Below, in pieces: positions 1 through 64,000 of a stretch of 64,000 nucleotides of DNA. Below the pieces are notes generated by a model. That model was not told where the DNA came from, ran no database searches, and saw only the letters and a list, made by a program, of their open reading frames with translations. The stretch's first letter is position 1; every line of letters begins with the position of its first letter. This DNA comes from an uncultured Thermoplasmata archaeon. GTDB taxonomy: Archaea > Thermoplasmatota > Thermoplasmata > Halarchaeoplasmatales > Halarchaeoplasmataceae. The stretch lies in contig CAYWJQ010000005.1 of the NCBI GenBank assembly GCA_964458595.1, positions 85,298 to 149,297 of the forward strand. The letters run 5' to 3'. Made by a program: the position numbers and the translations under genes.

Positions 1-1395
1 ACCGGCGAAGCCATATCTAGAGCGACCGACGGAAGTTTGATTTTGATCGTAGATTCGATCGACCCCCTGAGAAGATCCTATCCCTTTTTAGATGATTCCT
101 ATGAAGATCATATAGGAAAGCCTTTGAGCGAGATACCCTGCATATGCGGGGAACATGACGATTACGCCGAACATTTCATGGAGCCTTTTTTAGAGTCCCT
201 TGAAGAACTAGGTGTAGATCTGGAAGTGAGATACGCCCATAAGATGTACGCCAACGGGGAGTATGAAGAGGCTACGAGAGAAGTGATTAAAGATAAAGAA
301 AAGATCGCTGAGATAATAGAAGAGGAGACCGGTAGAGAATTAGATGATGATTGGTTCCCATACAATCCGATATGCTCTAACTGTGAGAATATAGGGAAAA
401 CCGAGATAGAGAAATTTGAAGATCCATATGTTATTTACGAATGCGAGTGCGGCCATGAAGGCAAGGCCGATATAAGAGAGGACGACGGAAAACTGCCCTG
501 GAGATGTGACTGGCCGGCAAGATGGTGGATACTAGACATAGACTGCGAACCGTTCGGCAAGGATCATTCCGCCTCGGGCGGCTCTTGGGACACGGGGAAG
601 AGGATAATAGAGGAAGTCTTCGATACCGAGGCACCTCACCCGGTCGTCTACGAATGGATACAGCTCAAAGGCGAAGGTCCGATGTCTTCTTCTTCGGGAG
701 TGGCTATAAAGACTGAAGATATGTTAGAGACGGTCTCTCTGGAAGTCTTAAGATACCTGATAATGAAAAGCAAACCCAACACTCATATCGATTTCGATCC
801 GGGTTTGGGTCTGCTCGATCTAGTAGACGAATATGACGAATGCGAGGAAGAGTATTTCGAAGGAGGGAACGAAGACAGAGTTAGGGCCTACGAATTATCC
901 CAGGTGAACGAACCGCCCTCGGAAAAGCCGCAGAGGATACCGTACAGGCATCTGGTAAATCTGGTGCAGATATATGATAGTGAAGAAAAGATATGGTCCG
1001 TCGCCAAAGAGACCGGCTTGATAGAAGAAGATAAAAATAAAGATTATGAAAGATTCGAAGAGAGAGCTGAAAAAGTCAAGTACTGGCTGGAGAACCATGC
1101 TCCGGATATGGTAAAGTTCTCATTGAAAGAAGAACTGCCGGATATCCAACTCGACGAAGAGGAGAAGGAATTCTTGAATTCCTACCTCCAGAATATCGAT
1201 AAAAAAGAATGGAGGTCCGACGCGCTTCACGAGTTAGTTCACGCGGTCGCGGAGGAGATAGATATGTCCAAGGGGAAAGCGTTCCGTTCATTCTATAAGA
1301 TCCTGCTCGGTGACGACCAAGGACCTAGACTGGGTAGATTCCTCAGCCAGCTGGACGAAGATTTCGTAAAAGAGAGGATAAAAGAAGCGGTCTGA
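1..1395 (+). CDS. lysK: Lysyl-tRNA synthetase, class I (archaeal type). The 5' end lies upstream of the window.
   Basis: The reading frame is open from base 1 with no stop before 1395. A KMSSS-type motif (GPMSSSSGVA) sits in the C-terminal half, matching the class I LysRS KMSKS variant. Zn-binding Cys clusters (CICGEH, CSNCEN, CECGHE) are present. Confidence 0.75.
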   Translation, partial: TGEAISRATDGSLILIVDSIDPLRRSYPFLDDSYEDHIGKPLSEIPCICGEHDDYAEHFMEPFLESLEELGVDLEVRYAHKMYANGEYEEATREVIKDKEKIAEIIEEETGRELDDDWFPYNPICSNCENIGKTEIEKFEDPYVIYECECGHEGKADIREDDGKLPWRCDWPARWWILDIDCEPFGKDHSASGGSWDTGKRIIEEVFDTEAPHPVVYEWIQLKGEGPMSSSSGVAIKTEDMLETVSLEVLRYLIMKSKPNTHIDFDPGLGLLDLVDEYDECEEEYFEGGNEDRVRAYELSQVNEPPSEKPQRIPYRHLVNLVQIYDSEEKIWSVAKETGLIEEDKNKDYERFEERAEKVKYWLENHAPDMVKFSLKEELPDIQLDEEEKEFLNSYLQNIDKKEWRSDALHELVHAVAEEIDMSKGKAFRSFYKILLGDDQGPRLGRFLSQLDEDFVKERIKEAV

Positions 1396-1487
1396 AGTAT
1401 AAAAAATAGTTTTGGTCAAGAGACACTAGAGATCACATTAGAACCCAATTTTTCAATCGGGGACGAGGACTTCTTATCTAGAGAGCC

Positions 1488-1829
1488 TCAGGATTGTAGA
1501 TTTATTATAGCTTCAGCGGGTTCTCCGTCGACTTCTTTGAGAGCTTCCTTAGCTTCTTCCTCTGAAACTCCCGCTCTCTCGGAGACCATCTCGATGTCCT
1601 CGTCAGGTATGAGAACTTCACCCTCTGGAGCCTCTTCTCTCGGCTCTCCGATCACCTGATATATGTGCTGACCTTTCATGTCCATCTCCACTACTTGAGG
1701 AGCATCGAAGACCAGCTTTTTCTCGTCCGTCTCTATTATGACCTTGTTAGCGTCCAGTTCGTTGCTTTCAAGGCCCATCTTCTTCATCATCCGTTTCATC
1801 TGTTTTGAATTTCCACCGCCAGGCATCAT
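1488..1829 (-). CDS. nac: Nascent polypeptide-associated complex alpha subunit (NAC domain plus C-terminal UBA)
   Basis: 113 aa. The N-terminal basic KKMG region, the NAC fold region and the C-terminal UBA-like EEEAKEALKEVDGEPAEAIINL are typical of archaeal NAC. Confidence 0.85.
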   Translation of the reverse strand: MMPGGGNSKQMKRMMKKMGLESNELDANKVIIETDEKKLVFDAPQVVEMDMKGQHIYQVIGEPREEAPEGEVLIPDEDIEMVSERAGVSEEEAKEALKEVDGEPAEAIINLQS

Positions 1830-1945
1830 GTTTTTCGACCTAATCTAGTACATCATGGTAGTTATAAAATGATTTCGGCCTAGAGAAGGTATCGGATGAC
1901 TCAAAAAAGATATATTTGTAGACTTTATTCTTTAACCGAGAAGAT

Positions 1946-2791
1946 ATGTTAGTAAAAGGACCAGCCTCGCCCTTATTGTGTAACAAGTTAGAGAAAGAAA
2001 CTGACGTTGAGACAGCCGAAGTCGATTCTAAAGTATTTCCGGACGGCGAAATATACGTGAAGATCGATGGAGATGTGGAAGGAAAAGATTGCACCGTAGT
2101 CCAGACCACTTACCCGAATAGGAGTCTTTTAGAACTTTACATGATACAGGACGCCCTGATAGAGAACGGCGCCGATTCGATAAAGGTGGTGGTGCCGTAC
2201 TATTCCTACGCAAGGCAGGACAAGGTCTTCGAGAGGGGCGAAGCGATAAGTGCCAGAGCTGTCGGGAAAAGGATAGAGACCGATGCCGACAAGTTCTACA
2301 GTGTCGATCTTCATTCCGAGGAAATAGTAGACTTTTTCGACATACCTGCTGAAAATATTTCAGCTATGCCCATCTTAGCGGAGCATTCCAAGGACAAAGA
2401 CCCCGATCTGCTGATGTCTCCAGACGAAGGAGGAATAGATAGGATCAAAAAGGCCGCCGATGAGATAGGCGTCGAATGGGATTACCTTGAGAAGGTCAGG
2501 ATCGACGCGAACACCGTCGAGATAAAGCCGAAGAATATAGACGTGAGAGATAAATCGGTCGTGATCCTAGACGATATCATCGCCACTGGAGGTACTATGA
2601 CGGAGGCCGCGAAACAACTGAAAGATGCGGGAGCGCGAGAAGTGCACGCCGGCTGCACGCACGGGCTATTCGTGGAAGATGCTGAGGAAAAGCTGGACGA
2701 AGTCTGCGATTCAGTTTTCTGCACTGATACTATAGAACGGGAGAAGAGTGTAGTATCCTCGGCTCCTCTCATCGAAGATATAATACAGTAA
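1946..2791 (+). CDS. prs: Ribose-phosphate pyrophosphokinase (PRPP synthetase)
   Basis: 281 aa with the FPDGE motif, the PYYSYARQD ribose-5-P/ATP site and the PRPP-binding loop DDIIATGGT. Confidence 0.9.
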   Translation: MLVKGPASPLLCNKLEKETDVETAEVDSKVFPDGEIYVKIDGDVEGKDCTVVQTTYPNRSLLELYMIQDALIENGADSIKVVVPYYSYARQDKVFERGEAISARAVGKRIETDADKFYSVDLHSEEIVDFFDIPAENISAMPILAEHSKDKDPDLLMSPDEGGIDRIKKAADEIGVEWDYLEKVRIDANTVEIKPKNIDVRDKSVVILDDIIATGGTMTEAAKQLKDAGAREVHAGCTHGLFVEDAEEKLDEVCDSVFCTDTIEREKSVVSSAPLIEDIIQ

Positions 2792-2798
2792 AAATTCT

Positions 2799-3458
2799 TC
2801 AGTCTTCAGAGTAGGGGATATCTAAGAACTCCGCTACCTTTTCTACTCCTTCTCCTTTCTTGGCGTTGGTTTCTATAAGGGTTCCGTGAGGGTTGACTTC
2901 TTCGTAATCGTTCTCTATAACTTCAAGATCGACGTCCATCGGTTCTGCAAGATCTACTTTATTTAGTACGGTAAGATCGGATCTCGAAAAGATAAGAGGG
3001 TGTTTTCTGATCATATCGTCACCTTCGGTCACCGAAACCACAACGACTTCGGCCTCGGTTCCGAGTGGAAAATCTACCGGACAGATCAGGTTGCCGACGT
3101 TCTCTATGAAGAGGTAATCCAGTCCAGCTAAATCTAAGTCCTCGAGGCTGTGAGCCACATAGTGGGCGTCTAGATGACAGTCTTTACCCGTGTTGATCGC
3201 TACGGCGTCCATATCTTTTTCTTTGAAACGCCGATAATCGTCCTCTCCGTTGAGGTCACCAGCTATAGCGCCAACTTCTTCATCTTCAAGCCCTTCTCGA
3301 AGCCTCTCTATCAAGGTGGTCTTTCCGGAGCCTATAGCTCCTAAAATATTGAAGGTCCGCACTCCTTTTTCCTCGAACATCCGGTTGTTCTCCTCGGCGA
3401 TCTCCTGATTTTCTTCTAGAATCTCCTTTTCCATATCCATATGACTGACTTTGTGCAT
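2799..3458 (-). CDS. hypB: Ni-metallochaperone GTPase, HypB/UreG family
   Basis: P-loop GAIGSGKTTL, the CHLDA motif, ENVGNLICP and NKVD (G4), all of which fit the HypB family. Confidence 0.75.
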   Translation of the reverse strand: MHKVSHMDMEKEILEENQEIAEENNRMFEEKGVRTFNILGAIGSGKTTLIERLREGLEDEEVGAIAGDLNGEDDYRRFKEKDMDAVAINTGKDCHLDAHYVAHSLEDLDLAGLDYLFIENVGNLICPVDFPLGTEAEVVVVSVTEGDDMIRKHPLIFSRSDLTVLNKVDLAEPMDVDLEVIENDYEEVNPHGTLIETNAKKGEGVEKVAEFLDIPYSED

Positions 3459-3482
3459 ATTTAAAAATCAGATGTTTCGGTA

Positions 3483-5384
3483 TTATAAATTTTGTTCTCT
3501 TTCGTTAAAGAACTCAGAGGCTGCAAAAGCGGGGTCCTCTACCAGGGTTAGATCGTCCAAATACTTCTTGAAGTGCACCGCTCTTTCATCCAGGATTATC
3601 GAAACACCCATGTCCTCTTGACCCCTCACCAATCTACCTGTAGCCTGAAGTATCTTCCTTACCGCGGGAGCCTTGACCGTGTATTCCCACCCTTTGTTGA
3701 ATTTCATATCGTAATAGTGCTTGAGACCTTTCTGTCTAGCGGTGGGCTTCGGATAAGGTATCCCCATAACCACCGCCACTTCTAGCTGTTCGCCTGGAAA
3801 ATCCATACCTTCGCTTATCCTGCCGCCTATGACAGAGAATAAAGTCCCCCCGCATCGTTTGAAATCGTCGACCAGGCTCATTAGTTCCGGCTGATCCATG
3901 CCCTGTCTTTCCATGAAAACATTCTCCAATTCGCTCCTGATAGGATCGGTTATCTCCTCCATGAGGCTGTAGCTCGGGAAAAATACGACGCTGTTTCGAT
4001 CTATATCTTTCAATATCGTCTTCAATTCTCCCCTTAATTTTTTGATCATCTCTTTTCCTCTCTGAAGTTCCTCGTATCTGGTGGTCAAGTCGTCCACATA
4101 GAACAGGGCTTTGTTCTCTTCCGGGAAAGGGCTCGGATATATCTCTTTATTGGCGTCGTGCGGTAGACCGATCGAATCACTGTACTCGTCTAGTGGTTCT
4201 AGGGTCGCTGATTGATGGATGGACGAATGACAGGAGTTGAGTACAGAAGTCACGTTGCTGGGATCTAGACAGAACGCTTCTAAACTGGGATTCTCTCCTC
4301 CGTTGACCAGCTTGATGTAATCTTCACCCTCTATCGAGAACCAGGACGATAGGAAAGAGGCTAGTGAATTGATATAAGAACGCGGGAGCTTTTTTTCTTC
4401 CCTTCTCTTCTCCTGAACGATCTCTCCCTGAACTTTGAGGTCTTTTATCATGCCTTTCAGCTGATTGGTGTTCATACTCAAAGCATGTAGAAGTTCAGTC
4501 CTCAATTCGCTGGGCGGTATGAGACCATCATCTTCTACGACGAACTCCTCCACGATATCCAAGATTATATTCTCGAATAGTCGGCAGAAGTTGGAGATGG
4601 TCTTATCCGTTTGTAAGGTCGGATCTCCGAATTCATGGCTTTCATCCTCCGCTCTCTCTAGAGTGTTCTTAGTTATCTCGGATGAGGAGAGATCTCGAGC
4701 GTAATCCGGGAGATTGTGAGCTTCGTCCACCACTACGATGAGCTCTGAAAGCTCGACGTTCATCCAATCCTTCAACTGTTTTCGTATGAATGGAACGAAA
4801 AAGTAGATGTACGGAGCCGTTATGATCCTTGAGTCGGGTACCAAAGCCTTGGTCAGTTCATAGTGGCATATCTCCCTTTCTCTGCAGTAATCTAAACTTT
4901 CATCTACCGTAGGGATATTTTTTTCGAACCATCCCTGTATCTCTTCGAGATCGCACTCCATCAGCCCGGCGTAGTAAGGACACGCCGTCGGCTCTCTATC
5001 TTCCTCGATCGCTGTTCGAACTTCTTTCTTACGATCGCTGCAGTATTTAGACAGCTCTTCAGCGCTGCCTTCCTGAAGTTCTTCATCCTCCTCCGCTAGG
5101 AGACACGTGTTATTCCTTCCCTGCAGACCCAAACCGTGGTCCTCTCCGATCTCACGTAGCTCTAAAAGGACCTGCCTCTGCTGGCTATTAGTCCTCGTCA
5201 GATATAGGATCTTCTTGTCGTTCTTTCGGGCATAGTCTAAAGCGGCGGTCAAGGTACATATGGTCTTTCCAGAACCAGTAGCGGCCTGATAGATGAAATG
5301 TTCTCCATTTTCTAGAGAAGATTTGATCTCATGTATTATCTCTTCTTGATTCTCGCGCGGCGCATAGGGAAAGAGCTCGTTCAT
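3483..5384 (-). CDS. xpd: XPD/Rad3-family (DinG-like) Fe-S DNA helicase
   Basis: 633 aa with Walker A ATGSGKT and the DEAH-like VVDEAHNL. A four-Cys Fe-S insertion is present (C..CPYY..C..C), and the C-terminal helicase motifs include QATGRLVRG. Confidence 0.8.
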   Translation of the reverse strand: MNELFPYAPRENQEEIIHEIKSSLENGEHFIYQAATGSGKTICTLTAALDYARKNDKKILYLTRTNSQQRQVLLELREIGEDHGLGLQGRNNTCLLAEEDEELQEGSAEELSKYCSDRKKEVRTAIEEDREPTACPYYAGLMECDLEEIQGWFEKNIPTVDESLDYCREREICHYELTKALVPDSRIITAPYIYFFVPFIRKQLKDWMNVELSELIVVVDEAHNLPDYARDLSSSEITKNTLERAEDESHEFGDPTLQTDKTISNFCRLFENIILDIVEEFVVEDDGLIPPSELRTELLHALSMNTNQLKGMIKDLKVQGEIVQEKRREEKKLPRSYINSLASFLSSWFSIEGEDYIKLVNGGENPSLEAFCLDPSNVTSVLNSCHSSIHQSATLEPLDEYSDSIGLPHDANKEIYPSPFPEENKALFYVDDLTTRYEELQRGKEMIKKLRGELKTILKDIDRNSVVFFPSYSLMEEITDPIRSELENVFMERQGMDQPELMSLVDDFKRCGGTLFSVIGGRISEGMDFPGEQLEVAVVMGIPYPKPTARQKGLKHYYDMKFNKGWEYTVKAPAVRKILQATGRLVRGQEDMGVSIILDERAVHFKKYLDDLTLVEDPAFAASEFFNEREQNL

Positions 5385-5505
5385 CGGGCTGGCAATGATT
5401 TCATGGTCAAAAAACCTATTGATAGTATCCTAGTGATAGAACAGCCATGGAAGCTAGTGTCTTATAGCGGGCCAAAAAGTTATCAATATCCTGCTGAATA
5501 CTCAG

Positions 5506-5955
5506 ATGATGAGCGAAAATAGTGAGGAAGACGCAGAAGAGTTTTCCGTAAGTTTGGAAAATATTGAAGATTACAAGTTCAGAGTGAATTTCGATAAAGA
5601 AGAGATGGGCGAACTGATAACCGATGAAACGGAAAAAGTCGGAGGTGACGAAGAGGGACCAAATCCGGGCAGATTGCTGGCGGCTTCAACTTTGAATTGT
5701 TTGATGGCTAGTCTAAAATTCTGTCTCGAAAAAAAGAGGGTCGAGTTGGATTCTCTAGAAGGTGAAATCCGGGGTAAAATAGAGAGAGTAGACGGAAGAT
5801 TAAGGATAACAGAATTCAAGGCGGACATCGAACCTGCCATAGAGGAAAGAGACAGAGAGAAAGTGGAAAAATGTAAGGAGATATTCGAGAACTATTGCAT
5901 CGTTACCCAGAGTATTAGAAACGGCATCGATGTCGAAGTGAACGTCGAGGTGTAA
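5506..5955 (+). CDS. OsmC/Ohr-family peroxiredoxin-like protein
   Basis: 149 aa. The PNPGRLLAASTLNC and NYCIVTQSI motifs, each containing a conserved Cys, are characteristic of OsmC. Confidence 0.75.
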   Translation: MMSENSEEDAEEFSVSLENIEDYKFRVNFDKEEMGELITDETEKVGGDEEGPNPGRLLAASTLNCLMASLKFCLEKKRVELDSLEGEIRGKIERVDGRLRITEFKADIEPAIEERDREKVEKCKEIFENYCIVTQSIRNGIDVEVNVEV

Positions 5956-5999
5956 CTATAGCGAAACAACAGACCCTTTTCGACCGATCTTCTGAAGGA

Positions 6000-6530
6000 T
6001 TGGAAGAGATATCAGAAGAGGTCAGGAACTGCGTTAGATGTCGACTGCACGAAAACCGGAAACATGCTGTGCCCGGTGAAGGCGATCCCGACGCGGAGAT
6101 AATGCTGATAGGTGAAGGGCCGGGAAAACAAGAGGACGAAGAGGGAAGCCCCTTCGTCGGAAGAGCCGGGAGGTTACTTGAAGATCTGCTGGGAGATATA
6201 GGTCTGAACAGAAAAAAAGTCTTCATCACCAACGTAGTAAAATGTCGACCTCCGGACAATAGAGACCCACGAGGAGATGAGATAGAGACGTGTAATCCTT
6301 ACCTGGAAAGGCAGATAGATATAGTCGAACCTGAAGTGATAGGGAGCCTGGGAAACCATGCGACCGAGACATTGATCGATAAGAAGGGCATGAAAGAACT
6401 CCATGGAAAAGAGTTCGAATACGAAGGGATAAGATTGATACCATTATATCATCCAGCGGCAGGCCTTTACAATCCTAATCTGAAAACCACCATGGAAGAA
6501 GATTTCGAGAGATTGAAAAAGCATCTATAG
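6000..6530 (+). CDS. udg: Uracil-DNA glycosylase, family 4
   Basis: The CVRCRLHENR Fe-S motif, GEGPG, the FVGRAG-L motif and the HPAAGLYNP motif identify family-4 UDG. The start codon is probably TTG. Confidence 0.8.
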   Translation: MEEISEEVRNCVRCRLHENRKHAVPGEGDPDAEIMLIGEGPGKQEDEEGSPFVGRAGRLLEDLLGDIGLNRKKVFITNVVKCRPPDNRDPRGDEIETCNPYLERQIDIVEPEVIGSLGNHATETLIDKKGMKELHGKEFEYEGIRLIPLYHPAAGLYNPNLKTTMEEDFERLKKHL

Positions 6531-6593
6531 ATCCCAGTCACCGGTTGATAAGTAAATTTTATTTACCCCTTATCCATAAGTTGGTACCCCAAT

Positions 6594-6668
6594 GGGCCCA
6601 TGGCTTAGGTTGGTTATAGCGTCCGGCTGATAACCGGGAGGGCGAGAGTTCAAATCTCTCTGGGCCCA
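6594..6668 (+). tRNA. tRNA-Ile (anticodon GAU)
   Basis: Manual cloverleaf: acceptor GGGCCCA/TGGGCCC, anticodon loop CTGATAA, T-arm GAGAG-TTCAAAT-CTCTC and discriminator A. No CCA is encoded. Confidence 0.85.
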
Positions 6669-6683
6669 TTTATTTTCATACAT

Positions 6684-6992
6684 TCAATATTCTTCGTCAA
6701 CTTCTCTCTCCCCCTCCAATCTTTTCTCTAACCTATCTATCTCTATCTCCTGCTCCAGCAGGACAGATATGAAGAAAGTCTCTATCTCTTTAGGGCGATT
6801 CTGTTCTTTTCCCGCTCTAACATGAGATCTGGCATATTTTTTTATCTGCTCAAACGCATTTTTCTCTATGCCATTCAAAGCGTCCTCGTAATCGTTCCAA
6901 TCTTCTATCAAATCTTTCAATTCCTCCCTGTAATTTTTGTCCTTTTCGTAAGACAGGTCCAAAACGGAAACATCCTCTTCGGCGGAACTCAT
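6684..6992 (-). CDS. Hypothetical acidic protein, with a decayed paralog at 15105-15272
   Basis: 102-aa ORF. Its C-terminal half (ETFFISVLLEQEIEIDRLEKRL) is echoed by the small ORF at 15105. Confidence 0.45.
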   Translation of the reverse strand: MSSAEEDVSVLDLSYEKDKNYREELKDLIEDWNDYEDALNGIEKNAFEQIKKYARSHVRAGKEQNRPKEIETFFISVLLEQEIEIDRLEKRLEGEREVDEEY

Positions 6993-7294
6993 CGTATCGA
7001 TATGATGAAAGAAAGCTCACAGGATATAAAGGTGAGAAAGAGAGGGAGATCAATGAAAGTGAATGTTTTTTCGCGGTTGATCGAACCCAATATAAGACGT
7101 TACGTCTGACGAAAAATAATGATTATTTGAAAAGTAATATAATTAAAGAGATTATTTTTATAGATGTTGAAATTGTAACAACCAGTAATTTATTTAATAG
7201 AAGAATAAATTTTTCCTTTTTGTTTTTAGGCAGTAAAATCTCTTTGTTCGAGCAGGAAAAAATTTATATATTTTTAATGACAAATTCATACACT

Positions 7295-7585
7295 ATGTCA
7301 GACAAACCAGATAAAGAAAAGCTGCATAGGTATATCAACCTGATAAGCCAACAAAATTTCGACAAATGGGCCGAAGGTAACCGATCTCTAGCGGATCTCG
7401 TGCGAGAACATCATTTCCTCGCGTCCATGTACAAATCGAAGATAGAGAAAACGATCCACCAGCACAGTCCTCAAGATTTCCTAGAGATATTTAGGGAAGA
7501 AAGACCCGATATAGATTTCGGCAACGAGGAAGAGGTCATAGCCAGGATAGAGGAAGAGATGGAAGAGATAGAACACGCACTTTGA
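7295..7585 (+). CDS. Hypothetical protein
   Basis: The ORF track gives 7127-7585, but its first ~55 codons lie in a very AT-rich low-complexity leader. The internal ATG at 7295 (MSDKPDKEK...) is a more plausible start. Confidence 0.4.
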   Translation: MSDKPDKEKLHRYINLISQQNFDKWAEGNRSLADLVREHHFLASMYKSKIEKTIHQHSPQDFLEIFREERPDIDFGNEEEVIARIEEEMEEIEHAL

Positions 7586-7616
7586 ACATACTACGGAAAG
7601 ATTCATAAAGCCTGGT

Positions 7617-7973
7617 ATGTCTATGCTCTTTCAAGAGAATCACATGATCGAAGACATAGATTACCTGGTATCAGCCGTTGAATACGATCCGTCAGACGAT
7701 AAGATAAAAAAAGTCCTCACCCATGAAAAGAAAGGCGAGGTCGGGGTAGGATATCCCTTCGAGGAGACCAGAGATCACCTACTGAAGAAGATAAATGAAG
7801 GGAAGACTTACTATACGTTGGTCAAAGAGGAAGAGTCGTCCTTCGAGTACAACCTGGGAGAGGAAATCCAAAAGGTCGAGGTCGATTCCGATACATTCCT
7901 TAGGACCGACGGGGAAAACAAGAAAAAAGATAAGTTAGCCGATCTCCAACCATTAGGTCAGATGGGATACTGA
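7617..7973 (+). CDS. Hypothetical protein
   Basis: 118-aa ORF with coding-like composition and no recognisable motif. Confidence 0.4.
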   Translation: MSMLFQENHMIEDIDYLVSAVEYDPSDDKIKKVLTHEKKGEVGVGYPFEETRDHLLKKINEGKTYYTLVKEEESSFEYNLGEEIQKVEVDSDTFLRTDGENKKKDKLADLQPLGQMGY

Positions 7974-8180
7974 GCGATTTAAATATTTCGATTACGCCAA
8001 CAACCTTTCATATTCTCTATTTTTTTCTTCATAATTTTTGCCTTGTGAGCACAGCTTTTAAGAAAAATATCACACTTTCTCGGGCACACTCGATCCAAAC
8101 TTATGGTAATCATCCAAAACTTTATTAAGTTTCTTATTCGTACTGAAGGATTCAAAAAAGGTATTTCAGGCAAGATTAAA

Positions 8181-11100
8181 ATGGTTACGAGAGTTCAAGA
8201 GGAAAAGGACAAAGATGAAGTCCTCTCTCAGATGGAACCTTTGATCGCGGAATGGTTCGATAATAAGTTCGATTCTCTTACTGAGCCTCAGGGTTATGCT
8301 ATACCACTGATCCACGAGAAAGAGAACGTGCTCGTTTCTTCACCGACCGGTTCGGGTAAGACCCTTACCGCTTTCCTTTCCATCATAAATGAACTTTTCA
8401 AGAAGGATAAAGAAGGCGAACTCGAAGACAAGATATACTGCGTTTATGTTTCTCCTTTGAAGGCTTTAGCTAACGATATCCATAAAAATCTAGAAGAACC
8501 GTTGGAGGAGATCAAAGAACTCGCCGAAGAAAAAGGTGTCAAAGTCCCAGATATCAAGACGGCGATACGCTCGGGGGATACGCCGCAGAAGGAAAGGAGG
8601 AAGATGACCGAAAATCCCCCGCATATCTACATCACGACCCCGGAAAGTCTCGCTTTATCGCTTTCCTCTCCTAAGTTCAGGAAACGATTCAAAGACGTAC
8701 AGTACTTCATAAACGACGAGATCCATGACATAGCTTCCTCGAAAAGAGGTGTATATCTCTCTCTCAACACGGAACGTTTGGAGGAGCATGTCAATGGAGA
8801 GATGACCCGTATAGGGCTTTCCGCGACCCAGGCACCGATCGAAGAACTCGCTAAATTTCTAGGAGGTTTCGAAAACGGGGACCCGCGGGACGTGAACATA
8901 ATCGAGGTGATGGGCGAGAAGAGCTTGGATCTTTCCGTTATATCGCCTGTAGATGACATGACCTTATTGCCTTATGAAGTCGTGAACTCTAGGATGTACG
9001 ACCGTCTAAAAGAGATGGTGGAGAATCACCGCACCACTTTGATATTCACCAATACCAGAAGTGGTGCCGAGAACGTGGCCTACAAACTCAAAGATAGGGG
9101 CATCGAGAACGTAGCGGCTCATCACGGCAGTCTTTCGAAGGACACACGTTTAGAAGTTGAAGACGACCTCAAATACGGTGACATGAAAGCGGCGGTCTCA
9201 TCTACATCGCTTGAACTGGGTATCGACGTCGGATATATCGATCTAGTGGTTCAGGTCAATTCACCAAAGACCGTAGCGAAGGGTCTTCAGAGAGTCGGAA
9301 GAGCGGGACACTCCATAGGAGAGACTTCCAAGGGCAGGATAATAGTTTTTGAAAAGGACGAGCTTTTAGAATGTACCGTCCTGACTCGAAAGGCCTATCA
9401 GCACGATATTGATAGGGTGAGTATACCAGAAAATAATCTAGACGTTCTGTCCCAGGGGATAATAGGCATGAGTATAGAACACCGCTGGGGGGTAGATGAA
9501 GCCTACGAGATGGTGAGGCGGTCCTACTGTTATAAAGATCTTCCAGAAGAGGATTTCTTGAACGTGTTAGATTATCTAGGCGGGACTCAATTCGAAAACA
9601 CCTATCCCAAAATATGGTACAACGAGGACGAAGAAGTCTTCGGTAAAAAAGGCGGAGTCCAGATGCTGTATTATATGAATGTCGGCACCATCCCTTCGGA
9701 CTCTAGCTATCAAGTATATTCTGAAAAAGGAGCACCACTGGGAAATCTATCCGAAAAGTTCGTCGAAAGACTTTCCAAGGGCGACGTTTTCGTTCTTGGC
9801 AGTCACTCTTACGAGTTCCTCCATACCAAAGGTACTAGGGTCTTCGTGAAAGACGCCGCCGGCAAAAAGCCAACAGTTCCCAGCTGGACCGGGGAGATGC
9901 TCCCAAGAAGTTATGATCTCTCGGTAGGTATAGGGGAATTCAGGAGAAAGGTCTCCAAAAAGATGGGAGATGAAGACGTGGTAAAGTGGCTCGAAGACAA
10001 ATACAGGATAGACGAAGGTTCCGCACAGACCATCATCAGTTATTTCAAGGAACAAAAGGGCGTGATAGACGAACTTCCGACTGATAAAAAGATTATCCTG
10101 GAAGGACATATCGGCCAGGACGGAAAGTACAATATGATCTTCCACGCCTCTTACGGAAGAAAGGCCAACGATACTCTTTCGCGAGCCTACGCTTACAAGA
10201 TCTCGAAGAAATTCAACTGCAACGCCAACGTTTCCATCACCGATAACAACTTCATGATCACGACTAAGAAAAAGATACCTCTCGATAAAGTCAGAGATAT
10301 ATTGTCGTCCGAGGAGATCGAAGATGTTTTGAAAAAATCCGTCAGGAACACCGAACTATTCAAACAGCGGTTCAGACACTGCGCTACTCGGGCTCTGATG
10401 ATACTGCGGAACTACAAAGGTAGAGAGATATCAGTTTCCAAGCAGAAGCTCCGGTCGAAAGAGATGCTGGATAAACTCCGCGGGATGGATGACTTTCCGA
10501 TAGTGAAGGAGACCTACAATGAGATACTGTACCAGGTGCTTGACCTCGAGAAGGCGGAAAAAGTTCTAAAAGATATAGAGGACGGAGAAGTAGAGATCAA
10601 GTCTACCGGTTACTCCGATACACCGTCTCCTTTCGCCCACGACGTTTTGATGGCCGGTATCTCCGACGTAATAATGATGGACGATAGGAGCAGCCTGCTA
10701 AGAAAATTCCATCAAAAAGTTCTCGAACAGGTGATCCCGAAAGAGGAGATAGAGAACTTCAAATTCGACAGAGACGTGGTCGAAGATCACTTTTTGGACA
10801 AGAAACCCGAATTCGAAAATAAAGACGAGATGTTAGAGGCCATCAAAGAATTAAAACCGATCCACGTTTTCAAGGAAAAAGGTAACAACGTCTTTTCGCG
10901 CACGGATAAATCTTTTGAAGAGGTCAGGGAATGGTCCAAAGAACTTCTTAATGAAGGTGAGATCCAGTCTCTCTGGGTGGATGAGACGAAATATGTGGCG
11001 AGCGAAGATTTGGGCGAATACCTTCGTTCTCTAGATCAAGGAGAACAGCCTCACGGGAGTACACCGCTGATTGAGAAATTGAAAGAAGGTAGTATGACCC

Positions 11101-13565
11101 CTCACGAGCTATACGACTCGGTCGATATGAGATTGAAAGACGTCAAAAACACCCTGAGAGATATGGAGCGTAAAAGACTAGTCAACAGAGTCGGAATCAC
11201 CGAAGACGACGGATACAGATACGCTCTACTGGAGAAAAAGGACAAAGACTTGGAATGGGTCGAGGAGATCATTTCTAGTTACCTGGAGCACGAGGGTCCT
11301 AGAAGTCTAGAGGAGATAGCATACGCTCTGGACCTTTCCGAAGACATCGCTTTAAAGGCTTTGAACAACCTCGTGGAGCAGGACGAAGTGGTGTCCGGAA
11401 GGTTGGTGATGGGAGAAGGAGAACAGTACATGCTCAAAGAGGACTATCACGATTTAAGATTCCCCGGAGGAGAGTTCGTTTCTGACGATAAAACCCAGCA
11501 GTACAAGGCTAAAAAACAATTCGACGAAGTCGGCTCTATAGAAGAGTATTTCGATCTCTTCATGGAAGCCGGAACTCCCTACGATATATTCCAAAGAGTT
11601 GCGGACTTTTCGATCGACGACTGGAAAGAGATGAGAAGGGAAGGTAAAATAGTTGAAGGTAGATTTGTTAAGGGGAAGGTCAGGTACGCCTTCAAAGAAG
11701 ACATACCCGTTTTCGTGGGAGCTTATCGCACCGAAGAACTAGATGAAGAGGAAGAGAAGATATTAGAGATTATTAGGAAGGGAAAAGACACGATAAGGCA
11801 GATAAAGAAGAACAGCGATTTAGAGAACGACCGGGTGAAAGAGATAGTGAAAAAACTCGATAGAAACCTCTACATCATGAGAGAATATACCGGTCGGGAA
11901 GGATGGTCGTCTACCAACAAATACGAACCTCTCGATGTCGAGCCGATGGATCCTGAAAAGGCTAGAAAAAAGATAATCGAACGGTACTTGAAAGGAAACG
12001 GCCCCGCATCATTTTCGAATATAAGATATTATACCGGATTCGATTCAAACGAGATCGAGAGTATAATATCCGAATTGCTTCACAAAAAAGAGATAAAAAA
12101 GTTGAAAGTCGGTTCTTCTCAGCAGGAGATGTATGTAGAAAGCAGAGAAGTCGAAGATCTGCAGAAAGCTGAAGGAGGAGAATTCGACAAGTTCAGGATA
12201 CTGTCCAAAAAAGATCCCTATGCGAGGCCTCTCTGGGCCGATATATATCGAAGGTACGGAGACGATTGGGTATTCCCATTCGTGAAGAGAGGTGAAGTCG
12301 TCGGAGGGTTGGAAAAATGGAAGATGAGCGGCTGCATCGAGATCAGGCATCTAGACTTGGATGACGAATCGATGCTGCCGGAAGCCCTGGAAGCTATAGA
12401 CGAGATGATGGAGTATCACCGGTTGGAAGGTTACGATATCATAAGGGTCAGGAATTTTCAGAATGAAGCCGTGAAGGAACTGCCCGAGGAAATACTCTCT
12501 ATATTCCGCGAGAACGGCTACGTGATGATCCAGGACATGTTGGTGAAAGGCAATGTCGTGGAAGAGGTTTTCGAGGAAGAGAAGATCAGGTCCTATATAT
12601 TCAAGAAACAGAAGTTGGGAGACGAAAGTTACGAAAATCCTTCCGAAGCGATGGAGAAGATGAAAGGTACCAGGTCGGATTTTGAATTAAGACCTAGAGT
12701 AGATGATTTTTACTCGTTGGACTGGATGTACAGCAGGGAGAAAGTTTTGGGCGGGAAGATGATACCTCCTTACAAGATGTACGCCTATCCTGAAGACGTG
12801 TCGGTATACAAAGCTGCAAAGGACCTTGAAAACTCATCTCAGATGGACACTATTCTAGAGATCGTCGATGACAAAGAGCCGGTTCCGAAGAGGACCATAT
12901 ATCATAGATCCCCGTACAGTAGAACCAAAACAAAAGAGATGCTGGACGATTTGTACGAAGGGTTGGCTATCACTAGAGACGAAGATAACAGGTATATAAC
13001 GACGCCGGATAACGGTATGGAGTCGGAGGAAGCGAAAAAAGAAGTGATGAGATGGGCTTTCCAAAATTTCGGTGTATTTACAGCCGAAAAACTTTCTTCG
13101 TATCTGGGTCTCGATTACAGCATGAGAGAGATCAGAAAACTGCTTTCAGAACTTGTTGAGGAAGGTTTTCTTTTGAAGGGATTCCTAGTGTCGGATGACG
13201 ATTCGGTTTACTGGATACTTTCCGAAGGATTAGAATCTTTACCCGATATAGAGTTCGAAGGCGAAGGGGTTATAACGACAAAAGATAGACTTTCGCTCTA
13301 CTTCAGAAACGAAATGAAAGAAAAATTTGATCTTGGTACGAGCAACGTGGTCTTCGACGGTCCGGAATTAAAGGCAGCTTTTAAAGGCAGTCTCAAGTCC
13401 AATATGGTGGAGATAAAGCAATTTGAAGGGGATGACGAGTATAGGAAGACCATCAAAGAATGGGCCTATGACCATAACATGAGCGTGAAGAGCGAAAAGA
13501 AAAAGGAGAGGGAAGTGTCGGATTACGAGATAAGGAAATGGTACGAACGTACTAGAGGACTTTAA
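8181..13565 (+). CDS. lhr: Lhr-like large superfamily-2 helicase with a long C-terminal extension
   Basis: Walker A SSPTGSGKT, DEIH box and motif VI QRVGRAGH. The N-terminal F..LTEPQ..AIP motif is typical of Lhr. The Lhr core of about 900 aa is followed by an extension of about 900 aa. Start taken at ATG 8181 (MVTRV...). Confidence 0.75.
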   Translation: MVTRVQEEKDKDEVLSQMEPLIAEWFDNKFDSLTEPQGYAIPLIHEKENVLVSSPTGSGKTLTAFLSIINELFKKDKEGELEDKIYCVYVSPLKALANDIHKNLEEPLEEIKELAEEKGVKVPDIKTAIRSGDTPQKERRKMTENPPHIYITTPESLALSLSSPKFRKRFKDVQYFINDEIHDIASSKRGVYLSLNTERLEEHVNGEMTRIGLSATQAPIEELAKFLGGFENGDPRDVNIIEVMGEKSLDLSVISPVDDMTLLPYEVVNSRMYDRLKEMVENHRTTLIFTNTRSGAENVAYKLKDRGIENVAAHHGSLSKDTRLEVEDDLKYGDMKAAVSSTSLELGIDVGYIDLVVQVNSPKTVAKGLQRVGRAGHSIGETSKGRIIVFEKDELLECTVLTRKAYQHDIDRVSIPENNLDVLSQGIIGMSIEHRWGVDEAYEMVRRSYCYKDLPEEDFLNVLDYLGGTQFENTYPKIWYNEDEEVFGKKGGVQMLYYMNVGTIPSDSSYQVYSEKGAPLGNLSEKFVERLSKGDVFVLGSHSYEFLHTKGTRVFVKDAAGKKPTVPSWTGEMLPRSYDLSVGIGEFRRKVSKKMGDEDVVKWLEDKYRIDEGSAQTIISYFKEQKGVIDELPTDKKIILEGHIGQDGKYNMIFHASYGRKANDTLSRAYAYKISKKFNCNANVSITDNNFMITTKKKIPLDKVRDILSSEEIEDVLKKSVRNTELFKQRFRHCATRALMILRNYKGREISVSKQKLRSKEMLDKLRGMDDFPIVKETYNEILYQVLDLEKAEKVLKDIEDGEVEIKSTGYSDTPSPFAHDVLMAGISDVIMMDDRSSLLRKFHQKVLEQVIPKEEIENFKFDRDVVEDHFLDKKPEFENKDEMLEAIKELKPIHVFKEKGNNVFSRTDKSFEEVREWSKELLNEGEIQSLWVDETKYVASEDLGEYLRSLDQGEQPHGSTPLIEKLKEGSMTPHELYDSVDMRLKDVKNTLRDMERKRLVNRVGITEDDGYRYALLEKKDKDLEWVEEIISSYLEHEGPRSLEEIAYALDLSEDIALKALNNLVEQDEVVSGRLVMGEGEQYMLKEDYHDLRFPGGEFVSDDKTQQYKAKKQFDEVGSIEEYFDLFMEAGTPYDIFQRVADFSIDDWKEMRREGKIVEGRFVKGKVRYAFKEDIPVFVGAYRTEELDEEEEKILEIIRKGKDTIRQIKKNSDLENDRVKEIVKKLDRNLYIMREYTGREGWSSTNKYEPLDVEPMDPEKARKKIIERYLKGNGPASFSNIRYYTGFDSNEIESIISELLHKKEIKKLKVGSSQQEMYVESREVEDLQKAEGGEFDKFRILSKKDPYARPLWADIYRRYGDDWVFPFVKRGEVVGGLEKWKMSGCIEIRHLDLDDESMLPEALEAIDEMMEYHRLEGYDIIRVRNFQNEAVKELPEEILSIFRENGYVMIQDMLVKGNVVEEVFEEEKIRSYIFKKQKLGDESYENPSEAMEKMKGTRSDFELRPRVDDFYSLDWMYSREKVLGGKMIPPYKMYAYPEDVSVYKAAKDLENSSQMDTILEIVDDKEPVPKRTIYHRSPYSRTKTKEMLDDLYEGLAITRDEDNRYITTPDNGMESEEAKKEVMRWAFQNFGVFTAEKLSSYLGLDYSMREIRKLLSELVEEGFLLKGFLVSDDDSVYWILSEGLESLPDIEFEGEGVITTKDRLSLYFRNEMKEKFDLGTSNVVFDGPELKAAFKGSLKSNMVEIKQFEGDDEYRKTIKEWAYDHNMSVKSEKKKEREVSDYEIRKWYERTRGL

Positions 13566-13629
13566 AGTCGATTGATAGAGCCTCAAAAATCAACGAAGTA
13601 TATTTATTGATAGAGATGTTTTTCATAAA

Positions 13630-14877
13630 TTGGACGAAAAAGAGGTGTTGATCATTTCCAAAGCAAAGGTTCTGCTTTTAGGGCTGGGTATGCAGGGAGA
13701 AGCCGCGCTCCACGATCTAATGAGGAGCGATGAGGTATCTGAGATCATCGTTGGAGATAGGTCTTCAGATTCCAGAGAGCTTGTTGAAGGTCTAGAAGTG
13801 GAGAAAGTGAGATATGAGAATGTCGATGCATCAGATCCTGAAAAGGTTTCAGATCTGATGGAGGAGGTCGATCTGGTTATAGAACTTTTACCTCCCGGAT
13901 TTGCCTTCTCTATCGCTGAGCTGGCGGTCGAAAACGGTATCGATATGGTCAGCACCATGTATCTGCACGACCCTGAGGAGAGCGATCCAGAGAAAAAGAA
14001 GGCAAGAGAGAAAGAGATAGATCGACTTGATAGCACCGCCAAAGAGAGGGATATAACTGTTCTACCCGAATTTGGAATGGATCCAGGCCTAGATCTTGTT
14101 CTTGCACGGGAAGCCGTTAGGAGTTTTGATGAGATAGACGAACTCCTTTGTTACGGTGCAGGTTTGCCCGTCTATGAAGATGCTGATAATCCATTGAGAT
14201 ACAAGTTCACCTGGTCCGTCGAAGGGTTGCTGAAAACTTACAAACGCCCGGCACGGATCATCAAAGACGGTGAAATCATCGATATTCCGGGCGATGGTTT
14301 GTTCTATGAAGAGAACGTTCATTCATTAGACATCGAGGGGTTAAATGGAAAACTGGAATGTTATCCCAATGGAGATGCACTAGAATACGGAGAAAGATTG
14401 GGTCTTGACAAGGAAATGAATAACTTCGGTCGCTATACCTGTAGATGGGAAGGACATACTGATTTTTGGAAGACCGCGGTAGGATGCGGTCTATTAGATG
14501 ATGAACAGGTTAATGTTGATGGCAAAGAAATAGCTCCGGTCGATTTTTTATCTTCGGTTTTGAAATCCAAGAACGAGTTCTGGCTAGGGGAAGATGAGCG
14601 AGATCTAGCGATGATCCGCGTCGAAGCTTCCGGTGTCGACAAAGGTGAGGAGGTAAGCAGAGTCTACCAGATGCTAGATAAAAGAGATCTCGATACGGGC
14701 TTAACGGCGATGCAGCGGATAGTAGGATTCACTGCGAGCATCGGAGCGCAGATGATCTTGGATGGAGCGTTGGAAAAGAAAGGTATCATTTCGCCCACTG
14801 AGATAAGGCTATCGGAATTATCCGATAGATTGGAAGAGAGAGGGATACAAATAGATCGATCTTTCGAGAAGATTTGA
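13630..14877 (+). CDS. Saccharopine dehydrogenase-like NAD(P)-binding oxidoreductase
   Basis: N-terminal Rossmann VLLLGLGMQG and overall saccharopine dehydrogenase / homospermidine synthase-like architecture. Confidence 0.6.
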   Translation: MDEKEVLIISKAKVLLLGLGMQGEAALHDLMRSDEVSEIIVGDRSSDSRELVEGLEVEKVRYENVDASDPEKVSDLMEEVDLVIELLPPGFAFSIAELAVENGIDMVSTMYLHDPEESDPEKKKAREKEIDRLDSTAKERDITVLPEFGMDPGLDLVLAREAVRSFDEIDELLCYGAGLPVYEDADNPLRYKFTWSVEGLLKTYKRPARIIKDGEIIDIPGDGLFYEENVHSLDIEGLNGKLECYPNGDALEYGERLGLDKEMNNFGRYTCRWEGHTDFWKTAVGCGLLDDEQVNVDGKEIAPVDFLSSVLKSKNEFWLGEDERDLAMIRVEASGVDKGEEVSRVYQMLDKRDLDTGLTAMQRIVGFTASIGAQMILDGALEKKGIISPTEIRLSELSDRLEERGIQIDRSFEKI

Positions 14878-15104
14878 AGTGGTAGAATAGATCTGAAAAT
14901 CTAACCGATAGCTAGATTTCGAACCCGCGGTAAAGCATTACTTTCACTCAAGACTCTTCTTTATCATTATATGGCTTCAATAAATCAGATGCCACATGGC
15001 GTTATCTTCAGGAAAGAGATCCGGTTCGAACGATAACGATTACTTGGATAAAATAGACTAAATAGAGCAAGAATGGAATAAATTTAAAAGAACTCTGAAA
15101 GCCG

Positions 15105-15272
15105 ATGAGAGAGAATTTTTTCGACAAGATGATAGAGTATGCGAAAGTTCACCGAAAGGCGGGAGAAGTTAAGGAAGGAGCGAACGATATGGAGACGTTT
15201 TTCATGTCTGTGATTCTAGAACAGCAGATGGAGATCATGAGGTTGAAGAAGAAATTGGACGAAAGAGAATGA
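15105..15272 (+). pseudogene. Decayed paralog (fragment) of the 6684-6992 hypothetical gene
   Basis: 55-aa ORF. Its MIEYAKVHRKAG...ETFFMSVILEQQMEIMRLKKKL matches the C-terminal half of the 6684-6992 product. Upstream, 15000-15104 shows further similarity in other frames (NDYLDKID vs NDYEDAL), which implies frameshifts. Confidence 0.4.
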
Positions 15273-15311
15273 ATATATTTATGAGTATATTTAATGAAAA
15301 ACTATTAATAT

Positions 15312-15590
15312 TTGTTTGAAATTATCTGCCCTAAAATGAAATTAGGTTGGAAACTTTTGTTAGACCTATCCATAATTGGGGCGATAATAGCGGTAATAAT
15401 TATCTGGATAGAAATGTTTCCTTATCGCTTATGGCCATTATTTTTGATAGCTTGTCTTCTTATCTTGCTGAGCAAGAGGGCGAAATGGAGAAGAGATGTT
15501 GATAGATCAAAAGCAAAAAGAGTTGCCGCTCCAGATGCAGACTCCTTCATCCCAGAAGAAGACGAAAAAGGCAATCACGATCATCAATGA
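15312..15590 (+). CDS. Small membrane protein (2 TM), hypothetical
   Basis: 92 aa with two hydrophobic helices and a basic/acidic tail. Confidence 0.35.
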   Translation: MFEIICPKMKLGWKLLLDLSIIGAIIAVIIIWIEMFPYRLWPLFLIACLLILLSKRAKWRRDVDRSKAKRVAAPDADSFIPEEDEKGNHDHQ

Positions 15591-15708
15591 AATCTGAAAA
15601 TATCGGCGAACAAACATGAGATTTTTAGCAACTCGATTCAGAAGAAAAAGTGATCTTCTGATAAAACAGAAAAAATAAATATATTTAGTTTCACTTTAAT
15701 TTTAAACT

Positions 15709-16665
15709 ATGAAAGAAGAGTTACGGATCAGAACCTTTGAAGAGTTGGACTATCCTCATATCGTTCGGTTGGAAGAAGCGGTCTATCCGGATAAAAAGCG
15801 GTCAGAAGAATCTTTCAGATTCAATGATGAGAACAGAGCGGATAAATGTGAGCATCAGAGATTTATCGGCGAATTAGGCGACGAAGTCATAGGACACGGT
15901 TTTTACACCCAGTGGGAAGGGAGTTATCATCCGGGAAAGTTTTTCATCTACGCTCTCATCCATCCCGACTACCAGGGTGAAGGATTTGGAAAGCTATTTT
16001 ATCAGCATATATTAGACGAACTCAAAGAGCACGATCCGGAAAAATTGGAAGCTCACGCTAGAGAGGACAAAAAGAGAGCTCTGCGCTTCCTCGAAGACAG
16101 AGGTTTTGAAAGCACCATGAAGATGTGGGAAGCGGAATTGAAAGTCGACGAATTCGAATTCGAGGAATACGAAGATTTGGAAGAAAAGTTGGAAGACGAG
16201 GGTATTGTACTTAAAAGTTTGAAGGATATCGAACACGACGAAGAGAATAAAAGAAAATTGTACGAACTCCACGAGGATGTGATGGAAGACGTTCCGCTCC
16301 CCGACGGATATACTAGAACGGAATACGATAGATTCATAGATAAGTTGTTCAACCATCCGAGATACTTCCCAGAGGCATATATACTGGCGATCAAAGACGA
16401 TGAATTCGTCGGGATGAGCAGCCACTGGTACAAAGAAAAGGAGAATTCTTTGTTCACGGGTTTAACCGGGGTTAGAAAAGACTACAGAGGAAAAGGCATC
16501 GCTACAGCAATGAAGATTAAGGCCATAGGGGTTGCAAAAGAAGAAAACATCGCAAAGATAAAGACCATGAACGAGACTCGAAACGAAGATATCCTCCACA
16601 TAAACGAGAAGATGGGATTCGAGAAGAAGCCGGGGTGGGTTGACTTCGAGAAGAAGGTCGAGTGA
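15709..16665 (+). CDS. GNAT-family N-acetyltransferase (tandem GNAT domains)
   Basis: Two acetyl-CoA-binding motifs of the form (Q/R)G.G.(A/G): QGEGFGKLF and RGKGIATAM. Confidence 0.7.
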   Translation: MKEELRIRTFEELDYPHIVRLEEAVYPDKKRSEESFRFNDENRADKCEHQRFIGELGDEVIGHGFYTQWEGSYHPGKFFIYALIHPDYQGEGFGKLFYQHILDELKEHDPEKLEAHAREDKKRALRFLEDRGFESTMKMWEAELKVDEFEFEEYEDLEEKLEDEGIVLKSLKDIEHDEENKRKLYELHEDVMEDVPLPDGYTRTEYDRFIDKLFNHPRYFPEAYILAIKDDEFVGMSSHWYKEKENSLFTGLTGVRKDYRGKGIATAMKIKAIGVAKEENIAKIKTMNETRNEDILHINEKMGFEKKPGWVDFEKKVE

Positions 16666-16738
16666 GCGGTGAAAGTAGAGCCGTAATCGGAGAGAAAATG
16701 AACATTAACATTTTTGCTTCCTGCAATAATCAAAATCT

Positions 16739-17617
16739 TCAAGGCGCATGGGTTTTCTCAACCCAAACCCTTATAGATTCGGTTTTACCATCGATATGAG
16801 TATCAGCCTCTACCTCGTACGCGTGAGCTCCGATAATTTTTGAAGAGTAAAAGTCGTTCCATTGAAGAGTTAAGTGGCAGGTAGTATTTTGCTCTGAACT
16901 GTAAGAGATATTCATCATGGGTCTTTCCTCCTCATATCCTTCAGTACTGACCTTATCGTATTGGAAATCCCATTCACCGTGATACTCTGAAAACATCTCC
17001 GCCTCTTCAGAATATTTCATCTTAAAGTTTTTTGAGGAGGTGGTGACCTTGATATATTCTCCATCTCTTCGGCAGGTAACTTCTCCCTCGCCTTCTACTA
17101 CGTTGTATCGTTCTACAGGAAAATATCTTTCATATCCTTTAAGGTTGGGCAGTACTAACTCTACCTCGCTGGTTTCATTCTGTTCAAGTTCCAAAATAAA
17201 TTTCTGATTAGCATCTGGTGTTCCAATGTATTCTATTGTAATATAAATAGATGCTATTACTATAATCATAACTACAGCAATAACGGCGACATTCTTTTTC
17301 AGCTTTTTCAGATCACCGTCTTTTTTGTATTGGCTAATAAGTTTTACTAGGTAGTATATACTCAAGATAATTATTGAGATCACTAAGAAAGGAAGAAGCA
17401 TGATAAATAGACATGCATTATCTAAACTAATACCAACAGTCCACTTAATAGTGAAAAGCATGAGCAAGACCACAAGTAAAGATGAGATAATACCAATGAT
17501 TGTTTTTTTGTAATCTTGACCCTCTCTGTAAGAATCGATGCTGTATTTCAATAAAAGAACTAGGGCTATCAAAGATATACTAAATATCACCGTACAACAT
17601 ATAGAGGTTCTAGACAT
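16739..17617 (-). CDS. Membrane protein, hypothetical (4 N-terminal TM plus a soluble C-terminal domain)
   Basis: 292 aa. The N-terminal 130 aa are strongly hydrophobic and the locus is AT-rich. Confidence 0.45.
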   Translation of the reverse strand: MSRTSICCTVIFSISLIALVLLLKYSIDSYREGQDYKKTIIGIISSLLVVLLMLFTIKWTVGISLDNACLFIMLLPFLVISIIILSIYYLVKLISQYKKDGDLKKLKKNVAVIAVVMIIVIASIYITIEYIGTPDANQKFILELEQNETSEVELVLPNLKGYERYFPVERYNVVEGEGEVTCRRDGEYIKVTTSSKNFKMKYSEEAEMFSEYHGEWDFQYDKVSTEGYEEERPMMNISYSSEQNTTCHLTLQWNDFYSSKIIGAHAYEVEADTHIDGKTESIRVWVEKTHAP

Positions 17618-17831
17618 GATTATCCAAACCCAAGCTGATTCTTTAAAATAATCATCTCATAAAAATATTACGCTGACGATAGAGGAAAAGATTTTATTTC
17701 CAGATTGGGAAACAAAGCCGTTTGTATGTTTAACATTCTTTTTTCCAGATAGAACTACTAATTTCAAAGTATTCTATCTAAACAATCAGTTCTTATTATT
17801 CAAAACACTTTACATATATTCATCATCTAGT

Positions 17832-18869
17832 CTAATCATCAACAACTTTCTCCATCTTATCCAGCGCGAGCTCGATATCTTCTCTTTTCACGTCCTTGTG
17901 AGTCACCACTCTAATCTTGTATTCATCTAAAGCCAATCCCAATACACCCACTTCTTCGAACAGATCCACGAATTCTTCCGCCGGCTTGCCGAAACTTTTA
18001 GTGCTGAAGTAAACTATGTTAGTTTTGTACTTTTCCGGATCGAGATCGAATCCTATATCTTTAAGACCTTCCGCGAGTAAAGAAGCGTTCTCGTGATCCT
18101 TCGAAAGCCTCTCGACGTTATTCTCTAGAGCGCAAAGAGCTGGGGCGGCGATAACTCCGACCTGTCTCATCCCGCCACCCAATTTCTTCCTTTTTTTCCT
18201 AGCTCTTTCGATGAAGTCCTCACTTCCAGCGATTATAGATCCGATCGGTGCACCGAGACCTTTGGAAAGACAGAACATGATGGAATCCGCGGGTTCAACA
18301 AGTTCCTTCACGTCTTTGTCTAGATAAACCGCGGCATTGAATATCCTTGCGCCGTCCAGATGCAGTTTCAGATCGAATTCGTCTGCTATCTCCGCCATAC
18401 TCTCCATGTAACCTCGATCCTGCGGTACTCCCCCGGCCCTGTTATGCGTATTTTCCACGCACAGTAACGAAGGCGAAGGATAATGATCGTCCTCGAGCCT
18501 GATCGATCTCCTCAATTCCTCGGGATCTATCGCTCCATCTTGATCCGACAGTAGGGTAGGTGTGAGGCCTCCAAAGTCAGCGAAACCTCCCACCTCGTAG
18601 TAATAGATATGGGAATTATCACCCAATAGAATACCTTCTCCATCATTCGTGTGGGTCAGTACTGAAGCCAAATTACCCTGAGTCCCAGAAGAGACGAAGA
18701 GAGCGTCCTCTTTCCCTAACTTTTCAGCGGCTTTCTCTTCCAACTTGTGTACGGTAGGATCGTCATGATGTACTTCGTCTCCCACCTCTGCCTCTTTCAT
18801 AGCTTCTCTCATCTCGGGACTAGGTTTCGTAACGGTGTCGCTCCGAAGATCGATTTCTCTATCGGACAT
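17832..18869 (-). CDS. ltaE: Low-specificity L-threonine aldolase (PLP-dependent)
   Basis: The DLRSDTVTKP N-terminal signature and the SKGLGAP PLP-lysine region. Confidence 0.85.
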   Translation of the reverse strand: MSDREIDLRSDTVTKPSPEMREAMKEAEVGDEVHHDDPTVHKLEEKAAEKLGKEDALFVSSGTQGNLASVLTHTNDGEGILLGDNSHIYYYEVGGFADFGGLTPTLLSDQDGAIDPEELRRSIRLEDDHYPSPSLLCVENTHNRAGGVPQDRGYMESMAEIADEFDLKLHLDGARIFNAAVYLDKDVKELVEPADSIMFCLSKGLGAPIGSIIAGSEDFIERARKKRKKLGGGMRQVGVIAAPALCALENNVERLSKDHENASLLAEGLKDIGFDLDPEKYKTNIVYFSTKSFGKPAEEFVDLFEEVGVLGLALDEYKIRVVTHKDVKREDIELALDKMEKVVDD

Positions 18870-19009
18870 GGTTTGAGAGGTGACTATACAGTATAAAAAA
18901 ATTATCTAGATTTTGTAGTCAGATATGCAGATTATTGGAAGGTCGATCTCGCTCGCTATAATATACAAACGGTAAATTTTTATAAGCTATTCCTACATCA
19001 CGACCTATC

Positions 19010-19810
19010 ATGCCAGACCTGAATATAGTGGTGCTTATCAAAGAAGTACCCGATATTGAGAACGTAAAGTTCGATAGAGAGAAAGGCAGGATAGACAGAA
19101 GTTCTGCTGAAGCCGAACCTAATCCTTTCGATCTCAACGCTTTAGAAGAAGCGGTGAAGTTGAAGGAAGAACTCGGTGGCAAAATAACGGTATTGAGTAT
19201 GGGCCCGTCAAAGGCAAAAGAGACTTTGAGAGAAGCACTATCGAGAGGGGCTGACGAGGCTATACTCCTGACGGACAAAAACTTCGCCGGATCGGACACT
19301 TGGGCGACTTCTTACACGCTCGCCGCCGCTGTAGAAAAGATCTGCGATTACGACCTGATATTGTGTGGAGAGAAAAGTGTTGACGGAGATACCGGTCAGG
19401 TCGGGCCGGAGATAGCCGAGATATTGGGCATACCACACATCGCGTTCGTCAACGAAGTGAAGAAAAGAGGAAAAGAAAAGATAACGGTCGGTTCCGAAAC
19501 TTGGGACAGGAGTTATGTTAGAGATATCGAATATCCCGGCTTGATAACCGTCACCAAAGACGTGAATGAACCAAGACTCCCTTCACTGCAGGACAAGTTA
19601 GACGCTAAGAACGCCGATATCGAAGAATGGGGTGTCGATGAACTTGACGCAGGAGAAAAAGACATGGGTGCATCCGGTTCTCCTACAGCAGTGGTGAACA
19701 TAGAAGTTCCCGAGAAAAAAGGAAGGAAAAGTAAAATCTTCGAGGGTGAAACGGAAACGGCGGTCAAAGAACTGCTAAACGAGTTGGAAAAAGACGTGGG
19801 AGGCATCTAA
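19010..19810 (+). CDS. etfB: Electron transfer flavoprotein beta subunit
   Basis: 266 aa. IVVLIKEVPD, NPFDLNALEEA and the remaining EtfB fold motifs are present. Confidence 0.85.
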   Translation: MPDLNIVVLIKEVPDIENVKFDREKGRIDRSSAEAEPNPFDLNALEEAVKLKEELGGKITVLSMGPSKAKETLREALSRGADEAILLTDKNFAGSDTWATSYTLAAAVEKICDYDLILCGEKSVDGDTGQVGPEIAEILGIPHIAFVNEVKKRGKEKITVGSETWDRSYVRDIEYPGLITVTKDVNEPRLPSLQDKLDAKNADIEEWGVDELDAGEKDMGASGSPTAVVNIEVPEKKGRKSKIFEGETETAVKELLNELEKDVGGI

Positions 19811-19811
19811 G

Positions 19812-20798
19812 ATGGCGTACGGTCCGGAGAAAAGTTCTGGAGTTTGGATACTCGCGGAACAGCAAAAGGGAAAGATTCACCCTGTAACTTTTGAGCTTTT
19901 GCAAAAGGGTAGGGAATTATCGGATGATCTCGATACTAACCTCACCGCCGTCTTATGTACTCCAGATAAGGAAAAAACTCAAGAATTGATCTATAGAGGA
20001 GCAGATAGAGTCATTTTGGTGGAAGACGAAAATTTTGACGAACCCGATGAATCGTTCTTCAAGGAGAATATCGTTGAATTGATTGAAAACGAAAAACCGC
20101 ATATCTTTTTGATAGGAGCTACGAATTTCGGTAGATCTTTAGCTCCGAGGATAGCGGCGGCTTTGGAAACAGGTCTGACCGCCGACTGCACCGGGTTAAG
20201 GATCAAAGACGGAGACTTCGTTCAGATCCGACCCGCTTTTACTGGCAATATCCTCGCACACATATCTACTGACAGATGCCCAAAGATGGCGACCGTGAGG
20301 TACAAGGAGTTCGAAGAAAGCGAAAGAGATACTGAAAGAGACGGAAAAATCGTCCAGAAAGCACCTCTAGAAAAAAAAGAGGATGATGGTATAAAAATCA
20401 TAAAGGAAATAGTCGAAGAAAGTGTAAATATTCAGGATGCAGAAGTGGTCTGTTCGGGAGGAAGAGGTCTTGAAGATCCAGATGATTTTGAACTTATAGA
20501 AAAGTTAGCCTCCGCTTTGGGCGGAAAAGTCGGATCGAGTAGACCATTAGTTGATGAAGGCTGGATAAGCAGAGATCACCAAGTTGGATACAGCGGGAAC
20601 CGAGTCAAACCAAACATATACATCGCCTGTGGTATTTCTGGGGCGCCTCAACATCTCGCCGGTATGAAAGAATCGGATATAATAATAGCGATAAATAAAG
20701 ATCCTTCAGCACCTATTTTCAAGCACGCGGACTACGGCATCGTGGGTGATCTTTATGAAGTGGTTCCCGAGCTGATAAAGCAGATAAAAGAAAGATGA
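19812..20798 (+). CDS. etfA: Electron transfer flavoprotein alpha subunit
   Basis: 328 aa with the FAD-binding C-terminal domain (VCSGGRGL, IYIACGISGAPQHLAG). Its start overlaps the etfB stop. Confidence 0.85.
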   Translation: MAYGPEKSSGVWILAEQQKGKIHPVTFELLQKGRELSDDLDTNLTAVLCTPDKEKTQELIYRGADRVILVEDENFDEPDESFFKENIVELIENEKPHIFLIGATNFGRSLAPRIAAALETGLTADCTGLRIKDGDFVQIRPAFTGNILAHISTDRCPKMATVRYKEFEESERDTERDGKIVQKAPLEKKEDDGIKIIKEIVEESVNIQDAEVVCSGGRGLEDPDDFELIEKLASALGGKVGSSRPLVDEGWISRDHQVGYSGNRVKPNIYIACGISGAPQHLAGMKESDIIIAINKDPSAPIFKHADYGIVGDLYEVVPELIKQIKER

Positions 20799-22022
20799 TC
20801 ACTTGACTATAGGCACCACGTTGTTTGCCTCATCCACATCGACGATGTGGGGTTCTTTTTTAGACACGCATTCTTTAACTTCGTCTAAAGCCTCATCTAC
20901 GCTATCGAACGGTTCACAGAAGCAGTTCTCTATTATTTCATCATCAAGGTCACTGACTATGAACAGAGAGTGATCTTCTAAAAATTTGAGGATGTTGGTG
21001 GCTTTGTGTCCACCGAACGGATAATCTCCATAAACTTCATCGATTATCTCATCGCGATCGTCGGAAGAGGACAAAAGATCGTAAAAAGTTCTTGGTCCTA
21101 TACCCTCGTAACACTCGCTGACCATTATCAGTACGCCACCATCTCGACAGATCTGCTTGGTATTTTCGAAGCTCTTGAACGATTGGTACAGATTTTTAGT
21201 GCCCGGTTCCGCCGTCCTAGCTATCACGATATCCGCTTTTTGACTTACTTCGGCGGTGAAGATATCTTTAGCAGTTTCGATCAGCTCATCGAAAGAATAG
21301 AAGAAATCGCCAGCTGAAACTTCGTAAACTTTTTCCGAAGTGGAAACGCTGTTTATACTCGATATCTTGCTCTCTAGATGGTCGATTATCATCTCAGCGG
21401 CTTCCAAAGCGTCCAGATTGATCGGATTTTCATCCAATGAAAGAGGTAAAGAATTTTCATCTAAGGAGAACTCATGGTTCTCGACAATAGTGTCCCAGTG
21501 GCATACTCCGGGTAGGAGAGATTTCCTACCTCCCGTAAAGCCGGCAAAGTAATGCGGCTCGACGGAGTTGATATTAATTATCCTATCGTAACCTAAAATA
21601 TTCTTATCTGCCTTTACCGGAGTTCCTCGACTGGTCTCGCCGATCTCGATATGTTCGTTCTCTTGACAATCATGGATGATCGTTTTAGATTCCAACTCCT
21701 CGTAATATTTACCCAATATCTTCTTCAAGCCTTCCTCCGTGGGAGGATCGTGAGTACCTGTGGCCACAATCACGTTCAACTCCCGGTTGAAGAGATCCAT
21801 CCCATTCTCTTCGAGATGTTCATCTAGAGTTTCCAGAAACAGAGATGTCGGTGTGGCGCGCTTGAAATCGTTCACTATGAAAAGCAGGCTATTTTCACCT
21901 ATAAAATCGGCGAGAGACTCATGATCTGAATTCAATAGTTCCTCATAATTTTTTTTGATCTCTTCTTTATTCATCCCTTCAGCGGTTCGATCTAAGCCTA
22001 TTTTTTCTATCTCATCATCCAT
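20799..22022 (-). CDS. larA: LarA-family (lactate racemase-like, DUF2088) nickel-pincer enzyme homolog
   Basis: 407 aa. NDFKRATP, HYFAGFTGGRKSLLPG (candidate cofactor-tethering Lys) and TGTHD are characteristic of the LarA family. Confidence 0.7.
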   Translation of the reverse strand: MDDEIEKIGLDRTAEGMNKEEIKKNYEELLNSDHESLADFIGENSLLFIVNDFKRATPTSLFLETLDEHLEENGMDLFNRELNVIVATGTHDPPTEEGLKKILGKYYEELESKTIIHDCQENEHIEIGETSRGTPVKADKNILGYDRIININSVEPHYFAGFTGGRKSLLPGVCHWDTIVENHEFSLDENSLPLSLDENPINLDALEAAEMIIDHLESKISSINSVSTSEKVYEVSAGDFFYSFDELIETAKDIFTAEVSQKADIVIARTAEPGTKNLYQSFKSFENTKQICRDGGVLIMVSECYEGIGPRTFYDLLSSSDDRDEIIDEVYGDYPFGGHKATNILKFLEDHSLFIVSDLDDEIIENCFCEPFDSVDEALDEVKECVSKKEPHIVDVDEANNVVPIVK

Positions 22023-22043
22023 CCTTTCACGATCCTGATATGA

Positions 22044-23510
22044 TCAAATTTTGATATGCTCTTCTTCCATCTCTTCGTCCTTTGAGATGAGCTTTCCCGG
22101 ATTCAATATATGGTCGGGATCGAAGGTGTTCTTTATCCCGTTCATCAGCTGCAGCATCTTGTCGCTTTTGAATTTTCTCAGCTCCGGCTTTTTGATTAGA
22201 CCTATACCGTGTTCACCGGTGATCTCTCCGCCCATTTCTACCGCGGTTTCGATCCATCTCTCTCTAAGACTCTCGACTTCATCCCAGTCGATATCCTCAT
22301 CAGGCAAATTACCTTCGATATGAACGTTACCGTCTCCGGCGTGTCCGAACGCGTAGAAAGTCCCTTCTACTTCGGACTCATCAAATATCTCTCTAGCTTT
22401 CGAGATGAATTCGGGTATCTTGGACGGAGGAACTACGAGATCTCCAGAGCGGTGGCCTGTCACGTTTCCTTCTTGGATCACTTCAGCTACACCTTCCCTT
22501 ATCTTCATTATCTTGTTCATCTCTTTCCGTTTTGTAGCGAGGAAGGCGTCGAGTGCTCCTTTTTCCTGACACACTTCCATGATCTTTTGAGCTTTTTCTA
22601 GTATCTCGTTTTCTTCCTCTCCGGTGACGATTATCATCAAGGTCGCTTCCCCTTTTTCAGCGGGCCAGCTCTCACCGACTTTGTCTTCACCGCTAGAGAT
22701 CGTTTCTCTTTCTAAATATTCTATTCCCGCAGGAGTGATCCCGCTTCTCAGTATTTCAGGCACGGCATTAATCGCGTTTTCACCTGATTCGAAGGGGAGT
22801 ATCACAAACTTAGATTCTTCGGAGGCCGGATAAAGTCTTAAAATCGCTTTTGTTATTATACCTAAAGTCCCTTCACTGCCTATCATCAGATGGAGTAAAG
22901 AATATCCCGTGTTATCCTTCAATAGTTTTCCGCCCAGCTCCATGATCTCTCCATCTGGAAGTACGACTTCTAGACCTTTCACGTAATCTCTCATGACGCC
23001 GTGTTTTAGGGTCGCTTCTCCTCCCGCGTTGACCGCAATAGTTCCACCGATCTGAGAGTCTTCCGTGGTGGGATGTATGGGAAGTGTAAGCCCTTTCTCT
23101 TCTACCTTTTCCTTCAATTTTTCCATCGGAACACCGGCGGCTACTTCCACCATCAGGTTATCTTCGTCCACATCTACCTTATCATCCAATCTTTCCAACG
23201 ATAAGCCGACACCGCCGTAGACGGGGATCATACCTCCCATCAAGCCGGTCTTTCCGCCGATCGGGGTAACGGGAACGAGATTATCGCTGGCCAATCTCAT
23301 TATCTTCGATACTTTTTCTGAAGAGTTGGGTTTTACCAATACCTCCGGATATTTTCCTTTAACTTCCGCAGTCGAAAGCTCGTCATGGGTATAACTATCC
23401 ATGAGGTCTTTATCCGTGATAACAAAATCCGAACCGCATATATTTTCCAATTCGTTGATGATCTCTTCGTCGACTTCGTTATATTTTGGCCTTTCATCCA
23501 TCAAAATCAC
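22044..23510 (-). CDS. glcD: FAD-linked oxidase, GlcD/D-lactate dehydrogenase family
   Basis: 488 aa with a PCMH-type FAD-binding domain (PIGGKTGLMGG) and an FAD-oxidase C-terminal domain (GHAGDGNVH). Confidence 0.8.
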   Translation of the reverse strand: MILMDERPKYNEVDEEIINELENICGSDFVITDKDLMDSYTHDELSTAEVKGKYPEVLVKPNSSEKVSKIMRLASDNLVPVTPIGGKTGLMGGMIPVYGGVGLSLERLDDKVDVDEDNLMVEVAAGVPMEKLKEKVEEKGLTLPIHPTTEDSQIGGTIAVNAGGEATLKHGVMRDYVKGLEVVLPDGEIMELGGKLLKDNTGYSLLHLMIGSEGTLGIITKAILRLYPASEESKFVILPFESGENAINAVPEILRSGITPAGIEYLERETISSGEDKVGESWPAEKGEATLMIIVTGEEENEILEKAQKIMEVCQEKGALDAFLATKRKEMNKIMKIREGVAEVIQEGNVTGHRSGDLVVPPSKIPEFISKAREIFDESEVEGTFYAFGHAGDGNVHIEGNLPDEDIDWDEVESLRERWIETAVEMGGEITGEHGIGLIKKPELRKFKSDKMLQLMNGIKNTFDPDHILNPGKLISKDEEMEEEHIKI

Positions 23511-23806
23511 CTGTAACTTCGATAATCGTTACATGATTTACAACTTCATCGTTAATAAGACTTTACGACGTATAGAGGGAAATAGTATGGGTAAAGAGGT
23601 GAAGATGACGGCTATGCTCAACCTATTGAAAAAAATTCATCCAGTTGTTTAACCATTATCTGAGTTCATTTAAGGTTAGTCAGTGGTGGACCTTTCTTCG
23701 ATAAACCTAGAGGCACTTCACACATAGGAAAATAAAATAAAAATTCCCTTCAAATTTAGATTGAAAAAATCATTGAAATTTACTCTAGCAGAGAGAGAAA
23801 TTACTA

Positions 23807-24499
23807 TTATTGATTTTTAATCTTTGATTTAGGTTTATTTTTTCCGTTTTCTAATACAATAAAAACTCTATAGAAAAATAGATAGCTGATAGCTATGCCT
23901 AGAACAAATATTACCGAGAGGTGAAAACCATTAATCATCATTTTTGATTTTCTAAGAAAAAATGACAGGGAGACCACAGAACTAGATAACCCAAATACAC
24001 CAAAAGCAATCAATATTGAATTTTTCATTTCTTTATCTTTTATGTTTATTAGAAGAAGACTACTCGTTAAAAAATAAAAAAAACTTCCCCCATAGAAGAA
24101 CACTATAAGTTCCTTGAAGTAATCTTGTGGAGGGAGCAAATTTGGAAAATTAAATATTTGGACGATAATGCCAATAATAAATAGGAATATACTAGCCTTC
24201 ATCATTAGAGTAGAGCTATTAGTCTCATCTTTCCAAGTATAGTCGAAAAACAACTCTTTATAAAGTTTAAAGAAAGAAATTGAAAAAGAAATTACCATCA
24301 ACAACGGTAACAAAATGGGTAGTCCTTGGATAATTTGGAAAATAAAGAGCACCATTAATATTGCCCCAGCCCCACTACTTCCAGGCAAAGAAAGAAAGGA
24401 GAAAAGAATAATTAATGGATTCAAAATCAAAAATATGAATACTAAAAGATAAGACTTCTCTATAGGTTTTAAAGCTTTTATTATTTTTTCGTCATCCAT
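23807..24499 (-). CDS. Polytopic membrane protein, hypothetical, in a very AT-rich island
   Basis: 230 aa with at least 6 predicted TM helices. Local GC is far below the window average. Confidence 0.4.
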   Translation of the reverse strand: MDDEKIIKALKPIEKSYLLVFIFLILNPLIILFSFLSLPGSSGAGAILMVLFIFQIIQGLPILLPLLMVISFSISFFKLYKELFFDYTWKDETNSSTLMMKASIFLFIIGIIVQIFNFPNLLPPQDYFKELIVFFYGGSFFYFLTSSLLLINIKDKEMKNSILIAFGVFGLSSSVVSLSFFLRKSKMMINGFHLSVIFVLGIAISYLFFYRVFIVLENGKNKPKSKIKNQ

Positions 24500-24645
24500 C
24501 TAAGTTTACAGTTTGTAAAGATATTCTTTCAGTATTAATATTTTTTTAACGCTAAAATCAAAGATTTTGCCTAATCACTTTTTTCAGGAAACTAGAGCCG
24601 TTAGAACCAAAGGTTCTAACAAACCACTAAAAATCAAATATTTGT

Positions 24646-25262
24646 TAGTGGACTCGTCAGAAGCTAAGCTTCTAACTGCCCATTAAAACAAGTTTTGAGG
24701 AAAAACAACACTCTTTCCTCAACTCACTCGTTCAAAGAACTCGTGATTTAATGGACCCATCAGAATCAAAGATTCTAACTAACCATTTTTCATAGAAAAA
24801 TGGACCCAGCGGGACGAGGGAATTTTTGTAGAAAATTGCCGAGCAAGAGGAATCTTTGATTCCTCGTGTTTCAAATCCCGCGGTGCACTGAGCGGATGCG
24901 AAGTGGACCCGTCAGAAGCGAAGCTTCTAACTGCCCATTAAAACAAGTTTTGAGGAAAAACAACACTCTTTCCTCAACTCACTCGTTCAAAGAACTCGTG
25001 ATTTAATGGACCCATCAGAATCAAAGATTCTAACTAACCATTTTTCATAGAAAAATGGACCCAGCGGGACGAGGGAATTTTTGTAGAAAATTGCCGAGCA
25101 AGAGGAATCTTTGATTCCTCGTGTTTCAAATCCCGCGGTGCACTGAGCGGATGCGAAGTGGACCCGTCAGAAGCGAAGCTTCTAACTGCCCATTAAAACA
25201 AGTTTTGAGGAAAAACAACACTCTTTCCTCAACTCACTCGTTCAAAGAACTCGTGATTTAAT
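24646..25262. repeat. Tandem direct repeat of a 255-bp unit in about 2.4 copies, containing hairpins and degenerate copies of the tRNA-Ala 3' end
   Basis: Units start at 24648, 24903 and 25158 (period 255). Copies A and B differ at 2 positions. Copy C runs directly into the tRNA-Ala gene at the shared motif aatggaccca. Confidence 0.9.
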
Positions 25263-25362
25263 GGACCCAGCGGGATTTGAACCCGCGGCCTTCACCTTTC
25301 TTGCCACCACATTATTCCAGTAGGATGCAAGGGTGACGATCTGCCAACTGATCTATGGGCCC
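25262..25362 (-). tRNA. tRNA-Ala (anticodon UGC) with a 28-nt canonical intron between positions 37 and 38
   Basis: Manual fold of the reverse complement: acceptor GGGCCCA/TGGGTCC with the G3:U70 Ala identity pair, D-arm GATC/GATC, anticodon stem TCACC/GGTGA, loop CT-TGC-A, intron TCCTAC...GGCAAGAA whose GGCAAG segment can pair with the anticodon-loop CTTGC (BHB-like), T-arm GCGGG-TTCAAAT-CCCGC and discriminator A. Confidence 0.8.
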
Positions 25363-25587
25363 TGAACGAGCACTTGCGAGTGAAGGGCGCATAGATATTT
25401 GGAGCTTTGCTCCGAAACAATCTATGGGCCAAACATAACTCATGCGATTGAAATGAGTTTTCAGTCGCAGTGTAGTGCCATGCCAACAAAAATGCATGCG
25501 CCCCATTTCAACACTGCGAATAGGAACTTATGTATATTTTAAAAGAAATACGACACAATAAAGTATTTTTGTCTTCAAAACCAGTAT

Positions 25588-25899
25588 TCAGCTTTGAAGT
25601 ACGATCTCGATATGAACTTCGTCGGGAACTTGAATACGCATCAGCTGTCGCAGCGCTCTTTCGTCTGCGTCGATATCGATCAATCTTTTGTGGACTCTCA
25701 TCTCCCAGCGTTCCCAAGTTTCGTTTCCTTCGCCGTCCGGTGATTTTCTGCAGGGAACGGTCAATTCCTTGGTCGGCAGTGGGATAGGTCCTTTCATCTC
25801 CACTCCTGTTCTATCGGATATCTCACGGATCTGACTGCAGATCTCTTCTATCCTTTCTGGATTGGTTCCGCTTAACGAGATTCGTGCTTTCTGTGCCAT
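25588..25899 (-). CDS. rps10: 30S ribosomal protein S10 (uS10)
   Basis: 103 aa with [21 protein letters not shown]...GPIPLPTK. Confidence 0.9.
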
Positions 25900-25950
25900 G
25901 TAATATTCCTCACAAAGAAATGATATAAAAGGGTTTTGTAAGAAAGGTTT

Positions 25951-27234
25951 CTACATCTCTTTTTCTTCTATGTCGATGACCTGTCCTGCCGCAACGGTCT
26001 GACCCATATCTCTGATAGCGAATCTACCGAGTTCTGAGAACTCTTCGACTCTTTCGAGAGATAGGTTTCTAGTGGGCATGACCTCGACTACGGCGGCTTC
26101 TCCGTTCTTCAAGAAGTCCGGGTTCTCTTCTTTGACTTCGCCGGTCTTCGCATCGAGTTTCTTCTTGAGATCCATGAACTTGCATGCTACCTGTGCAGTG
26201 TGTGCGTGGAATACCGGTGTATAACCTTCGGTCACAACGCTCGGATGGTCGAGAACTATTATTCTCGCTGTGAATCTTTCCGCGACAGTCGGCGGATCAT
26301 CGGAAGGTCCGCATACATCTCCTCTTCGGATATCGTCTTTTCCGACACCTCTCACGTTGAAACCTACGTTATCTCCGGGTTCGGCCTTCGGGATCTCTTC
26401 GTGATGTTCCTCTATAGACTTGACTTCTCCGCTGACGTTCGCTGGCATGAAAGTGACTTTATCACCAGGCTCCATAACCCCGGTCTCTACACGACCGACC
26501 GGTACGGTACCGATGCCAGTGATGGAATATACGTCCTGTATCGGTAATCTGAGAGATTTCTCGATCGGTTTTCCAGGAGTCTCGAAGTCGTTTATCGCTT
26601 GAAGGAACCGCTTGCCGTCCCACCAGTCTATCTGCTTATCTCCCTCTCTAGTTATGTTATGTCCTTTGAGAGCGCTGGTCGGAACGAGATCATACTGGCT
26701 TTCCTGATAACCGACCGACTGCAGAAGTTGACTGACCTCCTCTTTGACTTCATTGAATCTCTCTTCGCTAAGTTCTGGTTTTGTGGCATCCATCTTGTTT
26801 ATAGCTACGACAAGCTGGTCGACACCCAGTGTTTTAGCGAGGAAAGTATGTTCCCTCGTCTGGGCCATAACGCCTTCTGTAGCCGCTACGACGAGAACCG
26901 CCGCGTCTGCCTGTGAAGTCCCTGTGATCATGTTCTTAACGAAATCCTGGTGGCCCGGTGCGTCTATGATCGTGAAATAATATTGGTCCGTATCGAACCG
27001 CTTATGCATAACGTCTATGGTAAGACCACGATCCCTCTCTTCTTCGAGTTGATCCATGGCCCAAGCATAAGCGAAGGTTCCTTTTCCTTTCTCTTCCGCT
27101 TCCTTCTTGTACTCGTCGATAACGTGATCCGGTATCTCTCCAGTTTCGAATAACGTTCTACCAACTAAGGTGGATTTCCCGTGATCCACGTGACCTATGA
27201 ATACGAGGTTCATATGTGGTTTATCGTCTGCCAT
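25951..27234 (-). CDS. tuf: Translation elongation factor 1-alpha (aEF-1A)
   Basis: 427 aa with G1 [10 protein letters not shown]3 DAPGH and G4 NKMD, and full-length similarity to EF-Tu/EF-1A. Confidence 0.95.
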
Positions 27235-27399
27235 ATTTTTGTACCTCCAATTATCTATCTGCTTCTGTTTAATAGGTTGGCCTATTTATAATTTTATCCT
27301 CGAGCTAGACTATCTCGAGTCTACAGTATTGTGGAAATACTTCAATTATATATATTTGTTCCTCCTTTTCACTTTATCAAGCCCGCCTAACGTGAAAAA

Positions 27400-27873
27400 A
27401 TGTCGGTAGAAGTACGAAAAGCGGAAAAAGAAGATCTGGACGAAATCGTGGATATGTGGTATGAACTGGCGACCGATCATCAGGATATGATGGAAGGTTA
27501 TGAGCTCTGCGACGATTCGAAAAAGAATTGGAGAGAATTCGTAGAGAAGGGGTTCAAGAAAAAGGGGATCTGCACTTTCGTCGCCGAGACCGACAGTGGA
27601 GTGGTAGGTTTCCTCAATGTAGTCATAAGAGAAAGATTAGATATATTCGAAGAGAAGCGTATCGGGATGATACTAGATGTTTTCATTAAGGAAGAAGAAA
27701 GGGGAAAAGGTTACGGATCTAGATTGACTGAAAAAGCAGAAGAATGGATAAAAGATAAAAAGGTGAAGGTCGCGGTGCTCACCGTTTCACCTAGAAACGA
27801 AAAGGGGGTTGACTACTGGGAAGATAAGGGATACAGTACTTATCTCCTCAAAAAAAGAAAAGAACTGTTTTGA
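27400..27873 (+). CDS. GNAT-family N-acetyltransferase
   Basis: 157 aa with the acetyl-CoA motif RGKGYGSRL. Confidence 0.7.
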   Translation: MSVEVRKAEKEDLDEIVDMWYELATDHQDMMEGYELCDDSKKNWREFVEKGFKKKGICTFVAETDSGVVGFLNVVIRERLDIFEEKRIGMILDVFIKEEERGKGYGSRLTEKAEEWIKDKKVKVAVLTVSPRNEKGVDYWEDKGYSTYLLKKRKELF

Positions 27874-27879
27874 AAATAT

Positions 27880-28818
27880 TCAACCGAAGTGGTCGTAACC
27901 TCCCCCGAGTTCTTCTTTTTTCCCGTCGATCAGATACATACCCTCTTCAACTATTTCCCCCACGACGATAGGTTCTATCTTATCTATTTCAGATAGTTTG
28001 TCGGGAGATATGGTGAAGACGAGTTCGAAATCTTCGCCTCCGGACAGGGCCCATTTCATGGGATCTATACCGAGCTTCTTTCCAGTTGCTCTAGTCCTCT
28101 CAGAGATAGGTACTTTTTCTTTTTCTACCTCCGCTCCGACTCCACTTTCCTCGCAGATATGGCGGACTTCCGAGGCGAGACCGTCGCTCACGTCGATCAT
28201 CGAATTGACGTAAAGAGATAGTTCCCTTCCCGCATCCAACCTACATCGGGGCTGTAAATAATAATCTGTATATCCTTCTTCACCGGCTCTAAATAGCTCC
28301 AAGCCGGCCCAGCTCTTTCCCAGATCGCCGGTCACGCATATCAGATCGCCTACCCGGGCGCCGTCTCTAGTACAGAGCCTGTCTTTTTCAACTTTACCGA
28401 TTATCGCCACGTTTATTATCAAAAAATCGCCGTGAGTCGTGTCTCCTCCGATGATATTTAAACCGTATTCATCGGATGCCGCTTTCATCCCTTCGAAGAG
28501 GTCGTCGGCGAACGAAACTTCCGTATCATCCGGAAAGGCGATAGAGACCAAGCCCCACTCGGGCAGACCTCCCATGGCGGCGATATCCGATACGTTGACT
28601 ATGATCGACTTCCAACCGATCTGCCAAGGGCTCTGCCAGTCTAAATTGAAATGATCTTTTTCCACCAGCATGTCTGTTGTTAAAAGCGTGTATTCGTCGT
28701 CGGTATCCAACACTGCACAGTCGTCCCCGATATGTTTGTAGACTCGTTCGTCGTCGGCAAATTTCTCGCCGATCTTTTCTATCAAACCGAATTCTCCTAG
28801 GTCAGACAATTTATCCAT
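27880..28818 (-). CDS. thiL: Thiamine-monophosphate kinase
   Basis: PurM-like fold with the GDDCAVL N-terminal motif. It lies adjacent to thiE, with a start/stop overlap. Confidence 0.75.
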   Translation of the reverse strand: MDKLSDLGEFGLIEKIGEKFADDERVYKHIGDDCAVLDTDDEYTLLTTDMLVEKDHFNLDWQSPWQIGWKSIIVNVSDIAAMGGLPEWGLVSIAFPDDTEVSFADDLFEGMKAASDEYGLNIIGGDTTHGDFLIINVAIIGKVEKDRLCTRDGARVGDLICVTGDLGKSWAGLELFRAGEEGYTDYYLQPRCRLDAGRELSLYVNSMIDVSDGLASEVRHICEESGVGAEVEKEKVPISERTRATGKKLGIDPMKWALSGGEDFELVFTISPDKLSEIDKIEPIVVGEIVEEGMYLIDGKKEELGGGYDHFG

Positions 28819-29464
28819 CTTTTCTCCCCTTCACATTACTTATCTTTTCCTCAAAATAACTTATCCTCTCGGAAAGATCTCCTTTCTGCGTGACGCTCGA
28901 GATAGCACAGATCATGTCAAAAGATGGTCTTAAATTTTCTATGTCCCCGGGCCCTATCCCGCCAATAGCTGCGGTGGGCACCGTGACAGAATCTGCTATA
29001 TCTGTGGCTTTTTCAATACCTAATTCCGGAGCCACATCCTCTTTTGTGGTGGTTTTATGGACTGGGCCTATAGCGATATAATGCGCCTGCTTTTCCGCCT
29101 TTTTTGCCTGCTCGACACCGTGTGTCGATATACCTATCAGAAGGTCTTCCGAGAGATCCTTGACCTTTTCGGGTGGTATATCGTCCTGTCCGAGATGGAC
29201 CCCGTCAGCGCCGCCGGCAATGGCGATATCGGGCCGATCGTTGACGACCACGAGGGCCTTTTCTTCACAGGTCTCCTTCATCTTTTTTACGTCTTCTAAT
29301 TTAGCCCTATCATTCGCGGATTTATCCCTGTACTGTATCATCTTGACCCCGTTATCGACAGCGACACGGACCTGCTCTTCCACGGATATATCCGATTTCT
29401 CATCGGTTATGTAGTAATAATTGACTTTTTTCAATAATCTCTTCTTTTTCATACAACTTCTCAA
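28811..29464 (-). CDS. thiE: Thiamine-phosphate synthase
   Basis: YYITD, IQYRDK and the IGISTH / GGIG TIM-barrel phosphate-binding motifs. Confidence 0.85.
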   Translation of the reverse strand: MRSCMKKKRLLKKVNYYYITDEKSDISVEEQVRVAVDNGVKMIQYRDKSANDRAKLEDVKKMKETCEEKALVVVNDRPDIAIAGGADGVHLGQDDIPPEKVKDLSEDLLIGISTHGVEQAKKAEKQAHYIAIGPVHKTTTKEDVAPELGIEKATDIADSVTVPTAAIGGIGPGDIENLRPSFDMICAISSVTQKGDLSERISYFEEKISNVKGRKDG

Positions 29465-29514
29465 AATCAGATATTGTTAATAGAGTTTTGTCCCATCTTT
29501 TAATTTCTCGAACA

Positions 29515-30456
29515 TCATCTAAGATCCTTGATCGCTCTCAACAGTTCGTCCTCTTCTACAGACTCGATCTTTTCATCTTCGAACAGAACGCTAGTTTCCC
29601 CTTCTTTCACCTCGCCGATCACTTTTCCCTTATCCAGATCGAATTCCTCGGGAACGGTCGCTAGAAGACAACCTGAGGATATCAGATTGAAAGGATCAAG
29701 GTCGAGTTTTTCACAAATCTCCACTGTCAGGCCCTTCAATTCGGGCTCTTCATTGATAACGAATTCGTTCTCGGAAGCCTGAGCCATCTCGTAGAGTCCC
29801 TGAAGTATTCCTCCTTCGGTGGGGTCGTGCATCGAACTTACTTTATCTTTGATTTCCAGCGCGTGATTTACAACACTTATATCATATCTTAGAGACTTTG
29901 CCTTTTCGACTGTGCTTTTTTCCACGCCTCTAGTCTCCAGTTCCTCACCAAAATCGGACGCCAGTATCCACGTGCCTTCTAAAGCGGCTTCGTCTATCTG
30001 GATTATCTTATCACCCGGTTCCGACCCGCAAGTGAAAACGGGCTCTTCGGTGATCCCCATCATCGTCGTAGTGACCAGCGGTTTATCTATGACGTCGATC
30101 ATCTCCGAGTGACCGCCTATTATCTCTATGTTGAGTTTCCGAGAGGCATCGTGCAGTTCATCAATCATTTCTTCCAGCTTTTCTCTAGAGTAACCTGTCG
30201 GAAGCTCGAGGGTCGGAAGAGCCCACCGCGGCGAAGCTCCGCAGACCGCTATATCGTTCGCTGCTATATTTATAGCTAACCATCCAATATTATCTACGGC
30301 GCCCGAGATAGGGTCGGAATGCGCTATCAAAAATTCGTCCTTTATCTTAAGAACCGCGGCGTCTTCTCCATAAGAAGGACCCATCACGACGCTCTCGTCC
30401 TCTATCCCTTTATCAAATATAAGTTCGTCCATCTCTTCTTTACTCAATTTAGCCAT
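29515..30456 (-). CDS. AIR synthase-related (PurM/ThiL/HypE superfamily) protein, a paralog of thiL
   Basis: 313 aa with N-terminal GEDAAVL and a PurM-like C-terminal domain. There is no HypE PRIC C-terminus. Confidence 0.55.
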   Translation of the reverse strand: MAKLSKEEMDELIFDKGIEDESVVMGPSYGEDAAVLKIKDEFLIAHSDPISGAVDNIGWLAINIAANDIAVCGASPRWALPTLELPTGYSREKLEEMIDELHDASRKLNIEIIGGHSEMIDVIDKPLVTTTMMGITEEPVFTCGSEPGDKIIQIDEAALEGTWILASDFGEELETRGVEKSTVEKAKSLRYDISVVNHALEIKDKVSSMHDPTEGGILQGLYEMAQASENEFVINEEPELKGLTVEICEKLDLDPFNLISSGCLLATVPEEFDLDKGKVIGEVKEGETSVLFEDEKIESVEEDELLRAIKDLR

Positions 30457-30468
30457 AATATCCCTTGC

Positions 30469-32952
30469 TCACATGGATATCGGTATGTTTTCCATCTCTT
30501 TTTCTACTTTCTCGGCCATCCAGTTGGCGCCGCTGCCGGAAAACGATAGGATAGCTTTTCTATAATTTTCCGCTATTCCTTCCTTATTATCTTTACTTTC
30601 CTGAAGTTTAGCCATGGAAAAGTACGCTAATCCGAGTCTATATGAAGAACCGATCCTTTGGTAAATAGATATCGCCTTGGTGAATTGTTCCTCAGCTTTT
30701 TCGGGTTTATCTGCCATCCTGTAAGCCTTGCCGAGCAGCGTGTACGCGTAGGCTTTCTCCTTTTCGTCGTCCAAATCGCCGAGAAGTTCCTTCGCCTCTT
30801 CAGCCGTTTCTATGGCCTTTTCCAACTTATTTTTTTCCAAATAACATTCGGTCAAAGATAATAGGGCGGATGATTTGAGATCCCAATAGCCGAACTTTTC
30901 CGAGGTATCGACGGCATCTTTCAAATAATCCTCCGCATTCTTCAGTTCTCTAAGTATGGTGTATAGAGCCCCTATCTCTTTAAGACCGCCTACTTTCTGA
31001 TACGTTTCTTTTATCTGCTTCCAGTGATCCAATCCTTTCTGAAAGAAGGAAACGGAATCATCCCAATCTCCGTTCAATTTCTTGATCCTGGCGAGCATGA
31101 AGTAAGCCGTCGTCAATAGAGAATGATCATCTTCGCCCAGGGCGTTCAAAGCCTCGTAGAGATTCTCCTCGGCTTCTACACGTTTTCCTCTCTCGTTCAA
31201 TAACGATCCCAACCTGAAGAAGGCTTTTCCCGTGAATTTCTTTCTCTCTGAAGCGGAGTCTATCTCGGCCGCTTTATCTACTGATTTCTTGTATTCGGAG
31301 ACCGCCTGGTCATATTCTTGTCGATTTTCTTTTGTAGAAGCTATCCCCAAGTGAGATCGAACTTCGAGGACCTTGTCTTCCACGTTTTCTATGATCTCAC
31401 GATAAGACTCTAAAGCTCGGTCGTAATCATCCACCTTGCGGGATGCTTCGGCTTTGATGAAACCTATGTGATGATCTTCGGTATTTTTTTCCGTTTCAAA
31501 TCCGTCTATCAGATCTATCACGGTTTCATAATAGCCTGAAGAAACTATCTCTTCACCGTGATCTTTCACCTTTTCCTCGAACAGACCGTATTTGTTCGCG
31601 TTCAAAAGATGATAAAGTTCTTCGAGCTTCTGGCCCGCCTTGGCCATAGGTCTTTCCATATAATATTGAGAAGCGATCTCGTGTAATCGACGCTTATCCT
31701 CCAGCCTCAAGTATTTAACGATCTCTTTTCTTACGACCTTTGGAACTCCGACCTCGTTATCGACCGTGGACTCCATCAAAGGCGTATCCAATATATTGTC
31801 GACCATCTTAGGGGTTACGGTCTCGAGCCGGGTCAGTTCCTTTTTTTTCACCGGTTCTCTGAGGATAGATAGAAGAGCTAAAGACCAAAACTCCTCTTCG
31901 GTGATGTGGTTTTCCAATACTGTCTTCAAAGAATCTATCTCTTCCTGCTCGGAGTAACTATCCCTTAAAGCATCTAAAAAATAATCCTCGTTTTTCAGCT
32001 CTACCGTATAGTGATCGTCTAAGGATATATCATCCATCTCAGGAGAAAGGGCTATAATTGAGATCGTAGTTCCCATATCTAAAGTAACGATGTCTTCTAT
32101 GATTTGAGATATCTCCTCGTTTGAATAGATATCATCGAATATCATCAAGGACTTTATCTCTTTGAGATCTTTCTCTAGATTTGTGATCAAACCTTTTCTA
32201 TCAAGTTTAGCCGTCGATTTGAGATAAGAAGAAAGTCGATGCTGACCGCATAACTCTAAAAATTCAGATATCTTATCCCACAGATGCATCGGTTCCTGCC
32301 AATCCTTCGTTTCAAAATAAAAAACGTTGTTTTTACCGTCCATCTTTTTGGCTAGTTTACTCAAAAGGGTGGTTTTGCCGCTCCCTTCTGGACCCACCAC
32401 CGCTATCAGATCCTCTACATGCTCCCAATTGTCTAAAAGGTCTTCCAATTCAGGTATCGCCCTATCGTCAGGCTCGGGCATCTCGTCGAGATAAGAATCA
32501 GTAGAACCCTGTTCATGTTCACTGTCAAGTTCGAAGATATCTTCTTCTTCAACTTTCCTGATTATATCTAGAACAGAGATATTGGTCTGAAAATAAGTGT
32601 TTATCTCCCCAATATTCATCTTTTTCTTTTCCCCTTCTAGGGAGACTTCTACTTCGGTATTTAGCATCTCGTTTCTGATATCTCTAGCCTTTTTTATCCC
32701 GCTGTCCGTGAGAAAATAGGCCTTTCTCTTCTGTTTTTTTCCCTTGATCCGGCGGGTCTCTTCTTTCATGAAACCATCTTCGACCAATTTTCTCACGGCG
32801 TAAGAAACGGTATTTTGTTTGAGACCGACACTGTCGGCGATACCTTCCTGAGTTATCTCGACCGGAAGTGAATAACCATCTTCCTTTCCGTAATAATCGA
32901 GAATATGTACTATCACTTTTTCCTTTGCGGTGAAGTTTGCATCCATATGCAA
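30469..32952 (-). CDS. STAND-like NTPase with an N-terminal winged HTH, a central archaeal-ATPase (P-loop) domain and C-terminal TPR repeats
   Basis: 827 aa. The wHTH (GIADSVGLKQNTVSYAVRKLVEDGF) is followed by Walker A GPEGSGKTTL and Walker B MIFDDIY, and the C-terminal ~400 aa are TPR-like (repeated A..YY.LG/A.Y). Confidence 0.6.
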   Translation of the reverse strand: MHMDANFTAKEKVIVHILDYYGKEDGYSLPVEITQEGIADSVGLKQNTVSYAVRKLVEDGFMKEETRRIKGKKQKRKAYFLTDSGIKKARDIRNEMLNTEVEVSLEGEKKKMNIGEINTYFQTNISVLDIIRKVEEEDIFELDSEHEQGSTDSYLDEMPEPDDRAIPELEDLLDNWEHVEDLIAVVGPEGSGKTTLLSKLAKKMDGKNNVFYFETKDWQEPMHLWDKISEFLELCGQHRLSSYLKSTAKLDRKGLITNLEKDLKEIKSLMIFDDIYSNEEISQIIEDIVTLDMGTTISIIALSPEMDDISLDDHYTVELKNEDYFLDALRDSYSEQEEIDSLKTVLENHITEEEFWSLALLSILREPVKKKELTRLETVTPKMVDNILDTPLMESTVDNEVGVPKVVRKEIVKYLRLEDKRRLHEIASQYYMERPMAKAGQKLEELYHLLNANKYGLFEEKVKDHGEEIVSSGYYETVIDLIDGFETEKNTEDHHIGFIKAEASRKVDDYDRALESYREIIENVEDKVLEVRSHLGIASTKENRQEYDQAVSEYKKSVDKAAEIDSASERKKFTGKAFFRLGSLLNERGKRVEAEENLYEALNALGEDDHSLLTTAYFMLARIKKLNGDWDDSVSFFQKGLDHWKQIKETYQKVGGLKEIGALYTILRELKNAEDYLKDAVDTSEKFGYWDLKSSALLSLTECYLEKNKLEKAIETAEEAKELLGDLDDEKEKAYAYTLLGKAYRMADKPEKAEEQFTKAISIYQRIGSSYRLGLAYFSMAKLQESKDNKEGIAENYRKAILSFSGSGANWMAEKVEKEMENIPISM

Positions 32953-33052
32953 TATTGATTACGATTAAATGGTATATGTAATTTTTCGAAGATAAAGGGG
33001 TAACCGAGGAAGAACTACCCAAGATAAGATTTATTTACCGCAGTAGAAGTAG

Positions 33053-34483
33053 TTGAACAGCGTGAACGAAAAAGCGGGACTTATCGCGGAAAAGCTCCTT
33101 TCTCGAGAAAAAGTGAAGGTGGTCTCACATATAGACGCCGACGGTATATCATCGGCCAGCATAGCTTACAAAGCACTGGAAAGAGCAGATATAGAAGCCG
33201 ATGTGGATTTTATCAAGCAGTTGGACGAAAGCAGGATAAAAAAACTGAAAGATAGCGGGTTTGAATTTATATGGTTCACCGATCTCGGCAGCGGACAGCT
33301 GAAGGACTTGGGTGGACTCGACTGCGTGATAACCGATCACCACGAACCGCAGGGTGAAGCAGGCGATCCCAGTCTCGAAAAAAGAGGAAATATATTGAAT
33401 TATGGTCACTCTAACATCACGGAATTGAATCCTCACAGAAATGGGTTGGACGGCGCTAAGGAGATCTCGGGTTCCGGAACGACTTATCTCGTGGCTAAAG
33501 AGATGGACGAAAGGAATAAAGATCTGAGTAAATTGGCCGTGGTTGGAGCCGTTGGTGATCTCCAAGCTTCCGAAAAAAATAGGCTCGTCGGAAAGAACAG
33601 GGAGATCCTACAAGAAGGTATAGAGGAAGGCGTGATAGTCAAGAAAACCGAGACCACATTATATGGGTTAGAGAGCCGACCCGTCCCCAAAATATTAGAA
33701 TACGCTTCCGATCCTATCCTTCCCGGATTGACGGGAGAAGAGACCGCCTGTACCAACTTTTTGGTCGAAAACGATATCGCCCTGAAAGATGACGGAAGAT
33801 GGAGAAGGTGGTACCATCTCTCGAAAGATGAAAAGAGAAGGATACTATCCGGGCTTGCAGAAAAGATGCTGGACCGCGGATTTCCGACCGAATACGTCGA
33901 CAGTTTGATAGGAGAAGTATATATATTTCCGGAGGAGGAAAAGGGAAGCATGCTCCACGAGGCTAAAGAATTTTCTACTCTCCTGAACTCCTGCGGGAGA
34001 TACGAGAAGGGACACGTGGGGATGAGGGTCTGCCTGGGAGATAGAGACGAATATCTCAAAAAGGCGAAAGAACTATTGAAAGGACATCAAAAGATACTCG
34101 TAGATAGTCTAGATTATGTAGAGTCTATAGGGGTCGAGGAAAGAAACAATCTCCAATATTTTCACGGTGAAGACGAGATCCCCGATACCGTAGTGGGGAC
34201 CGTCGCCGGTATGGTCCTAGGGTCTGGAGACGTGGATAGAAGACTGCCGATCATAGCGTTCGCGAGGTCCGAAGAAAGAGAAGGTATAAAAGTCTCGTCG
34301 CGGGGAACGAAAAGATTGGTGGATAAAGGATTAGATCTTTCCTCCATAATGTCCGAATGCTCTGAAAAAGTGGGCGGAGAAGGCGGAGGCCACGATATCG
34401 CCGCGGGAGCGTTGATCCCACACGGTAAAGAAGAAGAATTTTTAGATGAAGTCGAAGAGATGATCGGTTCTCAGTTGGGTTGA
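33053..34483 (+). CDS. recJ: DHH/DHHA1 phosphoesterase, archaeal RecJ-like single-strand nuclease
   Basis: DHH motifs HIDADG and DHH (ITDHHEP), plus the DHHA1 GGGH motif (GGEGGGHDIAAGA). Confidence 0.7.
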   Translation: MNSVNEKAGLIAEKLLSREKVKVVSHIDADGISSASIAYKALERADIEADVDFIKQLDESRIKKLKDSGFEFIWFTDLGSGQLKDLGGLDCVITDHHEPQGEAGDPSLEKRGNILNYGHSNITELNPHRNGLDGAKEISGSGTTYLVAKEMDERNKDLSKLAVVGAVGDLQASEKNRLVGKNREILQEGIEEGVIVKKTETTLYGLESRPVPKILEYASDPILPGLTGEETACTNFLVENDIALKDDGRWRRWYHLSKDEKRRILSGLAEKMLDRGFPTEYVDSLIGEVYIFPEEEKGSMLHEAKEFSTLLNSCGRYEKGHVGMRVCLGDRDEYLKKAKELLKGHQKILVDSLDYVESIGVEERNNLQYFHGEDEIPDTVVGTVAGMVLGSGDVDRRLPIIAFARSEEREGIKVSSRGTKRLVDKGLDLSSIMSECSEKVGGEGGGHDIAAGALIPHGKEEEFLDEVEEMIGSQLG

Positions 34484-34487
34484 TTGT

Positions 34488-35270
34488 TTAATTTTCTTTT
34501 CTAGCGACTGCCGCGACACTTTCATCGTCGGGCGAGTATTGACTTGACGTTTTGATACCTAAGATAAAACCGGTGAAATCGGCTTTGACTGGTTTTTCGT
34601 TCAACACCCCTATAGTTTCACCTTCTTCTATTCTATCGCCGGGCTCTTTCTTTGGTTCGAAGTGACCTTCTTCTTCAGGCGTCAGTCTTTCGTAGTGATT
34701 ATAAAAGGTAGTTTCTTCCGCCGGTTCTTTAGAGTAGTTTTCTAGCAAAAGACTGAGGACGGCATCTTTGACTCTTTCCAGTTCCTCCCTGTAACGTTCC
34801 GCTCCTCCTGCTTCGATGATCATAGATGGAATACCGAGGTCGGACGTCTCTAAGAACAACTGTCCACCGGTGCCTCCGGTCTGGACAGCGTTGTTCAAAC
34901 CGATCTTTTTACAGAGTTCTATATTATGATCCTTTCCTAGATCTGTCAGCATGTACGGAACACACCAGCTGTTCTTTCCGTAGGTATGGAGATCTATGAT
35001 TCGATCGAATGTTTTAGCTTTCTTGAAGAGCCGATGAGCTATCCGTTCGGATTTTGTACCTCCTTCATCTCCGGTAAATATCCTGTTCAGATCTTTTCCG
35101 TCTTCTGGGTTCTCTCTCTGTTTATTTTCTACCGCTGTCAGATTCACCTCGGGTATCACTTCTACGCGGTCGATATCTCTGCTCTCGACCCAGCCTTTTA
35201 TCTCTCTGGCTACTAGAACGGAACCGATCTCAGCGCCGTGGACTCCGGCGGTGATAAGTGTCTTCTTCAT
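34488..35270 (-). CDS. Succinylglutamate desuccinylase/aspartoacylase-family Zn hydrolase
   Basis: 260 aa with the N-terminal GVHGAE Zn-binding motif, DLH and the overall AstE/AspA architecture. Confidence 0.65.
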   Translation of the reverse strand: MKKTLITAGVHGAEIGSVLVAREIKGWVESRDIDRVEVIPEVNLTAVENKQRENPEDGKDLNRIFTGDEGGTKSERIAHRLFKKAKTFDRIIDLHTYGKNSWCVPYMLTDLGKDHNIELCKKIGLNNAVQTGGTGGQLFLETSDLGIPSMIIEAGGAERYREELERVKDAVLSLLLENYSKEPAEETTFYNHYERLTPEEEGHFEPKKEPGDRIEEGETIGVLNEKPVKADFTGFILGIKTSSQYSPDDESVAAVARKEN

Positions 35271-35357
35271 AGTTATGGAAGAGAAAGAATACTATATTAT
35301 GGTTGGGCTTGGATCGGAAGAAATGATTTTAACCAGCCTCTTTCATTGTGGGTAAAG

Positions 35358-36986
35358 ATGATGAACGTACTCGGTGTCCACGACGGCCACGATGCGGGCG
35401 CGGCATTGATTCACGGCGAATATATCCATGCCGTGAACGAAGAACGCCTGAGCGAGGAAAAATATCACAGAGGCTTTCCGGAACGTTCGGTCAGAGAAGT
35501 GAGGAGATTATCCGGGTTGGACGCGGAAGAAATCGATATAGCGGCGGTCTCTGGGATCTACAGGAAGAAAAAGCGGCTTTTAACTCTGAAGAAAAACCTT
35601 GAGGAACTACTCGGAGATATCGAGATCGTGACCGTCCATCACCATAAAGCTCACGCGGCGGGAGCTTACTTCACCTCGGGATGGGATAGAAGTTTAGTGC
35701 TTACCATCGATGCGGCTGGAGACGGGCTCTCCTCAGGAGTCTATCTTGGAGATGATGGCGAGCTAAAAAAGATTGCTGAATCCTCTTACCTAGATTCTCT
35801 GGGAGATTTTTACGCCTCGATAACCGAGATGTTAGGTTTTATTCCGATGAGGCATGAAGGCAAAGTGATGGCCTTGGGCGCTTACTACGAGGGGAAAGAC
35901 TACCACGACTTCTCCAACTGTATCCAAGTGGATGGTTTAGGCTTCGATAATTTGCTCGAAGTCACCGGATCTGAATCGGTAAAAGAACTTTCAGAAAAAG
36001 TAGATTTTCCCTTGAATCGTAAGGAAGAATGTTCGAACGTGCTCAAAGCCGGTAAAAGAGACCATGAACTGTGGGGTAAAGCCGTGAAAATCGCAGCTTC
36101 CGCTCAGAAGCATCTCGAGGATTTGCTTGAACAATTGTGTGAGAATCTCAAAGAAGACGAGAGGATAGGAGAAGAATTCAAGCAGAACATCTGCTTTTCA
36201 GGCGGCGTAGCTCAGAACGTGAAAGCTAACAAAATTGTGAGAGAGAATTTCCAGAACACCTACATATTTCCACATATGGGTGACGGAGGACTCGCTTTGG
36301 GGGCGGCTTTAGATGTAAATCAAAGGTCAAACGACGGAGATGACTTTTGGGATTGGAAGACGAGTTCGGACAGCGTATATCTCGGTCCCAAGTTCGATCA
36401 GAATCGGATAAAGAGTCTGCTGGATGATGACGGTCTTGAGTGGAAGACGATAGAAGGGAAGGCCGATACAGCTTCCTCTTTATTGAGTGAGGGGAAAATA
36501 GTCGGTATATTCCAAGGAAAGATGGAATACGGTCCTAGAGCTCTCGGAAACAGGTCTATATTAGCCGACCCTTCGAAGCGAGAGATTAAGGAAAAACTGA
36601 ATCAAATGCTGGGTAGAGAATCTTTTCAACCTTTTTCTCCGACCATTTTGAAAGGATATGAAGACGAATATCTAAAATCTCCCGACTCGAACAAGTTCAT
36701 GACCATGTCTTTCGATATCACTGAAAAAGCCAAAAAGGATCTTGAAGCCGCTGTACATCTCGACAATACCTGCAGACCTCAGATATTGGAGAGAAAAGAT
36801 AATCCAGTCTTTTATGATCTGATAAAAGCATTTGAAGAAAAAACCGGTACTGGAGCGGTGCTAAACACGAGCTTCAATCTCCACGGCGAACCGATCGTCT
36901 GTACGCCGGAAGAAGCTTTAGATTCATTCAAAGAGATCGGACTCGATGCTCTGATTTGCGAAAATTATCTTATCAAGAAAAAATAA
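35358..36986 (+). CDS. Carbamoyltransferase, NodU/CmcH/TobZ family
   Basis: N-terminal ASKHA/Kae1-like domain (LGVHDGHDAGAALI, NEER) followed by a C-terminal carbamoyltransferase domain. Start taken at ATG 35358 (MMNVLG). Confidence 0.75.
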   Translation: MMNVLGVHDGHDAGAALIHGEYIHAVNEERLSEEKYHRGFPERSVREVRRLSGLDAEEIDIAAVSGIYRKKKRLLTLKKNLEELLGDIEIVTVHHHKAHAAGAYFTSGWDRSLVLTIDAAGDGLSSGVYLGDDGELKKIAESSYLDSLGDFYASITEMLGFIPMRHEGKVMALGAYYEGKDYHDFSNCIQVDGLGFDNLLEVTGSESVKELSEKVDFPLNRKEECSNVLKAGKRDHELWGKAVKIAASAQKHLEDLLEQLCENLKEDERIGEEFKQNICFSGGVAQNVKANKIVRENFQNTYIFPHMGDGGLALGAALDVNQRSNDGDDFWDWKTSSDSVYLGPKFDQNRIKSLLDDDGLEWKTIEGKADTASSLLSEGKIVGIFQGKMEYGPRALGNRSILADPSKREIKEKLNQMLGRESFQPFSPTILKGYEDEYLKSPDSNKFMTMSFDITEKAKKDLEAAVHLDNTCRPQILERKDNPVFYDLIKAFEEKTGTGAVLNTSFNLHGEPIVCTPEEALDSFKEIGLDALICENYLIKKK

Positions 36987-37044
36987 GAGATGAATAAAAA
37001 AACATATATGTTATAAACCCATAAAACTTCGTAGAGGGTGGATC

Positions 37045-37809
37045 ATGACCGAAAAGGAAAGCAAATTCAAGGGGTTAAGAAAGTTCAATGCGTTTATGGC
37101 CGTTTTACATTTTATACAGGGAGCTTTGATGGTATATCTGAGTACGGATTTCGCCATCTCGATTACCAGTTCATACATGGCGGGACCGCCGGGCACTGAA
37201 GAAACCGCTACAGTCGTACTTTTCGATGTACCGGTAGGACTGGCAGTCGCCGGTTTTCTCTTCATCTCCGCTATAGCCCATTTCTCACTGTCAACTTTCG
37301 CATACGATTGGTATAAGAGGAATCTCAAGAACCACATAAACAAAGCCAGATGGGTAGAATATTTCTTCAGCAGCTCTCTGATGATAGTCATAATAGCGAT
37401 GCTCGTTGGCTTCACTGATATAGGCGTACTTATCGCTTTATTCCTGGTGAACGGTTCGATGATACTGTTCGGATGGCTGATGGAAGCCTACAACCAGAAT
37501 ACTGAAAAAACCGTGTGGTCACCTTTCATATTCGGATGTATAGCAGGGGCGGCTCCATGGATAGCTATCGCTATCAGACTTTTCACGGCGATCTCAGAAT
37601 CCCCGGTAGAGGTGCCTAGTTTCGTTATATGGATATTCGTCTCTCTGTTCATATTCTTCAATATATTCGCCCTAAACCAGTTACTGCAGTACAAGAAAGT
37701 GTGGAAATGGGAAGACTATCTCTACGGCGAGAAGATGTACATCGTGTTGAGTTTGGTTGCGAAATCGGCATTGGCCTGGCAAGTTTTCTCCGGAACTTTA
37801 GTGGGATAA
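37045..37809 (+). CDS. Heliorhodopsin (inverted-topology microbial rhodopsin)
   Basis: 254 aa with 7 TM. It shares diagnostic blocks with characterised heliorhodopsins: NGPPGT-like AGPPGT, N(K/R)ARWVEY, SMILFGWL, WIAIAI and the TM7 retinal-Lys region YIVLSLVAKSALAWQVFSGTL. Confidence 0.8.
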   Translation: MTEKESKFKGLRKFNAFMAVLHFIQGALMVYLSTDFAISITSSYMAGPPGTEETATVVLFDVPVGLAVAGFLFISAIAHFSLSTFAYDWYKRNLKNHINKARWVEYFFSSSLMIVIIAMLVGFTDIGVLIALFLVNGSMILFGWLMEAYNQNTEKTVWSPFIFGCIAGAAPWIAIAIRLFTAISESPVEVPSFVIWIFVSLFIFFNIFALNQLLQYKKVWKWEDYLYGEKMYIVLSLVAKSALAWQVFSGTLVG

Positions 37810-37811
37810 AA

Positions 37812-38490
37812 TCACTTCTTTCCTTCTATCTCTTTTTTCAACCTGTCAAAAAAAGTTTCCATGAATTTTTGTCTTTCCTCGGCGATCTCTTTAGCATTCT
37901 GGGTATGAAGATTAGAGACTATCTTTTTGAGTTTCATCTCGTACTCGAGATTCGGTGCGTGTTTCCGTATTTCTTTCACTCTCCCGTTTTCTTTAATATT
38001 TTCTTCAGCATATCTTTCTAGATCGATATCTCGATACAGCACTTCTTCATACTCTCCGGCCAGCATGAAAGCCCTAGCTATCCCAACAGCTCCCACAGCA
38101 TCCAACTTATCCGCATCAGAGAGTATCTTCGCCTCTTCGGTCTCGGGTTTTTTATCAGATTTGAACCTGTGCGTCTCGATACAGTGCTTTATCTTTTCTA
38201 TCTTTTCTTCTTCGTAACCTTCCTTTTTCAAAACATCCTCTGCCATCTCCGCCCCCCAAAATAGCGTGATCTATCTCACCGGTCTCATCCTCGTCCTCCT
38301 TCACTCTTGCGATATCGTGAAGCAAAGCCGATGGGAAAAGGACATCTCTATCCACATCATCATCTGAAATCTCTTTAGCCAATCTATAGACTCTCTCGGT
38401 ATGACTCACGCCGTGAGAAGAAGTCGATAATTTTCCCCTAGCTTTTTTCCAGACATCTTCGTATCTCTCTTCTATCTCCATCCGCATCAC
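37812..38490 (-). pseudogene. HD-domain phosphohydrolase gene split by a +1 frameshift in a G6/C6 homopolymer
   Basis: The N-terminal ORF 38155-38490 carries H..H (HGVSHTERV) and HD (LLHDIAR). The C-terminal ORF 37812-38246 carries the rest of the HD fold (SDADKLD). Removing one C from the C6 run at 38262-38267 fuses the two frames as ...DHAILG-AEMAEDVLK.... Confidence 0.65.
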
Positions 38491-38503
38491 GTGATGATCG
38501 GTT

Positions 38504-39988
38504 TCAGCCGAAGTTCTTTATCGAAACTTTATTGTTGCTCGGATCTAAAACGATCACTTTAGCGGGATCGGGATTTATATCTCTCATCTTCTGGTATTCG
38601 GTCTGTTCCTGCCATGTAGACGAGTTGACAAGTACGATACCATGATGATCTTTTACGTCGGCACTATGAACGTGGCCAGTGATGAATATATCCGGTATCT
38701 CTTCTATCGCGAGATGATCTTTCTCTTCAGGTGCTATAGATGTGCTCTTCCCGTAGACCGGAACTAAATGCCTTCTTTTCAGCATCTCGCGCTGAGCCGA
38801 GATAGGATCCTCACCGTCTACCTGCGGAAGCATATCCGATAGGTCGTTCATGCTCCCCCCGTGATACATCAAAAGTTTATAGCCCTCTAGTTCTACCAAC
38901 GACGGATTTCCAAAGAAAAGCACGTTTTCCGGAAACATCTCTTGGATGTCTTCGGGTAGAGCGGGCTGAGGCTCGGCGTTCCTCACTATATCGTGATTCC
39001 CGGGGATCGTTATTATGGTTATATCCTCGGGTAATTCGCTGAACATCTTGGCTATCTTCTCGTACTGTTCGTAGATATCGATTATATCCAGTTCCTTTTT
39101 CTGGTTCGGGAATATGCCGATACCGTCTATAAGATCGCCCGGGACGATAAGATACCTTATACTTTGAGCCAGTTCGTCATCTGAATTTATCCATGAAACG
39201 AACTCCTCCCATTCTTCTTCTAGAAAAGTATCGCTGCCGACGTGGATGTCTCCTAGAAATGCCATCTTTCCGGGAAAGTCGGGTTTCGAACCTTTGTTCA
39301 ACTTCGGTATCCCCGGCCTGGTTATCTCTTCTATAGCAAAGGTGTCATCAAAATTTCCATCGTTTTCCCATACTTCACCTTTTGCCAAGATCACTTCGTC
39401 TTCCAATATATTTTCGGTGAAGGCCTCGCTGTCGCTCGAAATGAATCCTCTGATCTCCCCTGTATCGTCTTCGAGAGTCAAGACCTTGTTGCCGTTAGAG
39501 GTAGAATGCACCTCTCGAACCATACCTATTACAGTAGCATCTCCTGCTCTTTTGGATACTCTCTTTATGGGCCTCGCCTTCTTCCCATCCCTTCTATTTT
39601 GGATGATAGACTTCAAAGTGTCAAACCTATCTTGGAAGTAATCACTGAAATCGTCGATGGTGCCCGTACAGGTCGATTCTCCAGAGATGTCTTTGAGTAC
39701 ATCTATACCTTCCATAGGATCTCTATCGAGATCGATCGAAGTCTCTTCTTTAGTCTTCTCTTTTATCTCTTCAGTCTCGTCCTCTTTCCCCTCTTCCAAC
39801 ATCTCGTTTACGTAGTAGGAAACGGTCTCTTTGCAGACGGGAAACGGAAGTTTATCATCTTCTTCTGTGAGCTTTTTGATTATCTCGGACGGATCATCCT
39901 GTTTATCCAAGTATTCCAATGCATCAGGGGTCAAAACGGTCTTGTTTTTTGCGAGTTCACTCACTATCCTGTCGCGCATTTCGATCAA
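38504..39988 (-). CDS. DNA polymerase II (PolD) small subunit DP1, a calcineurin-like phosphoesterase
   Basis: 494 aa with metallophosphoesterase motifs (GDIHVGS, GNHD, GHVH) and an N-terminal OB/regulatory region typical of archaeal DP1. Confidence 0.8.
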   Translation of the reverse strand: MIEMRDRIVSELAKNKTVLTPDALEYLDKQDDPSEIIKKLTEEDDKLPFPVCKETVSYYVNEMLEEGKEDETEEIKEKTKEETSIDLDRDPMEGIDVLKDISGESTCTGTIDDFSDYFQDRFDTLKSIIQNRRDGKKARPIKRVSKRAGDATVIGMVREVHSTSNGNKVLTLEDDTGEIRGFISSDSEAFTENILEDEVILAKGEVWENDGNFDDTFAIEEITRPGIPKLNKGSKPDFPGKMAFLGDIHVGSDTFLEEEWEEFVSWINSDDELAQSIRYLIVPGDLIDGIGIFPNQKKELDIIDIYEQYEKIAKMFSELPEDITIITIPGNHDIVRNAEPQPALPEDIQEMFPENVLFFGNPSLVELEGYKLLMYHGGSMNDLSDMLPQVDGEDPISAQREMLKRRHLVPVYGKSTSIAPEEKDHLAIEEIPDIFITGHVHSADVKDHHGIVLVNSSTWQEQTEYQKMRDINPDPAKVIVLDPSNNKVSIKNFG

Positions 39989-40118
39989 AAACGGAATGGG
40001 TTTTGACGTATTAAATCTTTTTTTTATCTTTGCCCCGGTATAGTTGATATGGGTATATTGAGTATTTTCACGGCAAATCCTTTATAAGAGCCGATAATGC
40101 ATAGACAAAGGGATAACA

Positions 40119-41342
40119 ATGAAATTGAACTTTTTAGGCGGTGCATCAGAAGTTGGTGCTTTGTCGATGGTGATGCACCATAAAGACGTTTCGCTGATAT
40201 TCGATCACGGGTTGCTGCCGGATGACCCACCTCAATACCCGATGAGGCCTCCACTGGTAGATATGGGTTTTTTGACTCATTCTCACCTGGACCACTGCGG
40301 TATGATGCCCTCACTGGTCAGGCAGAATGACGTACCCATATTATCGAGTCATCCGACTGTTGAAGTCGCTGAATTACTGCTTTACGACAGTTTGAAGATA
40401 GCCGATATAGAAGGATATCCGAAGCATTACGAGAAGATGGATATCAAAGATACTAAAGCTGCATTCGATATCGTAGGATACAACTCAAAAAGGGATATTG
40501 GGGGCTTGGAAGTAGAAGTACATTCGGCCGGACATATACCGGGTTCATGCATGTTCGAACTCAAAGGAGAAGAAACTACGCTTTTCACTGGAGATATCAA
40601 TACTACTAACGCGAGACTTATTTGGGGTACTCATCCAGTAGAATGCGATAATCTCATAATGGAGACGACCTATGGTGGAGAGAACCATCCGGATAGGAAG
40701 GAAACCGAAAAGAAATTTTTGGATAAAATAGACGAAACTTTGGAAAAGGGTGGACAGGTGATCGTGCCCGTCTTCGCGGTTGGCAGAACGCAGGAGATAT
40801 TGATGTTACTGAATGATAGGGACTACGATGTCTGGTACGACGGGATGGGTAGAACGGTCAGCAGGATCTATCTCAATCACGAAGGATTTTTGCGCTCTCC
40901 GAAAAAGCTCCAGAAAGCTATAAGCAACGCTTCAGAAGTCAATTCTCCATCCAGTAGAAAACAGGCGAAGCAGGGAGAGGTCATAGTCACCACCAGCGGG
41001 ATGGTCGAAGGCGGTCCCGTGTTGGAATATCTGAGAGAGATAAGGAACGATCCCAACAGCGCTGTTTTACTTACCGGTTACCAAGTTGAAGGAACAAACG
41101 GAGAGAGACTTCTTGAAAACGGCATGATAAGAGATAAAGGCGCCACGCTTCCGGTTGAATGTGATATAGAAAGATACGACTTTTCCGCACACGCGGGCCA
41201 CGAAGAACTGGTAGAGTTCGCCAAAGGATGCGATCCAGAAAAGATCGTCTTGATGCACGGGGACAAGAGAGAAGAAGTGGCGGACGATCTATCCGAATTC
41301 GACGTGTATATGCCCGAAGAAGGGGAAGAGCTAGAACTGTAA
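40119..41342 (+). CDS. Metallo-beta-lactamase / beta-CASP ribonuclease (aCPSF2-like)
   Basis: The HSHLDH motif and the downstream beta-CASP D/H motifs (TGD..., H at the C-terminus). 407 aa. Confidence 0.75.
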   Translation: MKLNFLGGASEVGALSMVMHHKDVSLIFDHGLLPDDPPQYPMRPPLVDMGFLTHSHLDHCGMMPSLVRQNDVPILSSHPTVEVAELLLYDSLKIADIEGYPKHYEKMDIKDTKAAFDIVGYNSKRDIGGLEVEVHSAGHIPGSCMFELKGEETTLFTGDINTTNARLIWGTHPVECDNLIMETTYGGENHPDRKETEKKFLDKIDETLEKGGQVIVPVFAVGRTQEILMLLNDRDYDVWYDGMGRTVSRIYLNHEGFLRSPKKLQKAISNASEVNSPSSRKQAKQGEVIVTTSGMVEGGPVLEYLREIRNDPNSAVLLTGYQVEGTNGERLLENGMIRDKGATLPVECDIERYDFSAHAGHEELVEFAKGCDPEKIVLMHGDKREEVADDLSEFDVYMPEEGEELEL

Positions 41343-41392
41343 GATCCCCGATATGATATTTAGCCCATAAAATATTTTATAGGGCATCTCCG

Positions 41393-42301
41393 TTGTACTT
41401 CCTATCAATGCAGTGGTACTTCTCCCTTGCAAGATTTATAGTGGGCGCCGGCTTTTTACTCGCGGCCTCGATAAAGGATTTCAGGTCTAGGCGAGTTCCC
41501 GATGAGTTATGGATGCTGATGGGGGCTGTAGCCATGGTGATCCTGGGAGCCGAACTCTGGTTGATAAAGGATGCGAGCTGGGAATACTATTTGATGTTCA
41601 TACCTATAGGCGTTTTATTCGCGGAGGCCTTCGTAGATAGGCCGCGTATTTATCACGAAGGCGAACTCAATTTTAGAGTTCTCGCGTGGCTCATCCTTCC
41701 GATGCTCGTTTATGTTTTCCTGGTCAATAGATTGGGAGGAGAGCTTTTATTCTGGTCTTTGACCATGATCTTGGCCGTGATGCTTTTCTCTTTCGCGCTC
41801 TATTTTTTCTATATAATCCACGGCGGGGCGGACGCTAAAGCGGTGATAACGCTTGCCATACTTTTTCCCTTTTACCCCACCATACCCGAGCTTACTCACC
41901 GCGCTCTATCTATCCAGTTGGTTCCAGTGATGGAGATACTGTTCCCTTTCACCTTGGTAATCTTGTTGAACGCATCCCTAATCGTTCTAGTACTACCGTT
42001 CACTAATCTTTTCATCAATCTTTCCAACGGTGACATCGATTTCCCCAAGATGTTCTTCGGTTACAAGAAGAAAGTGAGCAAGATAGAGGACTCTTTCGTT
42101 TGGCCGATGGAGTATTACGAGAACGGTAAACTAAAGACCGAACTACTTCCGAGGTCTGTATCCGACGAAAGATTAGATTCTCTTAAAAAACATGATAGAA
42201 AGGAAGTGTGGACCACGCCGAAGCTTCCCTTCATCATCCCCATATTGATAGGTTTGATCTTATCCGTCTTGATAGGAAATCCGATTATGTATATAATGTA
42301 A
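41393..42301 (+). CDS. A24-family aspartic prepilin/preflagellin peptidase (PibD/FlaK-like)
   Basis: Polytopic membrane protein with both catalytic-Asp motifs, D..R.VPD (KDFRSRRVPDE) and GGADAK. Confidence 0.6.
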   Translation: MYFLSMQWYFSLARFIVGAGFLLAASIKDFRSRRVPDELWMLMGAVAMVILGAELWLIKDASWEYYLMFIPIGVLFAEAFVDRPRIYHEGELNFRVLAWLILPMLVYVFLVNRLGGELLFWSLTMILAVMLFSFALYFFYIIHGGADAKAVITLAILFPFYPTIPELTHRALSIQLVPVMEILFPFTLVILLNASLIVLVLPFTNLFINLSNGDIDFPKMFFGYKKKVSKIEDSFVWPMEYYENGKLKTELLPRSVSDERLDSLKKHDRKEVWTTPKLPFIIPILIGLILSVLIGNPIMYIM

Positions 42302-42430
42302 ATATATAGATTTGACCGTATCAGCTGTTTTTTAGAGTAGATAATAAAATGTTGCGAAAGCTTTAAATAATACATATCCAACTATCACTATAAAGATTGT
42401 ATCCCCGTATATTTATGGAGGCCTATACTG

Positions 42431-42664
42431 TTGAAAGTGGAAGGTGATGTCAAAAGTGTAGCTGACCAGACTACGCTGATCGCTAAATTCAACACGATTC
42501 CTGAAGTAGGGTCTTCCGTACTCGATAAAAAAAAGAAAGAGATCGGGGAGGTAAGATGGATATTCGGCCCCGTTGATGATCCTTATGTGGAGGTCGGCCT
42601 GGAGTCCGATACGAAGAAAAGGCTCTCCATCCTGAATGAGAAAATCTACGTGGAGGAGATATAG
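42431..42664 (+). CDS. gar1: H/ACA snoRNP protein Gar1
   Basis: 77-aa beta-barrel protein (G.V.......DPYVEV). It sits immediately upstream of tfb, the conserved archaeal gar1-tfb arrangement. Confidence 0.7.
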   Translation: MKVEGDVKSVADQTTLIAKFNTIPEVGSSVLDKKKKEIGEVRWIFGPVDDPYVEVGLESDTKKRLSILNEKIYVEEI

Positions 42665-43618
42665 ATGGAAGAAAAGATCGAAGTGGATGAAAAGGAAAAA
42701 AGTTCCGTTGAAAAAGTTACTGAATGTCCCGAATGCGGCAGTAGGCATTTGGCTCAAGATTATGATAGAGGAGAATTGATCTGTGAAGATTGTGGTCTGG
42801 TTATAGATAATCAATATATCGACGAGGGTCCGGAATGGCGGGCATTCGATATGAAACAGGAGGAAAAGAGAGCTAGAACGGGAGCCCCGATGACCCAGAT
42901 GGTCCACGATAAAGGACTCTCGACGGGCATAGATTCTTCCAATAAAGATTCATATGGAAGGTCGATCCCGAGTAAGAAAAAAGCCCAGATATACAGATTG
43001 AGGAAATGGCAGAGAAGGATAAGGGTCTCCGACGCTACCGAGCGTAATCTAGCTTACGCTTTGACCGAGATGGACAGGATGGCCTCGACCATGGGCCTGC
43101 CTAAAAATATCAGGGAAACCGCCGCGGTCATCTATAGAAAAGCTGTCAAGAAGAACCTTATCAGAGGACGAAGTATAAACAGCGTCGTCGCAGCTTCACT
43201 GTATGCGGCGTGTAGAAAAGCGAGCGTGCCCAGGACATTGGACGAGATCGCGGAAGCTACTTCGTCAGATAGAAAAGAGATAGGCAGGACCTATAGGTTC
43301 CTAAGTAGAGAGCTGGTATTGAAATTGAAACCGACCAAACCTCAGGAATATCTCAGTCGCTTCTGCAGCGAACTAGATCTCAGCGGAAAGGTCCAAAAGA
43401 TGGCGAAGAACATCATCGATCAAGCCGAAGAAAAAGAACTGATCTCGGGTAAAGGACCAACAGGTCTTGCCGCCGCAGCTATCTACATAGCTTCGATAAA
43501 CGGTGGAGAGAGGAGAACGCAGCGTGAGGTCGCAGATGTTGCGGCAGTGACGGAAGTGACTGTCAGGAACAGATACAAAGAACTGGTGGAGAAACTGAAT
43601 ATAGACATAGAAGTGTGA
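42665..43618 (+). CDS. tfb: Transcription initiation factor IIB (TFB)
   Basis: N-terminal Zn ribbon CPECGS...CEDCG, a B-reader/linker, and two cyclin repeats carrying the helix-turn-helix ([13 protein letters not shown]). Confidence 0.9.
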
Positions 43619-43680
43619 ACCCATTTATTTGGCTCTAAACCTTTTTTAATTTAATTGTTTTGATAAAGATTGAAGAGAAG

Positions 43681-43753
43681 CGCCGTCGAGCGGATTCGAA
43701 CCGCTAACCGCTCGGTTAACAGCCGAGTGCTCTGCCAATTGAGCTACGACGGC
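43681..43753 (-). tRNA. tRNA-Asn (anticodon GUU)
   Basis: Manual fold of the reverse complement: acceptor GCCGTCG/CGACGGC, D-arm GCTC/GAGC, anticodon stem CTCGG/CCGAG, loop CTGTTAA, T-arm AGCGG-TTCGAAT-CCGCT and discriminator G. Confidence 0.85.
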
Positions 43754-43796
43754 TTCAGACGTTAAAACTGTAAGAAGAAATCCTATTAAACATTTT

Positions 43797-44126
43797 TTAT
43801 TCCGAGAGCACTTCTATCAGTTCACCTAGAGTACTGTCCATCTTTTCAAGATCTTTCTTCAGTTCTCTCTCGAACTTTGCGTGTTTTTCCGTTAGAGAAG
43901 CCCCGTGTGTAGTGGGTTTGATTATATTATCTTTCTGGAGGAGTCGGAGAGAATATCGAATCTTATGTTCTTCTGTCTCAAGTTTTTTGCTGAGTTTGGT
44001 TATACCGATCGGCTCTTTGTCTTTGACGATATCCAAGATCCTTATAGTTCTTTCTACCATGTCCAACTCCGAGGCTAACTTCTCGGCTAATGAGTTGTCG
44101 CTCATGATCTCACCTTTTAGACTCAT
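43797..44126 (-). CDS. Winged helix-turn-helix transcriptional regulator
   Basis: 109 aa with the HTH IGITKLSKKLETEEHKIRYSLRLLQKDNII and a coiled C-terminus. Confidence 0.5.
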   Translation of the reverse strand: MSLKGEIMSDNSLAEKLASELDMVERTIRILDIVKDKEPIGITKLSKKLETEEHKIRYSLRLLQKDNIIKPTTHGASLTEKHAKFERELKKDLEKMDSTLGELIEVLSE

Positions 44127-44161
44127 GTAGTTATAAAGCTATTGATATATAAATTAAGGGG

Positions 44162-44764
44162 TTATTCCGCCCTTTCACCGTCTTCCCATCTTTCGTAGAG
44201 AGAATGTTCGATATCAAACGAATCTAAAATCTTACCGACCAAAAAATCGACCATATCGTCGATCGAAGAAGGTTCATGATAGAACGCTGGCATCGCGGGA
44301 AGTATAGTTACTCCCTGTTCAGAAAGTCTAGACATATTCTCAAGCCAGGTGGTGCTCAACGGAGTCTCTCTAGGAGTCAAAATCAAGCTTCTATCTTCTT
44401 TTAAGAAAACCGCCGCCGCCCTTGTTATCAAGTTATCGGAGATCCCTGCCGCTATCTTAGATAGGGAAGACATGGAACAGGGAACTATCGCCATCCCGTC
44501 GTAGATCGAGCTTCCAGAAGAAGGTGGTGCTTCAAGATCATCTGGTGCGTGCTCTTTATCGGCCATCACCGAGAGTTCCTCATAGGTGGACTTCAGTTCC
44601 TTTTCGATGAGTTCTCTTCCCGCCTCCGATACGATGAGTTCTACATGCGTGTCATCCTTCTGAGATAAGGCCTCGAGAAGTTTTTTGCCGTATCTCACGC
44701 CGGATGCGCCCGTGATCGCCAATAATAATCTCATATCTCTTAATTCATCTATCGCTATAAACAA
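44162..44764 (-). CDS. ubiX: Flavin prenyltransferase UbiX/Pad1 family
   Basis: The ITGASG flavin-binding N-terminus, VPCSMSSL, and a fold of about 190 aa. Confidence 0.8.
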   Translation of the reverse strand: MFIAIDELRDMRLLLAITGASGVRYGKKLLEALSQKDDTHVELIVSEAGRELIEKELKSTYEELSVMADKEHAPDDLEAPPSSGSSIYDGMAIVPCSMSSLSKIAAGISDNLITRAAAVFLKEDRSLILTPRETPLSTTWLENMSRLSEQGVTILPAMPAFYHEPSSIDDMVDFLVGKILDSFDIEHSLYERWEDGERAE

Positions 44765-44774
44765 ATTTTGGGAC

Positions 44775-46253
44775 TCAAAAATCCATCACCATCTTCTCGT
44801 AATTTGCGGCCGATCTCTTGATCAAGGCGAAAAACACTAAAGCGCTGACGCCGGCCATGGATATCTCGGCTAAGAGGCCCCAAGAAGGGGATATCCTAAA
44901 GATATAAGCGGGTCCGCCGATGAAAACGACCGATGATATCAACCCGGTTACCATCGTCGTGTACATAGTGGTCACGTCCGGAGCCCCATTAGAACTCTCT
45001 TCAAAATTCGGAAACTTTACGGCGGCCCATATCCCCAGCCCGGTAAGAAGAAATATCATGAGGATTGAAGCAAATATCAAAAAGAAGAGTCTGTAAACCG
45101 AATAAGAGAGGACTAGAGGAAGGGGCAGAGCGATCAAAATCGTGATGACCGGGCTGTAAACCAATACGGCTAAGGCTTTACCCCAGAGGATGTCCTCCGT
45201 TTCCACCGGTACGGTTTTCAAGATCCAGAAAGCCTGTCCTTCTCTACCGAATAACGAGAGAGAAGGAAAGACTATCTGAAGGATAACGGCTAGAAAGATA
45301 GAGATTGTTATCAAAAGCGGATAGAGATACGGACCGAGTTCCAGGCCTAGATCAGGTGAAGGGCCGAGTTGAATATAAAAGAAGAACAGACCGACCGCTA
45401 TCATCCCCGTGACGGCTACGCCTGCTGGACTTTCTTTTCTGCGCCATCTGTCGAGTATCTCCTTTTCAGCCACCATCCTGGTCGAAAAGGGTATGTATTT
45501 CGGTAAAAAGTCACCCGGATCGTGAAATCTGAAACCTTCGTCGGTGGAGCTGGTGGTCCCATGTTTCCATGAACTCCAGAACAGGTCTTTAGAGAGAATT
45601 AAGAAGAGGGCGGAAACAGCGCCGAGGATGATCAGATAAAAAGAGGTCCTGGTTAGTGACATGTTTAGATGAAGAACGAACCATATGAGAGTCAGATTCT
45701 GACCGTAGATGAATAGAGGTACAAATTTTTTTAGGGTGCCCTTTATCTGAGTTATCACTCCGAGATTGAAACCTATGACGGGGGAGATGATGACCAAAAT
45801 ATAAAGTTCATAGAAGAAGGACTTACTGACTGGAGGGGCAAAGTCGAATAAAGGGATCAATACTGCGACGATCGAAAGAGAAATCGCCACGAGCAGAAGA
45901 TTATACCAGAACACTTTCAAAAATCTCGATAATTGGACTTGCCTGGTCGAGATAGAAGTAGAAAAATAATGTTTCAGTCTTTTATTCCTCAAAGTGTTTT
46001 CAACTGTTTCGACGGATGCCTTTGACATTATCACGAAAAATACGGTGAAGAGAACGTCGCTTTCGGAAAGCGTGATCAACGGATCTTCTATGCCCTTGGC
46101 CAACTCTACCATCATCAAGATAGTCCAAAATCCAACCACGAGAAGGATGATGAACCATCCGGTCATTATCGGTCTATCTTTGGTCCTGTACCTGAAAGCT
46201 CTAAAAGACTGCTTTACCTCGGTAGAGAAGAGCTCAAGCGTCCCTCCTTTCAT
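44775..46253 (-). CDS. ABC-2-type transporter permease (large polytopic membrane protein)
   Basis: 492 aa with about 10 TM. It overlaps the stop of the upstream ABC ATPase gene, which indicates an operon. Confidence 0.5.
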   Translation of the reverse strand: MKGGTLELFSTEVKQSFRAFRYRTKDRPIMTGWFIILLVVGFWTILMMVELAKGIEDPLITLSESDVLFTVFFVIMSKASVETVENTLRNKRLKHYFSTSISTRQVQLSRFLKVFWYNLLLVAISLSIVAVLIPLFDFAPPVSKSFFYELYILVIISPVIGFNLGVITQIKGTLKKFVPLFIYGQNLTLIWFVLHLNMSLTRTSFYLIILGAVSALFLILSKDLFWSSWKHGTTSSTDEGFRFHDPGDFLPKYIPFSTRMVAEKEILDRWRRKESPAGVAVTGMIAVGLFFFYIQLGPSPDLGLELGPYLYPLLITISIFLAVILQIVFPSLSLFGREGQAFWILKTVPVETEDILWGKALAVLVYSPVITILIALPLPLVLSYSVYRLFFLIFASILMIFLLTGLGIWAAVKFPNFEESSNGAPDVTTMYTTMVTGLISSVVFIGGPAYIFRISPSWGLLAEISMAGVSALVFFALIKRSAANYEKMVMDF

Positions 46254-46962
46254 TTTTTATCACTTCCACGAATACCTCTTCAAGGGAATCGGTTCCGGTT
46301 TTATCCATCAGTTCGGAGGGAGATCCCGTAACCACCAACCGACCGTTATCTATTATACCTACAGTATCGGCGATATCTTCCGCTACCGAAGTAATATGGG
46401 TGGTCATCAGGACCGTTTTATCGTCACGGGAAAATTCTGAAATCTTTTTCTTCATATATTGACTGTATCTCGGATCTAGTCCGACAGTCGGCTCATCGAG
46501 GATAAGATTCGGAGGGTCGTGTATTATAGCGTTGATGAAGAGTATCTTCTGCTTCATCCCTTTAGAATAGGCCCCCATCTCTGAATGCATCCTTTCGTCC
46601 AGTTCCAATTCCTCTGAAAACTCCTCTATCTTTTCTTTCAATGTACTTTCGTCTACCTGCTTAAGGGTGCCCATGATCTGCAAGAATTCCCTTCCGGTCA
46701 ACCTATCATAAAGATGTGGCTGTTCCGGCATGTAACCGAATCTTTTCTTTGAATCGACGTCTTCACTCACTTTCTTTCCGTCTATCAGAGCGGATCCGCT
46801 AGTCGATTCTAAAAGCCCGGTAAGTATCTTGATTATGGTAGTCTTCCCGGCTCCATTGGAGCCCAAAAGACAGAATATCTGATTACCCTCTACTTTAAAA
46901 TCGACGTCCTTAACGGCTTCGATCTTTCCATAACTTTTGCGAAGTCGCTTTATCTCTATCAT
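46234..46962 (-). CDS. ABC transporter ATP-binding protein
   Basis: Walker A GSNGAGKTT, the ABC signature region, Walker B ILDEPTVGLD and the H-loop. Confidence 0.85.
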   Translation of the reverse strand: MIEIKRLRKSYGKIEAVKDVDFKVEGNQIFCLLGSNGAGKTTIIKILTGLLESTSGSALIDGKKVSEDVDSKKRFGYMPEQPHLYDRLTGREFLQIMGTLKQVDESTLKEKIEEFSEELELDERMHSEMGAYSKGMKQKILFINAIIHDPPNLILDEPTVGLDPRYSQYMKKKISEFSRDDKTVLMTTHITSVAEDIADTVGIIDNGRLVVTGSPSELMDKTGTDSLEEVFVEVIKNERRDA

Positions 46963-46968
46963 CTGATC

Positions 46969-47922
46969 CTAGTTTCTAGAGTGACGGATGAACCCGCTGC
47001 AGGGGACTATCTCCACCCCTCGATCTTCCAATTCGTCTAGGAGAATATTCAGTCCAAGAGAATCGCTGGCCATATGTCCTGCTATCACGTAATTTATATG
47101 ATTGTCCTCGACTTTTTCACGGTGGTCCTCGCTGAGGTGCATCCCTATTATCGTTCCAACACCTGCTTCGGCCAATTTTTCATAAGACTTCTCGCTGCCC
47201 TCGGTTCCGCCGGTCATCTCTACAACGACTTTTCCGGCTCGGTTGTCTTCACTTCCTACTAAAAGGTCGGGTCCAGCATTGAATTTTCTCGCTTCATGAT
47301 ATTCGGGCACGTCTTTCAGAAAATCCATCACATCACTTACTTTCTCAAATTCTTTATCTTCCACTTCATCCATCAGATAAGATTCGACCAGGTTGTCGGT
47401 TATAGTATGCAGACACATCATAGGGATATCCAGTAACTTAGCTGCATCTAAACTCTGATTGAAGTTGGCGCCTTTTATACCTCTTTCGACCTCTTTCATC
47501 CTCTCTTTGACTAGACTCTCGGCGACGTTTATAGGGACGCCCCATTCTTCTAACATGTCTTTCTGAAGATCCATGACTTCATAAAGTGAAGCCAATCCGA
47601 CACCTCTAGGATGATGTCCGATGATGAGATCGATATCTTCTCCCTTTTCCGATAAGCGATCAGCTAATAGTACTTCTCCGGTATCGATATTTATTCCCAC
47701 CATCACTTTCTCCACTTCAGTTTGAGGGTCGCCGTACAGAAGCCTTGAATCCTGAAATGGATTTTTCATCCTCTGTTCATCGAATACCTCTTTATCTCTA
47801 CCTTCCAACTCTTCATATTCTTCTTTAGCTTCTTCTAGCTCTTCATCAAGCCTTTCCTCACCCCTCACATCATTTTTCATTCCTTTTTCAATGGCTAAGT
47901 CATAGATATCTTCCAGCTTCAT
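46969..47922 (-). CDS. NIF3/YbgI-family dinuclear-metal protein (GTP cyclohydrolase 1 type 2 homolog)
   Basis: The IIGHHP motif and the C-terminal AGHMASD metal-binding motif typical of Nif3. Confidence 0.7.
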   Translation of the reverse strand: MKLEDIYDLAIEKGMKNDVRGEERLDEELEEAKEEYEELEGRDKEVFDEQRMKNPFQDSRLLYGDPQTEVEKVMVGINIDTGEVLLADRLSEKGEDIDLIIGHHPRGVGLASLYEVMDLQKDMLEEWGVPINVAESLVKERMKEVERGIKGANFNQSLDAAKLLDIPMMCLHTITDNLVESYLMDEVEDKEFEKVSDVMDFLKDVPEYHEARKFNAGPDLLVGSEDNRAGKVVVEMTGGTEGSEKSYEKLAEAGVGTIIGMHLSEDHREKVEDNHINYVIAGHMASDSLGLNILLDELEDRGVEIVPCSGFIRHSRN

Positions 47923-47978
47923 TGTACCAAAAAAAGATTGAGAGGGAACATTATATTTTTTTGCATCTGAAATGAAAA

Positions 47979-48800
47979 CTATCGGAGGATATGTTTTTTC
48001 AATGCCGAGGAGACCCCGTTTTCACGACATCTCGGTGCTGTTTCGTCCGCGGATTCCTTCACGAATTCCGGCGCGTTCCCCATAGCGATCCCAGTCCCGG
48101 CCTCTTCTATCATCTCGATATCTACCTGATCATCTCCTATCGCAAGTACTTCTTTCAGAGATATACCCATCTCGTCACAGACCAATTCCAGTCCGCTGGC
48201 TTTATTCACAGCTTGATCGTATATAGTCAAGGTGAGCAGTTCTCCTCCTCTATGATGGCCGTCCACCCTGACCTTGTCTTCGTAATTCTCCGTGACGAAC
48301 TTCCGCAGATCTTTCAAAGCCTCTAGATCGTTCTCCGACCTGTGGATCATGAAGTTTATAGGTTCCCCATATTCCAACGCTTTTGAGTTTTCATCTACGA
48401 TCCTGATCTTCGGATCATCAGATCGTTCCATCTCATCCATGGTTCGACAAACCATCTCGTCGAATATGATCGAAAATCTGTGACCTCTTTCGTCTGCCCT
48501 GGATATTATGGCTTTTGATATATCTGGATCCAATCTTATATTTCGATGCTCCCTAATGTCTTCAGGTCGATCCCATCCGGATCCGAGAACCCTAGCACCG
48601 TTATTACAGACGAGCGGATAATTGTGAAGTCCCAATCCATCTAAGAGTCGTTCAGAGGAAAGTCTTATTCTAGTAGTGGCCGGGACGACGGGATAACCTC
48701 TTCGTATCACTTTCTTTAGGGTTTCTTTATTTTCCTCGCTGATATCTCTATCGTCGACCAGCGTCCCGTCGAGGTCCAAAGCGATCAATTTGATAGCCAT
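47979..48800 (-). CDS. HAD-superfamily hydrolase, Cof-like (HAD-IIB) sugar-phosphatase
   Basis: Motif I DLDGTL and the C-terminal GDDQVD...GNA motifs. 273 aa. Confidence 0.8.
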   Translation of the reverse strand: MAIKLIALDLDGTLVDDRDISEENKETLKKVIRRGYPVVPATTRIRLSSERLLDGLGLHNYPLVCNNGARVLGSGWDRPEDIREHRNIRLDPDISKAIISRADERGHRFSIIFDEMVCRTMDEMERSDDPKIRIVDENSKALEYGEPINFMIHRSENDLEALKDLRKFVTENYEDKVRVDGHHRGGELLTLTIYDQAVNKASGLELVCDEMGISLKEVLAIGDDQVDIEMIEEAGTGIAMGNAPEFVKESADETAPRCRENGVSSALKKHILR

Positions 48801-48890
48801 CGAAAAGAAATCATCGTACTCTAGTATAATCTTTTCGTTCTACGATACGTAAAGTCTGTCAAGGGTAGATTCAACCACTCAAAGTCAAAG

Positions 48891-49409
48891 GTGCATCGGA
48901 AAATATTTTTTATCAGGTTATTAATTCCATATCGTATGGTCAAGATCCTAGACAGGAAACTAAGTAAGGAAACGCTGAAACATTATCTTGGTCAAAGCGT
49001 GTTAGCCGCCGTGGTATTATTTTTTGGACTGAATCTACCTTTCCTGAAAGATATAGTATTGGTCGCCGCGGTCGGCTCCTCGGCCTTCGTGGTTTTCGCC
49101 ATGCCGAGCAGTAAAACTTCAAATCCTCGGAACGTAATAGGTAGTCACTTGATCTGTGGACTGATCGGTTTCAGCTTCTATAATCTATACCCGACTTTTT
49201 TACCTCTGGAGGCGGCGGTTTCGATAGCGCTCGGAGTAGCCATGTTCGCCATGGTTTCACTTTGGGTAGAACATCCCCCGGCAGGAGGAACTGTTATCTA
49301 TTTTGTTCTCCATCCCCGTCTCGAAGCCTTCGTCTCTTTGTTACTCCTCGCCAGTATAATGGCCACTTTGTCTTATGTTATCAGACCATATCTGAAGGAC
49401 CTAGTCTGA
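48891..49409 (+). CDS. HPP-family membrane protein
   Basis: 4 TM and the conserved HPPAGGT motif. The true start may be the downstream Met (MVKIL...). Confidence 0.6.
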   Translation: MHRKIFFIRLLIPYRMVKILDRKLSKETLKHYLGQSVLAAVVLFFGLNLPFLKDIVLVAAVGSSAFVVFAMPSSKTSNPRNVIGSHLICGLIGFSFYNLYPTFLPLEAAVSIALGVAMFAMVSLWVEHPPAGGTVIYFVLHPRLEAFVSLLLLASIMATLSYVIRPYLKDLV

Positions 49410-49442
49410 CTTGCCTCTAGAAATCAAAGATTGTTTTCTTAA

Positions 49443-49808
49443 ATGCTCTCACAAAGAATATATAAGGCCCATATAATATGTGAAATCGATACTTTGAGTA
49501 ATGGAGACGAAGACGAAGTCGTTAGGGTGCCGTATCCTGACCGAGACGAAGGACAGATGTTCGCTATAGCAGACAAGATGCTGGGAGGAGCCAGAGTTAG
49601 AGTCATATGCGAGGACGGCGAATCTCGAATGGGTAGAATCCCGGGCAAACTCAAAAAGAGGATGTGGATCAGGGAAGATGATCTACTGATCGTTGATCCA
49701 TGGGACTTTCAGGATGAAAAATGCGATATAGAGTACCGATATACCAGAACACAGGTGAACTACCTGCAGAACAATAATGATATACCGAACAGTTTAGACG
49801 TGTTCTGA
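49443..49808 (+). CDS. eif1a: Translation initiation factor 1A (aIF-1A)
   Basis: The S1-like OB fold: RVP.P....QMFAIADKMLGGARVRVICEDG..R.GRIPGKLKKRMWIREDDLLIVDPWDFQD.K.DI.YRY. The likely true start is TTG 49494, which gives about 104 aa. Confidence 0.85.
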   Translation: MLSQRIYKAHIICEIDTLSNGDEDEVVRVPYPDRDEGQMFAIADKMLGGARVRVICEDGESRMGRIPGKLKKRMWIREDDLLIVDPWDFQDEKCDIEYRYTRTQVNYLQNNNDIPNSLDVF

Positions 49809-49854
49809 GATCTTTTTTCCGAAAGTTTTTTTGCCTGAACAAAGATAAAGAAAT

Positions 49855-50028
49855 ATGAAAAGAAGTCTGCTAGATATACTTCGATGTCCTGAATGCAAGG
49901 GTGGATTGGATCTAACCGTTGAGAGAGAAGAGGATGAAATAGAGGAAGGTACTCTGCACTGTGAGAAATGCGGAATCGATTATCCGATAGAAGATGGTAT
50001 ACCCAATATGCTTCCGCCCGACGAGTGA
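49855..50028 (+). CDS. Trm112-like small zinc-ribbon protein (57 aa), absent from the ORF track
   Basis: ATG 49855 to TGA 50028 translates as MKRSLLDILRCPECKGGLDL...LHCEKCGIDYPIEDGIPNMLPPDE, which is the Trm112/DUF343 signature (ILRCP.CKG.L ... C.kCg..YPI.DGIPnML). Confidence 0.6.
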   Translation: MKRSLLDILRCPECKGGLDLTVEREEDEIEEGTLHCEKCGIDYPIEDGIPNMLPPDE

Positions 50029-50041
50029 GCTTTAAAGCTTA

Positions 50042-50536
50042 CTACATGTATTCTTTCTGTATCTCGACTATCTCTGAGCTGCTTTCGGCTTCCCTGTACT
50101 CCTCTAGAGGCTCCTCGTTCATCTCTATAAAATGTTCTCCCCAGCTGAATTGGGATAATATATCTTTAGCCTGGTCAACTTCGTCGAGTATGTAAAGTGC
50201 CGAGGCAAGCGCTTCCGCCGTCGTCAGTTGGAACGCGTTTCCATAATTCACTGGATTTACAGCGACTAGATACGGTAGAGCTCTACCGTTTTCGTATTCA
50301 GGTATCTTGTCATCTGCTTCTGTCCAGGTGCAGTCGATCGCCCTGATGCCTCCTTCTTCCGCTTTTTCTTTATCATCTGGAGATATAGCTTTTTCCGCTA
50401 AGGGGTTGAGGTAAATGCCGCCCTCACCCAGCTCTCTGTCGTTCACTATCTTTTCCGCAACTCCTTTATCTAACAGTTTTCTAGCTGTACACTTATCAGG
50501 GTCGCATTCTCGATAATCCAATATTAGGAGATTCAT
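50042..50536 (-). CDS. tsr3: rRNA aminocarboxypropyltransferase Tsr3 (DUF367/RLI-N-associated)
   Basis: 164 aa with the N-terminal ILDYRECDPDKCTARKL and AIDCTW motifs typical of Tsr3. Confidence 0.7.
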   Translation of the reverse strand: MNLLILDYRECDPDKCTARKLLDKGVAEKIVNDRELGEGGIYLNPLAEKAISPDDKEKAEEGGIRAIDCTWTEADDKIPEYENGRALPYLVAVNPVNYGNAFQLTTAEALASALYILDEVDQAKDILSQFSWGEHFIEMNEEPLEEYREAESSSEIVEIQKEYM

Positions 50537-50761
50537 ACGTGTTCATATTTAGGGCCACAGTAATAAATCATTCGAAAACAAACCATCGAGATAAGGCATG
50601 ATATTTCACCCAAAAGATGGAAAAATATAAGAACATGCTAATCTATAATACCCTACCCGATGATGACGAATCCAAAGCTGACGATGACGAGGGACGACAG
50701 ATCCCTCTCGGATGATGAGTGATGGGCAGTCTGAGGGTAAAAAAAATAATATTGTGATAGC

Positions 50762-51367
50762 ATGGTCACCGGATTCGATTTATTACATAATAATAAGCCG
50801 CTTCAAAAACACTGGATAAAAAGAGTGATAGCATACCTTATCGATTTTCTGGTCTCGTCGCTTATAATCTACGTGCCGTTCTACATCATAAATATCAAGT
50901 TTTTCGCTCCGGCGATGATCTGGTATTTCCCGATGATAGCGGGGATGGTTCAGGTCTTCTATTCTGCGATCCTCGAATACATGACTAGAAAGACCCTAGG
51001 TAAAGCTATAATGAACCTGAGCGTAGAACAGCTCACACAGAGATTCAATATGTCCGAGGCCCTCATAAGAAATTTTAGCAAGATAAACGGGATCCTGATC
51101 CTATTCGATTGGGTCGCCGGCATGGCCACTGAAGGAGATCCGCGGCAGCGATATCTTGATCGACTCTCCGAGACCACCGTTAAAGGTGCGGGAGAACCGG
51201 TCCATTTCAGAGAGTTTATCGACGAACATCTCTTCGAAGGGGAAAAAACGGACGAACAAGAAGAGGAGATAGAAGAAGGAGAGAAACGCTGCCGGGAATG
51301 CGGAGGTAAACTCAAAGATATAGGAAGCGGAAGGTCCAGATGTACTAACTGCGGCCGTATACAGTAG
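50762..51367 (+). CDS. RDD-family membrane protein with a C-terminal zinc ribbon
   Basis: N-terminal KRVIAYLIDFLV (RDD-like) with 3 TM, and C-terminal CRECGG...CTNCG. Confidence 0.5.
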   Translation: MVTGFDLLHNNKPLQKHWIKRVIAYLIDFLVSSLIIYVPFYIINIKFFAPAMIWYFPMIAGMVQVFYSAILEYMTRKTLGKAIMNLSVEQLTQRFNMSEALIRNFSKINGILILFDWVAGMATEGDPRQRYLDRLSETTVKGAGEPVHFREFIDEHLFEGEKTDEQEEEIEEGEKRCRECGGKLKDIGSGRSRCTNCGRIQ

Positions 51368-51371
51368 AACG

Positions 51372-52673
51372 ATGTTGATAGCGGTAGACGATACGGACTC
51401 TAGAGAGGGCATGTGCACCACTTTTTTAGCCACGGAACTAATCAAAGAGTTCGACGAATATCAACTGCTGGATTATCCAAGATTGGTAAGGTTGAACCCG
51501 AACGTTCCTTGGAAAACCAGGGGCAACGGAGCGATAGTTATCGAGCTGGGTGTTGGGAGTGAAAAGGAAAAGAAAATCGGTGAGATCAACGAAGATATAT
51601 GGAGCTTTGAAAAGGGGAAAGAAATTCGGGACGACCTTTTCAAAAGAGTCGAAGAAGTGGTAGAAAATCTATCTGAGTTTGACAGCCCTAAAACTAATCC
51701 CGGCTTCGTGATAGCGAAAGAGAGACCGGATAGAGAGCTGTACGAAAAGGTAGTCCAAGATGTGGTCGAACTCGAAGAGGTCCTTGATATAATAAATGAA
51801 GACAATTTTCGATACAAAGGATACGGTGAGAAGAGAGGCTTGATCGGGGCTTCGGCAGCGCTGTCGTGGCGTCCCGATGATATTACCTATGAGCTTTTAG
51901 CTTATCGTGGAAAAGAGAGATGGGGAACCGAGCGAGATATTGACAAGACCGATGTTAAAACTGTAGACAAGGAAATAAAAAGTTCCTTCGACAGCTACGA
52001 CTATACAGAAAACAAACAGACGATCGCACCGAATTCTCCCTGTCCCGTGCTGTACGGTGTAAGAGGTGAAGATCCAGAAGAACTAAAAAAGGCTCTAGAT
52101 ATAATCGATGGTGAGGAAGCCGAACGATGGATCACTTTTCTCACGAATCAGGGAACTGACGATCACATCCAGGAGATGGATATCACCGAAACAAAACCGT
52201 GGACTTCGGCAAAAGTTCAAGGTCCGGTGACCTCCGAACCTCGCGTCATAGAAGGGGGTCACGTCCTGTTCGAGATCGGTGATGAAAAGGAGAGTATGAC
52301 CGCGGCGGCTTATGAACCGACCAAGGATTTTAGAAAAACGGTAAAACGACTGATCGAAGGGGATGAAGTCGTACTGTGGGGAGGGATAAGAAAAGATCCT
52401 AAGACTCTGAATATAGAGAAGATGAAGATCGTAGATCTGGAAGAAAAGATAGTCAAGATGAGTAATCCAGAGTGTCCGGAATGCGGAAAAAACATGTCGT
52501 CCATGGGTAAAGACGCAGGTTATAGATGCAAGAGATGCAGGATAAAAGCCGATGAAGATGAAGCGGTTAGAGAAAAAGTGGAAAGAGAACTTGAAGAAAG
52601 ATGGTATGAGACGCCGGTCTCAGCTAGGAGACATCTCTCTAAACCACTTAAAAGGATAAGAAAGCAGAAGTGA
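51372..52673 (+). CDS. tiaS: tRNA(Ile2) 2-agmatinylcytidine synthetase TiaS
   Basis: N-terminal IAVDDTDSREGMCTTF (TiaS kinase-like domain signature) and a C-terminal Zn ribbon CPECG...CKRC. 433 aa. Confidence 0.75.
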   Translation: MLIAVDDTDSREGMCTTFLATELIKEFDEYQLLDYPRLVRLNPNVPWKTRGNGAIVIELGVGSEKEKKIGEINEDIWSFEKGKEIRDDLFKRVEEVVENLSEFDSPKTNPGFVIAKERPDRELYEKVVQDVVELEEVLDIINEDNFRYKGYGEKRGLIGASAALSWRPDDITYELLAYRGKERWGTERDIDKTDVKTVDKEIKSSFDSYDYTENKQTIAPNSPCPVLYGVRGEDPEELKKALDIIDGEEAERWITFLTNQGTDDHIQEMDITETKPWTSAKVQGPVTSEPRVIEGGHVLFEIGDEKESMTAAAYEPTKDFRKTVKRLIEGDEVVLWGGIRKDPKTLNIEKMKIVDLEEKIVKMSNPECPECGKNMSSMGKDAGYRCKRCRIKADEDEAVREKVERELEERWYETPVSARRHLSKPLKRIRKQK

Positions 52674-52696
52674 AAGGTTTTTCTGTTGTTTATGTT

Positions 52697-54085
52697 CTAT
52701 TCCGGATAGAACTCGTCTATGTATTTTTGATCTATCCTTTTGAGATCCTTTTTCGGTATCATCGTGAGTAGATCCCAAGCCAGGTCCAATGTTTCCTCAA
52801 TAGTTCGGTCTTCTTCGACACCCTGGTTGATGAATTCCTCCTCGAACTCGTCTGCAAATTCCAGATAAAGTTGATCTCTGTCACTCAGGGCCTCTTCACC
52901 TACGACCGCGACGAGATCACGCAAGTCTAGTCCTTCGGCATATGCGGCGAAGAGTTGATTGCTGACATCGGAATGATCTTTTCTAGTCCTTTCTTCACCG
53001 ATACCTTCTTCCATCAGACGAGACAGGCTTTCACCGGGAGTTATAGGAGGTCTTATCCCCTTTCTATGTAATTCTCTAGAGAATACGAGCTGACCTTCCG
53101 TAATATATCCAGTAAGGTCGGGTATTGGATGAGTTATATCGTCGTCGGGCATGGTTAGTATCGGAATCATGGTTATCGACCCATCTCTGTTCAAAATCCT
53201 TCCCGCTCTTTCGTAGATATTCGCGAGATCGGTGTACATGTATCCGGGATAACCTCTTCTACCGGGGACCTCTTCTCTTGCAGCGGCTATTTCCCTGAGA
53301 GCCTCGCAGTAGTTGGTCATATCCGTCATTATAACGAGGACCTGCATGTCTTCCTCGAACGCCAGGTACTCGGCAGCGGTAAGAGCCATCCTCGGGATGA
53401 TTATCCTTTCGATCGCCGGATCGTCGGCAAGATTCAGGAAAAGAACGGATCTCTCCAGCGCGCCGGTCCTCTCAAAATCGTTTCTAAAGAAGTTAGCTTC
53501 CTCGGCGGTGATGCCCATAGCGCAGAAAACCACGGCGAATTCTTCTTCTTCACCTAGGACCTGGGACTGCCTTGCTATCTGGGCCGCCACGCTGTTATGG
53601 GGTAGACCCGAAGCGCTGAAGATCGGTAATTTTTGTCCTCTTACCAGCGTGAGCATGCCGTCTATAGTGGATATCCCGGTCTGTATGAATTCTCTAGGAT
53701 ATTCCCTCGCTGAGGGATTTATCGGATCGCCGTTGATATTCCTTCTTTCGTCGGGTATGATATCCGGGCTTCCGTCGATCGGTTCTCCGACTCCGTTGAA
53801 TACTCTACCGAGAAGTTCTCTAGAAACACCGAATTTCATGACTTCTCCGGTGAACTGTACGCTGGTTTCATCGGTATCAAGACCTCTAGTTCCCGCGAAT
53901 ACCTGCAGGATGGCTCGGTCGGTTTCGGCTTCGAGTACCTGTCCCATCCTCTCTTCTCCGTTCGGCAATTTGACTTTGGCTATTTCGTCGTATGCGACAT
54001 CGCTTATTCCCTCAACAACCATCAGAGGACCAGAAACTTCAGTAACATTCTGATATTCGGTCCTTTTCGACATCTCATCACTCAT
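52697..54085 (-). CDS. atpB: A1AO (V-type) ATP synthase subunit B
   Basis: 462 aa with full-length similarity to the regulatory B subunit ([19 protein letters not shown]). Confidence 0.95.
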
Positions 54086-54088
54086 GTG

Positions 54089-57000
54089 TTATCCCTCCAA
54101 TTCCTCGCTAACATCATCTTCCGATTCGAGCGCTTCCGGACCCCCTTCGCTTTCCAGCGGAGAGGATAATTCGAGAGAATCTTCTATCTCTTGGAACTCT
54201 TCGTTCATCTTCATCTCGACCTCGCTCGATTTCTCTTCCCATTCATCCTTGGGTATGTTCGATAATCTGCTTATATCCTCTAACACGTCCATCTCGGACA
54301 AAGTATCTACCATGACTCCTTCTTCGATCGCCTGTTGGCCGGTTTCATAGAACTCCATCATTATTTGTAACATCCTGAACTGTTTTTCCGGGGAACAGAA
54401 TGTATCCACGTCGTGGAAAGCGTTCTGCTGTAGGAAATCCTCCCTGATTATCCTAGCGGCCTGAAGAGCGAACTGGTCCGAGGGAGGTAGAGCGTCGGGA
54501 CCTACAAGTTGAACGATCTCTTCGAGTTCGGACTCCTTCTCCAAGAGCCGCATCGTTTCTCTACGCAGGTCTTTCCAGTTCTCGTTCACGTTCTCGTCCC
54601 ACCAGTCTCCCATCTCATCCAGATAAAGTGAATAAGATGTCAACCAGTCGACAGCCGGGAAGTGACGTTTGTTCTTAAGCTCGGTATCCAATGCCCAGAA
54701 GACCTGAACTATCCGGAGGGTGTTCTGGGTGACCGGTTCGGAGAAATCACCGCCGGAAGGACTAACGGCTCCGATGACCGATATGGATCCTTCTCTATCG
54801 CCGTGCAGTTTGCACATGCCGGCTCTCTCGTAGAATGATGCCAGTTCAGAAGCTAGATAAGCCGGAAAACCTTCTTCTCCGGGCATCTCCTCGAGCCTCC
54901 CGGATATCTCTCTCAGAGCTTCGGCCCATCTCGAAGTCGAATCGGCCATGAGAGCGACGTCGTATCCCATATCTCTGTAAAATTCCGCTATAGTGATGCC
55001 GGAAAAAACCGAAGCCTCTCTCGCCGCGACGGGCATATTACTGGTGTTAGCTATGAGAACGGTCCTCTTCATCAAAGGTTCCCCGGACCATGGATCCTCC
55101 AGTTCTGGAAAATCTCTGAGAACTTCTGTCATCTCGTTGCCCCTCTCCCCGCATCCGACGTAAACTACTATATCGGCATCGCTCCATTTGGCCAATTGGT
55201 GCTGAATTACCGTGTTATGGAGGAACATAGGTGCGTTACCTCCCACAAAGTTGTGAGTATCCGGCACCGTCAAGTCAAAAACTTCCTGAGATTCTTCTTT
55301 CATCTCTATCGATTCAACGGGATCAGGTAAAAAATGATCTAAATGGTTCTCTGCTATGCTCTTCAAATCTTCATCTGCGGTCATAGAGGAGAATTTCCTA
55401 AATATTGGAACACTCATCTTTTCTTCCTGAGTGGTGTAATTCGCTACCTTTATTCCATTTTCTTTGAATTCTTTTCTAGGAACGCCGCTGTTTTCGAATT
55501 TCTCCTGCACCATTTCGGGGGAGACATTTACCGCATTCACTCCTCTAAAATGTTCACTGTCCTTTTCTAGATATCTTTTTATTTTTTCGTACTTTTGATG
55601 ATCTATAGATGTTTTTTCGTAGAAATTTTCTAGTTCTTCCCCAGAAACCCTTATCCTGTAGCTTTCATTAGCTCGGGTCTCTTTCGAGGAGAGTCTCGGC
55701 AGAACGGCGATCCTTGTCAAAGCATAAGTGAGGTCGCTAGCCATCTCTTCACTCGAAGTATTTATTTCGACTTCATATTTAGAAAAACTCCCATCGGCTA
55801 GATAATAACCTCTTACAAAGGCAGCTATCGCCTCTTCTCCGCTTTTAAAGACTTTGCTCGGGATGCTACAATTTCTCGACTTGACTTCTTCCGGGAATCC
55901 TAAAGATACTAGCAGATCCCTAAGTGTTTTACAGTTTACTTTTACTGAATCAACCGTTCGAGCGTGCTCCCTTTCTGCTTCTAAATCGAAAAGTTTGTAG
56001 AATAGTTCTTCTACTCTTGACAAAAGCTCTTCATCGTTGTTGTAAAAGTGTATCGAAGTCGGCTTTAAACTGCCGTCTCCAAGCAAAAGACCTAATAGTT
56101 CCGCAAAGTCTTCATCGATATTTTCTGGGACCTTTATGGGAGTAGACCTCCTCTCACCTTTTACTTTCCTTATCTGATGATCGATTTCGTTCTGTTCGAA
56201 GATATCCTTAGCAACTTTGACTTTTGGCCTATTCCTTCCAAGGGCATATTCAGTAAGAACGTCCTCGCTTACATCCAATCTCTCAGCTAACTCCTTCCTA
56301 CTGCCTAATTTCTTTTCTAGTTCATCTATGCTACTAATTACCTTTTCAAAGTCTTCACCATGGACCCTTTTCTCTGGCAATAAGTCTACTGTAGTCAATT
56401 TTTGCTCTCCTGTTTTTTCGTCCAAAGAGAGTTTTCTTGGAACCAAGAGAGTGTCCTCTTGTTCTATCTCTCGAGCTGGTTTCTCCACGATCTCCATCTC
56501 AGGGGTCAGAACAAACAGTTTATGGACTGGCGTAATCTCAACTTCACGACCCGACTTGGTTTTTATCACGACGGTCGAATCAGTCTTACCTTTGTAAAGA
56601 CACGTCGCCTCTTTTTCAGATATCTCTCCATCATCCATGGATAATATCTCGAGGGGGCGGTCTAGTTCGATCAATTCTTCCTCACCGTCTACTTTCTTCT
56701 TCCCTTTTTCCTTATACTTTTCGTATATATCTTCTATAGGTTCTTTTGATCCATCAGCGAATAGCATGGGTGTATCGCCAGTTACGCATTTCCCGGTCCC
56801 GAAGCCCCCGGGGATAGCGGCTGTTCCGCCTTTAGCGATGGGGAAGAAAGTATCCAATACTCTCTGACCGGTAACGAGGAGTTCGCCCGGCTGTTTTTTA
56901 TCTTGTATCGGTCTGCCTATCCTGACAGGCCATCTCTGCTTCATGCTTATCTCTTCTTCACCATCTTTGTTCTCTAAAACCGCTATAGTCTCGTTGATCG

Positions 57001-57556
57001 TATAATCGCCTTCAGGAACTATCTCCTTGATAGTACCTTCAGTATCAGGAGGCACCATCACCTTATGATCTACGGTAGGAGTCTCTTCGACTATACCTAA
57101 AATATCTCCATGTTCGACCTCTTCCCCTTCTTCAGCTTTGGGTTTGAACTCCCATTCTTTTTCCTCGTCCAGTGGAGATACGTCGATACCTCTTCGGATG
57201 AAATCGCCGGTCTTCTCGACTATACTCTGAAGGGGTCTCTGGATGCCGTCATAGATCTGCTCTATGAGACCTGGGCCCAGTTCTAAAGATAAAGGTTCGC
57301 CCGTTCTCTTCACTGGTTCTCCCGGCTTGACTCCGCCGGTTTCTTCGTACACCTGGATAGTCGCGACGTCTTCTTCGAGCTCGATAACTTCGCCTATAAG
57401 ACCTTCTTCACCGACTTCTACGACCTCGTACATCTCCACGCCCTGTAGGTTATCGGCCTCTACGACCGGGCCGGCCACGTGGATAATCCTACCTTCACCC
57501 TCTTCTTCATCGGGTTTTTCGATCTTGCTTATACTTTCCTCAGCTTCTTCTACCAT
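54089..57556 (-). CDS. atpA: A1AO (V-type) ATP synthase catalytic subunit A, containing an intein
   Basis: The 1155-aa ORF gives exteins of 256 plus 374 aa with A-subunit motifs. The P-loop GGFGTGK|C is interrupted, and the extein resumes at HN|[10 protein letters not shown]. Confidence 0.95.
55214..56788 (-). mobile_element. Intein (525 aa) with a LAGLIDADG homing-endonuclease domain, inserted in the atpA P-loop (the VMA-a site)
   Basis: Begins with Cys right after GGFGTGK and ends ...FLHN, followed by Thr. Two LAGLIDADG blocks ([11 protein letters not shown] and GYYLADGSF) lie between the Hint N- and C-terminal splicing blocks. Confidence 0.85.
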
Positions 57557-57614
57557 ACTTTTGTTCCTCCTGAAATGATTTTGATATCACGATATTTTTG
57601 AGTATGATCACACA

Positions 57615-57965
57615 TCATTTTTCCTCCTTCGAATCTTGAGTATTGACGTCTATACCGACGGCTCTTTTGATCTTGCCTTTTAGAGGATCCTCTTTTTCTT
57701 CTAACGGACCTCCTTTGTCGGGTATCTCTACTATTACGGGATAGACATCATCTCTTCTTTTCTTCTTTTCATCCAGATGTTCTCTAATTTTTTTCGCGAT
57801 CTGTTCGGATAACAGTATGACCCCTATCTCGGGTGACTCTATCAATTTATCTATCCTCTTCTTTATCTCGTATTCATCCTGAGGCGAGAATACTTCGTCC
57901 ACGCCCGCGAGCGAAAAGCCGAGAGTCATATCCTCCTTACCCACCACGACTACCTTCTTCCTCAT
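57615..57965 (-). CDS. atpF: A1AO ATP synthase subunit F
   Basis: 116 aa with VVVVGKEDMTLGFSLAGV, typical of subunit F. Confidence 0.85.
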   Translation of the reverse strand: MRKKVVVVGKEDMTLGFSLAGVDEVFSPQDEYEIKKRIDKLIESPEIGVILLSEQIAKKIREHLDEKKKRRDDVYPVIVEIPDKGGPLEEKEDPLKGKIKRAVGIDVNTQDSKEEK

Positions 57966-59098
57966 GTGTTTTCCTCCATGATCATCAGTTCTTTTATCCT
58001 GTCCGAGTCGAGCTCTTCACGGAGACCCCTTATCAAAGTCTTCAGATTTCTCAATTCCACGTCTTTGGAAACTAGATATTTTATTATCGGCCCCACGGTC
58101 AAGATCTGCTGGCTGGATATCTCGGATACGATATCTAACAGCCTCTTATCCAGATATTTTTCCAGGTCGAAATCTGACATCGAAGTACCTTCGGTCCTGA
58201 GGTCTTCATAAGAAGTCCCTTCTAGTTCCACCATCGCCTCTTCCGCGTTATTCGAATCAATCATGTCTTCCAGCTTCCACTCTTCGAGCTCCCTGCCCGA
58301 GGGTAGTAGAGAATCCTTTATCTCTTCTTTATCGACGTCTTCCCTCAATCCTCTGAACACTATCTTTAGATTGGATATATCAGTATATCTGCCGAAGAAA
58401 TACTTCACGTGAGCTTTCTCCTCGGTACCGACTTTCATCACCGCTTGTCTCATCTTTTCGAAGATGAATCGATCGAGAGCCACATCCATGCCGAAGAAAT
58501 CGTCCTCCCAATCTCTACCGGCTAGAACCTCTTCGAACTCGGTGTCTTTCAGTACACCCATCACTTCTTGAAGATTCGTCGCGGAGGCGATCTCGTCTAT
58601 CATCTCTTCGTCCAAGGCCTTGACCGGATATAATTTACGCAGAATCTCTTCTTTTTCTTTGCCTCTAGCGACCCCCTTCACGGCCCTCTTTATCATCTTT
58701 ATATCGTATCTTTTGATCCAAACGTTGACCAGAGGTTTCGCATTCTCAGGTGAGGCCACGTAAGCTTTTTTCAAGAGCTCTATCGTTTCTTTTTCCAGGT
58801 GCTCCTCCACATCGCCGATATCTTCTAGACCTTCTTTCGGGATCTGATAGTTGTTCTCCCTGATCTTGGAATAGATTTCGTTTATATTCTTGCTTTCTGT
58901 CAAGGGTTCTAGCTCCTCTTTTTTGACGAACGGATTACCGTGAGCTCTGAATTTAGCGTTAGGGTAAGTGAAACTCGCTATAGTGATCAGCTGTCTGAAG
59001 TAGCTCATCAACAGAACTACAACTATAAGTAAGGATAAACCGACTATTATCAGCACCAGATTGGGCAGTCCTACGGTACTCAATAATTCTTCCAGCAA
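57962..59098 (-). CDS. atpC: A1AO ATP synthase subunit C (d)
   Basis: 378-aa helical protein at the conserved operon position between E and F. Its stop overlaps the atpF start. Confidence 0.8.
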   Translation of the reverse strand: MLEELLSTVGLPNLVLIIVGLSLLIVVVLLMSYFRQLITIASFTYPNAKFRAHGNPFVKKEELEPLTESKNINEIYSKIRENNYQIPKEGLEDIGDVEEHLEKETIELLKKAYVASPENAKPLVNVWIKRYDIKMIKRAVKGVARGKEKEEILRKLYPVKALDEEMIDEIASATNLQEVMGVLKDTEFEEVLAGRDWEDDFFGMDVALDRFIFEKMRQAVMKVGTEEKAHVKYFFGRYTDISNLKIVFRGLREDVDKEEIKDSLLPSGRELEEWKLEDMIDSNNAEEAMVELEGTSYEDLRTEGTSMSDFDLEKYLDKRLLDIVSEISSQQILTVGPIIKYLVSKDVELRNLKTLIRGLREELDSDRIKELMIMEENT

Positions 59099-59101
59099 CT
59101 A

Positions 59102-59680
59102 TTAGTCCTCCGGAAACAGTATTTCGGATATTTCCTTTCTAAGTTCTTTCTTATTCCTTTCGATATTGGCCTCGAAAGTGAAGTCTATTTCAGCCCCTTT
59201 CTTCGAGGTCGCTTTGATACCGCCCAAGGAGTTGAGACCACCCTCGATATCCAAGGAGGGATCGAACTCCCGAGCTATACTTTGAACTTCATCCACGCTT
59301 TCTTCGTTACAGTGGATCACTATATCTTCTCCCAAAACTTGCATGGATTTCTTTATAGACTTTTTCAAATACTCTTCATATTCTGAAGGATCCAACTCTT
59401 CTAGGCGTTCTCTAGCTCTTTTGAATACTCGTTCGATCATCTCTTCTCTGATATTCATCTTTTTCTTTCGAGATTCCAATTTGGCTTGAGAGAGGATCCT
59501 GTTCTCCATCGTCTCTATCTCTCTCTTTTCCTTTTTCCTGATCTCGTCCAGTCTTCTCTCTTTCTCCTTCTCGATCTCCTGTCTGACCTCTTCTGCCTCT
59601 TCTTCTTTTCTCTCTAGTATCTCCTCTGCTTTTCTCTCGGCGTCTTTTTTGATCCTTTCGATTAATTTTTCAACTGGCAT
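59102..59680 (-). CDS. atpE: A1AO ATP synthase subunit E
   Basis: 192 aa with a long charged N-terminal coiled coil and a globular C-terminal domain, at the conserved operon position. Confidence 0.8.
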   Translation of the reverse strand: MPVEKLIERIKKDAERKAEEILERKEEEAEEVRQEIEKEKERRLDEIRKKEKREIETMENRILSQAKLESRKKKMNIREEMIERVFKRARERLEELDPSEYEEYLKKSIKKSMQVLGEDIVIHCNEESVDEVQSIAREFDPSLDIEGGLNSLGGIKATSKKGAEIDFTFEANIERNKKELRKEISEILFPED

Positions 59681-59690
59681 TTTAGATTCC

Positions 59691-61589
59691 TCACATAAAT
59701 CCTAGGAAGACTATTATGAAGATAGCTATCAAGAGACCAAATATCGCGAAGGTCTCGGACATCACACTGAAGATCATCCCTTTACCGAACGTCTCTTCAC
59801 GCTTCGATACGGCGGCTATCGCCGAACCCGATGTTATACCTTGACCGACACCGGAAACACCGGCGATACCTATAGCCAAGCCGGCTCCTACTGCTGCGAT
59901 ACCCATCTGGACTCCGGCTCCTGCGGGATAAACCTGGCTGAGCATACCGCTGAAGACCATCAGTAATATCGCGATCAGCATGCCGTAGATGGCTTGCGTT
60001 TCGGGAAGTACCGAGAACACCATACCTCTACCGAACATCCCTTCGTCTTCAGCTACGGTCGCTATACCGCTGGCGGAGGCTATGCCCTGTCCTATACCGG
60101 AAAGACCGGCGACGCCCACGGAAAGACCCGCACCGACACCGACTAATCCAAGGAACACCTGTATATCAGAGGAAGCATTCACCAGGCCCGCCTGTCCTAA
60201 CAGTCCGCTAAATATCATCAATAATATCGCGATCAGCATGCCGTAGATAGCCTGCGTTTCGGGAAGTACTGAGAACACCATGCCTCTGCCGAATATCTCT
60301 TCCTTTTCCGCAACACTGCCTATCCCACTGGCGGCCGCGATACCTTGTCCTATACCGGAAAGACCGGCGACACCGACGGCAAGACCGGCGCCTATACCTA
60401 TCAGACCTAGACTGTAACCTGATATACCTTTCATAGCTTCGATAGCCGAACCGCCGAGTAAACCAGAGAATACCATGAGCAGTATCGCGATCAGCATACC
60501 GTAGATCGCCTGAGTCTCTGGAAGGACTGAAAACACCATGCTCTTACCGAATAGATCCTCATTCTCCGCGACACCGCCGATACCCGCTCCGGCGGCTATG
60601 CCTTGACCTATACCGGACAACCCCGCGACACCGACCGCTAAGCCTGCTCCTATCGATATGACGGCTAGGCCTAAACCTTTAGGACCGAGCATGGCTTCGG
60701 AGATCCCGCCTCCGAGTAAGCCGGTGAAGACCATAATGAGTATACCTATCAGGAGACCGTAGATGGCTTGCGTTTCGGGAAGTACTGAGAACACCATACC
60801 TCTACCGAACAGTTCTTCTTTCTCGCTGTAGGCGGCGATACTGCCTGATGCGGCGACGCCCTGTCCGATAGCCGACAGGCCAGCGACACCGACGGCAAGT
60901 CCAACCCCCACGGAAGTTATCCCCACGGGGAGCGAAAGATAGTCTCCCCCGCCGATTATCCCCGTGAACAACAACAATAACACCGCGGTCAGCAGACCGT
61001 AGATGGCTTGAGTTTGAGGTAAAGCCTGGAATACGAGACATTTGCCGAATTTGCCGGGTTTTTCGGCTATAGTTCCAGCACCGGCGGCGCCCGCTATACC
61101 TACACCTATTCCGGCCCCCATCCCGGCGATACCGACTGCTAGACCCGCACCGAGCGCGGTAAGGAAGGTCCCTCTCTCATCTTTCACGGCTTCCACATTT
61201 AAAGTGTCAGTATATGTTTTATCACCGTAAGTGACCCTAAGAGTGACGTTGAAAACTTTCTTATTATTGTCTTCTCCAAGTTTGAACATATGGTCGACCT
61301 TTTTTCCGGTAGTGCTCGAACCGTTTTCAAATATCCATTCGATCTTGGACGGTTCTCCGGACGGAGTATCCTTAGAGCGGTAAGATAGAGTAAGATTGTT
61401 GCCTTCGCTCTTTTTTATGTAAAGCTTGGTATGGTTACCTACGTCTTCCCCGTTGACCAAGATATCCACTTTACCCTGCTCCTGTCCCTGGGCGTTTCCA
61501 GTCGGCGCTATACCGAGAAGCAAGATCAGAGCGACGACCATTATTGATATGTAACTTATCTTCACAGCTTTCCCTTTCAATAAATTCAT
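59691..61589 (-). CDS. atpK: A1AO ATP synthase proteolipid subunit K (c), sextuplicated (6 hairpins), with an N-terminal signal peptide and an ectodomain of about 110 aa
   Basis: 632 aa. There are six repeats of the c-subunit hairpin (...FG(R/K)GMVFSVLPETQAIYG(M/L)LIAILLMVF...). Five of them keep the ion-binding carboxylate (PETQ or SETF) and the first has PQTQ. The N-terminus is MNLLKGK + hydrophobic + NAQG, followed by a Thr/Lys/Asn-rich domain with NxT/S sequons. The nucleotide sequence shows ~250-bp repeats with long identical tracts. Confidence 0.8.
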   Translation of the reverse strand: MNLLKGKAVKISYISIMVVALILLLGIAPTGNAQGQEQGKVDILVNGEDVGNHTKLYIKKSEGNNLTLSYRSKDTPSGEPSKIEWIFENGSSTTGKKVDHMFKLGEDNNKKVFNVTLRVTYGDKTYTDTLNVEAVKDERGTFLTALGAGLAVGIAGMGAGIGVGIAGAAGAGTIAEKPGKFGKCLVFQALPQTQAIYGLLTAVLLLLFTGIIGGGDYLSLPVGITSVGVGLAVGVAGLSAIGQGVAASGSIAAYSEKEELFGRGMVFSVLPETQAIYGLLIGILIMVFTGLLGGGISEAMLGPKGLGLAVISIGAGLAVGVAGLSGIGQGIAAGAGIGGVAENEDLFGKSMVFSVLPETQAIYGMLIAILLMVFSGLLGGSAIEAMKGISGYSLGLIGIGAGLAVGVAGLSGIGQGIAAASGIGSVAEKEEIFGRGMVFSVLPETQAIYGMLIAILLMIFSGLLGQAGLVNASSDIQVFLGLVGVGAGLSVGVAGLSGIGQGIASASGIATVAEDEGMFGRGMVFSVLPETQAIYGMLIAILLMVFSGMLSQVYPAGAGVQMGIAAVGAGLAIGIAGVSGVGQGITSGSAIAAVSKREETFGKGMIFSVMSETFAIFGLLIAIFIIVFLGFM

Positions 61590-63772
61590 TCCATCACGTC
61601 CTTTTCAAGTTTTGTGTGTTCCCTTTCTGATCTGAATGGAGTAAAGGGAGAACCTCCACCTTCATAAAAGTAGCCGAAGAATTCGACATATTGTAATCGT
61701 AAGGAATGGACGAAGGCACCTAAAGCCTGAAGAACGGCGTTGGCGAGGTGACCTCCAATGATGATGATCAATCCTAGTATGTAGAAAGGCGCTGAGGCGC
61801 TTATGATACCCAAATAACCTAAACCACCTAGAGCGCCCATCAGAAGTATAAGCGATCCGACTCCCTGGTACATCTTGTTTTTATCCATGAAGCCCTTAAG
61901 TATCACCGCAGCTCCCGCGATCAGTAAGATCACGGTCAAGTATATCGGCATCTTGGCAGCGGTGATGAGATCAGCTAAAACGTTGACGGTCAGGGCTATA
62001 CCCGAAGTGGCGAGGCCCAACGCCAAAATCCTAGAGAATGATAGGAAGTCTCCGATGAATCCGGTGAGTTCAAAGAAAGATAATCCTTTTGCCCTGATCA
62101 CCATGAGTGCAAGACCAATGGCGGATAAAACACCAGCTCCAAGATAAATAGTGGGATTATACACTGATGTAAATTGTTCCCATCCGAACAATTTACCAGA
62201 AAGAAGTATGAATCCGCCGGGTTCTAAAGTCCACCAAGATATGTTTTCGATCAATATCTGTCTGTAATTCCCTCTTTTGAAGTGTTGGACGACTTGGAGT
62301 ATCATACCCAAGTTCAGATAAGCCAAACCGATCAGGAGAGAGATGACCAACAGGGTCAGCGGTCCCTGACCTTCCAAGGTCTGAAGTATGGCGGAATCGT
62401 TGATGAACCCGAGTCCTATCCTACCCATGAGGTTGGGATGTGAACCCTTGCTGGGGCCTAAATAACCTCCCTGCAGCACTCCGAAAATGACGGTAGAGGC
62501 CCCCGTAGCTAACAGTAAATAACCGAATTCTTTAGTTCCCTGCTCTACCTTCCCGATCCCCTTGATAAGGACGATAGAGGTGATCATTATCAAGATACCA
62601 TAGACCGCATCACCCAGCATCAGGCCGAAAAACAGAACGAAAGCCGGAGCCAAAATAAGCGTGGGATCGACTTCGTCGTAGTTCGGTGGGGCGAACATAT
62701 TGGTCAATATCTCGAACGGTTTTATGGGCTTTGGATTATCGAGCGAGACCGGGACTTCGTCGGGATCCTCGGGCTCCTCTTCCACGACTTCGGCATGACC
62801 CTCGGAATTCTCCAGCACCGTCTTTTCCACCTTGTCGACTTGGTCTTCAGGCGTCCAAGCCTTGATAACGCTGGTCTGATCCGTCATGCCGAAGTTCTTA
62901 GACACCTCTTTCTTATTTCTATATATGTTCAATTCTTCCCTTAGAACCAGATAATCCTTCTCCCACTCCTCTTTCATCTCATTCAATTCTTCTTCTAGAG
63001 TGACTTTCTTCTCTTTGAGTTCTTTTATTTTAGTGTAAACATTTCCCAGAGCCTCTTTGGGATGCCCTTTCAAACGATCGATATCCAATTTCTTAAAATT
63101 ACCCTCGCGGAGAGCGGCTTCGAATTCTTCTTTTTTGCGGATATGAACTCCGGTGATAACAACGTATTCATCCTCGCCTATCTGGTTTATAGAATAAAAC
63201 GATTCATCTATCTCCGACATCGCTCTTTTGAATTTGACAGGACTGGATATCTTTCCTATCCTTATGTCCGTGAAAGAAGAATCTTGAAGCATCGACAGGT
63301 CTACATCCAGATCCTCTATTTTGGTCAGATCTTCTTTTAAGGACTCCAGATCTTCCAATTCCTCTTCGATATCGGAAAGTTCCTCGTCTATATCTTTTAT
63401 CTTTTCTCCGCTATTTTCGACGAGGTCGTCTATCTCTTCGAATATACTGGAAAGATCCTTCTTTTCTCTCTTAACTTTCTCTATCTCGGAAGGGTTGATC
63501 ATCTCACCTAAACTTTCATCTTCCTCTTCAACCCTACCGAAAGTATCAAGAATAGAAGCCAATTTCATGTCGTAATCCGTGCATTTCCCGATAACTTCGG
63601 GAATACTGCCCTTTTCTTCCTCCAATGCTTCAAAAACCTCTTCATCTCTATCTACGGAGGTGATCTCGGCTATCCCCCTTTCGTGCAGGGAGTCGACCAC
63701 TTCGTCTATGTAATCGGCGTGTACGACGATAGTGAGATCTTTCATCCGCTCGGGAAAGAGCACTCTTCTCAT
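61586..63772 (-). CDS. atpI: A1AO ATP synthase subunit I (a)
   Basis: 728 aa with an N-terminal soluble coiled-coil domain and a C-terminal polytopic membrane domain. It overlaps both atpK and atpH. Confidence 0.9.
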   Translation of the reverse strand: MRRVLFPERMKDLTIVVHADYIDEVVDSLHERGIAEITSVDRDEEVFEALEEEKGSIPEVIGKCTDYDMKLASILDTFGRVEEEDESLGEMINPSEIEKVKREKKDLSSIFEEIDDLVENSGEKIKDIDEELSDIEEELEDLESLKEDLTKIEDLDVDLSMLQDSSFTDIRIGKISSPVKFKRAMSEIDESFYSINQIGEDEYVVITGVHIRKKEEFEAALREGNFKKLDIDRLKGHPKEALGNVYTKIKELKEKKVTLEEELNEMKEEWEKDYLVLREELNIYRNKKEVSKNFGMTDQTSVIKAWTPEDQVDKVEKTVLENSEGHAEVVEEEPEDPDEVPVSLDNPKPIKPFEILTNMFAPPNYDEVDPTLILAPAFVLFFGLMLGDAVYGILIMITSIVLIKGIGKVEQGTKEFGYLLLATGASTVIFGVLQGGYLGPSKGSHPNLMGRIGLGFINDSAILQTLEGQGPLTLLVISLLIGLAYLNLGMILQVVQHFKRGNYRQILIENISWWTLEPGGFILLSGKLFGWEQFTSVYNPTIYLGAGVLSAIGLALMVIRAKGLSFFELTGFIGDFLSFSRILALGLATSGIALTVNVLADLITAAKMPIYLTVILLIAGAAVILKGFMDKNKMYQGVGSLILLMGALGGLGYLGIISASAPFYILGLIIIIGGHLANAVLQALGAFVHSLRLQYVEFFGYFYEGGGSPFTPFRSEREHTKLEKDVME

Positions 63773-63996
63773 ACCTCCGTTACCTTGTCTAAAACATGTT
63801 CTACGGCATCGGATATATTCTCTTCAGTGGATCTCTTGATCCTTTCACTTTCCTCTTCCGCTTCCTTCTTTATCTTTTCGGCCCTCTTTTCGGCCTCTTC
63901 CTTCGCTTCTTTCTTCTTCTCTTCATACTCTTTTCTCAGCGAAAATAGCGCGTCCTCTTTTTCTTGTTGAGCCTCTTCCTTCGCTCTTTCCACCAT
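63769..63996 (-). CDS. atpH: A1AO ATP synthase subunit H (the 5' end may extend beyond the window)
   Basis: A charged coiled-coil (AEKRAEKIKKEAEEESERIK) small protein at the head of the atpHIKECFAB operon. The window ends 4 nt upstream of the first ATG. Confidence 0.65.
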   Translation of the reverse strand: MVERAKEEAQQEKEDALFSLRKEYEEKKKEAKEEAEKRAEKIKKEAEEESERIKRSTEENISDAVEHVLDKVTEV

Positions 63997-64000
63997 ATCT

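Follow-up and report, generated by a model that had tools for sequence, protein, structure and literature searches.

Four genes lie side by side between positions 19010 and 23510 of the window, by which we mean the whole 64 kb stretch of DNA that was analysed, and their open reading frames have exactly the positions given in a preliminary description of this locus. The first, etfB (19010–19810, + strand, 266 amino acids; Pfam ETF, 151 bits), encodes the small subunit of an Etf assigned to group 2, the bifurcating type with two FADs, and etfA (19812–20798, + strand, 328 amino acids; ETF and ETF_alpha) encodes a large Etf subunit without an N-terminal [4Fe–4S] ferredoxin domain. On the opposite strand, larAH (20799–22022, 407 amino acids; Lar_N and LarA_C) encodes a homolog of the nickel-pincer nucleotide (NPN)-dependent 2-hydroxyacid racemases with a malate-racemase-like signature. 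It is preceded by a glcD/lctD-like gene (22044–23510, − strand; FAD_binding_4 and FAD-oxidase_C), hereafter glcD, for an FAD- and metal-dependent D-2-hydroxyacid dehydrogenase of 488 amino acids when counted from a GTG codon. In the NCBI call the protein has 485 amino acids and starts with the ATG at 23501, which is probably the true start. The gaps are 1 nt between etfB and etfA and 21 nt between glcD and larAH, and no nucleotide separates the stop codons of etfA and larAH, as would be expected of two operons of two genes each that converge on one another. A TATA-like box, TTTTTATAA (18977–18985, + strand), can be read ∼25 nt ahead of the start codon (ATG) of etfB and may be the archaeal promoter from which a leaderless etfBA mRNA is transcribed.

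The host is a halophilic Thermoplasmatota archaeon. The archaeal, halophile-like character of the genome had been recognized before and is borne out by the archaeal markers EF-1α, A-type ATPase, PolD and TFB and by the acidic proteins. The four module proteins have pI values of 4.3–4.8, the GC content is ∼45% and the nearest relatives carry the labels Thermoplasmatota, Thermoplasmata and Ca. Saliniplasma. The organism also encodes a heliorhodopsin. The HypB gene reported at 2799–3458 was confirmed (253 bits; cut-off 121). Domain searches and a reading of all ORF translations confirmed that larB, larC and larE are absent from the window, and likewise found no malic enzyme and no lactate permease in the 64 kb. 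Neither a ferredoxin gene nor a ferredoxin-type CxxCxxCxxxC motif is present anywhere in the window, and no gene for an Etf:quinone oxidoreductase or an acyl-CoA dehydrogenase lies near the module. When LarE was sought in the genome of the window with a query from a soda-lake locus (L017), no match appeared on the 167 029 bp contig; the sole informative match, P0315, lies on a soda-lake contig of 101 083 bp. The immediate neighbours of the module (a threonine aldolase, a GNAT gene and a 230-amino-acid membrane protein) are not conserved alongside the cluster.

The closest solved relative of EtfB is LctB of Acetobacterium woodii (7QH2_B; 218 bits), while other bifurcating Etfs score 158–192 bits and canonical Etfs at most 88 bits. 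The preliminary description had called for EtfB to be checked for a second-FAD as opposed to an AMP signature. Residues Asp125-Gly126-Asp127-Thr128 form a DGDT motif, the Gly126 of which aligns with Gly123 of A. fermentans EtfB and leaves room for the second FAD; this is the two-FAD (bifurcating) marker. The glycine at this position is invariant in bifurcating Etfs and is replaced by a bulky residue in canonical Etfs (PMC12630350). It is kept in all nine archaeal EtfB orthologs. The group 2 motifs were also compared, these being RxGV and GxxGSPTxV in the small subunit and RPxFGG in the large subunit. EtfB contains GASGSPTAV and has RSSA in place of RxGV, with the arginine kept. EtfA has RPAFTG in place of RPxFGG and keeps Arg140, the RPxF arginine that is essential to bifurcation in Thermotoga maritima. 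Among solved Etfs, EtfA matches CarE best (284 bits), followed by T. maritima (266), A. fermentans (257), C. difficile (255), LctC (248) and human ETFA (165). The lack of an N-terminal ferredoxin domain had been pointed out before; indeed, the alignment begins at LctC residue 72 and no Cys-cluster motif is found. In A. woodii, removal of this domain from EtfA abolishes confurcation (PMC9232219). Taken together, the Etf is probably of the two-FAD, confurcating type.

A different function for the Etf would be that of a plain electron shuttle between the dehydrogenase and an acceptor such as a membrane Etf:quinone oxidoreductase, with no confurcation, as in the bacterial and mitochondrial D2HGDH–ETF pairs or with the canonical ETF encoded in the lct-type cluster of Fusobacterium. 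The F. nucleatum Ldh does work with a canonical ETF (PMC12630350), and the missing domain that A. woodii requires, the two deviating motifs, the absence of a ferredoxin gene from the window and the heliorhodopsin of the organism are further points in its favour. We nevertheless consider a plain shuttle improbable given the glycine that is bulky in canonical ETFs and is kept throughout the orthologs, the scores of both subunits far above canonical when matched to bifurcating Etfs, the retained Arg140 and the absence of an Etf:quinone oxidoreductase and an acyl-CoA dehydrogenase nearby.

The racemase homolog keeps all catalytic and cofactor residues of LarA (D72, R75, H108, H174, K184, H200, Y294, Q295 and K298 in L. 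plantarum numbering), among which Lys184 tethers the NPN, His200 is a nickel ligand and His108 and His174 are catalytic. None of the catalytic His and Lys residues, the loss of which would have spoken against a racemase in the preliminary description, is missing. The specificity positions 175/176/297/358/359 are Y/F/F/H/K, the last two corresponding to His339 and Lys340 of a GGHKA motif that is at least 90% conserved in an alignment of 40 sequences from the clade. GHK, with H or Q at position 358 and K at position 359, is the malate-racemase signature, in which Lys359 binds the second carboxylate (PMC11770544, PMC7583248). The lactate-racemase signature (F175/F176/W358 with E, Q or T at position 359) is absent, as is the two-residue segment of helix α14 (T353, P355), and α14 is of Mar2-type length and carries the GHK motif. 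The NCBIfam models score 289 bits for the LarAH6 malate racemase (cut-off 500), 224 for LarAH5 (cut-off 462) and 184 for the lactate racemase Ni_dep_LarA (cut-off 460), such that larAH falls below every equivalog cut-off, and the lactate-racemase model ranks lowest among the four main models of the LarA family. Those relatives of larAH that were tested likewise stay below the malate-racemase cut-offs (277–396 bits). Among solved structures Mar2 comes closest (167 bits and 29% raw identity, compared with 105 bits and 28% for LarA). A neighbour-joining tree places larAH in the clade that contains Mar2, where it forms a halophile subclade together with Saliniplasma and Methanonatronarchaeia (bootstrap 73). 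Two of the three specificity regions depart from Mar2, in both cases towards hydrophobic residues (F176 for K173 and F297 for Q293). With the GHK motif, the LarAH6 score of 289 versus 184 and Mar2 as the best match, the clade is not that of the lactate racemases, contrary to the original assignment of this gene. Mar1 and Mar2 were assayed as malate racemases and have zero lactate-racemase activity (PMC7583248).

Among solved structures GlcD is closest to LctD (7QH2_C; 314 bits, 37% identity), with the next match at 218 bits. The protein does not group with the glycolate oxidases, a placement that had been named as adverse to an LctD-like enzyme, and a glycolate oxidase identity was rejected on the lower score and the lack of a GlcE or GlcF gene. 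The catalytic core of LctD, including the metal ligands and the catalytic histidine, is intact (R328, D346, H377, H384, E422 and H423). In LctD, Leu80, Leu332 and Tyr386 hold the methyl group of lactate and Gly138, Met155, Gly329 and Leu332 form the entrance gate; in enzymes that act on D-lactate, subsite B is small and hydrophobic (PMC7801405, PMC10589216). In GlcD, subsite B and the gate carry the replacements G138T, M155E, G329E, L332A, E344S and Y386E, leaving Leu80 as the only listed position that is kept, and loop 341–344 reads GHRS instead of EMDE. We also rejected a D2HGDH identity, as the residues that bind the distal carboxylate in that enzyme (Thr390, Lys401 and Asn443) are replaced by Ala332, Ser344 and Glu386; the D2HGDH-like control 3PM9 has S/K/N at these positions in the same alignment. 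GlcD-like proteins beside other GHK-type LarA homologs have Lys386, in place of which GlcD has Glu386. This glutamate would be unfavourable to a second carboxylate unless it is paired with His342/Arg343.

These features bear on the initial proposal that the locus is an archaeal version of the LctBCD-plus-racemase system for lactate utilization. The match in components and in sequence holds up, LctB and LctD being the closest proteins, but the GHK racemase signature, the remodelled pocket and gate of the dehydrogenase and the malic enzyme genes in the sister clusters described below speak against lactate as the substrate. In a true lactate module larAH would racemize L-lactate to D-lactate and the LctD–EtfAB complex would oxidize D-lactate to pyruvate by confurcation. 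This is in our estimate unlikely, although LctD and LctB are the closest characterized proteins, the loop and α11 residues F176 and F297 of larAH are hydrophobic as in LarA, the lactate-racemase group is promiscuous and bacterial group 1 (true lactate-racemase) LarA genes occur with Etf and COG0277 genes in about one third of cases (PMC7583248). F175/F176/W358 and the longer α14 are lacking, the lactate-racemase model scores lowest, Mar1 and Mar2 do not racemize lactate, the pocket for the methyl group and the entrance gate are altered at G138, M155, G329, L332, E344 and Y386, and the window holds no lactate permease.

The four genes are adjacent in at least ten related contigs and in three gene orders, and their clustering is therefore not due to chance. 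The order of the window, with glcD–larAH facing etfA–etfB, recurs in L096. A Saliniplasma-type order (L004) is collinear, etfB–etfA–glcD–larAH, and a soda-lake type (L014, L017, L085–L088 and L097) has malic enzyme–(larE)–larAH–glcD facing etfA–etfB. The LarA homolog of the soda-lake clusters, a second one of the GHK type, is directly adjoined by malic enzyme and, in L017, by LarE; malic enzyme also lies directly beside the LarA homolog in three further loci (L009, L049 and L056). A scan of genome contigs with the LarA-homolog alignment gave the surroundings of at least 80 clade members, the matches listed being mostly 35–40% relatives and the closest genomes being missing, and a metagenome scan with GlcD gave eight loci. 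MAGs of Korarchaeota and Thermoproteota contain Etf-linked GlcD genes as well. A korarchaeotal locus (L094) combines a Q358/K359 LarA homolog with etfBA and a GlcD with a small residue at position 332 and Glu386, and is adjoined by PEPCK, while in L093 glcD–etfBA lies beside an indolepyruvate:ferredoxin oxidoreductase. Relatives of GlcD at ∼45% identity, sought as a lactate-type control, were found with Etf (L100), without Etf (L098) and with GntR, malic enzymes and fumarase (L099); no lactate-racemase-type LarA and no permease was seen in these three contexts.

Between the window and soda-lake types the GlcD and Etf proteins are 68–75% identical, whereas identity between the LarA homologs is just ∼37% and they fall into separate subclades; the racemase has therefore been kept or re-recruited independently. 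The Saliniplasma racemase has V297/E358/T359 together with a dehydrogenase with G332/G386, and the window and soda-lake types have H358/K359 together with A332/E386. Across the three lineages the racemase signature and the dehydrogenase pocket thus appear to shift jointly, and racemase and dehydrogenase may have been retuned together to other 2-hydroxy acids in the sister lineages. The pocket residues are A/S/E, G/S/G or P/S/S, depending on the halophile subclade.

This variation is one point in favour of the same architecture acting on another 2-hydroxy acid, such as 2-hydroxyglutarate, tartrate, glycerate or an aromatic acid, possibly a different one in each lineage. The enlarged polar pocket of GlcD suits substrates bigger than lactate, malate racemases epimerize tartrate as well, glcD–etfBA of L093 has indolepyruvate:ferredoxin oxidoreductase as its neighbour, and Y175/F176/H358 follow the pattern of the 2-hydroxyglutarate racemases (Y, F, H/Q, T), from which larAH departs at position 359. 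Against this, the published rules take Lys359 as the residue specific for malate, and the malic enzyme and PEPCK genes beside related clusters suggest C4 dicarboxylates; we give this alternative a low probability.

The explanation that we favour, with confidence somewhat short of even, is that the module combines an Etf-coupled, probably confurcating D-2-hydroxyacid dehydrogenase with a nickel-pincer racemase, and that its substrate is probably malate or a related dicarboxylic or polar 2-hydroxy acid and not lactate. The D-specific FAD- and metal-dependent dehydrogenase would dock onto the two-FAD EtfAB to form a soluble three-subunit flavoenzyme, and the NPN-containing racemase would make the L-isomer usable by it. 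By homology to the A. woodii Ldh–EtfAB, the hydride of the substrate would pass to the FAD of the dehydrogenase, then to the shuttle FAD of EtfA and on to the FAD of EtfB, where an electron from reduced ferredoxin or flavodoxin would join and NAD+ would be reduced. As a consequence of this confurcation, oxidation by NAD+ of a couple near −170 to −190 mV would become feasible, and the reaction could run in reverse as a bifurcation. With no ferredoxin domain on EtfA, binding of the low-potential carrier would need to take place at the EtfB flavin itself, as it does in Bcd–EtfAB. The route of the substrate would be from L-malate via D-malate to oxaloacetate. In its most specific form, which we put forward tentatively and with low confidence, the module would be a D-malate dehydrogenase that works by electron confurcation or, in reverse, by bifurcation; GlcD–EtfAB would couple oxaloacetate/D-malate, two NAD+/NADH and ferredoxin, and a nickel-pincer malate racemase would link it to the L-malate pool. 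Counted against the favoured explanation are the sub-cut-off scores of larAH, its nearly equal identity to Mar2 and LarA and its two hydrophobic departures from Mar2, the lack in GlcD of Lys401, Asn443 and Lys386 together with the presence of Glu386, the absent ferredoxin domain, the RSSA and RPAFTG deviations, the fact that the closest characterized dehydrogenase, LctD, is a lactate enzyme, and the absence from the window of malic enzyme, larBCE, a ferredoxin gene and a transporter.

To our knowledge, Etf-dependent confurcating lactate dehydrogenases have been characterized in anaerobic bacteria only, and we found no literature on lactate or Etf metabolism in halophilic Thermoplasmatota. Their three-subunit design is present in the window and its relatives within this group. 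If the substrate is malate, flavin-based confurcation would extend to a central C4 metabolite and the widespread and physiologically unexplained malate racemases would acquire a role; a confurcating D-malate dehydrogenase would add a new class of substrate to Etf-based bifurcation and be the first such Ldh-type complex in Archaea. The apparent joint change of racemase and pocket makes the three lineages a natural set on which the published rules for LarA specificity could be tested.

Among known systems, the F. nucleatum Ldh–ETF–Bcd also has a GlcD-type D-hydroxyacid dehydrogenase clustered with etfBA, but there the marker glycine of EtfB is replaced by Phe and AMP is bound, and the cluster encodes the Bcd partner, neither of which holds for the module. 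D2HGDH, a D-2-hydroxyglutarate/D-malate dehydrogenase, uses ETF as acceptor. It shares with GlcD the VAO/GlcD fold, the metal- and histidine-based core, the Etf redox partner and a polar subsite B, but GlcD scores only 167 bits against the human enzyme compared with 314 against LctD, the equivalents of the three carboxylate-binding residues are A/S/E and the Etf partner is of the two-FAD type instead of canonical. With Mar2/LarAH6 of Thermoanaerobacterium thermosaccharolyticum (PDB entry 6D6Z) and the predicted malate-racemase groups 4–6, larAH has in common the NPN-binding and catalytic residues, H358/K359, the tyrosine after the catalytic histidine and, in its same-clade relatives, an adjoining malic enzyme. 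It is set apart by the 29% identity, the score of 289 against a cut-off of 500 and phenylalanines for Lys173 and Gln293 of Mar2, and the published contexts of these groups contain malic enzyme or COG0277 with the COG0247 Fe–S oxidoreductase, not Etf. Homologs of the bifurcating Ldh were found solely in Bacteria in a 2018 survey (PMC6085437). The A. woodii Ldh–EtfAB (LctBCD) with the lct-operon racemase LctF (PDB entry 7QH2) differs from the module in its bacterial host, the [4Fe–4S] domain of its EtfA, its lactate-type pocket and gate, a racemase that is not of the Mar2/GHK type, and the accompanying lactate permease and GntR regulator. Both systems have the same component set encoded by clustered genes, the same catalytic core (R328, H377, H384, E422 and H423) and the same second-FAD glycine in EtfB.

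All four open reading frames of the preliminary description are found where it placed them, with domain architectures confirmed by Pfam. On the plus strand, etfB (19010–19810, 266 amino acids) and etfA (19812–20798, 328 amino acids) are separated by 1 nt. On the minus strand, the GlcD-type FAD oxidoreductase gene glcD (22044–23510, 488 amino acids from a GTG start; 485 in the NCBI gene call, which starts at the ATG at 23501) precedes the LarA-family gene larAH (20799–22022, 407 amino acids) by 21 nt. The two pairs are convergent with abutting stop codons at 20798/20799, and since no base separates etfA from larAH, any terminator for either must fall within the opposing gene. A putative TATA-like element, TTTTTATAA, can be read about 25 nt 5' of the etfB ATG.

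The window (GC about 45%) encodes the archaeal markers EF-1alpha, A-type ATPase, PolD and TFB, and the four cluster proteins have pI values of 4.3–4.8. Identical proteins are encoded in NCBI assembly GCA_905333805.1. The nearest named relatives belong to Thermoplasmatota and Thermoplasmata MAGs and to Ca. Saliniplasma, members of a halophilic order named Ca. Halarchaeoplasmatales or Haloplasmatales in the literature. Elsewhere in the window, the A-ATPase catalytic A subunit (54089–57556, minus strand, 1155 amino acids) appears to carry an intein, with Cys...His-Asn boundaries noted on visual inspection of the translated sequence. The A/V-type ATPase proteolipid (K/c) subunit (59691–61589, minus strand) is a 632-amino-acid fusion in which four to six tandem K-subunit repeats follow an additional N-terminal domain some 130 residues long, an unusual rotor-ring architecture. 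A heliorhodopsin gene lies at 37045–37809 on the plus strand (NCBIfam HeR, 349 bits, cut-off 100), and a 101 nt tRNA at 25262–25362 on the minus strand (Rfam, 59 bits), missed by default ARAGORN, is recognized with the intron search as an intron-containing tRNA-Ser(UGA).

The clustering of the four genes is meaningful, because halophile contigs keep the same four together in three orders: glcD–larAH facing etfA–etfB in the window and L096 (LarA homologs 76% identical); etfB–etfA–glcD–larAH on one strand in the Saliniplasma-type locus L004; and malic enzyme–(larE)–larAH–glcD facing etfA–etfB in the soda-lake contigs L014, L017, L085–L088 and L097. None of the other window neighbours tested is conserved with the cluster. 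The soda-lake GlcD, EtfA and EtfB are 68–75% identical to those of the window, while the LarA homolog there shares only about 37% identity with the window's and belongs to another subclade; a racemase was thus retained or recruited more than once beside the same dehydrogenase–Etf unit. The wider LarA-homolog clade mostly has no Etf nearby, orthologous GlcD and Etf being present at two of the 80 species-representative loci listed. Genes for EtfBA also adjoin GlcD relatives (about 45% identity) in Korarchaeota, Thermoproteota and one further MAG. In Aerophobetes (L099, 1–8425) a GlcD relative of about 45% identity occurs without Etf, by a GntR/FCD regulator, several malic-enzyme ORFs and fumarase fragments. 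A halophile-clade glcD–etfB–etfA operon (L093, 625–6443) adjoins genes for indolepyruvate:ferredoxin oxidoreductase (IOR alpha, 598 bits) and an FrhB-like protein, which hints at aromatic 2-hydroxy acids as substrates in that lineage.

The best solved relative of GlcD is by far LctD of the Acetobacterium woodii Ldh–EtfAB complex (7QH2_C; 314 bits, 37% identity), followed by a D2HGDH-like protein (218 bits), glycolate oxidase (211), mouse LDHD (208) and human D2HGDH (167). In LctD numbering the catalytic core is intact (Arg328, Asp346, His377, His384, Glu422 and His423). Among the side-chain pocket and entrance-gate positions of LctD (PMC9232219), we find G138T, M155E, G329E, L332A, E344S and Y386E, and the acidic loop EMDE(341–344) becomes GHRS. 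The predicted pocket is larger and polar, and its basic His-Arg pair stands out in a protein that is very acidic elsewhere. In the human D2HGDH and mouse LDHD structures, the equivalents of 332, 344 and 386 select small hydrophobic substrates (D-lactate, glycolate) versus dicarboxylates (PMC7801405, PMC10589216). The window GlcD matches neither pattern, the Lys and Asn of D2HGDH being absent, as is the Lys386 seen in GlcD-like proteins beside other GHK-type LarA homologs (L030, L038, L043 and L084).

EtfB is closest to A. woodii LctB (218 bits), with 158–192 bits to other bifurcating Etfs and at most 88 to canonical ones; for EtfA, bifurcating Etfs give 248–284 bits, compared with 165 for human ETFA. 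Group 2 Etf motifs (RxGV, GxxGSPTxV and RPxFGG; PMC10734219) are partly retained: GxxGSPTxV is kept, RxGV reads RSSA, and in place of RPxFGG stands RPAFTG, which preserves the essential Arg. The preliminary description had asked whether EtfB carries the two-FAD or the AMP-binding signature. The marker glycine is present as Gly126 (DGDT), as in all nine archaeal orthologs examined, and the Etf is probably of the two-FAD type. As had been noted, EtfA has no N-terminal ferredoxin domain; Bcd–EtfAB and EtfABCX bifurcate without one. In A. woodii, truncation of this domain abolishes confurcation (PMC9232219), which speaks for a plain Etf shuttle. Bifurcating Etfs always carry the marker residue, Gly123 in A. 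fermentans EtfB, whereas AMP-binding Etfs, among them the canonical ETF of a Fusobacterium lct-type cluster, have a bulky residue there (PMC12630350), and we regard such a shuttle as improbable. Whereas genes, residues and synteny are seen directly, a confurcating complex is what we infer: the dehydrogenase, D-specific and dependent on FAD and metal, would bind EtfAB and oxidize a D-2-hydroxy acid, a second electron would come from reduced ferredoxin or flavodoxin, and NAD+ would be reversibly reduced at the EtfB flavin. The racemase would interconvert the L- and D-forms.

The preliminary description made the catalytic His/Lys residues of the LarA homolog a point to check, and all NPN-binding and catalytic residues of Lactobacillus plantarum LarA are conserved (Asp72, Arg75, His108, His174, Lys184, His200, Tyr294, Gln295 and Lys298). 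We consider it very likely that the protein works as an NPN-dependent racemase or epimerase. Its specificity positions are Tyr175, Phe176, Phe297, His358 and Lys359 (GGHKA). Lactate racemases follow the rule F, F, W, E/Q/T, 2-hydroxyglutarate racemases Y, F, H/Q, T, and malate racemases H/Q358 plus Lys359 (GHK) with the first two positions variable, Lys359 binding the second carboxylate (PMC11770544, PMC7583248). All NCBIfam scores lie below their cut-offs, the highest being LarAH6 malate racemase (289 bits), ahead of LarAH5 (224), LarAH10 (206) and lactate racemase (184). The best solved relative is the malate racemase Mar2 (167 bits versus 105 for LarA), although raw identity barely separates the two (29% versus 28%), and Phe176 and Phe297 stand where Mar2 has Lys173 and Gln293. 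A neighbour-joining tree with only three reference enzymes places the protein in the Mar2-containing clade, in a subclade with Saliniplasma and Methanonatronarchaeia (bootstrap 73). Mar1 and Mar2 showed no lactate racemase activity (PMC7583248). Together these features support a malate-racemase affinity. Outside Thermoplasmatota the closest homolog (L003, 8001–9236; 49% identical, same GHK signature) stands alone, without Etf or GlcD, in the halophilic methanogen Ca. Methanohalarchaeum thermophilum, suggesting gene exchange among halophilic archaea.

LarB, LarC and LarE are absent from the window, in line with the preliminary description, and the LarE of soda-lake contig L017 finds no match on the window's own contig. 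HypB (2799–3458, minus strand) is genuine (253 bits, cut-off 121); an AIR-synthase-like protein (29515–30456, minus strand), with 98 bits, stays below the HypE cut-off of 252, and the window holds no hydrogenase structural genes.

Ferredoxin, malic enzyme and transporter genes were not found within the window. A malic enzyme gene (317–332 bits, NADP-malic enzyme model) opens the soda-lake clusters (L017, 5107–8712; L014, 8338–11074), immediately preceding the co-directional LarA homolog. In L017 the two are separated by a bona fide LarE (349 bits, cut-off 150), whose 60–64% identity to Firmicutes LarE suggests lateral acquisition. Malic enzyme also abuts LarA-clade members in L009, L049 and L056, an association from which Desguin et al. 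predicted Mar2 (PMC7583248). A Korarchaeota MAG (L094, 447–9404) has PEPCK just upstream of a frameshifted LarA homolog (Gln358/Lys359), then etfB–etfA–glcD–glcD; the tandem paralogs differ in their pockets, Gly332/Glu386 in the first (a small 332 with Glu386, as in the window) and Tyr332/His386 in the second. Racemase signature and dehydrogenase pocket, as aligned, change together: His358/Lys359 goes with Ala332/Glu386 in the window and soda-lake types, and Val297/Glu358/Thr359 with Gly332/Gly386 in Saliniplasma. We tentatively favour a confurcating, malate-type module, to which we give a little under an even chance. The earlier reading as a lactate-utilisation module of EtfB, EtfA, D-lactate dehydrogenase and lactate racemase was right in its architecture; lactate itself, to which the similarity to LctD would point, is an unlikely substrate given the racemase signature, pocket and gene context. 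Another 2-hydroxy acid, larger than lactate, would suit the enlarged, polar pocket, but has a small probability beside the GHK signature.

Homologs of the bifurcating lactate dehydrogenase were found only in Bacteria in a 2018 survey (PMC6085437). In the published LarA survey, Etf genes go with group 1 (true lactate-racemase) LarA, and GHK groups with COG0277 and the COG0247 Fe-S oxidoreductase (PMC7583248). By combining a GHK-type racemase with both an LctD-like dehydrogenase and a probable two-FAD Etf, the present cluster forms a hybrid absent from that survey.

Follow-up and report, generated by a model that had tools for sequence, protein, structure and literature searches.

An array of hairpin modules trailing tRNA-Ala genes in a clade of salt-lake Thermoplasmata archaea

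The window, that is, the whole stretch of 64 kb that was analysed, carries on its minus strand a tRNA-Ala(UGC) gene that is preceded by a palindromic module and trailed by an array of short modules. The gene, with a score of 59.3 bits, passes the gathering threshold of the Rfam tRNA family RF00005 (29 bits), and 30 bases remain unaligned in the anticodon loop of the Rfam alignment. Its 101 nt are made up of 73 nt plus an intron of 28 nt; the anticodon is UGC, the G3:U70 pair is present and CCA is not encoded. ARAGORN misses the gene without the intron option and miscalls it as tRNA-Ser(tga) with it, while the intron-less orthologues are called Ala(tgc). The features around the gene are the following:

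25363-25430, minus strand: upstream palindromic module plus leader, with the same layout in two relatives (L014, L018) and at the second tRNA-Ala locus (L146, L150)
25420-25430, minus strand: copy of tRNA bases 2-12, GGCCCATAGAT, in the upstream module
25401-25413, minus strand: inner hairpin GGAGC-aaa-GCTCC of the upstream module
25385-25396, minus strand: inverse copy ATCTATGCGCCC in the upstream module
25363-25384, minus strand: 22-nt leader TTCACTCGCAAGTGCTCGTTCA, directly before tRNA-Ala
25262-25362, minus strand: tRNA-Ala(UGC) gene, Rfam E 2.5e-11
25326-25362, 25298-25325 and 25262-25297, minus strand: 5' exon, intron and 3' exon of tRNA-Ala
23550-24589, minus strand: AT-rich, species-specific segment (GC 0.26-0.30) that abuts the distal end of the array
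23807-24499, minus strand: orphan multi-pass membrane ORF of 230 aa, the only ORF of the AT-rich segment

The AT-rich segment is given as context and is not shown to belong to the array. Its 230-aa ORF has no Pfam match and no homologue besides itself among 5.8 billion proteins. The closest relative (L001/L004) lacks the segment and has peptidase genes instead, and close relatives differ in the DNA beyond the distal end of the array.

The array consists of eight modules between 24590 and 25261, all on the strand of the tRNA. They belong to a few recurring families, of which X, B and H bear labels coined in this analysis:

25159-25261, minus strand: module X copy 1 (103 nt), covariance model 43.5 bits
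25056-25158, minus strand: module B copy 1 (103 nt)
25007-25055, minus strand: module H copy 1 (49 nt), covariance model 78.4 bits
24904-25006, minus strand: module X copy 2, recognized by sequence identity and covariance model
24801-24903, minus strand: module B copy 2
24752-24800, minus strand: module H copy 2, recognized by covariance model
24649-24751, minus strand: module X copy 3 (distal), 37 bits, tail decayed to GAGTCCA
24590-24648, minus strand: terminal decayed H/J-type module (59 nt), 31.1 bits, tail GGCTCTA

The module end is GGGTCCA, which corresponds to the 3' acceptor strand of the tRNA plus the discriminator. Each module closes with this tRNA-end copy, which spans 7-8 nt in X, H and the related family J and is extended to the 14 nt of TCCCGCTGGGTCCA in B, so that direct repeats of the tRNA 3' segment bound inserts of 42-96 nt. 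GGGTCCA occurs seven times between 24752 and 25268 and four more times elsewhere in the window, there in the absence of modules. At its other end, each module starts with a stretch that pairs with the CCA of the tRNA-like end before it. In particular, hairpin 1 of H copy 1, CCATTTTTC-tat-GAAAAATGG (25038-25058), borrows the CCA of the preceding module and is followed by hairpin 2, GTTAGAATC-ttt-GATTCTGAT (25014-25034), and then by GGGTCCA. Module X is H-like, with two extra hairpins inside the loop of hairpin 1, Xa (25235-25255 in copy 1) and Xb (25205-25232), after which come the hairpin GTTAGAAGC-ttc-GCTTCTGAC (25166-25186) and GGGTCCA. The 5' arm of B copy 1 is an inverted copy of the tRNA 3' end, GCGGGATTTGAA (25125-25136), its interior holds hairpins P2 (25102-25120) and P3 (25076-25092), and its 3' arm is the direct 14-nt copy (25056-25069). 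Modules close to the tRNA are intact and distal ones decayed, in the window as in related arrays. The sequence of X copy 3 is also found in three independent assemblies of the species (L142-L144). The terminal module has hairpins at 24624-24651 (CCACTAACAAAT...TTTTTAGTGG) and 24600-24620 (GTTAGAACC-ttt-GGTTCTAAC).

The array has a 255-bp period, reported by Tandem Repeats Finder at 24647-25269 with 2.4 copies and 99% matches, the unit being the succession of X, B and H. Units 1 and 2 differ at two positions only, 24654 (T/C) and 24665 (T/G), both in the distal copy, and no difference separates unit 2 from the partial unit 3 along 113 nt. The period is a very recent tandem duplication of the X-B-H block and represents the newest expansion of a fast-changing array of hairpin modules. 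The original prediction, which had placed two such units and a partial third, with two differences, directly 3' of an intron-containing tRNA-Ala, is borne out by Tandem Repeats Finder and Rfam, and the span it gave, 24590-25262, covers exactly the eight modules and the final tRNA base. The inverted repeats it listed are all present, including gttagaacc-aaa-ggttctaac before the array (24600-24620), and the AT-rich flank of 23.5-24.6 kb with its odd membrane protein was likewise found as described. The copies of the tRNA-Ala 3' end were correctly recognized and miscounted, since each unit holds three GGGTCCA rather than two, being composed of three modules. The hairpin density that had been noted is reflected in a fold check, where 24590-25262 folds far better than shuffles on both the tRNA strand (z = -9.4) and the other strand (z = -9.1).

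Arrays of this kind are not confined to the window. Modules of the H, B, J or K families, in varied numbers and orders, follow 15 of the 17 tRNA-Ala loci of relatives with readable downstream sequence, whereas the remaining two (L009, L011) are empty, the same flank (tYATCATTAC...) directly abutting the tRNA. Two separate tRNA-Ala genes are trailed in this way, UGC after S10 and CGC after a gamma-glutamyltransferase gene, and each gene in the clade has from none to eight or more modules, built on two hairpin archetypes and always on the tRNA strand. Placement is specific: a covariance model of H (R1) gave 32 matches at E < 0.001 in 467,521 bases, all of them 3' of tRNA-Ala and on its strand; motif scans of 322 kb agree, as do the genuine metagenome matches (12 of 12 lying 3' of tRNA-Ala). 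The tRNA-Ile and tRNA-Asn genes of the window are not followed by modules. The metagenome matches outside the clade lack a tRNA-Ala context and are taken as chance, three of them (L109, L129, L135) being hairpin- or repeat-like and resembling eukaryotic satellite, LTR or other repeats. B-like modules also accompany tRNA-Ala(CGC) in L025 (Actinarchaeum halophilum) and L026, which belong to two distant halophilic lineages; in each, the module contains the resident tRNA's 3' end both inverted and direct, in that lineage's own tRNA sequence. The array is a clade-wide, tRNA-Ala-specific feature of a family-level clade of salt-lake Thermoplasmata archaea.

Within the clade, arrays gain, lose and reorder modules, and the two tRNA-Ala loci of one genome exchange them. 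The arrays at these two loci are 90-100% alike, which points to gene conversion: in one metagenome-assembled genome, L008 and L145 are 91% identical over tRNA, B, H and 27 nt of flank, and at the tRNA-Ala(CGC) locus of the window's species (L150) both H and X are 100% identical to those of the window. Module content does not track host relatedness, as L010 and L096 have S10 genes at 0.94 identity and B modules at 0.73, while the window and L108 show 0.78 for S10 and 0.85 for B. A recombination tract of 100% identity, shared with a genome that is otherwise ~79% identical, ends at the tRNA 3' end, and the tRNA gene acts as a homology anchor for recombination between genomes so far apart. Short-read assemblies break exactly at tRNA-Ala (L002, L003, L142-L144, L150) because of the module arrays, whichever way these are interpreted, as trailer or as mobile cassettes.

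Despite this turnover, modules are 83-98% identical at the DNA level between hosts whose S10 genes are 75-86% identical, and the plan of hairpin 1, hairpin 2 and tail is kept across H, J and K in the face of sequence divergence. The stems of H are paired in 96.9% of cells, compared with 88.5% in shuffles and 31-49% in slid controls, and seven pairs of its hairpins have changed on both sides in a compensatory manner; P2 and P3 of B covary as well. Template-switch correction of quasi-palindromes can give rise to such covariation without selection, so that it is weaker evidence for an RNA than usual. On the tRNA strand, 16 of 16 H sequences show a U.G wobble, which would read C.A on the complement. 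The tRNA strand gives the better fold for H, J and X, the opposite strand for B. The interior of B may derive from the reverse complement of H, a suggestive and not established origin to which a shared 13-nt hairpin apex, GAATCTTTGATTC, points as the only common segment (p < 0.003 by shuffles). Terminator-like sites, defined by a G+C-rich stem followed by a T-run, number four, all on the tRNA strand, as compared with 1.8 +/- 1.4 in shuffles. Archaeal termination does not require hairpins.

Searches for known families and mobile elements were negative. Neither an integrase or transposase nor TnpA (Y1 HUH) or TnpB is encoded among the 49 ORFs of the window, and integrase, transposase or mobile-element genes are equally missing from the gene lists around some 20 related arrays. 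The H pattern has no match in IMG/VR, where a 16-mer of the B end gives chance matches only, in high-GC coding DNA; by blastn, the whole array finds nothing in 72,556 plasmids (PLSDB) or 50,697 phage records (INPHARED). As elements from hosts of this kind are sparsely represented in all these collections, the missing counterparts are weak evidence. At E up to 1, Rfam recognizes in 22000-28000 the tRNA and three weak matches below threshold, taken as chance; the RtT family is not matched, nor do the modules themselves match the tRNA family. Several other candidates were discarded. C/D-box and H/ACA sRNAs were looked for by eye, and neither a RUGAUGA/CUGA pair in k-turn register nor an ACA box was seen; a hammerhead-like CUGAYGG core near the H tail lacks the conserved A9 and has no Rfam match; split or permuted tRNA halves do not apply to modules devoid of a T-loop and a 5' acceptor strand, and ARAGORN calls no extra tRNA; no 3-4-3 bulge-helix-bulge can be drawn at the junctions, as an intron would have. 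The 14-nt duplicate of B brought up a casposon-type insertion, for which neither terminal inverted repeats nor Cas1 were found; the two ends of B share only an offset 8-mer that is part of P3. H, J and X have no terminal inverted repeats that would mark a MITE or casposon remnant. A CRISPR-like array is not in keeping with 'spacers' that do not vary and a repeat of only 7 nt, and an integron attC is dismissed on the reversed polarity of its boxes and the lack of an IntI gene.

The literature yielded no description of such arrays in archaea and, to our knowledge, the only other tandem repeats that include the 3' end of a neighbouring tRNA are those of the tyrT operon of E. coli, which have never been fully explained. 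A check made here on E. coli found 3.1 units of 178 bp behind tyrV, annotated as the small RNA RttR (ncRNA rttR), and each unit ends in the 3' 19 nt of tRNA-Tyr, AATCCTTCCCCCACCACCA, with an inverted copy, GGGGAAGGAT, inside. The tyrT-tyrV repeats and RttR (rtT) correspond to the Rfam RtT family; background on the 178-bp repeats and rtT RNA comes from work by Egan and Landy (1978) and by Bosl and Kersten (1991). The two systems have in common tandem units on the same strand 3' of a tRNA, each ending in its 3' bases, and an inverted tRNA-end copy able to pair with the direct one, module B following the same plan. They differ in that there is no sequence or Rfam similarity and the host here is archaeal, in that the copy is 19 nt with CCA in E. 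coli and 7-14 nt without CCA here, and in that one homogeneous unit is replaced by several short families shuffled between species and two loci. Moreover, the RNA is annotated in E. coli, whereas transcription and processing of the present array are putative.

On this basis, the array is tentatively best explained as a clade-wide tRNA-Ala trailer array like E. coli tyrT/rtT that is probably transcribed and changes through slippage, template switching and gene conversion. Slipped-strand events or unequal recombination would act between the repeated tRNA-end heptamers, template switching at palindromes would generate the inverted-plus-direct tRNA-end copies of B and of the upstream module, and gene conversion would operate between paralogous tRNA-Ala cassettes. 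The array would be transcribed as the 3' trailer of pre-tRNA-Ala, in which a hairpin and tRNA-end mimic, often with a T-run after it, would serve termination, 3'-end processing or protection, and it may also release stable small RNAs as an archaeal counterpart of RttR/rtT. The fold preference of H, J and X and the invariant U.G wobble, both specific to the tRNA strand, lend indirect support to a transcribed trailer. Archaeal RNA polymerase is expected to halt early at the T5 runs that lie within X and at the beginning of H, and thus distal modules may rarely be transcribed; B, with its preference for folding on the other strand, is not accounted for by a simple sense-RNA role. The two empty loci, which indicate that arrays are dispensable, count against a trailer, as do the only mild enrichment of terminator-like sites and the missing Rfam RtT match.

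A serious, if less probable, alternative is that the modules are site-specific, non-autonomous, single-strand hairpin cassettes inserting right after the TCCA of tRNA-Ala or of a resident module. A trans-acting enzyme would read the folded hairpin and short tail, the candidates being of the HUH/IS200-IS605 type or an integron-like tyrosine recombinase, and as each cassette ends in TCCA it would recreate its own target, so that arrays would grow head to tail. The exact boundaries of filled and empty sites are consistent with insertion, and so are the TCCA, better preserved than any other part of the junctions and set against a variable GGG before it, the strict orientation, the lack of terminal inverted repeats, a stem that keeps its mismatch or wobble, the contrast between intact tRNA-proximal and decayed distal copies, and a module content out of step with host relatedness (L010/L096; window/L108). 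The CCA on either side is complementary to a TGG located 3 nt ahead of the hairpin, which resembles an IS608 guide sequence. Integron cassette arrays have attC hairpins with R''/R' boxes (RYYYAAC...GTTRRRY) and an IntI gene; like them, the present arrays are anchored and polar, with a hairpin that has a conserved base and a variable, compensating apex, and with a junction hairpin that borrows its first bases from the neighbouring unit. Unlike attC, hairpin 2 of H (GTTAGAA...TTCTGAC) has the reverse polarity, and the units are without ORFs. The geometry of H matches that of PATEs, ~52-bp terminal-only remnants of IS200/IS605-type elements in haloarchaea (Dyall-Smith et al. 2011, PMC3119063), with a 5-nt target, 18 nt, a 22-nt hairpin and 8 nt (PMC3119063 Table S9), as compared with the TCCA target, 21 nt, 21-nt hairpin and 7 nt (GGGTCCA) of H. 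The two agree in size, in having one subterminal hairpin and a short conserved oligonucleotide at the 3' terminus, in salt-lake habitat, in insertion directly 3' of a short target, in the absence of terminal inverted repeats and in needing no target duplication. However, PATEs exist as tens to hundreds of dispersed copies with recognisable parent transposons, whereas H, J and K occur only after tRNA-Ala and no parent element or transposase was found for them. A 4-nt target should likewise give dispersed copies, yet in 467 kb modules were seen only at tRNA-Ala 3' ends, and four further GGGTCCA sites of the window are unoccupied; neither the ORFs of the window nor the surroundings of any array include TnpA, TnpB or an integrase. 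Gene conversion is the simpler explanation for identical modules at two loci, given that these also have the tRNA and distal flank in common. In addition, the 255-bp repeat is a block duplication rather than a series of single insertions, and B falls outside the hairpin-plus-tail plan. The further claim that the modules are a new miniature mobile cassette, homing as folded single strands to tRNA-Ala 3' ends, recreating the target and forming polar arrays like an integron or tandem IS200/IS605 end-remnants, is rather doubtful; its recombinase would possibly be host-encoded or reside elsewhere in the genome.

It appears unlikely that the array is a functionless, hairpin-prone minisatellite, in which T-arm and trailer palindromes provoke slippage and template switching and which persists only through these and gene conversion. 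The dispensable arrays, with their highly variable number and order and decaying distal copies, would be compatible with this, as would the direct-inverted-direct layout that two template switches should produce, seen in B and the upstream module, and the rise of B-like modules in two remote lineages of halophiles, each using its own tRNA sequence. Nevertheless, module sequences are conserved across hosts as well as the S10 gene or better, the U.G wobble persists in every H copy where quasi-palindrome correction would be expected to remove it, and the two-hairpin-and-tail architecture of H, J and K outlasts their divergence. The original prediction had tied a plain minisatellite to an identical array in all relatives, no cognate element and no transcripts; the outcome is mixed, as most relatives have related, not identical, arrays, and no cognate mobile element was found. 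Its preferred view, serial att-site scars of an integrase, is very improbable. Repeated integration of viruses or plasmids by a tyrosine integrase at the tRNA-Ala 3' end, followed by deletion, would leave attR-type core copies, and tRNA 3' ends are indeed repeated in direct orientation around inserts. The 14-nt copy of B equals the 14-bp att core of SNJ2-type integrases of haloarchaeal pleolipoviruses (PMC5861418), the DNA beyond the array is species-specific, AT-rich and orphan, and the tract of 100% identity stops at the tRNA 3' end. Unlike what is found at archaeal tRNA att sites, the inserts are tiny (42-96 nt), structured and drawn from recurrent families, most modules copy only 7-8 nt, no attP, integrase or element genes were found at any of ~20 arrays, and no viral, phage or plasmid counterpart turned up in IMG/VR, INPHARED or PLSDB. 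The remark that no integrase is nearby is confirmed, the reading as scars is largely refuted, and the array is not an ordinary virus or plasmid integration scar. The other possibility then raised, an array of structured RNA elements or terminators, comes closer to the evidence.

Collectively, the principle of the E. coli tyrT repeats appears in archaea as a whole system, with several module families at two tRNA-Ala genes of one clade, and modules that are shuffled quickly nevertheless match a ribosomal protein gene in their degree of conservation. If the trailer array is transcribed, it would represent a new source of tRNA-trailer small RNAs and offer a handle on tRNA 3'-end formation and termination in archaea. 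If instead the modules are mobile, they would constitute a new site-specific hairpin element, and the haloarchaeal B-like modules at tRNA-Ala(CGC) (L025, L026) would be the outcome of the same process in other salt-lake lineages.

The tRNA-Ala(UGC) gene (25262-25362, minus strand; Rfam tRNA match of 59.3 bits) has G3:U70 and, as the original prediction had it, contains an intron, of 28 nt at 25298-25325; it was missed or miscalled by ARAGORN. The intron varies in sequence and is present at some loci of relatives (L005, L007, L008, L011) and absent from others (L009, L013, L121), and intron-bearing tRNA-Ala genes are called tRNA-Ser by ARAGORN when introns are allowed. The adjoining repeat is recognized by Tandem Repeats Finder at 24647-25269 (period 255 bp, 2.4 copies, 99% matches). 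Its first two units, described in the original prediction as nearly identical, indeed differ solely at 24654 and 24665, and the partial third unit equals the second with no differences. Every hairpin listed there is present in the sequence, and both strands of the array fold much more stably than shuffles (z about -9).

Read 5' to 3' from the tRNA, the 255-bp unit is made of three modules, designated X, B and H in this analysis and each closed by GGGTCCA, that is, tRNA positions 67-73.

Modules of the array, on the tRNA strand (minus)
Module X, 103 nt: H-type, with two extra hairpins within the loop of hairpin 1
Module B, 103 nt: inverted copy of the tRNA 3' end, then hairpins P2 and P3, then a direct 14-nt copy
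Module H, 49 nt: hairpin 1, 3-nt linker, hairpin 2, tail GGGTCCA
Array, 25261 down to 24590: X-B-H-X-B-H-X' and a decayed terminal module

In H, hairpin 1 is CCATTTTTC-tat-GAAAAATGG, whose first three bases are the CCA that closes the tRNA-like end before it, and hairpin 2 is GTTAGAATC-ttt-GATTCTGAT. The inverted copy in B includes GCGGGATTTGAA, a perfect reverse complement of 12 T-arm nucleotides, and some B variants match the inverted tRNA 3' end at ~16/20 bases; B ends with the direct tRNA copy TCCCGCTGGGTCCA. Decayed copies are those far from the tRNA: the window's two substitutions and the tails GAGTCCA and GGCTCTA occupy distal positions, and the same holds at the loci L103, L134, L015, L007 and L140. 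Upstream of the tRNA, a palindromic module (25363-25430 in the window; also at L014, L018, L146 and L150) mirrors the layout that B has on the 3' side, as it consists of a copy of the first 11-12 nt of the tRNA, a small hairpin and an inverse copy.

Elements of the upstream module in the window (tRNA strand, minus)
25420-25430: copy of tRNA bases 2-12, then the small hairpin
25385-25396: inverse copy ATCTATGCGCCC, then a 22-nt leader

At L014 the inner hairpin, GAGGAATC-aga-GATTCCTC, is identical to P2 of B. The last 8 nt of the leader (25363-25370, CTCGTTCA) are complementary to TGAACGAG at 25236-25243 in module X (trailer +19 to +26) and could form a leader-trailer helix; this complementarity may be due to chance, since the pairing is not conserved at the related locus L001.

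The source lineage belongs to Thermoplasmata known from MAGs, some named Candidatus Natronoplasma, and within the group EF-1alpha shares 82-97% amino-acid identity. The same module families, in varying number and order, are found in relatives 3' of the S10-tRNA-Ala pair.

Arrays at related loci
L004: H-B-K-H
L005, L121: H
L007: H-B-K-J
L008, L137: B-H
L096: B-H-H
L108: B-J-H
L134: B-H-J-H
L015: H-J

The comparison of relatives proposed with the original prediction returned modules at 15 of the 17 loci with both tRNA and trailer readable; L009 and L011 have no modules, and the tYATCATTAC... flank that follows the last module elsewhere directly adjoins their tRNA. A search of 467,521 bases from the clade and outgroups with a covariance model of H gave 32 hits (E < 0.001), all in arrays 3' of tRNA-Ala and on the tRNA strand. 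Motif scans (322 kb) concur with this restriction, and the trailers of the window's tRNA-Ile and tRNA-Asn are plain, without modules, so the modules do not form a dispersed family of repeats. A metagenome scan with the H pattern gave 48 loci, 12 of them genuine and every one of these 3' of tRNA-Ala. The remaining loci were chance matches, and the three with hairpin- or repeat-like matches, L109, L129 and L135, lacked a tRNA-Ala context when read. Short-read contigs of the window's species break within the repeat, and its distal junctions are confirmed in three independent short-read assemblies.

Between hosts whose S10 genes share 75-86% DNA identity, H is 82-98% identical and some B copies 83-91%. 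Some pairs are clearly discordant, with B at 0.73 against S10 at 0.94 between L010 and L096, and B at 0.69 against S10 at 1.00 between the window and L004. Identity between the window and L001/L004 (contig CAZPCW010000021) is about 70-80% across the neighbouring 8 kb and 100% from the tRNA 3' end (25262) to ~25934, including S10, spacer and tRNA-Ala, with the arrays of the window and L004 diverging beyond the tRNA 3' end. That the identical tract ends there suggests recent inter-lineage recombination anchored in the tRNA and conserved genes.

The metagenomic locus L098 has a tRNA-Ala(CGC) 3' of a gamma-glutamyltransferase gene, followed by H-B-H-B', and this locus was then compared in other genomes. 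L145, which shares its MAG with L008, carries B-H together with the 27-nt distal flank of L008 (91% identity between the two loci over 254 nt); L150, from an assembly of the window's species, has B'-H-X, of which H and X are 100% identical to the window and the B variant ~80%; L146-L149 have a single decayed H, the upstream palindromic module and the same leader. The whole tRNA-Ala cassette, in places comprising upstream module, leader, tRNA, array and flank, is thus paralogous between the two genes and undergoing homogenisation. Gene conversion is the simplest explanation of identical modules at two loci, because homology is present on both sides. After the gamma-glutamyltransferase gene of a Ca. 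Natronoplasma sp. (L151, 4612-4825), tRNA-Ala is represented by its 3' third alone (GGCCGCGGGTTCAAAT ... CCCGCTGAGTCC), and an insert of ~186 nt that resembles the interior of B separates the T-loop from the 3' T-stem strand. The locus is a broken tRNA gene or else an intermediate from which B originated.

The segment adjoining the distal array end was originally described as AT-rich with a lone membrane protein, which holds: GC is 0.26-0.30 at 23.55-24.6 kb, with one 230-aa membrane ORF that matched no Pfam family and retrieved itself alone in a homologue search. This orphan segment (23550-24589) is confined to the species, and the closest relative carries peptidase M14 and S8 genes in its place. 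Elsewhere, the window encodes the following.

8103-13565, plus: Lhr-type helicase, 1820 aa, with an AlkZ-like glycosylase domain
30469-32952, minus: 827-aa protein with TPR repeats and weak, mostly below-threshold HTH and NB-ARC/AAA-type NTPase matches
37045-37809, plus: heliorhodopsin
54089-57556, minus: A-type ATPase catalytic subunit A, 1155 aa, split by an intein that bears a LAGLIDADG homing-endonuclease domain
59691-61589, minus: ATPase proteolipid (c subunit), 632 aa; six ATP-synt_C domains, preceded at the N-terminus by a weak PKD-like match below threshold

The six domains account for the tandem repeat at 59946-60809 (258 bp, 3.4 copies, 73% identical; Tandem Repeats Finder).

The att-site scars of the original prediction find little correspondence. 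Its observation that no integrase is nearby stands, as neither integrase nor transposase occurs among the 49 window ORFs, whose annotated members are all housekeeping genes, or in the gene lists of regions next to related arrays. The H pattern had zero matches in IMG/VR and the B-end 16-mer only chance matches there, in high-GC coding DNA, and blastn of the whole array against plasmid and phage records returned nothing. At 14 nt, the direct copy in B is as long as the core used by SNJ2-type integrases of haloarchaeal viruses (PMC5861418), but no other feature fits. Classical integrase scars are very unlikely. Site-specific hairpin cassettes are a less likely alternative to the favoured reading. 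H resembles in size and layout the PATEs, 52-bp terminal-only IS605-type remnants of haloarchaea (PMC3119063), which, unlike H, are dispersed and have parent transposons.

Pairing statistics were taken from 16 different H copies. Standard pairs fill 96.9% of pair cells, against 88.5% in shuffles and 31-49% with partners slid; both-sided changes occur in 7 of 18 pairs, and one U.G wobble recurs in every one of the 16 copies, where the opposite strand would have a C.A mismatch. In B, P2 and P3 likewise covary. Folds of H, J and X are more stable on the tRNA strand and that of B on the opposite one; the P2 apex is the reverse complement of the H hairpin 2 apex, hinting that the B interior is an inverted H-like piece. 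As established in E. coli genetics, template-switch correction of quasi-palindromes can mutationally yield perfect-hairpin 'covariation', and for this reason hairpin covariation alone does not prove an RNA. A functionless, recombination-driven minisatellite is another, less likely alternative.

The closest known analogue is E. coli tyrT-tyrV. A direct check of that locus showed 3.1 units of 178 bp after tyrV, each closed by the 19-nt tRNA-Tyr 3' end and containing an inverted copy, GGGGAAGGAT, capable of pairing with that end; module B has this plan. The annotation of the E. coli region is the small RNA RttR. Outside the clade, a B-like module of ~100 nt with inverted and direct (21-23 nt) copies taken from the 3' end of the local tRNA itself follows tRNA-Ala(CGC), itself after S10, in Actinarchaeum halophilum (L025, chromosome, 7757-7860) and another halophilic archaeon (L026, 1796-1900), so that the arrangement arises repeatedly from the tRNA at hand. 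At L026 the trailer start is also repeated.

Taken together, the array is real and more than a minisatellite of one genome. It is a modular array of hairpins, specific to tRNA-Ala and spread across the clade, of which the 255-bp repeat is the latest block duplication. The best-supported reading, held tentatively, is an rtT-like trailer array that would evolve by slippage between repeated tRNA-end heptamers, by template switches in the palindromes and by conversion between the paralogous tRNA-Ala genes, and that is probably transcribed with the tRNA and structurally constrained.

Follow-up and report, generated by a model that had tools for sequence, protein, structure and literature searches.

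The window analyzed here, a 64,000-nucleotide stretch of DNA, carries at 37045..37809 on the forward strand an intact ATG-to-TAA open reading frame of 254 amino acids, in agreement with the position and length given in an earlier note made from the sequence alone. The reverse strand of this interval is packed with stop codons. Upstream, on the same strand, lies a gene encoding a NodU/CmcH-family carbamoyltransferase (35358..36986), which ends 58 nt before the ATG of the reading frame. Divergent from it is a gene of the AstE/AspA (succinylglutamate desuccinylase/aspartoacylase-like) family (34488..35270, reverse strand; Pfam PF24827, 1.6e-26). Downstream, in convergent orientation, an HD-domain phosphohydrolase gene (37812..38490, reverse strand) has its stop codon 2 nt from that of the reading frame, and is followed by the gene for the small subunit (DP1) of DNA polymerase D (38504..39988, reverse strand), an archaeal marker with the Pfam domains DNA_pol_E_B and Metallophos and an OB fold. 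An ABC transporter pair is located at 44775-46962, about 7 kb off and not adjoining the gene under study.

The encoded protein matches a single Pfam family, Heliorhodopsin (PF18761), with an E-value of 2.8e-102 and 341.6 bits against a cutoff of 26.7, the match extending over residues 11-252 and over profile positions 1-242 of 242. It scores 348.8 bits against the NCBIfam equivalog model NF038020, 'heliorhodopsin HeR' (cutoff 100), and its best phmmer matches among the PDB sequences are 48C12 (6su3; 5e-73) and TaHeR (6is6; 1.6e-72), to which it is about 52% (over 247 residues) and 50-52% identical, respectively. These results confirm the heliorhodopsin identity that the earlier note had proposed from three sequence blocks. 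All three occur in the protein, with ARWVEY spanning residues 101-106, MILFGWL spanning 139-145, and YIVLSLVAKSALAWQ spanning 232-246. The same note had claimed an absence of type-1 rhodopsin motifs, and no type-1 rhodopsin Pfam family was found in the reading frame at E<=0.01; the positions of BR D85 and D212 are occupied by Glu and Ser, rather than by Asp as in type-1 rhodopsins. Among 8000 candidates scored, at least 7218 are relatives of the protein at E<=1e-10, and several of the close ones have already been named 'heliorhodopsin HeR' by the NCBI pipeline. An identical protein, left unnamed, is encoded by NCBI assembly GCA_905333435.1 and by two Logan run assemblies, and the DNA of all three is 100% identical to the window. 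Judged from its sequence, the gene is a genuine, intact and typical heliorhodopsin of a large known family.

The residues on which heliorhodopsin photochemistry depends were assessed by alignment with 48C12 and TaHeR. A list of 38 structurally important residues of 48C12 was taken from PMC7049168 and mapped onto the window protein, which is identical to 48C12 at 35 of these positions. The key codons are those for H22, H79, R102, the counterion E105 (37357-37359), S236, and the Schiff-base lysine K240 (37762-37764). The TM7 lysine pairs with K241 (48C12) and K238 (TaHeR), and the TM3 glutamate with E107 and E108, respectively, as expected by the earlier note for a heliorhodopsin. In helix 7, S236-L-V-A-K240 forms the SxxxK motif that by definition contains the Schiff-base lysine (PMC9601134); its counterparts in the alignments are S237...K241 in 48C12 and the lysine of TaHeR, and the K240 column is invariant in 47 homologues. 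E105 is the single helix-3 counterion and S75 and S109 are the stabilising serines, identical to E107, S76 and S111 of 48C12, so that the RSB-stabilising set of S236, E105, S109 and S75 is kept. The polar Schiff-base cavity on the cytoplasmic side, described in 48C12 as His23, His80, Asn16, Tyr92, Asn101, Arg104, Tyr108, Glu230 and the Glu149 region (PMC7049168), is identical in the window protein (H22, H79, N15, Y90, N99, R102, Y106, E229), including the Glu149 region (E147, Q215, Y225). The mapped residues of the retinal pocket are likewise identical to those of 48C12 (W103, M139, I140, F205, Q212, N136), and the surface polar clusters are kept.

An AlphaFold2 model built on 47 homologues (mean pLDDT 92.8) predicts seven helices and a beta-hairpin AB loop at residues 37-63, with strands at 37-45 and 54-63. 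Foldseek comparison of the predicted model gave TM scores of 0.89-0.93 and rmsd values of 1.6-2.1 A to 6is6, 7clj and 6su3, versus TM scores of only about 0.6, at 10-17% identity, to type-1 rhodopsins. Lysines and arginines are concentrated in the N-terminus and the BC, DE and FG loops (15 of 17), whose homologues in 48C12 are cytoplasmic, and none is present in the AB, CD and EF (outer) loops. By the positive-inside rule only, this charge distribution fits an inverted topology in which the N-terminus would be cytoplasmic.

Some members of the family move protons, and transport of the type found in the viral protein V2HeR3 needs E191 in helix 6, W195 and E205, with E191 as its hallmark (PMC9448325). 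In favour of a light-driven or light-gated proton transporter like V2HeR3, the window protein is from that family and has both the counterion Glu and the E229 equivalent. However, the V2HeR3 positions, mapped via I199, F203 and Q213 of TaHeR, correspond to L201, F205 and Q215, so that the hallmark glutamate, the gate Trp and E205 are all replaced by residue types seen in the non-transporting TaHeR and 48C12; nor does the protein group with the viral subfamily in a neighbor-joining (NJ) tree. Proton transport was ruled out on these key residues, and we consider it extremely improbable. With non-transporting residue types at the V2HeR3 positions, the protein most likely functions as the characterised prokaryotic heliorhodopsins do.

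The upstream gene encodes a protein of about 542 aa from its likely start, the longest open reading frame beginning at 35238. The true start is probably 35358, which matches the gene call at 8312 in the identical contig L001. The protein contains both carbamoyltransferase domains of Pfam (Carbam_trans_N, 3.4e-34; Carbam_trans_C, 4.9e-62), in line with the NodU-type carbamoyltransferase reported upstream by the earlier note. It reaches only 121 bits against the NodU equivalog model, far under the cutoff of 1000, and we therefore name the gene only as a NodU/CmcH-family carbamoyltransferase. It belongs to a block of conserved synteny, AIRS-TMP synthase-AIRS-STAND/TPR regulator-GAN-AstE-carbamoyltransferase-heliorhodopsin, which includes the divergent AstE/AspA-family gene and is common to the window and six other genomes of the order.

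This arrangement raises the possibility that the heliorhodopsin is a light-dependent regulator of the carbamoyltransferase, comparable to the heliorhodopsin-glutamine synthetase pair, in which case light would be linked to a carbamoylation step. The two genes lie on the same strand, 58-94 nt apart, both in the window and in six further species-level genomes (L004, L005, L009, L010, L011 and L012). The pair is intact in L009 and L012 despite DNA inserted between AstE and the carbamoyltransferase gene, and it is kept where the downstream neighbour differs. However, the seven genomes are all from a single order, and the synteny block that they have in common is much longer, so the adjacency is explained by common descent. 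Three of the ten clade members (L006, L007 and L008) lack the adjacency, and none of about 70 loci outside the order has a carbamoyltransferase gene within 10 kb of the heliorhodopsin gene. Carbamoyltransferases are also not among the ten recurrent neighbour and partner classes of heliorhodopsins (PMC11109279), and none of these ten classes adjoins the heliorhodopsin gene in the window.

The gap between the two genes contains an A-rich and TATA-like element, aataaaaaaacatatatgttataaa (36993..37017, forward strand), situated 28-52 nt before the ATG, which is a candidate archaeal BRE/TATA promoter. When the aligned upstream regions are inspected by eye, most of the ten orthologous loci show a similar AAAAA-n-TATATAT element at the same distance (about 30-50 nt before the ATG), among them the three with a different upstream gene, and its retention without the carbamoyltransferase gene further counts against a regulatory pair. 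A Shine-Dalgarno-like sequence, GAGGGTGG (37034..37041, forward strand), lies 4-11 nt before the ATG, and the orthologous loci have GAGGG(T/A)G or GAGGAGA at the same position. Since the promoter-like and Shine-Dalgarno-like motifs are kept whatever the upstream gene, we read the heliorhodopsin gene as its own, apparently monocistronic transcription unit with a putative promoter in the gap. An operon with the carbamoyltransferase gene was rejected as the main reading on account of this element, the restriction of the adjacency to one order and its loss in three of the ten clade members, and we regard a regulatory link between the two proteins as unlikely. On this reading, the gene context names no partner.

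Downstream, the HD gene is split over two frames, as the earlier note had observed. Its two open reading frames, 37812-38246 and 38155-38490, each match Pfam HD, and are separated by a +1 frameshift at a G6 run (a C-run on the forward strand) at 38252-38257. Deletion of one G yields a 222-aa HD protein, to which the intact orthologues of L004 and L010 are collinear; it resembles the PRK10119 phosphohydrolase model with a score under the model cutoff. A sequencing error was rejected as unlikely because the same G6 run recurs in a MAG contig from NCBI and in two run assemblies made independently. These three sequences are probably from one project, and are compatible with either a population-level or a fixed variant. 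The downstream neighbour of the heliorhodopsin gene changes among the close relatives: HD and PolD genes are found in the window, L004 and L010, LSM and Mrp antiporter genes in L005, L009 and L012, a PLP enzyme gene in L007, and a thioredoxin gene in L006 and L008. A functional link between the heliorhodopsin and the HD gene, which is frameshifted here and adjoins in only two other genomes, was also rejected. The suggestion of the earlier note that the neighbours might help to frame functional hypotheses is poorly supported, given the gene's own conserved promoter-like element and the variable downstream gene.

The window has a GC content of 44.6%, and its 55 open reading frames have a median pI of 4.87, with about 20% D+E in most of them. 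Archaeal markers in the window include the PolD small subunit, TFB, aEF-1alpha, aIF-1A, NAC and TiaS, together with a GAN-type DHH nuclease, a preflagellin peptidase and an A-type ATPase operon. Both lines of evidence uphold the earlier description of the host as an archaeon with an acidic proteome. The nearest genomes are labelled as uncultured Thermoplasmata, Ca. Saliniplasma and Ca. Natronoplasma, and the host is accordingly assigned to Ca. Halarchaeoplasmatales/Haloplasmatales, an order of salt-in halophiles (PMC11332174, bioRxiv 10.1101/2023.07.03.547478). Two related MAGs were recovered from Great Salt Lake sediment, in an anoxic interval 30 cm deep (PMC11287216). Since close relatives come from dark, anoxic hypersaline sediment, a light-dependent role is ecologically awkward.

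The heliorhodopsin itself follows the acidic trend of the proteome only in part. The earlier note had interpreted E/D-rich loops as an adaptation to high salt, and this claim is borne out weakly: the shift is in the expected direction, but it is modest. The outer loops contain 7 acidic and no basic residues, compared with 4 acidic residues in those of 48C12 (manual count), and the protein has about 5-6 acidic residues more than 48C12 or TaHeR. The median pI is 8.2 for the ten heliorhodopsins of halophilic Thermoplasmata, 9.2 for 66 other heliorhodopsins, and 9.7 for those of Halanaerobiales. With 16 D+E (6.3%) against 17 K+R and a pI of 7.8, however, the protein cannot be called E/D-rich. A small acidic shift is usual for integral membrane proteins.

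The heliorhodopsin gene is intact and under strong purifying selection, with a dN/dS of 0.039 against the L004 orthologue and 0.047 against the L005 orthologue. It is conserved above any of its neighbours; in L005, it shows 86% identity versus 49-71% for the flanking genes. These values bear on the possibility that a dark-sediment anaerobe unable to make retinal has kept the protein as a relic, or uses it in the membrane independently of light. Known cleavage of beta-carotene to retinal requires O2, and no carotenoid oxygenase, lycopene cyclase, phytoene synthase or desaturase was detected with Pfam in any of the 55 open reading frames of >=80 aa in the 64-kb window, which is a small part of the genome. 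The adjoining HD gene is decaying, and relatives have been found in anoxic sediment down to 30 cm (PMC11287216). Nevertheless, a relic would not keep such constraint (dN/dS about 0.04), the conserved promoter-like element, and a Schiff-base lysine, a counterion and retinal-pocket residues that are invariant across the clade to which the protein belongs. The depth at which a MAG was recovered is also uninformative on where the cells are active, and we find a relic very unlikely.

The protein clusters with heliorhodopsins, and not with other 7TM families, as anticipated in the earlier note. Its phylogenetic position was assessed in an NJ tree with 200 bootstraps of the heliorhodopsins from 80 genome loci together with 48C12 and TaHeR. 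It falls inside a clade of ten sequences from halophilic Thermoplasmata (97% bootstrap). The sister group, supported at 99.5%, is made up of six Halanaerobiales/Bacillota MAG sequences; the node uniting both groups has 99%, and a sequence from a 'Hadarchaeia' MAG lies outside both of them (85%). TaHeR and other Thermoplasmatota heliorhodopsins are found elsewhere in the tree. Tyr179 and Pro40 have been called highly conserved in heliorhodopsins (PMC7049168). Tyr179, a dimer contact, is changed to Arg or Lys in all 17 clade members, compared with Tyr in 49 of 66 other sequences, and Pro40 is lost in 16 of the 17, compared with Pro in 56 of the 66 others. With Asp125 retained, it is a reasonable inference that Arg178 of the window protein could form a salt bridge with Asp125' across the dimer.

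These observations suggest, tentatively, a distinct hypersaline-sediment clade of heliorhodopsins, marked by the Tyr179 and Pro40 changes, that may have moved between domains; we treat such a clade as a possibility on the doubtful side. It is the sole mildly unusual aspect of the locus. Heliorhodopsins have been described as confined to monoderms (PMC8612252, bioRxiv 10.1101/2025.11.27.691015, PMC9601134), and Halanaerobiales are treated as diderm (PMC8612252). Should the hosts in Halanaerobiales indeed be diderm, this clade would contradict the 'monoderm-only' rule and the exogenous-carotenoid rationale resting on that rule. A search for diderm markers near a Halanaerobiales heliorhodopsin gene found nothing informative in the ten flanking open reading frames of L015. 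A cross-domain clade, if true, would suggest that heliorhodopsins can be of benefit to anaerobes in brine sediments that are largely dark and anoxic.

The abundance of carotenoids in hypersaline habitats counts in favour of another reading, namely that the protein is mainly a light-harvesting, two-chromophore rhodopsin binding an exogenous xanthophyll via a lateral fenestration. A 2025 preprint put forward such a xanthophyll antenna for heliorhodopsins as a whole (bioRxiv 10.1101/2025.11.27.691015). The conserved fenestration Asn is present in the window protein (N136), and A169 replaces the bulky Ile170 that narrows the opening in 48C12. On the other hand, the proposal is based on docking and has been shown for no prokaryotic heliorhodopsin (bioRxiv 10.1101/2025.11.27.691015), and an antenna leaves the use of the absorbed energy unexplained. 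The protein's extracellular half is hydrophobic and without transport residues. The occurrence of the sister clade in Halanaerobiales, treated as diderm, also runs against the rationale of the hypothesis. We consider a mainly light-harvesting function improbable.

The reading that we prefer, and hold to be probable, is that the gene product is a canonical heliorhodopsin of the 48C12/TaHeR type in a salt-in halophile among the Thermoplasmata archaea, a non-transporting retinal pigment that would act as a light-dependent modulator of a partner protein in the cytoplasm or the membrane. The gene would be transcribed alone from the conserved promoter-like element. By analogy with 48C12 and TaHeR, the protein would bind all-trans retinal and absorb green light near 545-555 nm; the retinal would probably be imported from the carotenoid-rich hypersaline surroundings, uptake being suggested by the lack of a biosynthesis gene nearby. 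Light would isomerise the retinal, and the Schiff-base proton would pass into the water-filled cytoplasmic cavity without crossing the membrane. A long-lived intermediate may then alter the cytoplasmic surface and so modulate the partner by direct binding. Heliorhodopsin partners acting by light-dependent binding include glutamine synthetase, photolyase and an ABC transporter (PMC9529153, PMC9769723, PMC11109279). The window protein most likely acts as a light sensor or regulator of this kind and not as a transporter, with its photochemistry and regulatory mode extrapolated from homologues at 52% identity.

Taken alone, the locus is of little weight, since heliorhodopsins are very common and close relatives of this one have already been annotated. 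It could supply biophysics with a salt-adapted heliorhodopsin whose host has a salt-in cytoplasm, it adds one case of a gene neighbourhood in this lineage that does not disclose a partner, and it opens a way into the hypersaline clade that Halanaerobiales also belong to, of relevance to the claim that heliorhodopsins are restricted to monoderms.

Among the systems with known partners, AbHeR-glutamine synthetase, TfHeR-photolyase and OcHeR-OmrDE ABC transporter involve proteins of the same family and, likely, the same mode of action by light-dependent partner binding. They differ from the window in that their partner genes are not adjacent here and the heliorhodopsin gene appears monocistronic. 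Thermoplasmatota heliorhodopsins have been known since the discovery of the family. The most similar are heliorhodopsins annotated automatically in MAGs of halophilic Thermoplasmatota, among them Ca. Natronoplasma and Ca. Saliniplasma, which share 74-92% identity and the same length with the window protein, as well as the same promoter-like element and mostly the same synteny; no experimental work on these proteins was found in the literature searched.

TaHeR, from Thermoplasmatales archaeon SG8-52-1 (6is6, 7u55), comes from the same phylum and agrees with the window protein in its counterion, its lysine and histidines, and its residue types of the non-transporting kind (I199, F203 and Q213 in TaHeR), and it has a fold matching the predicted model with TM scores of 0.89-0.93. 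It nevertheless lies in a separate clade of the tree, and so is not the nearest relative despite the shared phylum, and the AB loop and helix D motif of the window protein (NGSMILFGW, versus TAVMNLMGL in TaHeR) are closer to those of 48C12. The actinobacterial 48C12 (6su3, 6uh3) and the window protein agree at K241/K240, E107/E105, S237/S236, H23/H22 and H80/H79 (48C12/window), at R104/R102, N138/N136 and Q213/Q212, and in a GPPGT-type AB loop, and the predicted model matches 48C12 with a TM score of 0.90. The differences include the change of Pro40 to Ser and of Ile170 to Ala169 at the fenestration, and the replacement of the dimer-contact Tyr179 by Arg178, which faces the conserved Asp125, so that a salt bridge may take the place of a hydrogen bond. 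Finally, the 10 acidic residues of 48C12 compare with 16 in the window protein, the host of which is a halophilic archaeon.

The HD phosphohydrolase gene that lies convergent to and downstream of the heliorhodopsin gene (window 37812-38490, minus strand) carries a +1 frameshift in a homopolymer, a run of six G residues on the minus strand at 38252-38257. The same frameshift recurs in three further public assemblies from this population; at L004 and L010, two loci of related halophilic Thermoplasmata genomes, the HD phosphohydrolase orthologues are intact.

The synteny block upstream of the heliorhodopsin gene includes a regulator gene (30469-32952, minus strand) whose 827-aa product combines HTH, STAND-type NB-ARC/AAA and TPR regions; six related genomes keep this regulator in the block at 49-76% identity. 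The entire Halarchaeoplasmatales block is also shared by contig JBKHKA010000008.1 (locus L009), which is recorded as 'Candidatus Aenigmatarchaeota archaeon', while NCBI attributes its heliorhodopsin to Ca. Natronoplasma sp., so that a binning or labelling error in the record is likely.

The genes for EtfB and EtfA, with an adjoining LarA-like lactate racemase and FAD-linked oxidase (19010-23510), form an arrangement that resembles the Etf-dependent lactate utilisation of anaerobes and is consistent with fermentative life in sediment. A 101-nt tRNA match (25262-25362, minus strand), positive in Rfam and negative in ARAGORN, sits inside a gap without ORFs (24500-25588), and this Rfam-only match is probably an archaeal tRNA gene with an intron. 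An Lhr-type helicase (8103-13565, plus strand; DEAD, Helicase_C, WH_Lhr and DEAD_assoc domains) and an AlkZ-like DNA glycosylase domain form a single fusion protein, whose 1820 aa exceed the usual length of an archaeal Lhr.

Two A/V-type ATPase genes on the minus strand were also noted. Subunit A (54089-57556) reaches 1155 aa because its nucleotide-binding domain is interrupted by an intein that contains a LAGLIDADG endonuclease domain. The 632-aa c/K subunit (59691-61589) comprises a signal-like N-terminus followed by six tandem ATP-synt_C hairpins, and has an additional domain of ~110 aa with a weak PKD match. Hairpins 2-5 carry a PETQ-type motif, the E is replaced by Q in hairpin 1, and hairpin 6 has SETF; the GC content of this gene region is 51%, versus 44.6% for the window.

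The sister group of the window's heliorhodopsin clade is found in five MAGs labelled Halanaerobiales or Halanaerobiaceae (L013-L016 and L019), four of which fall in the NJ clade together with L017, the fifth being L019. These MAGs come from separate studies, on contigs of up to 118 kb, and the heliorhodopsin lies at about 10001-10753 in both L014 and L015. Envelope markers were sought in the ten ORFs flanking the L015 gene, and none was found there. Heliorhodopsins have been described as limited to monoderms, whereas the order Halanaerobiales is regarded as diderm (PMC8612252).

What the first reader, a model, noticed from the sequence alone, without database searches (positions are those of the whole stretch)
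59691..61589. Rotor proteolipid with six fused hairpins and an exported N-terminal ectodomain
Archaeal K/c subunits are usually a single hairpin of about 8 kDa, and multi-hairpin fusions are known in a few methanogens. Here the one polypeptide carries six hairpins, about 12 TM helices. Hairpin 1 has lost the ion-binding Glu (PQTQ), while hairpins 2-6 keep it, which changes the ion-to-ATP stoichiometry of the ring. The chain starts with a cleavable-looking signal peptide (hydrophobic core, then NAQ|G). An ectodomain of about 110 aa follows; it is beta-rich, Thr/Lys/Asn-rich and carries several N-glycosylation sequons. c-subunit termini face the non-cytoplasmic side, so the ectodomain would decorate the outer face of the rotating ring. 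I know of no described A/V-ATPase proteolipid with such a domain. The hairpin copies also share long identical nucleotide tracts, e.g. ccgtagatggcttgcgtttcgggaagtac at about 59990 and about 60760. That points to recent duplication or concerted evolution, and it means the copy number may be mis-assembled.
Basis: partly seen in the sequence, partly recalled or inferred. Interest (0 to 1): 0.75.

Follow-up and report, generated by a model that had tools for sequence, protein, structure and literature searches.

The report
ATP synthase rotor subunit carrying an exported PKD domain
The membrane rotor subunit of this archaeon's ATP synthase is a real fusion of six rotor hairpins preceded by a secreted immunoglobulin-like (PKD) domain, an architecture conserved in dozens of related salt-lake archaea but, as far as I could find, never described in a paper.

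Summary
ORF 59691-61589 (-) encodes a 632-aa subunit K of an A-type ATP synthase. It lies between subunits I and E in an H-I-K-E-C-F-A-B operon. It has a Sec-type signal peptide, a PKD (Ig-like) domain and six proteolipid hairpins. Hairpin 1 lacks the carboxylate (PQTQ); hairpins 2-6 keep it.

It is not an assembly artefact. About 60 homologues from independent assemblies have the same N-terminal domain and operon position. Each window hairpin matches its positional orthologue best.

The six-hairpin pattern (PQTQ, PETQ x4, S/AETF) also occurs, without the PKD domain, in cultured Methanomicrobiales. PKD-bearing relatives have 2, 3, 4, 6 or 12 hairpins, including tandem 6+6 single chains. This suggests a 12-hairpin ring: here two protomers, ten ion sites and two PKD domains.

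All five Na+ ligands of Enterococcus hirae NtpK are conserved. The PKD domain joins inner helix 1 through a 2-3-residue linker, so it should sit over the outer mouth of the ring and rotate with it. Its function is unknown; a cap is my inference.

This is a new variant of a known kind.

The parts
59691..61589 (-). atpK/ntpK: 632-aa subunit K (proteolipid) precursor of the A1AO ATP synthase
61485..61589 (-). Signal peptide, about aa 1-33/35 (n-region MNLLKGKAVK, h-region ISYISIMVVALILLLGIA, c-region PTGNA|QG|)
   Evidence: Read directly from the sequence. The same n/h/c layout is present in 57 homologues. AF2 gives low confidence here. Cleavage is inferred, not tested.
61179..61475 (-). PKD (Ig-like beta-sandwich) ectodomain, aa about 39-137, with sequons N52, N65, N89, N114
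61164..61178 (-). Conserved junction K-D-E-R-G(-T-F-L-T) linking the last beta-strand to inner helix 1
   Evidence: (K/E/T)D(E/T/N/Q)RG(T/M)(F/Y)L(T/A) is conserved across the halophilic clade. In the AF2 model strand 124-136 is followed by helix 139-176, a 2-residue linker. The 12-hairpin relative shows the same arrangement.
60933..61163 (-). Hairpin 1 (aa 143-219). No ion site: Q192 replaces Glu and V163 replaces the helix-1 Gln. It keeps L190, T193 and Q194, which serve the site of hairpin 2.
   Evidence: Alignment to NtpK (L61/T64/Q65).
60690..60920 (-). Hairpin 2 (aa 224-300), site residues Q243, E272, T273, Q274
   Evidence: Q243 aligns with NtpK Q110 and E272 with NtpK E139.
60432..60662 (-). 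Hairpin 3 (aa 310-386), site residues Q329, E358
60177..60404 (-). Hairpin 4 (aa 396-471), site residues Q415, E444. There is a sequon at N471 in the following outer loop.
59925..60146 (-). Hairpin 5 (aa 482-555), site residues Q501, E530
59694..59900 (-). Hairpin 6 (aa 564-632), site residues Q583, E612. The motif SETF has F614 in place of the Gln that would feed the next (absent) site.
   Evidence: NtpK has VETY at the equivalent place.
61586..63772 (-). Subunit I (stator a-subunit homologue). Its stop codon overlaps the K start codon (ATGA).
   Evidence: PF01496. Junction sequence.
63769..63996 (-). Subunit H (peripheral stalk), first gene of the operon seen in the window
   Evidence: ORF. 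Matched by tblastn upstream of I in 35 related loci.
59102..59680 (-). Subunit E
   Evidence: ORF. Syntenic in the related loci. PF01991 in L042 and L044.
57962..59098 (-). Subunit C (d-like rotor socket that sits on the cytoplasmic face of the K ring)
   Evidence: ORF. Syntenic. PF01992 in L042 and L043.
57615..57965 (-). Subunit F
   Evidence: ORF. Synteny.
54089..57556 (-). Catalytic subunit A, interrupted by an intein with a LAGLIDADG endonuclease (aa 266-781)
   Evidence: Pfam.
52697..54085 (-). Subunit B
   Evidence: Pfam.

Best explanation
SHOWN. The gene encodes the only proteolipid (subunit K) of an A1AO ATP synthase operon in a halophilic Thermoplasmata archaeon. The precursor has three parts: a Sec-type signal peptide, one PKD-fold domain, and six covalently fused two-helix hairpins (12 TM helices).

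INFERRED TOPOLOGY. The signal peptide drives export of the PKD domain and is cleaved near A33-G35. The hairpin loops (AEKPGKFGK and similar, K/R-rich) face the cytoplasm and dock subunit C. The termini and the inter-hairpin loops face outward.

INFERRED RING. Two protomers close a 12-hairpin ring. The argument is comparative. Relatives carrying the same N-domain have 2, 3, 4, 6 or 12 hairpins. Three of the 12-hairpin forms are exact tandem 6+6 versions of this protein, with a single PKD domain.

ION SITES. Each site is built as in Enterococcus hirae NtpK. The Glu (outer helix) and the Gln (inner helix) come from hairpin i. A Leu carbonyl, a Thr and a Gln come from the outer helix of hairpin i-1. 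Sites 2-6 are complete. Site 1 is dismantled at three positions: E to Q192, Q to V163, and Q to F614 in hairpin 6 of the neighbouring protomer. The ring would therefore carry 10 ions per turn, about 3.3 per ATP, most likely Na+.

PKD DOMAIN. It is tied by a 2-3-residue conserved linker to the N-terminus of helix 1. By analogy with all solved c/K rings this is an inner-ring helix. The two glycosylated PKD domains should therefore sit over the extracellular mouth of the ring near the rotation axis and turn with the rotor. I propose that they cap or shield the lipid-filled central pore. This would be a covalent counterpart of the luminal domains of Ac45/ATP6AP1 and ATP6AP2 on eukaryotic V-ATPase c-rings. 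The last step is the weakest.
For: Identity and context. Six PF00137 domains. The operon order H-I-K-E-C-F-A-B is seen in the window and in about 36 related loci. This is the only ATP-synt_C gene in the window. Structural matches are NtpK and V-ATPase c subunits.

The fusion is real and selected. There is an ATGA overlap with subunit I. Sixty N-domain-bearing homologues come from independent assemblies. In the PKD region pN is 0.155 against pS 0.75 versus the closest relative.

PKD assignment.

Export. The signal-peptide layout is present in 57 homologues, and sequon density in the ectodomains is about ten times that of cytoplasmic subunits.

Ion site. NtpK residues L61/T64/Q65/Q110/E139 align with L190/T193/Q194/Q243/E272. 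These residues are invariant in 46 sequences. PMC2359735 and PMC3604715 describe the NtpK site as built within a four-helix bundle.

Ring size. The hairpin numbers 2, 3, 4, 6 and 12 are listed. P0121-P0123 read (PQTQ PETQ x4 SETF) x2. The AF2 model of P0121 has pTM 0.86.

Linker.

The central hole of c/K rings is filled by lipid (PMC3604715).
Against: No experiment and no model coordinates were available. Ring closure, protomer number and the position of the PKD domain were therefore not measured.

Known A/V rings range from 12 to 20 hairpins (T. thermophilus c12; E. hirae K10 equals 20 hairpins). Three protomers (18 hairpins) is therefore possible, and the 2-hairpin relative need not form a 12-hairpin ring.

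One homologue has 5 hairpins (P0036), although it sits on a 2.5-kb contig at 3x coverage.

PKD copy number per ring would vary from 1 to 6 among relatives, which argues against a strict stoichiometric plug.

Signal-peptide cleavage was not tested; no predictor was available.

The window's own PKD score is below Pfam's gathering threshold (20.8 against 27 bits).

Na+ versus H+ cannot be decided from ligands alone.

Only 64 kb of the genome was seen, so a second K paralogue elsewhere, giving a hybrid ring as in Acetobacterium woodii, cannot be excluded.
Confidence: 0.6

Rival explanations
1. The N-terminal hydrophobic segment is not cleaved. It stays as a 13th transmembrane helix (signal anchor, N-in) and packs inside the ring lumen. 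This would resemble TM1 of eukaryotic subunit c'' (Vma16) or the TM helices of Voa1/Ac45. The PKD domain would then be held by two membrane tethers.
For: The h-region is 15-22 residues long in all homologues, long enough to span a membrane. AF2 predicts a helix at residues 10-26. The topology (N-in, PKD out, helix 1 running out-to-in) is self-consistent. There is a precedent for extra helices inside V-type rings (own knowledge of c'' and Voa1; subunit composition in PMC10352029).
Against: A helix-breaking Pro or Gly followed by small residues at -3/-1 (AxA-like: ASA|Q, VEA|Q, GNA|Q) is conserved across 57 homologues, as in cleaved Sec signal peptides. The segment evolves fast (26-71% identity against 82-96% for the TM core). 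AF2 places it with pLDDT 24-49 in both models.
Confidence: 0.2
2. The ring contains three protomers (18 hairpins, 15 sites, 5 ions per ATP), or another number, rather than two.
For: Solved A/V rings reach 20 hairpins (E. hirae K10). A high ion/ATP ratio would suit an energy-limited anaerobe. Nothing measured here fixes the stoichiometry.
Against: Close relatives (63-70% identical) encode a tandem 6+6 single chain and other 12-hairpin chains, with orthologous I and C partners. Single-chain rotors in other archaea have 12-13 hairpins (M. kandleri 13, PMC2359735). The T. thermophilus ring has 12 (entries 6qum and 5gar list 12 K chains each).
Confidence: 0.2
3. The PKD domain is not a pore cap. 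It acts as a topogenic or assembly device, or as a binding module. A Sec-dependent start could force the N-out orientation of a very hydrophobic multi-hairpin chain. Alternatively the domain could bind glycans, envelope components or the outer loops of subunit I.
Against: Methanomicrobiales insert the same six-hairpin chain without any such domain, so it is not needed for topogenesis. A stable attachment to a static partner is incompatible with rotation. The conserved short linker and the conserved VDILVxGED and DERG motifs suggest a fixed position relative to the ring.
Confidence: 0.3
4. The ORF is an assembly or annotation artefact: collapsed or expanded repeats, or an upstream gene fused by a frameshift.
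For: Internal 258-nt periodicity and a 29-nt exact repeat. Repeats can mislead short-read assemblers. One relative on a contig at 3x coverage has an odd count of 5 hairpins.
Against: Copies are 42-76% identical in DNA, far too divergent to collapse. Hairpins show positional orthology across species. Thirty-three independent six-hairpin homologues carry the domain, including a closed 5.16-Mb chromosome. The ATGA start/stop overlap with subunit I is conserved. An identical protein is already in NCBI (P0001).
Confidence: 0.02

Closest known systems
Six-hairpin subunit K of Methanomicrobiales (for example Methanofollis fontis P0101, Methanocalculus taiwanensis P0108, about 482-484 aa; annotated 'V-type ATP synthase subunit K')
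   Same: Six hairpins with the same site pattern: PQTQ, PETQ x4, (S/A)ETF. Identity over the membrane part is 56-62%.
   Different: No signal peptide and no PKD domain. The first hairpin starts at about residue 10. These proteins are annotated in genomes, but reviews that list 1, 2, 3 or 13 hairpins do not discuss them (PMC9171764).
Enterococcus hirae NtpK (PDB 2BL2), Na+-binding V-type K ring
   Same: It is the best structural match. A hairpin without carboxylate is followed by one with it. All five Na+ ligands align. The terminal motif lacks the Gln where the next site is absent (VETY against SETF).
   Different: It has two hairpins and one site per chain, 10 chains and 20 hairpins per ring, and no ectodomain.
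Methanopyrus kandleri subunit K (13 hairpins, deduced monomeric rotor; Lolkema and Boekema 2003, cited in PMC2359735)
   Same: Many covalently fused hairpins, each with a complete Na+ motif. Identity is 49-53%.
   Different: A whole ring in one chain, all 13 sites kept, and no exported domain. The window protein is at most half a ring.
Methanocaldococcus jannaschii triplicated proteolipid
   Same: A multi-hairpin chain. By my recollection of Ruppert et al. 1999 it has one fewer carboxylate than hairpins (not checked here). The triplication itself is cited in PMC2359735.
   Different: Three hairpins and no ectodomain.
Ac45/ATP6AP1 (yeast Voa1) and ATP6AP2 of eukaryotic V-ATPases
   Same: Glycosylated non-cytoplasmic domains that sit on the far face of the c-ring and rotate with it (own knowledge of the 2018-2020 cryo-EM structures; subunit composition in PMC10352029). 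This is the only known precedent for a rotor ring carrying an ectodomain.
   Different: They are separate polypeptides anchored by their own TM helices inside the ring. They do not have a PKD fold and are not homologous. Here the domain is fused to the proteolipid itself. The relation is analogy, not family membership.
PKD domains of archaeal and bacterial surface proteins (for example Methanosarcina S-layer protein 1L0Q, ColH 4U7K)
   Different: They usually occur in tandem arrays in large secreted proteins. Here there is a single copy fused to a rotary-motor subunit. The window copy has a degenerate signature (WIFENGSS).

Membership tests
A/V-type ATPase proteolipid, subunit K/c (Pfam PF00137) | Two-helix hairpin matching the ATP-synt_C profile above the curated threshold | tested here: met
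   312 bits against a cut-off of 24, six stretches. Six HMM domains.
A/V-type ATPase proteolipid, subunit K/c (Pfam PF00137) | Membrane-embedded carboxylate in the outer (second) helix | tested here: met
   E272, E358, E444, E530 and E612 in hairpins 2-6. Hairpin 1 has Q192.
A/V-type ATPase proteolipid, subunit K/c (Pfam PF00137) | Encoded in the ATPase operon next to the stator subunit I/a | tested here: met
   Order H-I-K-E-C-F-A-B. The same order is found in related loci.
A/V-type ATPase proteolipid, subunit K/c (Pfam PF00137) | Fold superposable on solved K/c subunits | tested here: met
A/V-type ATPase proteolipid, subunit K/c (Pfam PF00137) | Assembles into a ring that rotates against subunit I | not testable with these tools
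   Needs biochemistry or cryo-EM.
Na+-binding K/c subunits (NtpK-type site) | Full ligand set equivalent to NtpK L61, T64, Q65, Q110, E139 | tested here: met
   L190, T193, Q194, Q243 and E272 align residue by residue. The equivalent residues are invariant in hairpins 2-6 across 46 sequences. The ligand list is recalled from Murata et al. 2005. Glu139 as the principal ligand is confirmed in PMC2359735.
Na+-binding K/c subunits (NtpK-type site) | Na+-dependent activity or Na+ protection from DCCD | not testable with these tools
   Experimental.
PKD domain (PF18911 / PF00801) | Profile match above Pfam's gathering score | tested here: inconclusive
   The window copy scores 20.8 bits against a cut-off of 27, E 3.9e-4. 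All 32 orthologous N-domains in A1 match PKD_4, best E 2.4e-17; 30 match PF00801. phmmer of the window domain hits multi-PKD proteins, E 6e-20 to 1e-13.
PKD domain (PF18911 / PF00801) | Ig-like beta-sandwich superposable on solved PKD domains | tested here: met
PKD domain (PF18911 / PF00801) | WDFGDG-type signature | tested here: inconclusive
   The window has W-I-F-E-N-G-S-S. The 84-90% identical orthologues (L001, P0007, P0008) have W-D-F-G-D-G.
Sec-type cleavable signal peptide | Positive n-region, hydrophobic h-region, c-region with small residues at -3/-1 | tested here: met
   Found by inspection and a hydropathy scan in the window and 57 homologues. No dedicated predictor was available.
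Sec-type cleavable signal peptide | Actual cleavage and export | not testable with these tools
   Indirect support only: about ten-fold sequon enrichment in the ectodomain.
Monomeric single-chain rotor (Methanopyrus kandleri type) | All hairpins of a complete ring (12-13) in one polypeptide | tested here: not met
   Six hairpins. The relatives P0121-P0124 do have 12.
V-ATPase ring-associated accessory subunits (Ac45/ATP6AP1, Voa1, ATP6AP2) | Separate type-I membrane protein whose TM helix sits inside the c-ring | tested here: not met
   Here the ectodomain is part of the proteolipid chain. No such proteins appear among the structural matches listed. It is a functional analogy only.

The most novel reading that the evidence does not exclude
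A clade of Thermoplasmatota builds an ATP synthase rotor that carries covalently attached, glycosylated Ig-like domains on its extracellular face. This would be the first such case in a prokaryotic rotary ATPase, and a convergent counterpart of the Ac45/ATP6AP2 luminal cap of eukaryotic V-ATPases. The same clade packages a constant 12-hairpin ring as 6x2, 4x3, 3x4, 2x6 or 1x12 hairpin chains, losing one site per repeat unit. That gives a natural series of rotors with 6, 8, 9, 10 or 11 ion sites (2 to 3.7 ions per ATP) on otherwise orthologous enzymes.
Probability: 0.35. Interest if true: 0.8.

Novelty: new variant of a known kind. Interest (0 to 1): 0.66.

Why it matters
Rotor rings of F-, A- and V-type ATPases are thought of as bare membrane cylinders. 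The only known decorations are separate accessory subunits in eukaryotic V-ATPases. A proteolipid with its own exported PKD domain, conserved and under purifying selection, raises several questions:

- What does the far face and the central pore of the ring need?
- How are very hydrophobic multi-hairpin chains inserted into the membrane?
- How does a rotor tolerate a glycosylated appendage?

The family also offers a natural experiment on the ion-to-ATP ratio. Orthologous enzymes appear to differ in the number of hairpins per chain (2, 3, 4, 6, 12) and therefore in the number of lost sites. That speaks to the long-running debate on how archaea tune coupling stoichiometry near the thermodynamic limit (Muller laboratory, PMC9171764).

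In practice, automatic annotation names many of these genes only 'PKD domain-containing protein'. Metabolic reconstructions of these MAGs could therefore wrongly report a missing subunit K.

Tried and rejected
- A word-index homology search with the N-terminal 149 aa alone returned nothing, not even the identical database protein. This is a limit of the tool, not biology. The exhaustive phmmer search with aa 36-165 replaced it.
- The exact-sequence look-up of P0001 found no contig on record, so the window's own source sample is not named. Taxonomy is inferred from neighbours.
- Model coordinates are not exposed to scripts and the afdb50 library was unavailable. I could not measure whether the 12-hairpin model closes into a ring or where the PKD domain sits. 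I rely on pTM, secondary structure, linker length and the known inner/outer helix arrangement.
- I looked for recent duplication or gene conversion. Only hairpins 4/5 and 2/5 show mildly raised third-position identity (0.62-0.63). Positional orthology rules out recent events.
- dN/dS could not be computed properly because synonymous sites are saturated even against the closest relative. Only pN and pS are reported.
- The weak PF22619 (DNA_polI_exo1) hit at aa 417-453 is rejected as noise. It lies inside a hairpin and is below threshold.
- The 'divisor of 12' rule has one exception, the 5-hairpin P0036. I discounted it because of 3x coverage on a 2.5-kb contig, but I did not disprove it.
- Literature searches for PKD plus proteolipid/subunit K, for 'six hairpins', and for Methanomicrobiales c-subunit hairpins gave no relevant paper. 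Subscription-only papers are outside the library, so absence of a description is not proven.
Full report
WHAT IS THERE

The window carries a complete A-type ATP synthase operon on the minus strand:
- H, 63769-63996
- I, 61586-63772 (PF01496)
- the flagged ORF, 59691-61589
- E, 59102-59680
- C, 57962-59098
- F, 57615-57965
- A, 54089-57556, interrupted by an intein
- B, 52697-54085

The flagged ORF starts at an ATG that overlaps the stop codon of subunit I (…GTG ATG GAA TGA / ATG AAT…). It encodes 632 aa. Pfam finds six ATP-synt_C domains (E 4.5e-95) and a weak PKD_4 match at aa 61-131 (20.8 bits, below the cut-off of 27). An HMM built from the hairpins finds exactly six domains. No other proteolipid gene is present in the 64 kb.

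CHECKING THE DETAILS OF THE OBSERVATION

The outer-helix motifs read PQTQ, PETQ, PETQ, PETQ, PETQ, SETF. Hairpin 1 therefore lacks the carboxylate and hairpins 2-6 keep it, as reported.

The N-terminus has a Lys-rich n-region, a hydrophobic core and P-T-G-N-A-Q-G. The AlphaFold2 model (46-sequence alignment A1; pLDDT 86.2, pTM 0.83) shows:
- a low-confidence N-terminal helix;
- an eight-strand beta-sandwich at residues 40-136;
- only two residues later, a 38-residue helix that opens twelve transmembrane helices.

It encodes part of the invariant VLPETQAIYG motif.

IS IT AN ARTEFACT? NO.

- Hairpin copies are 26-78% identical in protein and 42-76% in DNA. Third-position identity at conserved residues is 0.36-0.63. 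The repeat finder sees 67-81% identity over 208 nt at a 258-nt period.
- Each window hairpin is most similar to the hairpin at the same position in four other species (0.78-1.00, against 0.45-0.86 for the next best). The six-fold structure therefore predates these species.
- A database search returned an identical NCBI protein. It also returned about 40 proteins of 595-653 aa at 51-84% identity with PF00137 plus PKD families.
- A scan of one genome per species gave 36 related Thermoplasmata loci. In all of them the gene lies between I and E. Where I checked (L001, L002, L042), the same 4-nt overlap with I is present.
- One of these loci is a closed 5.16-Mb chromosome, CP070751.1.
- Against the closest relative (L001), the PKD region has pN 0.155 and pS 0.75, and the membrane part has pN 0.029. 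The domain is under purifying selection, though it evolves about five times faster than the rotor core.

WHO CARRIES IT

The nearest loci are MAGs from soda-lake and salt-lake sediments. They are labelled Thermoplasmata or Thermoplasmatota, Candidatus Saliniplasma, Ca. Natronoplasma and Ca. Haladaptatiplasma. This fits the very acidic proteins of the window. A second, less acidic Thermoplasmata group (P0066-P0084, including CP070751.1) has the same fusion at 51-57% identity.

THE N-TERMINAL DOMAIN IS A PKD DOMAIN

- All 32 N-domain-bearing members of A1 match PKD_4 (best E 2.4e-17). Thirty match PF00801 and 13 match the K319L-like PKD family.
- An exhaustive phmmer search with the window's own residues 36-165 hits giant multi-PKD proteins (for example 1861 aa with 16 matched stretches, E 6e-20).
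- The window copy has a degenerate signature (WIFENGSS). The 84-90% identical orthologues keep WDFGDG.

EXPORT

Fifty-seven homologues share the n/h/c layout, with a Pro or Gly break and small residues at -3/-1. N-x-S/T sequons occur at 3.15 per 100 aa in the ectodomains, against 0.33 in the cytoplasmic ATPase subunits of the window. The hairpin loops are K/R-rich and the inter-hairpin loops are not (direct reading). This agrees with the established topology of c/K subunits, with loops in and termini out. Cleavage itself is not tested.

THE ION SITES

phmmer against solved structures aligns hairpins 1-2 with E. hirae NtpK (E 2.5e-16). NtpK L61, T64, Q65, Q110 and E139 correspond to L190, T193, Q194, Q243 and E272. 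In NtpK one Na+ is bound within a four-helix bundle made of two hairpins (PMC2359735; PMC3604715).

Read this way, every Glu-bearing hairpin of the window protein receives Thr and Gln from the preceding hairpin. It also has its own inner-helix Gln (invariant G-Q-G). The missing site 1 is dismantled at all three places:
- Q192 instead of Glu;
- V163 instead of the inner-helix Gln;
- F614 instead of Gln in hairpin 6, which would abut hairpin 1 of the next protomer.

NtpK shows the same logic (PGTQ … VETY). That coherence is good evidence that hairpin 6 packs against a hairpin 1 in a closed ring, and that five Na+-type sites per chain are functional. Na+ coupling remains an inference.

HOW MANY CHAINS PER RING

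The pattern PQTQ, PETQ x4, (S/A)ETF is also found in 480-486-aa K subunits without any N-terminal domain. These come from cultured Methanomicrobiales (Methanofollis, Methanocalculus, Methanomicrobium). Six hairpins are therefore not new to the databases. However, a 2022 paper from the Muller laboratory still lists only 1, 2, 3 or 13 hairpins (PMC9171764).

Among PKD-bearing K subunits the hairpin counts are:
- 4 hairpins in 21 proteins;
- 6 hairpins in 33 proteins;
- 12 hairpins in 4 proteins;
- 3 hairpins in L034 and P0146;
- 2 hairpins in P0193, which lies in an I-K-E-C-F-A context.

Three of the 12-hairpin proteins are exact tandem repeats of the six-hairpin unit with a single PKD domain. 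One reads 6+3+3, and one has eleven sites. The AF2 model of the tandem form is confident (pLDDT 87, pTM 0.86). Single-chain rotors in other archaea have 12-13 hairpins.

The simplest reading is a 12-hairpin ring. For the window protein that means two protomers, ten sites and about 3.3 ions per ATP.

Caveats:
- A/V rings of 20 hairpins exist.
- One 5-hairpin homologue breaks the rule, on a 3x-coverage contig.
- I could not inspect coordinates.

WHERE THE PKD DOMAIN SITS AND WHAT IT MAY DO

In every solved c/K ring the first helix of a hairpin lines the inside of the ring (established knowledge; Murata 2005 for NtpK). The PKD domain is joined to that helix by a 2-3-residue conserved linker, D-E-R-G. 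It should therefore stand over the extracellular mouth of the ring, close to the axis. There it can rotate without meeting subunit I, which contacts the outside of the ring.

The central hole of such rings is filled by lipid. I propose that the domains cap or shield this opening. The only precedent for a rotor ring with non-cytoplasmic domains is the eukaryotic V-ATPase. There, the separate subunits Ac45/ATP6AP1 (Voa1 in yeast) and ATP6AP2 sit in and on the ring (composition in PMC10352029; their position is from my own knowledge of the cryo-EM structures). This is analogy, not homology.

The proposed function is the weakest step. The number of PKD domains per ring would vary from one to six among relatives. 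Methanomicrobiales manage without the domain. One relative tolerates an insertion of about 170 aa within it (P0033/L011).

RIVALS

- An uncleaved signal anchor acting as a 13th helix inside the ring, like c'' (0.2).
- A ring of three protomers (0.2).
- A per-chain topogenic or binding role for the PKD domain rather than a cap (0.3).
- An assembly artefact (0.02).

VERDICT

The core interpretation is right. The 'recent duplication / mis-assembly' part is wrong.

The protein is a member of the subunit K family and a new architectural variant of it. The sequences are already in public databases, often named only 'PKD domain-containing protein'. Four full-text searches found no paper describing the fusion or six-hairpin K subunits.

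Interest is moderately high for two reasons. A rotary-motor rotor with its own exported Ig-like domain is unexpected. The family's 2/3/4/6/12-hairpin series also makes the question of tunable ion/ATP stoichiometry directly testable.

Noticed in passing
window 54089-57556 (-): Catalytic subunit A is 1155 aa because an intein with a LAGLIDADG homing endonuclease is inserted at aa 266-781 (Intein_splicing 1e-21, LAGLIDADG_3 2.8e-18). In the related loci the best tblastn segment for A ranges from about 1 kb to the full 3.4 kb, which may reflect variable intein presence or sequence.
   Followed up: partly
window 8103-13565 (+): An 1820-aa protein combines an Lhr-type helicase (DEAD, Helicase_C, WH_Lhr, DEAD_assoc) with a C-terminal AlkZ-like DNA glycosylase domain.
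   Followed up: no
window 30469-32952 (-): An 827-aa STAND-type NTPase (NB-ARC/AAA_22) with a long TPR array, a signalling or defence-like architecture.
   Followed up: no
L015 1192-4548, L016 5217-8579, L018 7986-11339, L019 7902-11462 (P0121-P0124): Close relatives encode single-chain 12-hairpin K subunits with one PKD domain. Two are exact tandem 6+6 repeats, one reads 6+3+3, and one has 11 Glu-bearing hairpins. Ring composition appears to be evolving quickly in this clade.
   Followed up: partly
L043 1659-2456 (P0193); P0146; L034 7995-9092: There are PKD-fused K subunits with only 2 hairpins (V-type-like, one site) or 3 hairpins. The 2-hairpin and L034 forms lie in the same operon position.
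   Followed up: partly
L011 7278-9695 (P0033, 805 aa): An acidic, internally repeated insertion of about 170 aa lies inside the PKD domain of an otherwise 79%-identical six-hairpin K subunit.
   Followed up: no
L012 8001-9944 (Ca. Saliniplasma halalkaliphilum HAP6, P0038): The PKD signature is duplicated in tandem (EVKWEFGDGD EVKWEFGDGD). This is either a small in-frame duplication or an assembly stutter.
   Followed up: no
P0013, P0028, P0125-P0129, P0011, P0127 (12-13-hairpin K of Nanoarchaeota/DPANN-like MAGs): These single-chain rotors have N-terminal tails of 60-100 aa that are extremely rich in N-x-S/T sequons. They have no obvious signal peptide or folded domain. This may be a different way of decorating the outer face of the ring.
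   Followed up: no
P0130-P0134 (Promethearchaeota MAGs, about 1110-1150 aa): Asgard-lineage K subunits with about 15 hairpin domains in one chain, by my hairpin HMM count. They are about 32-35% identical to the Thermoplasmata proteins.
   Followed up: no
L031 (JBKHKA010000017.1): The contig is labelled 'Candidatus Aenigmatarchaeota archaeon'. It carries a four-hairpin PKD-K gene whose product equals P0088, which NCBI names Candidatus Natronoplasma sp. A binning or taxonomy label is probably wrong.
   Followed up: no
L042 15425-17863 (CP070751.1): Directly downstream of the ATPase operon lies a protein of more than 1835 aa made of many PKD repeats. It could be a source of the PKD module or a partner for it.
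   Followed up: no
window 60177-60179 region (aa N471, N-A-S): A fifth sequon lies in the predicted extracellular loop between hairpins 4 and 5, so the ring face itself may be glycosylated.
   Followed up: no
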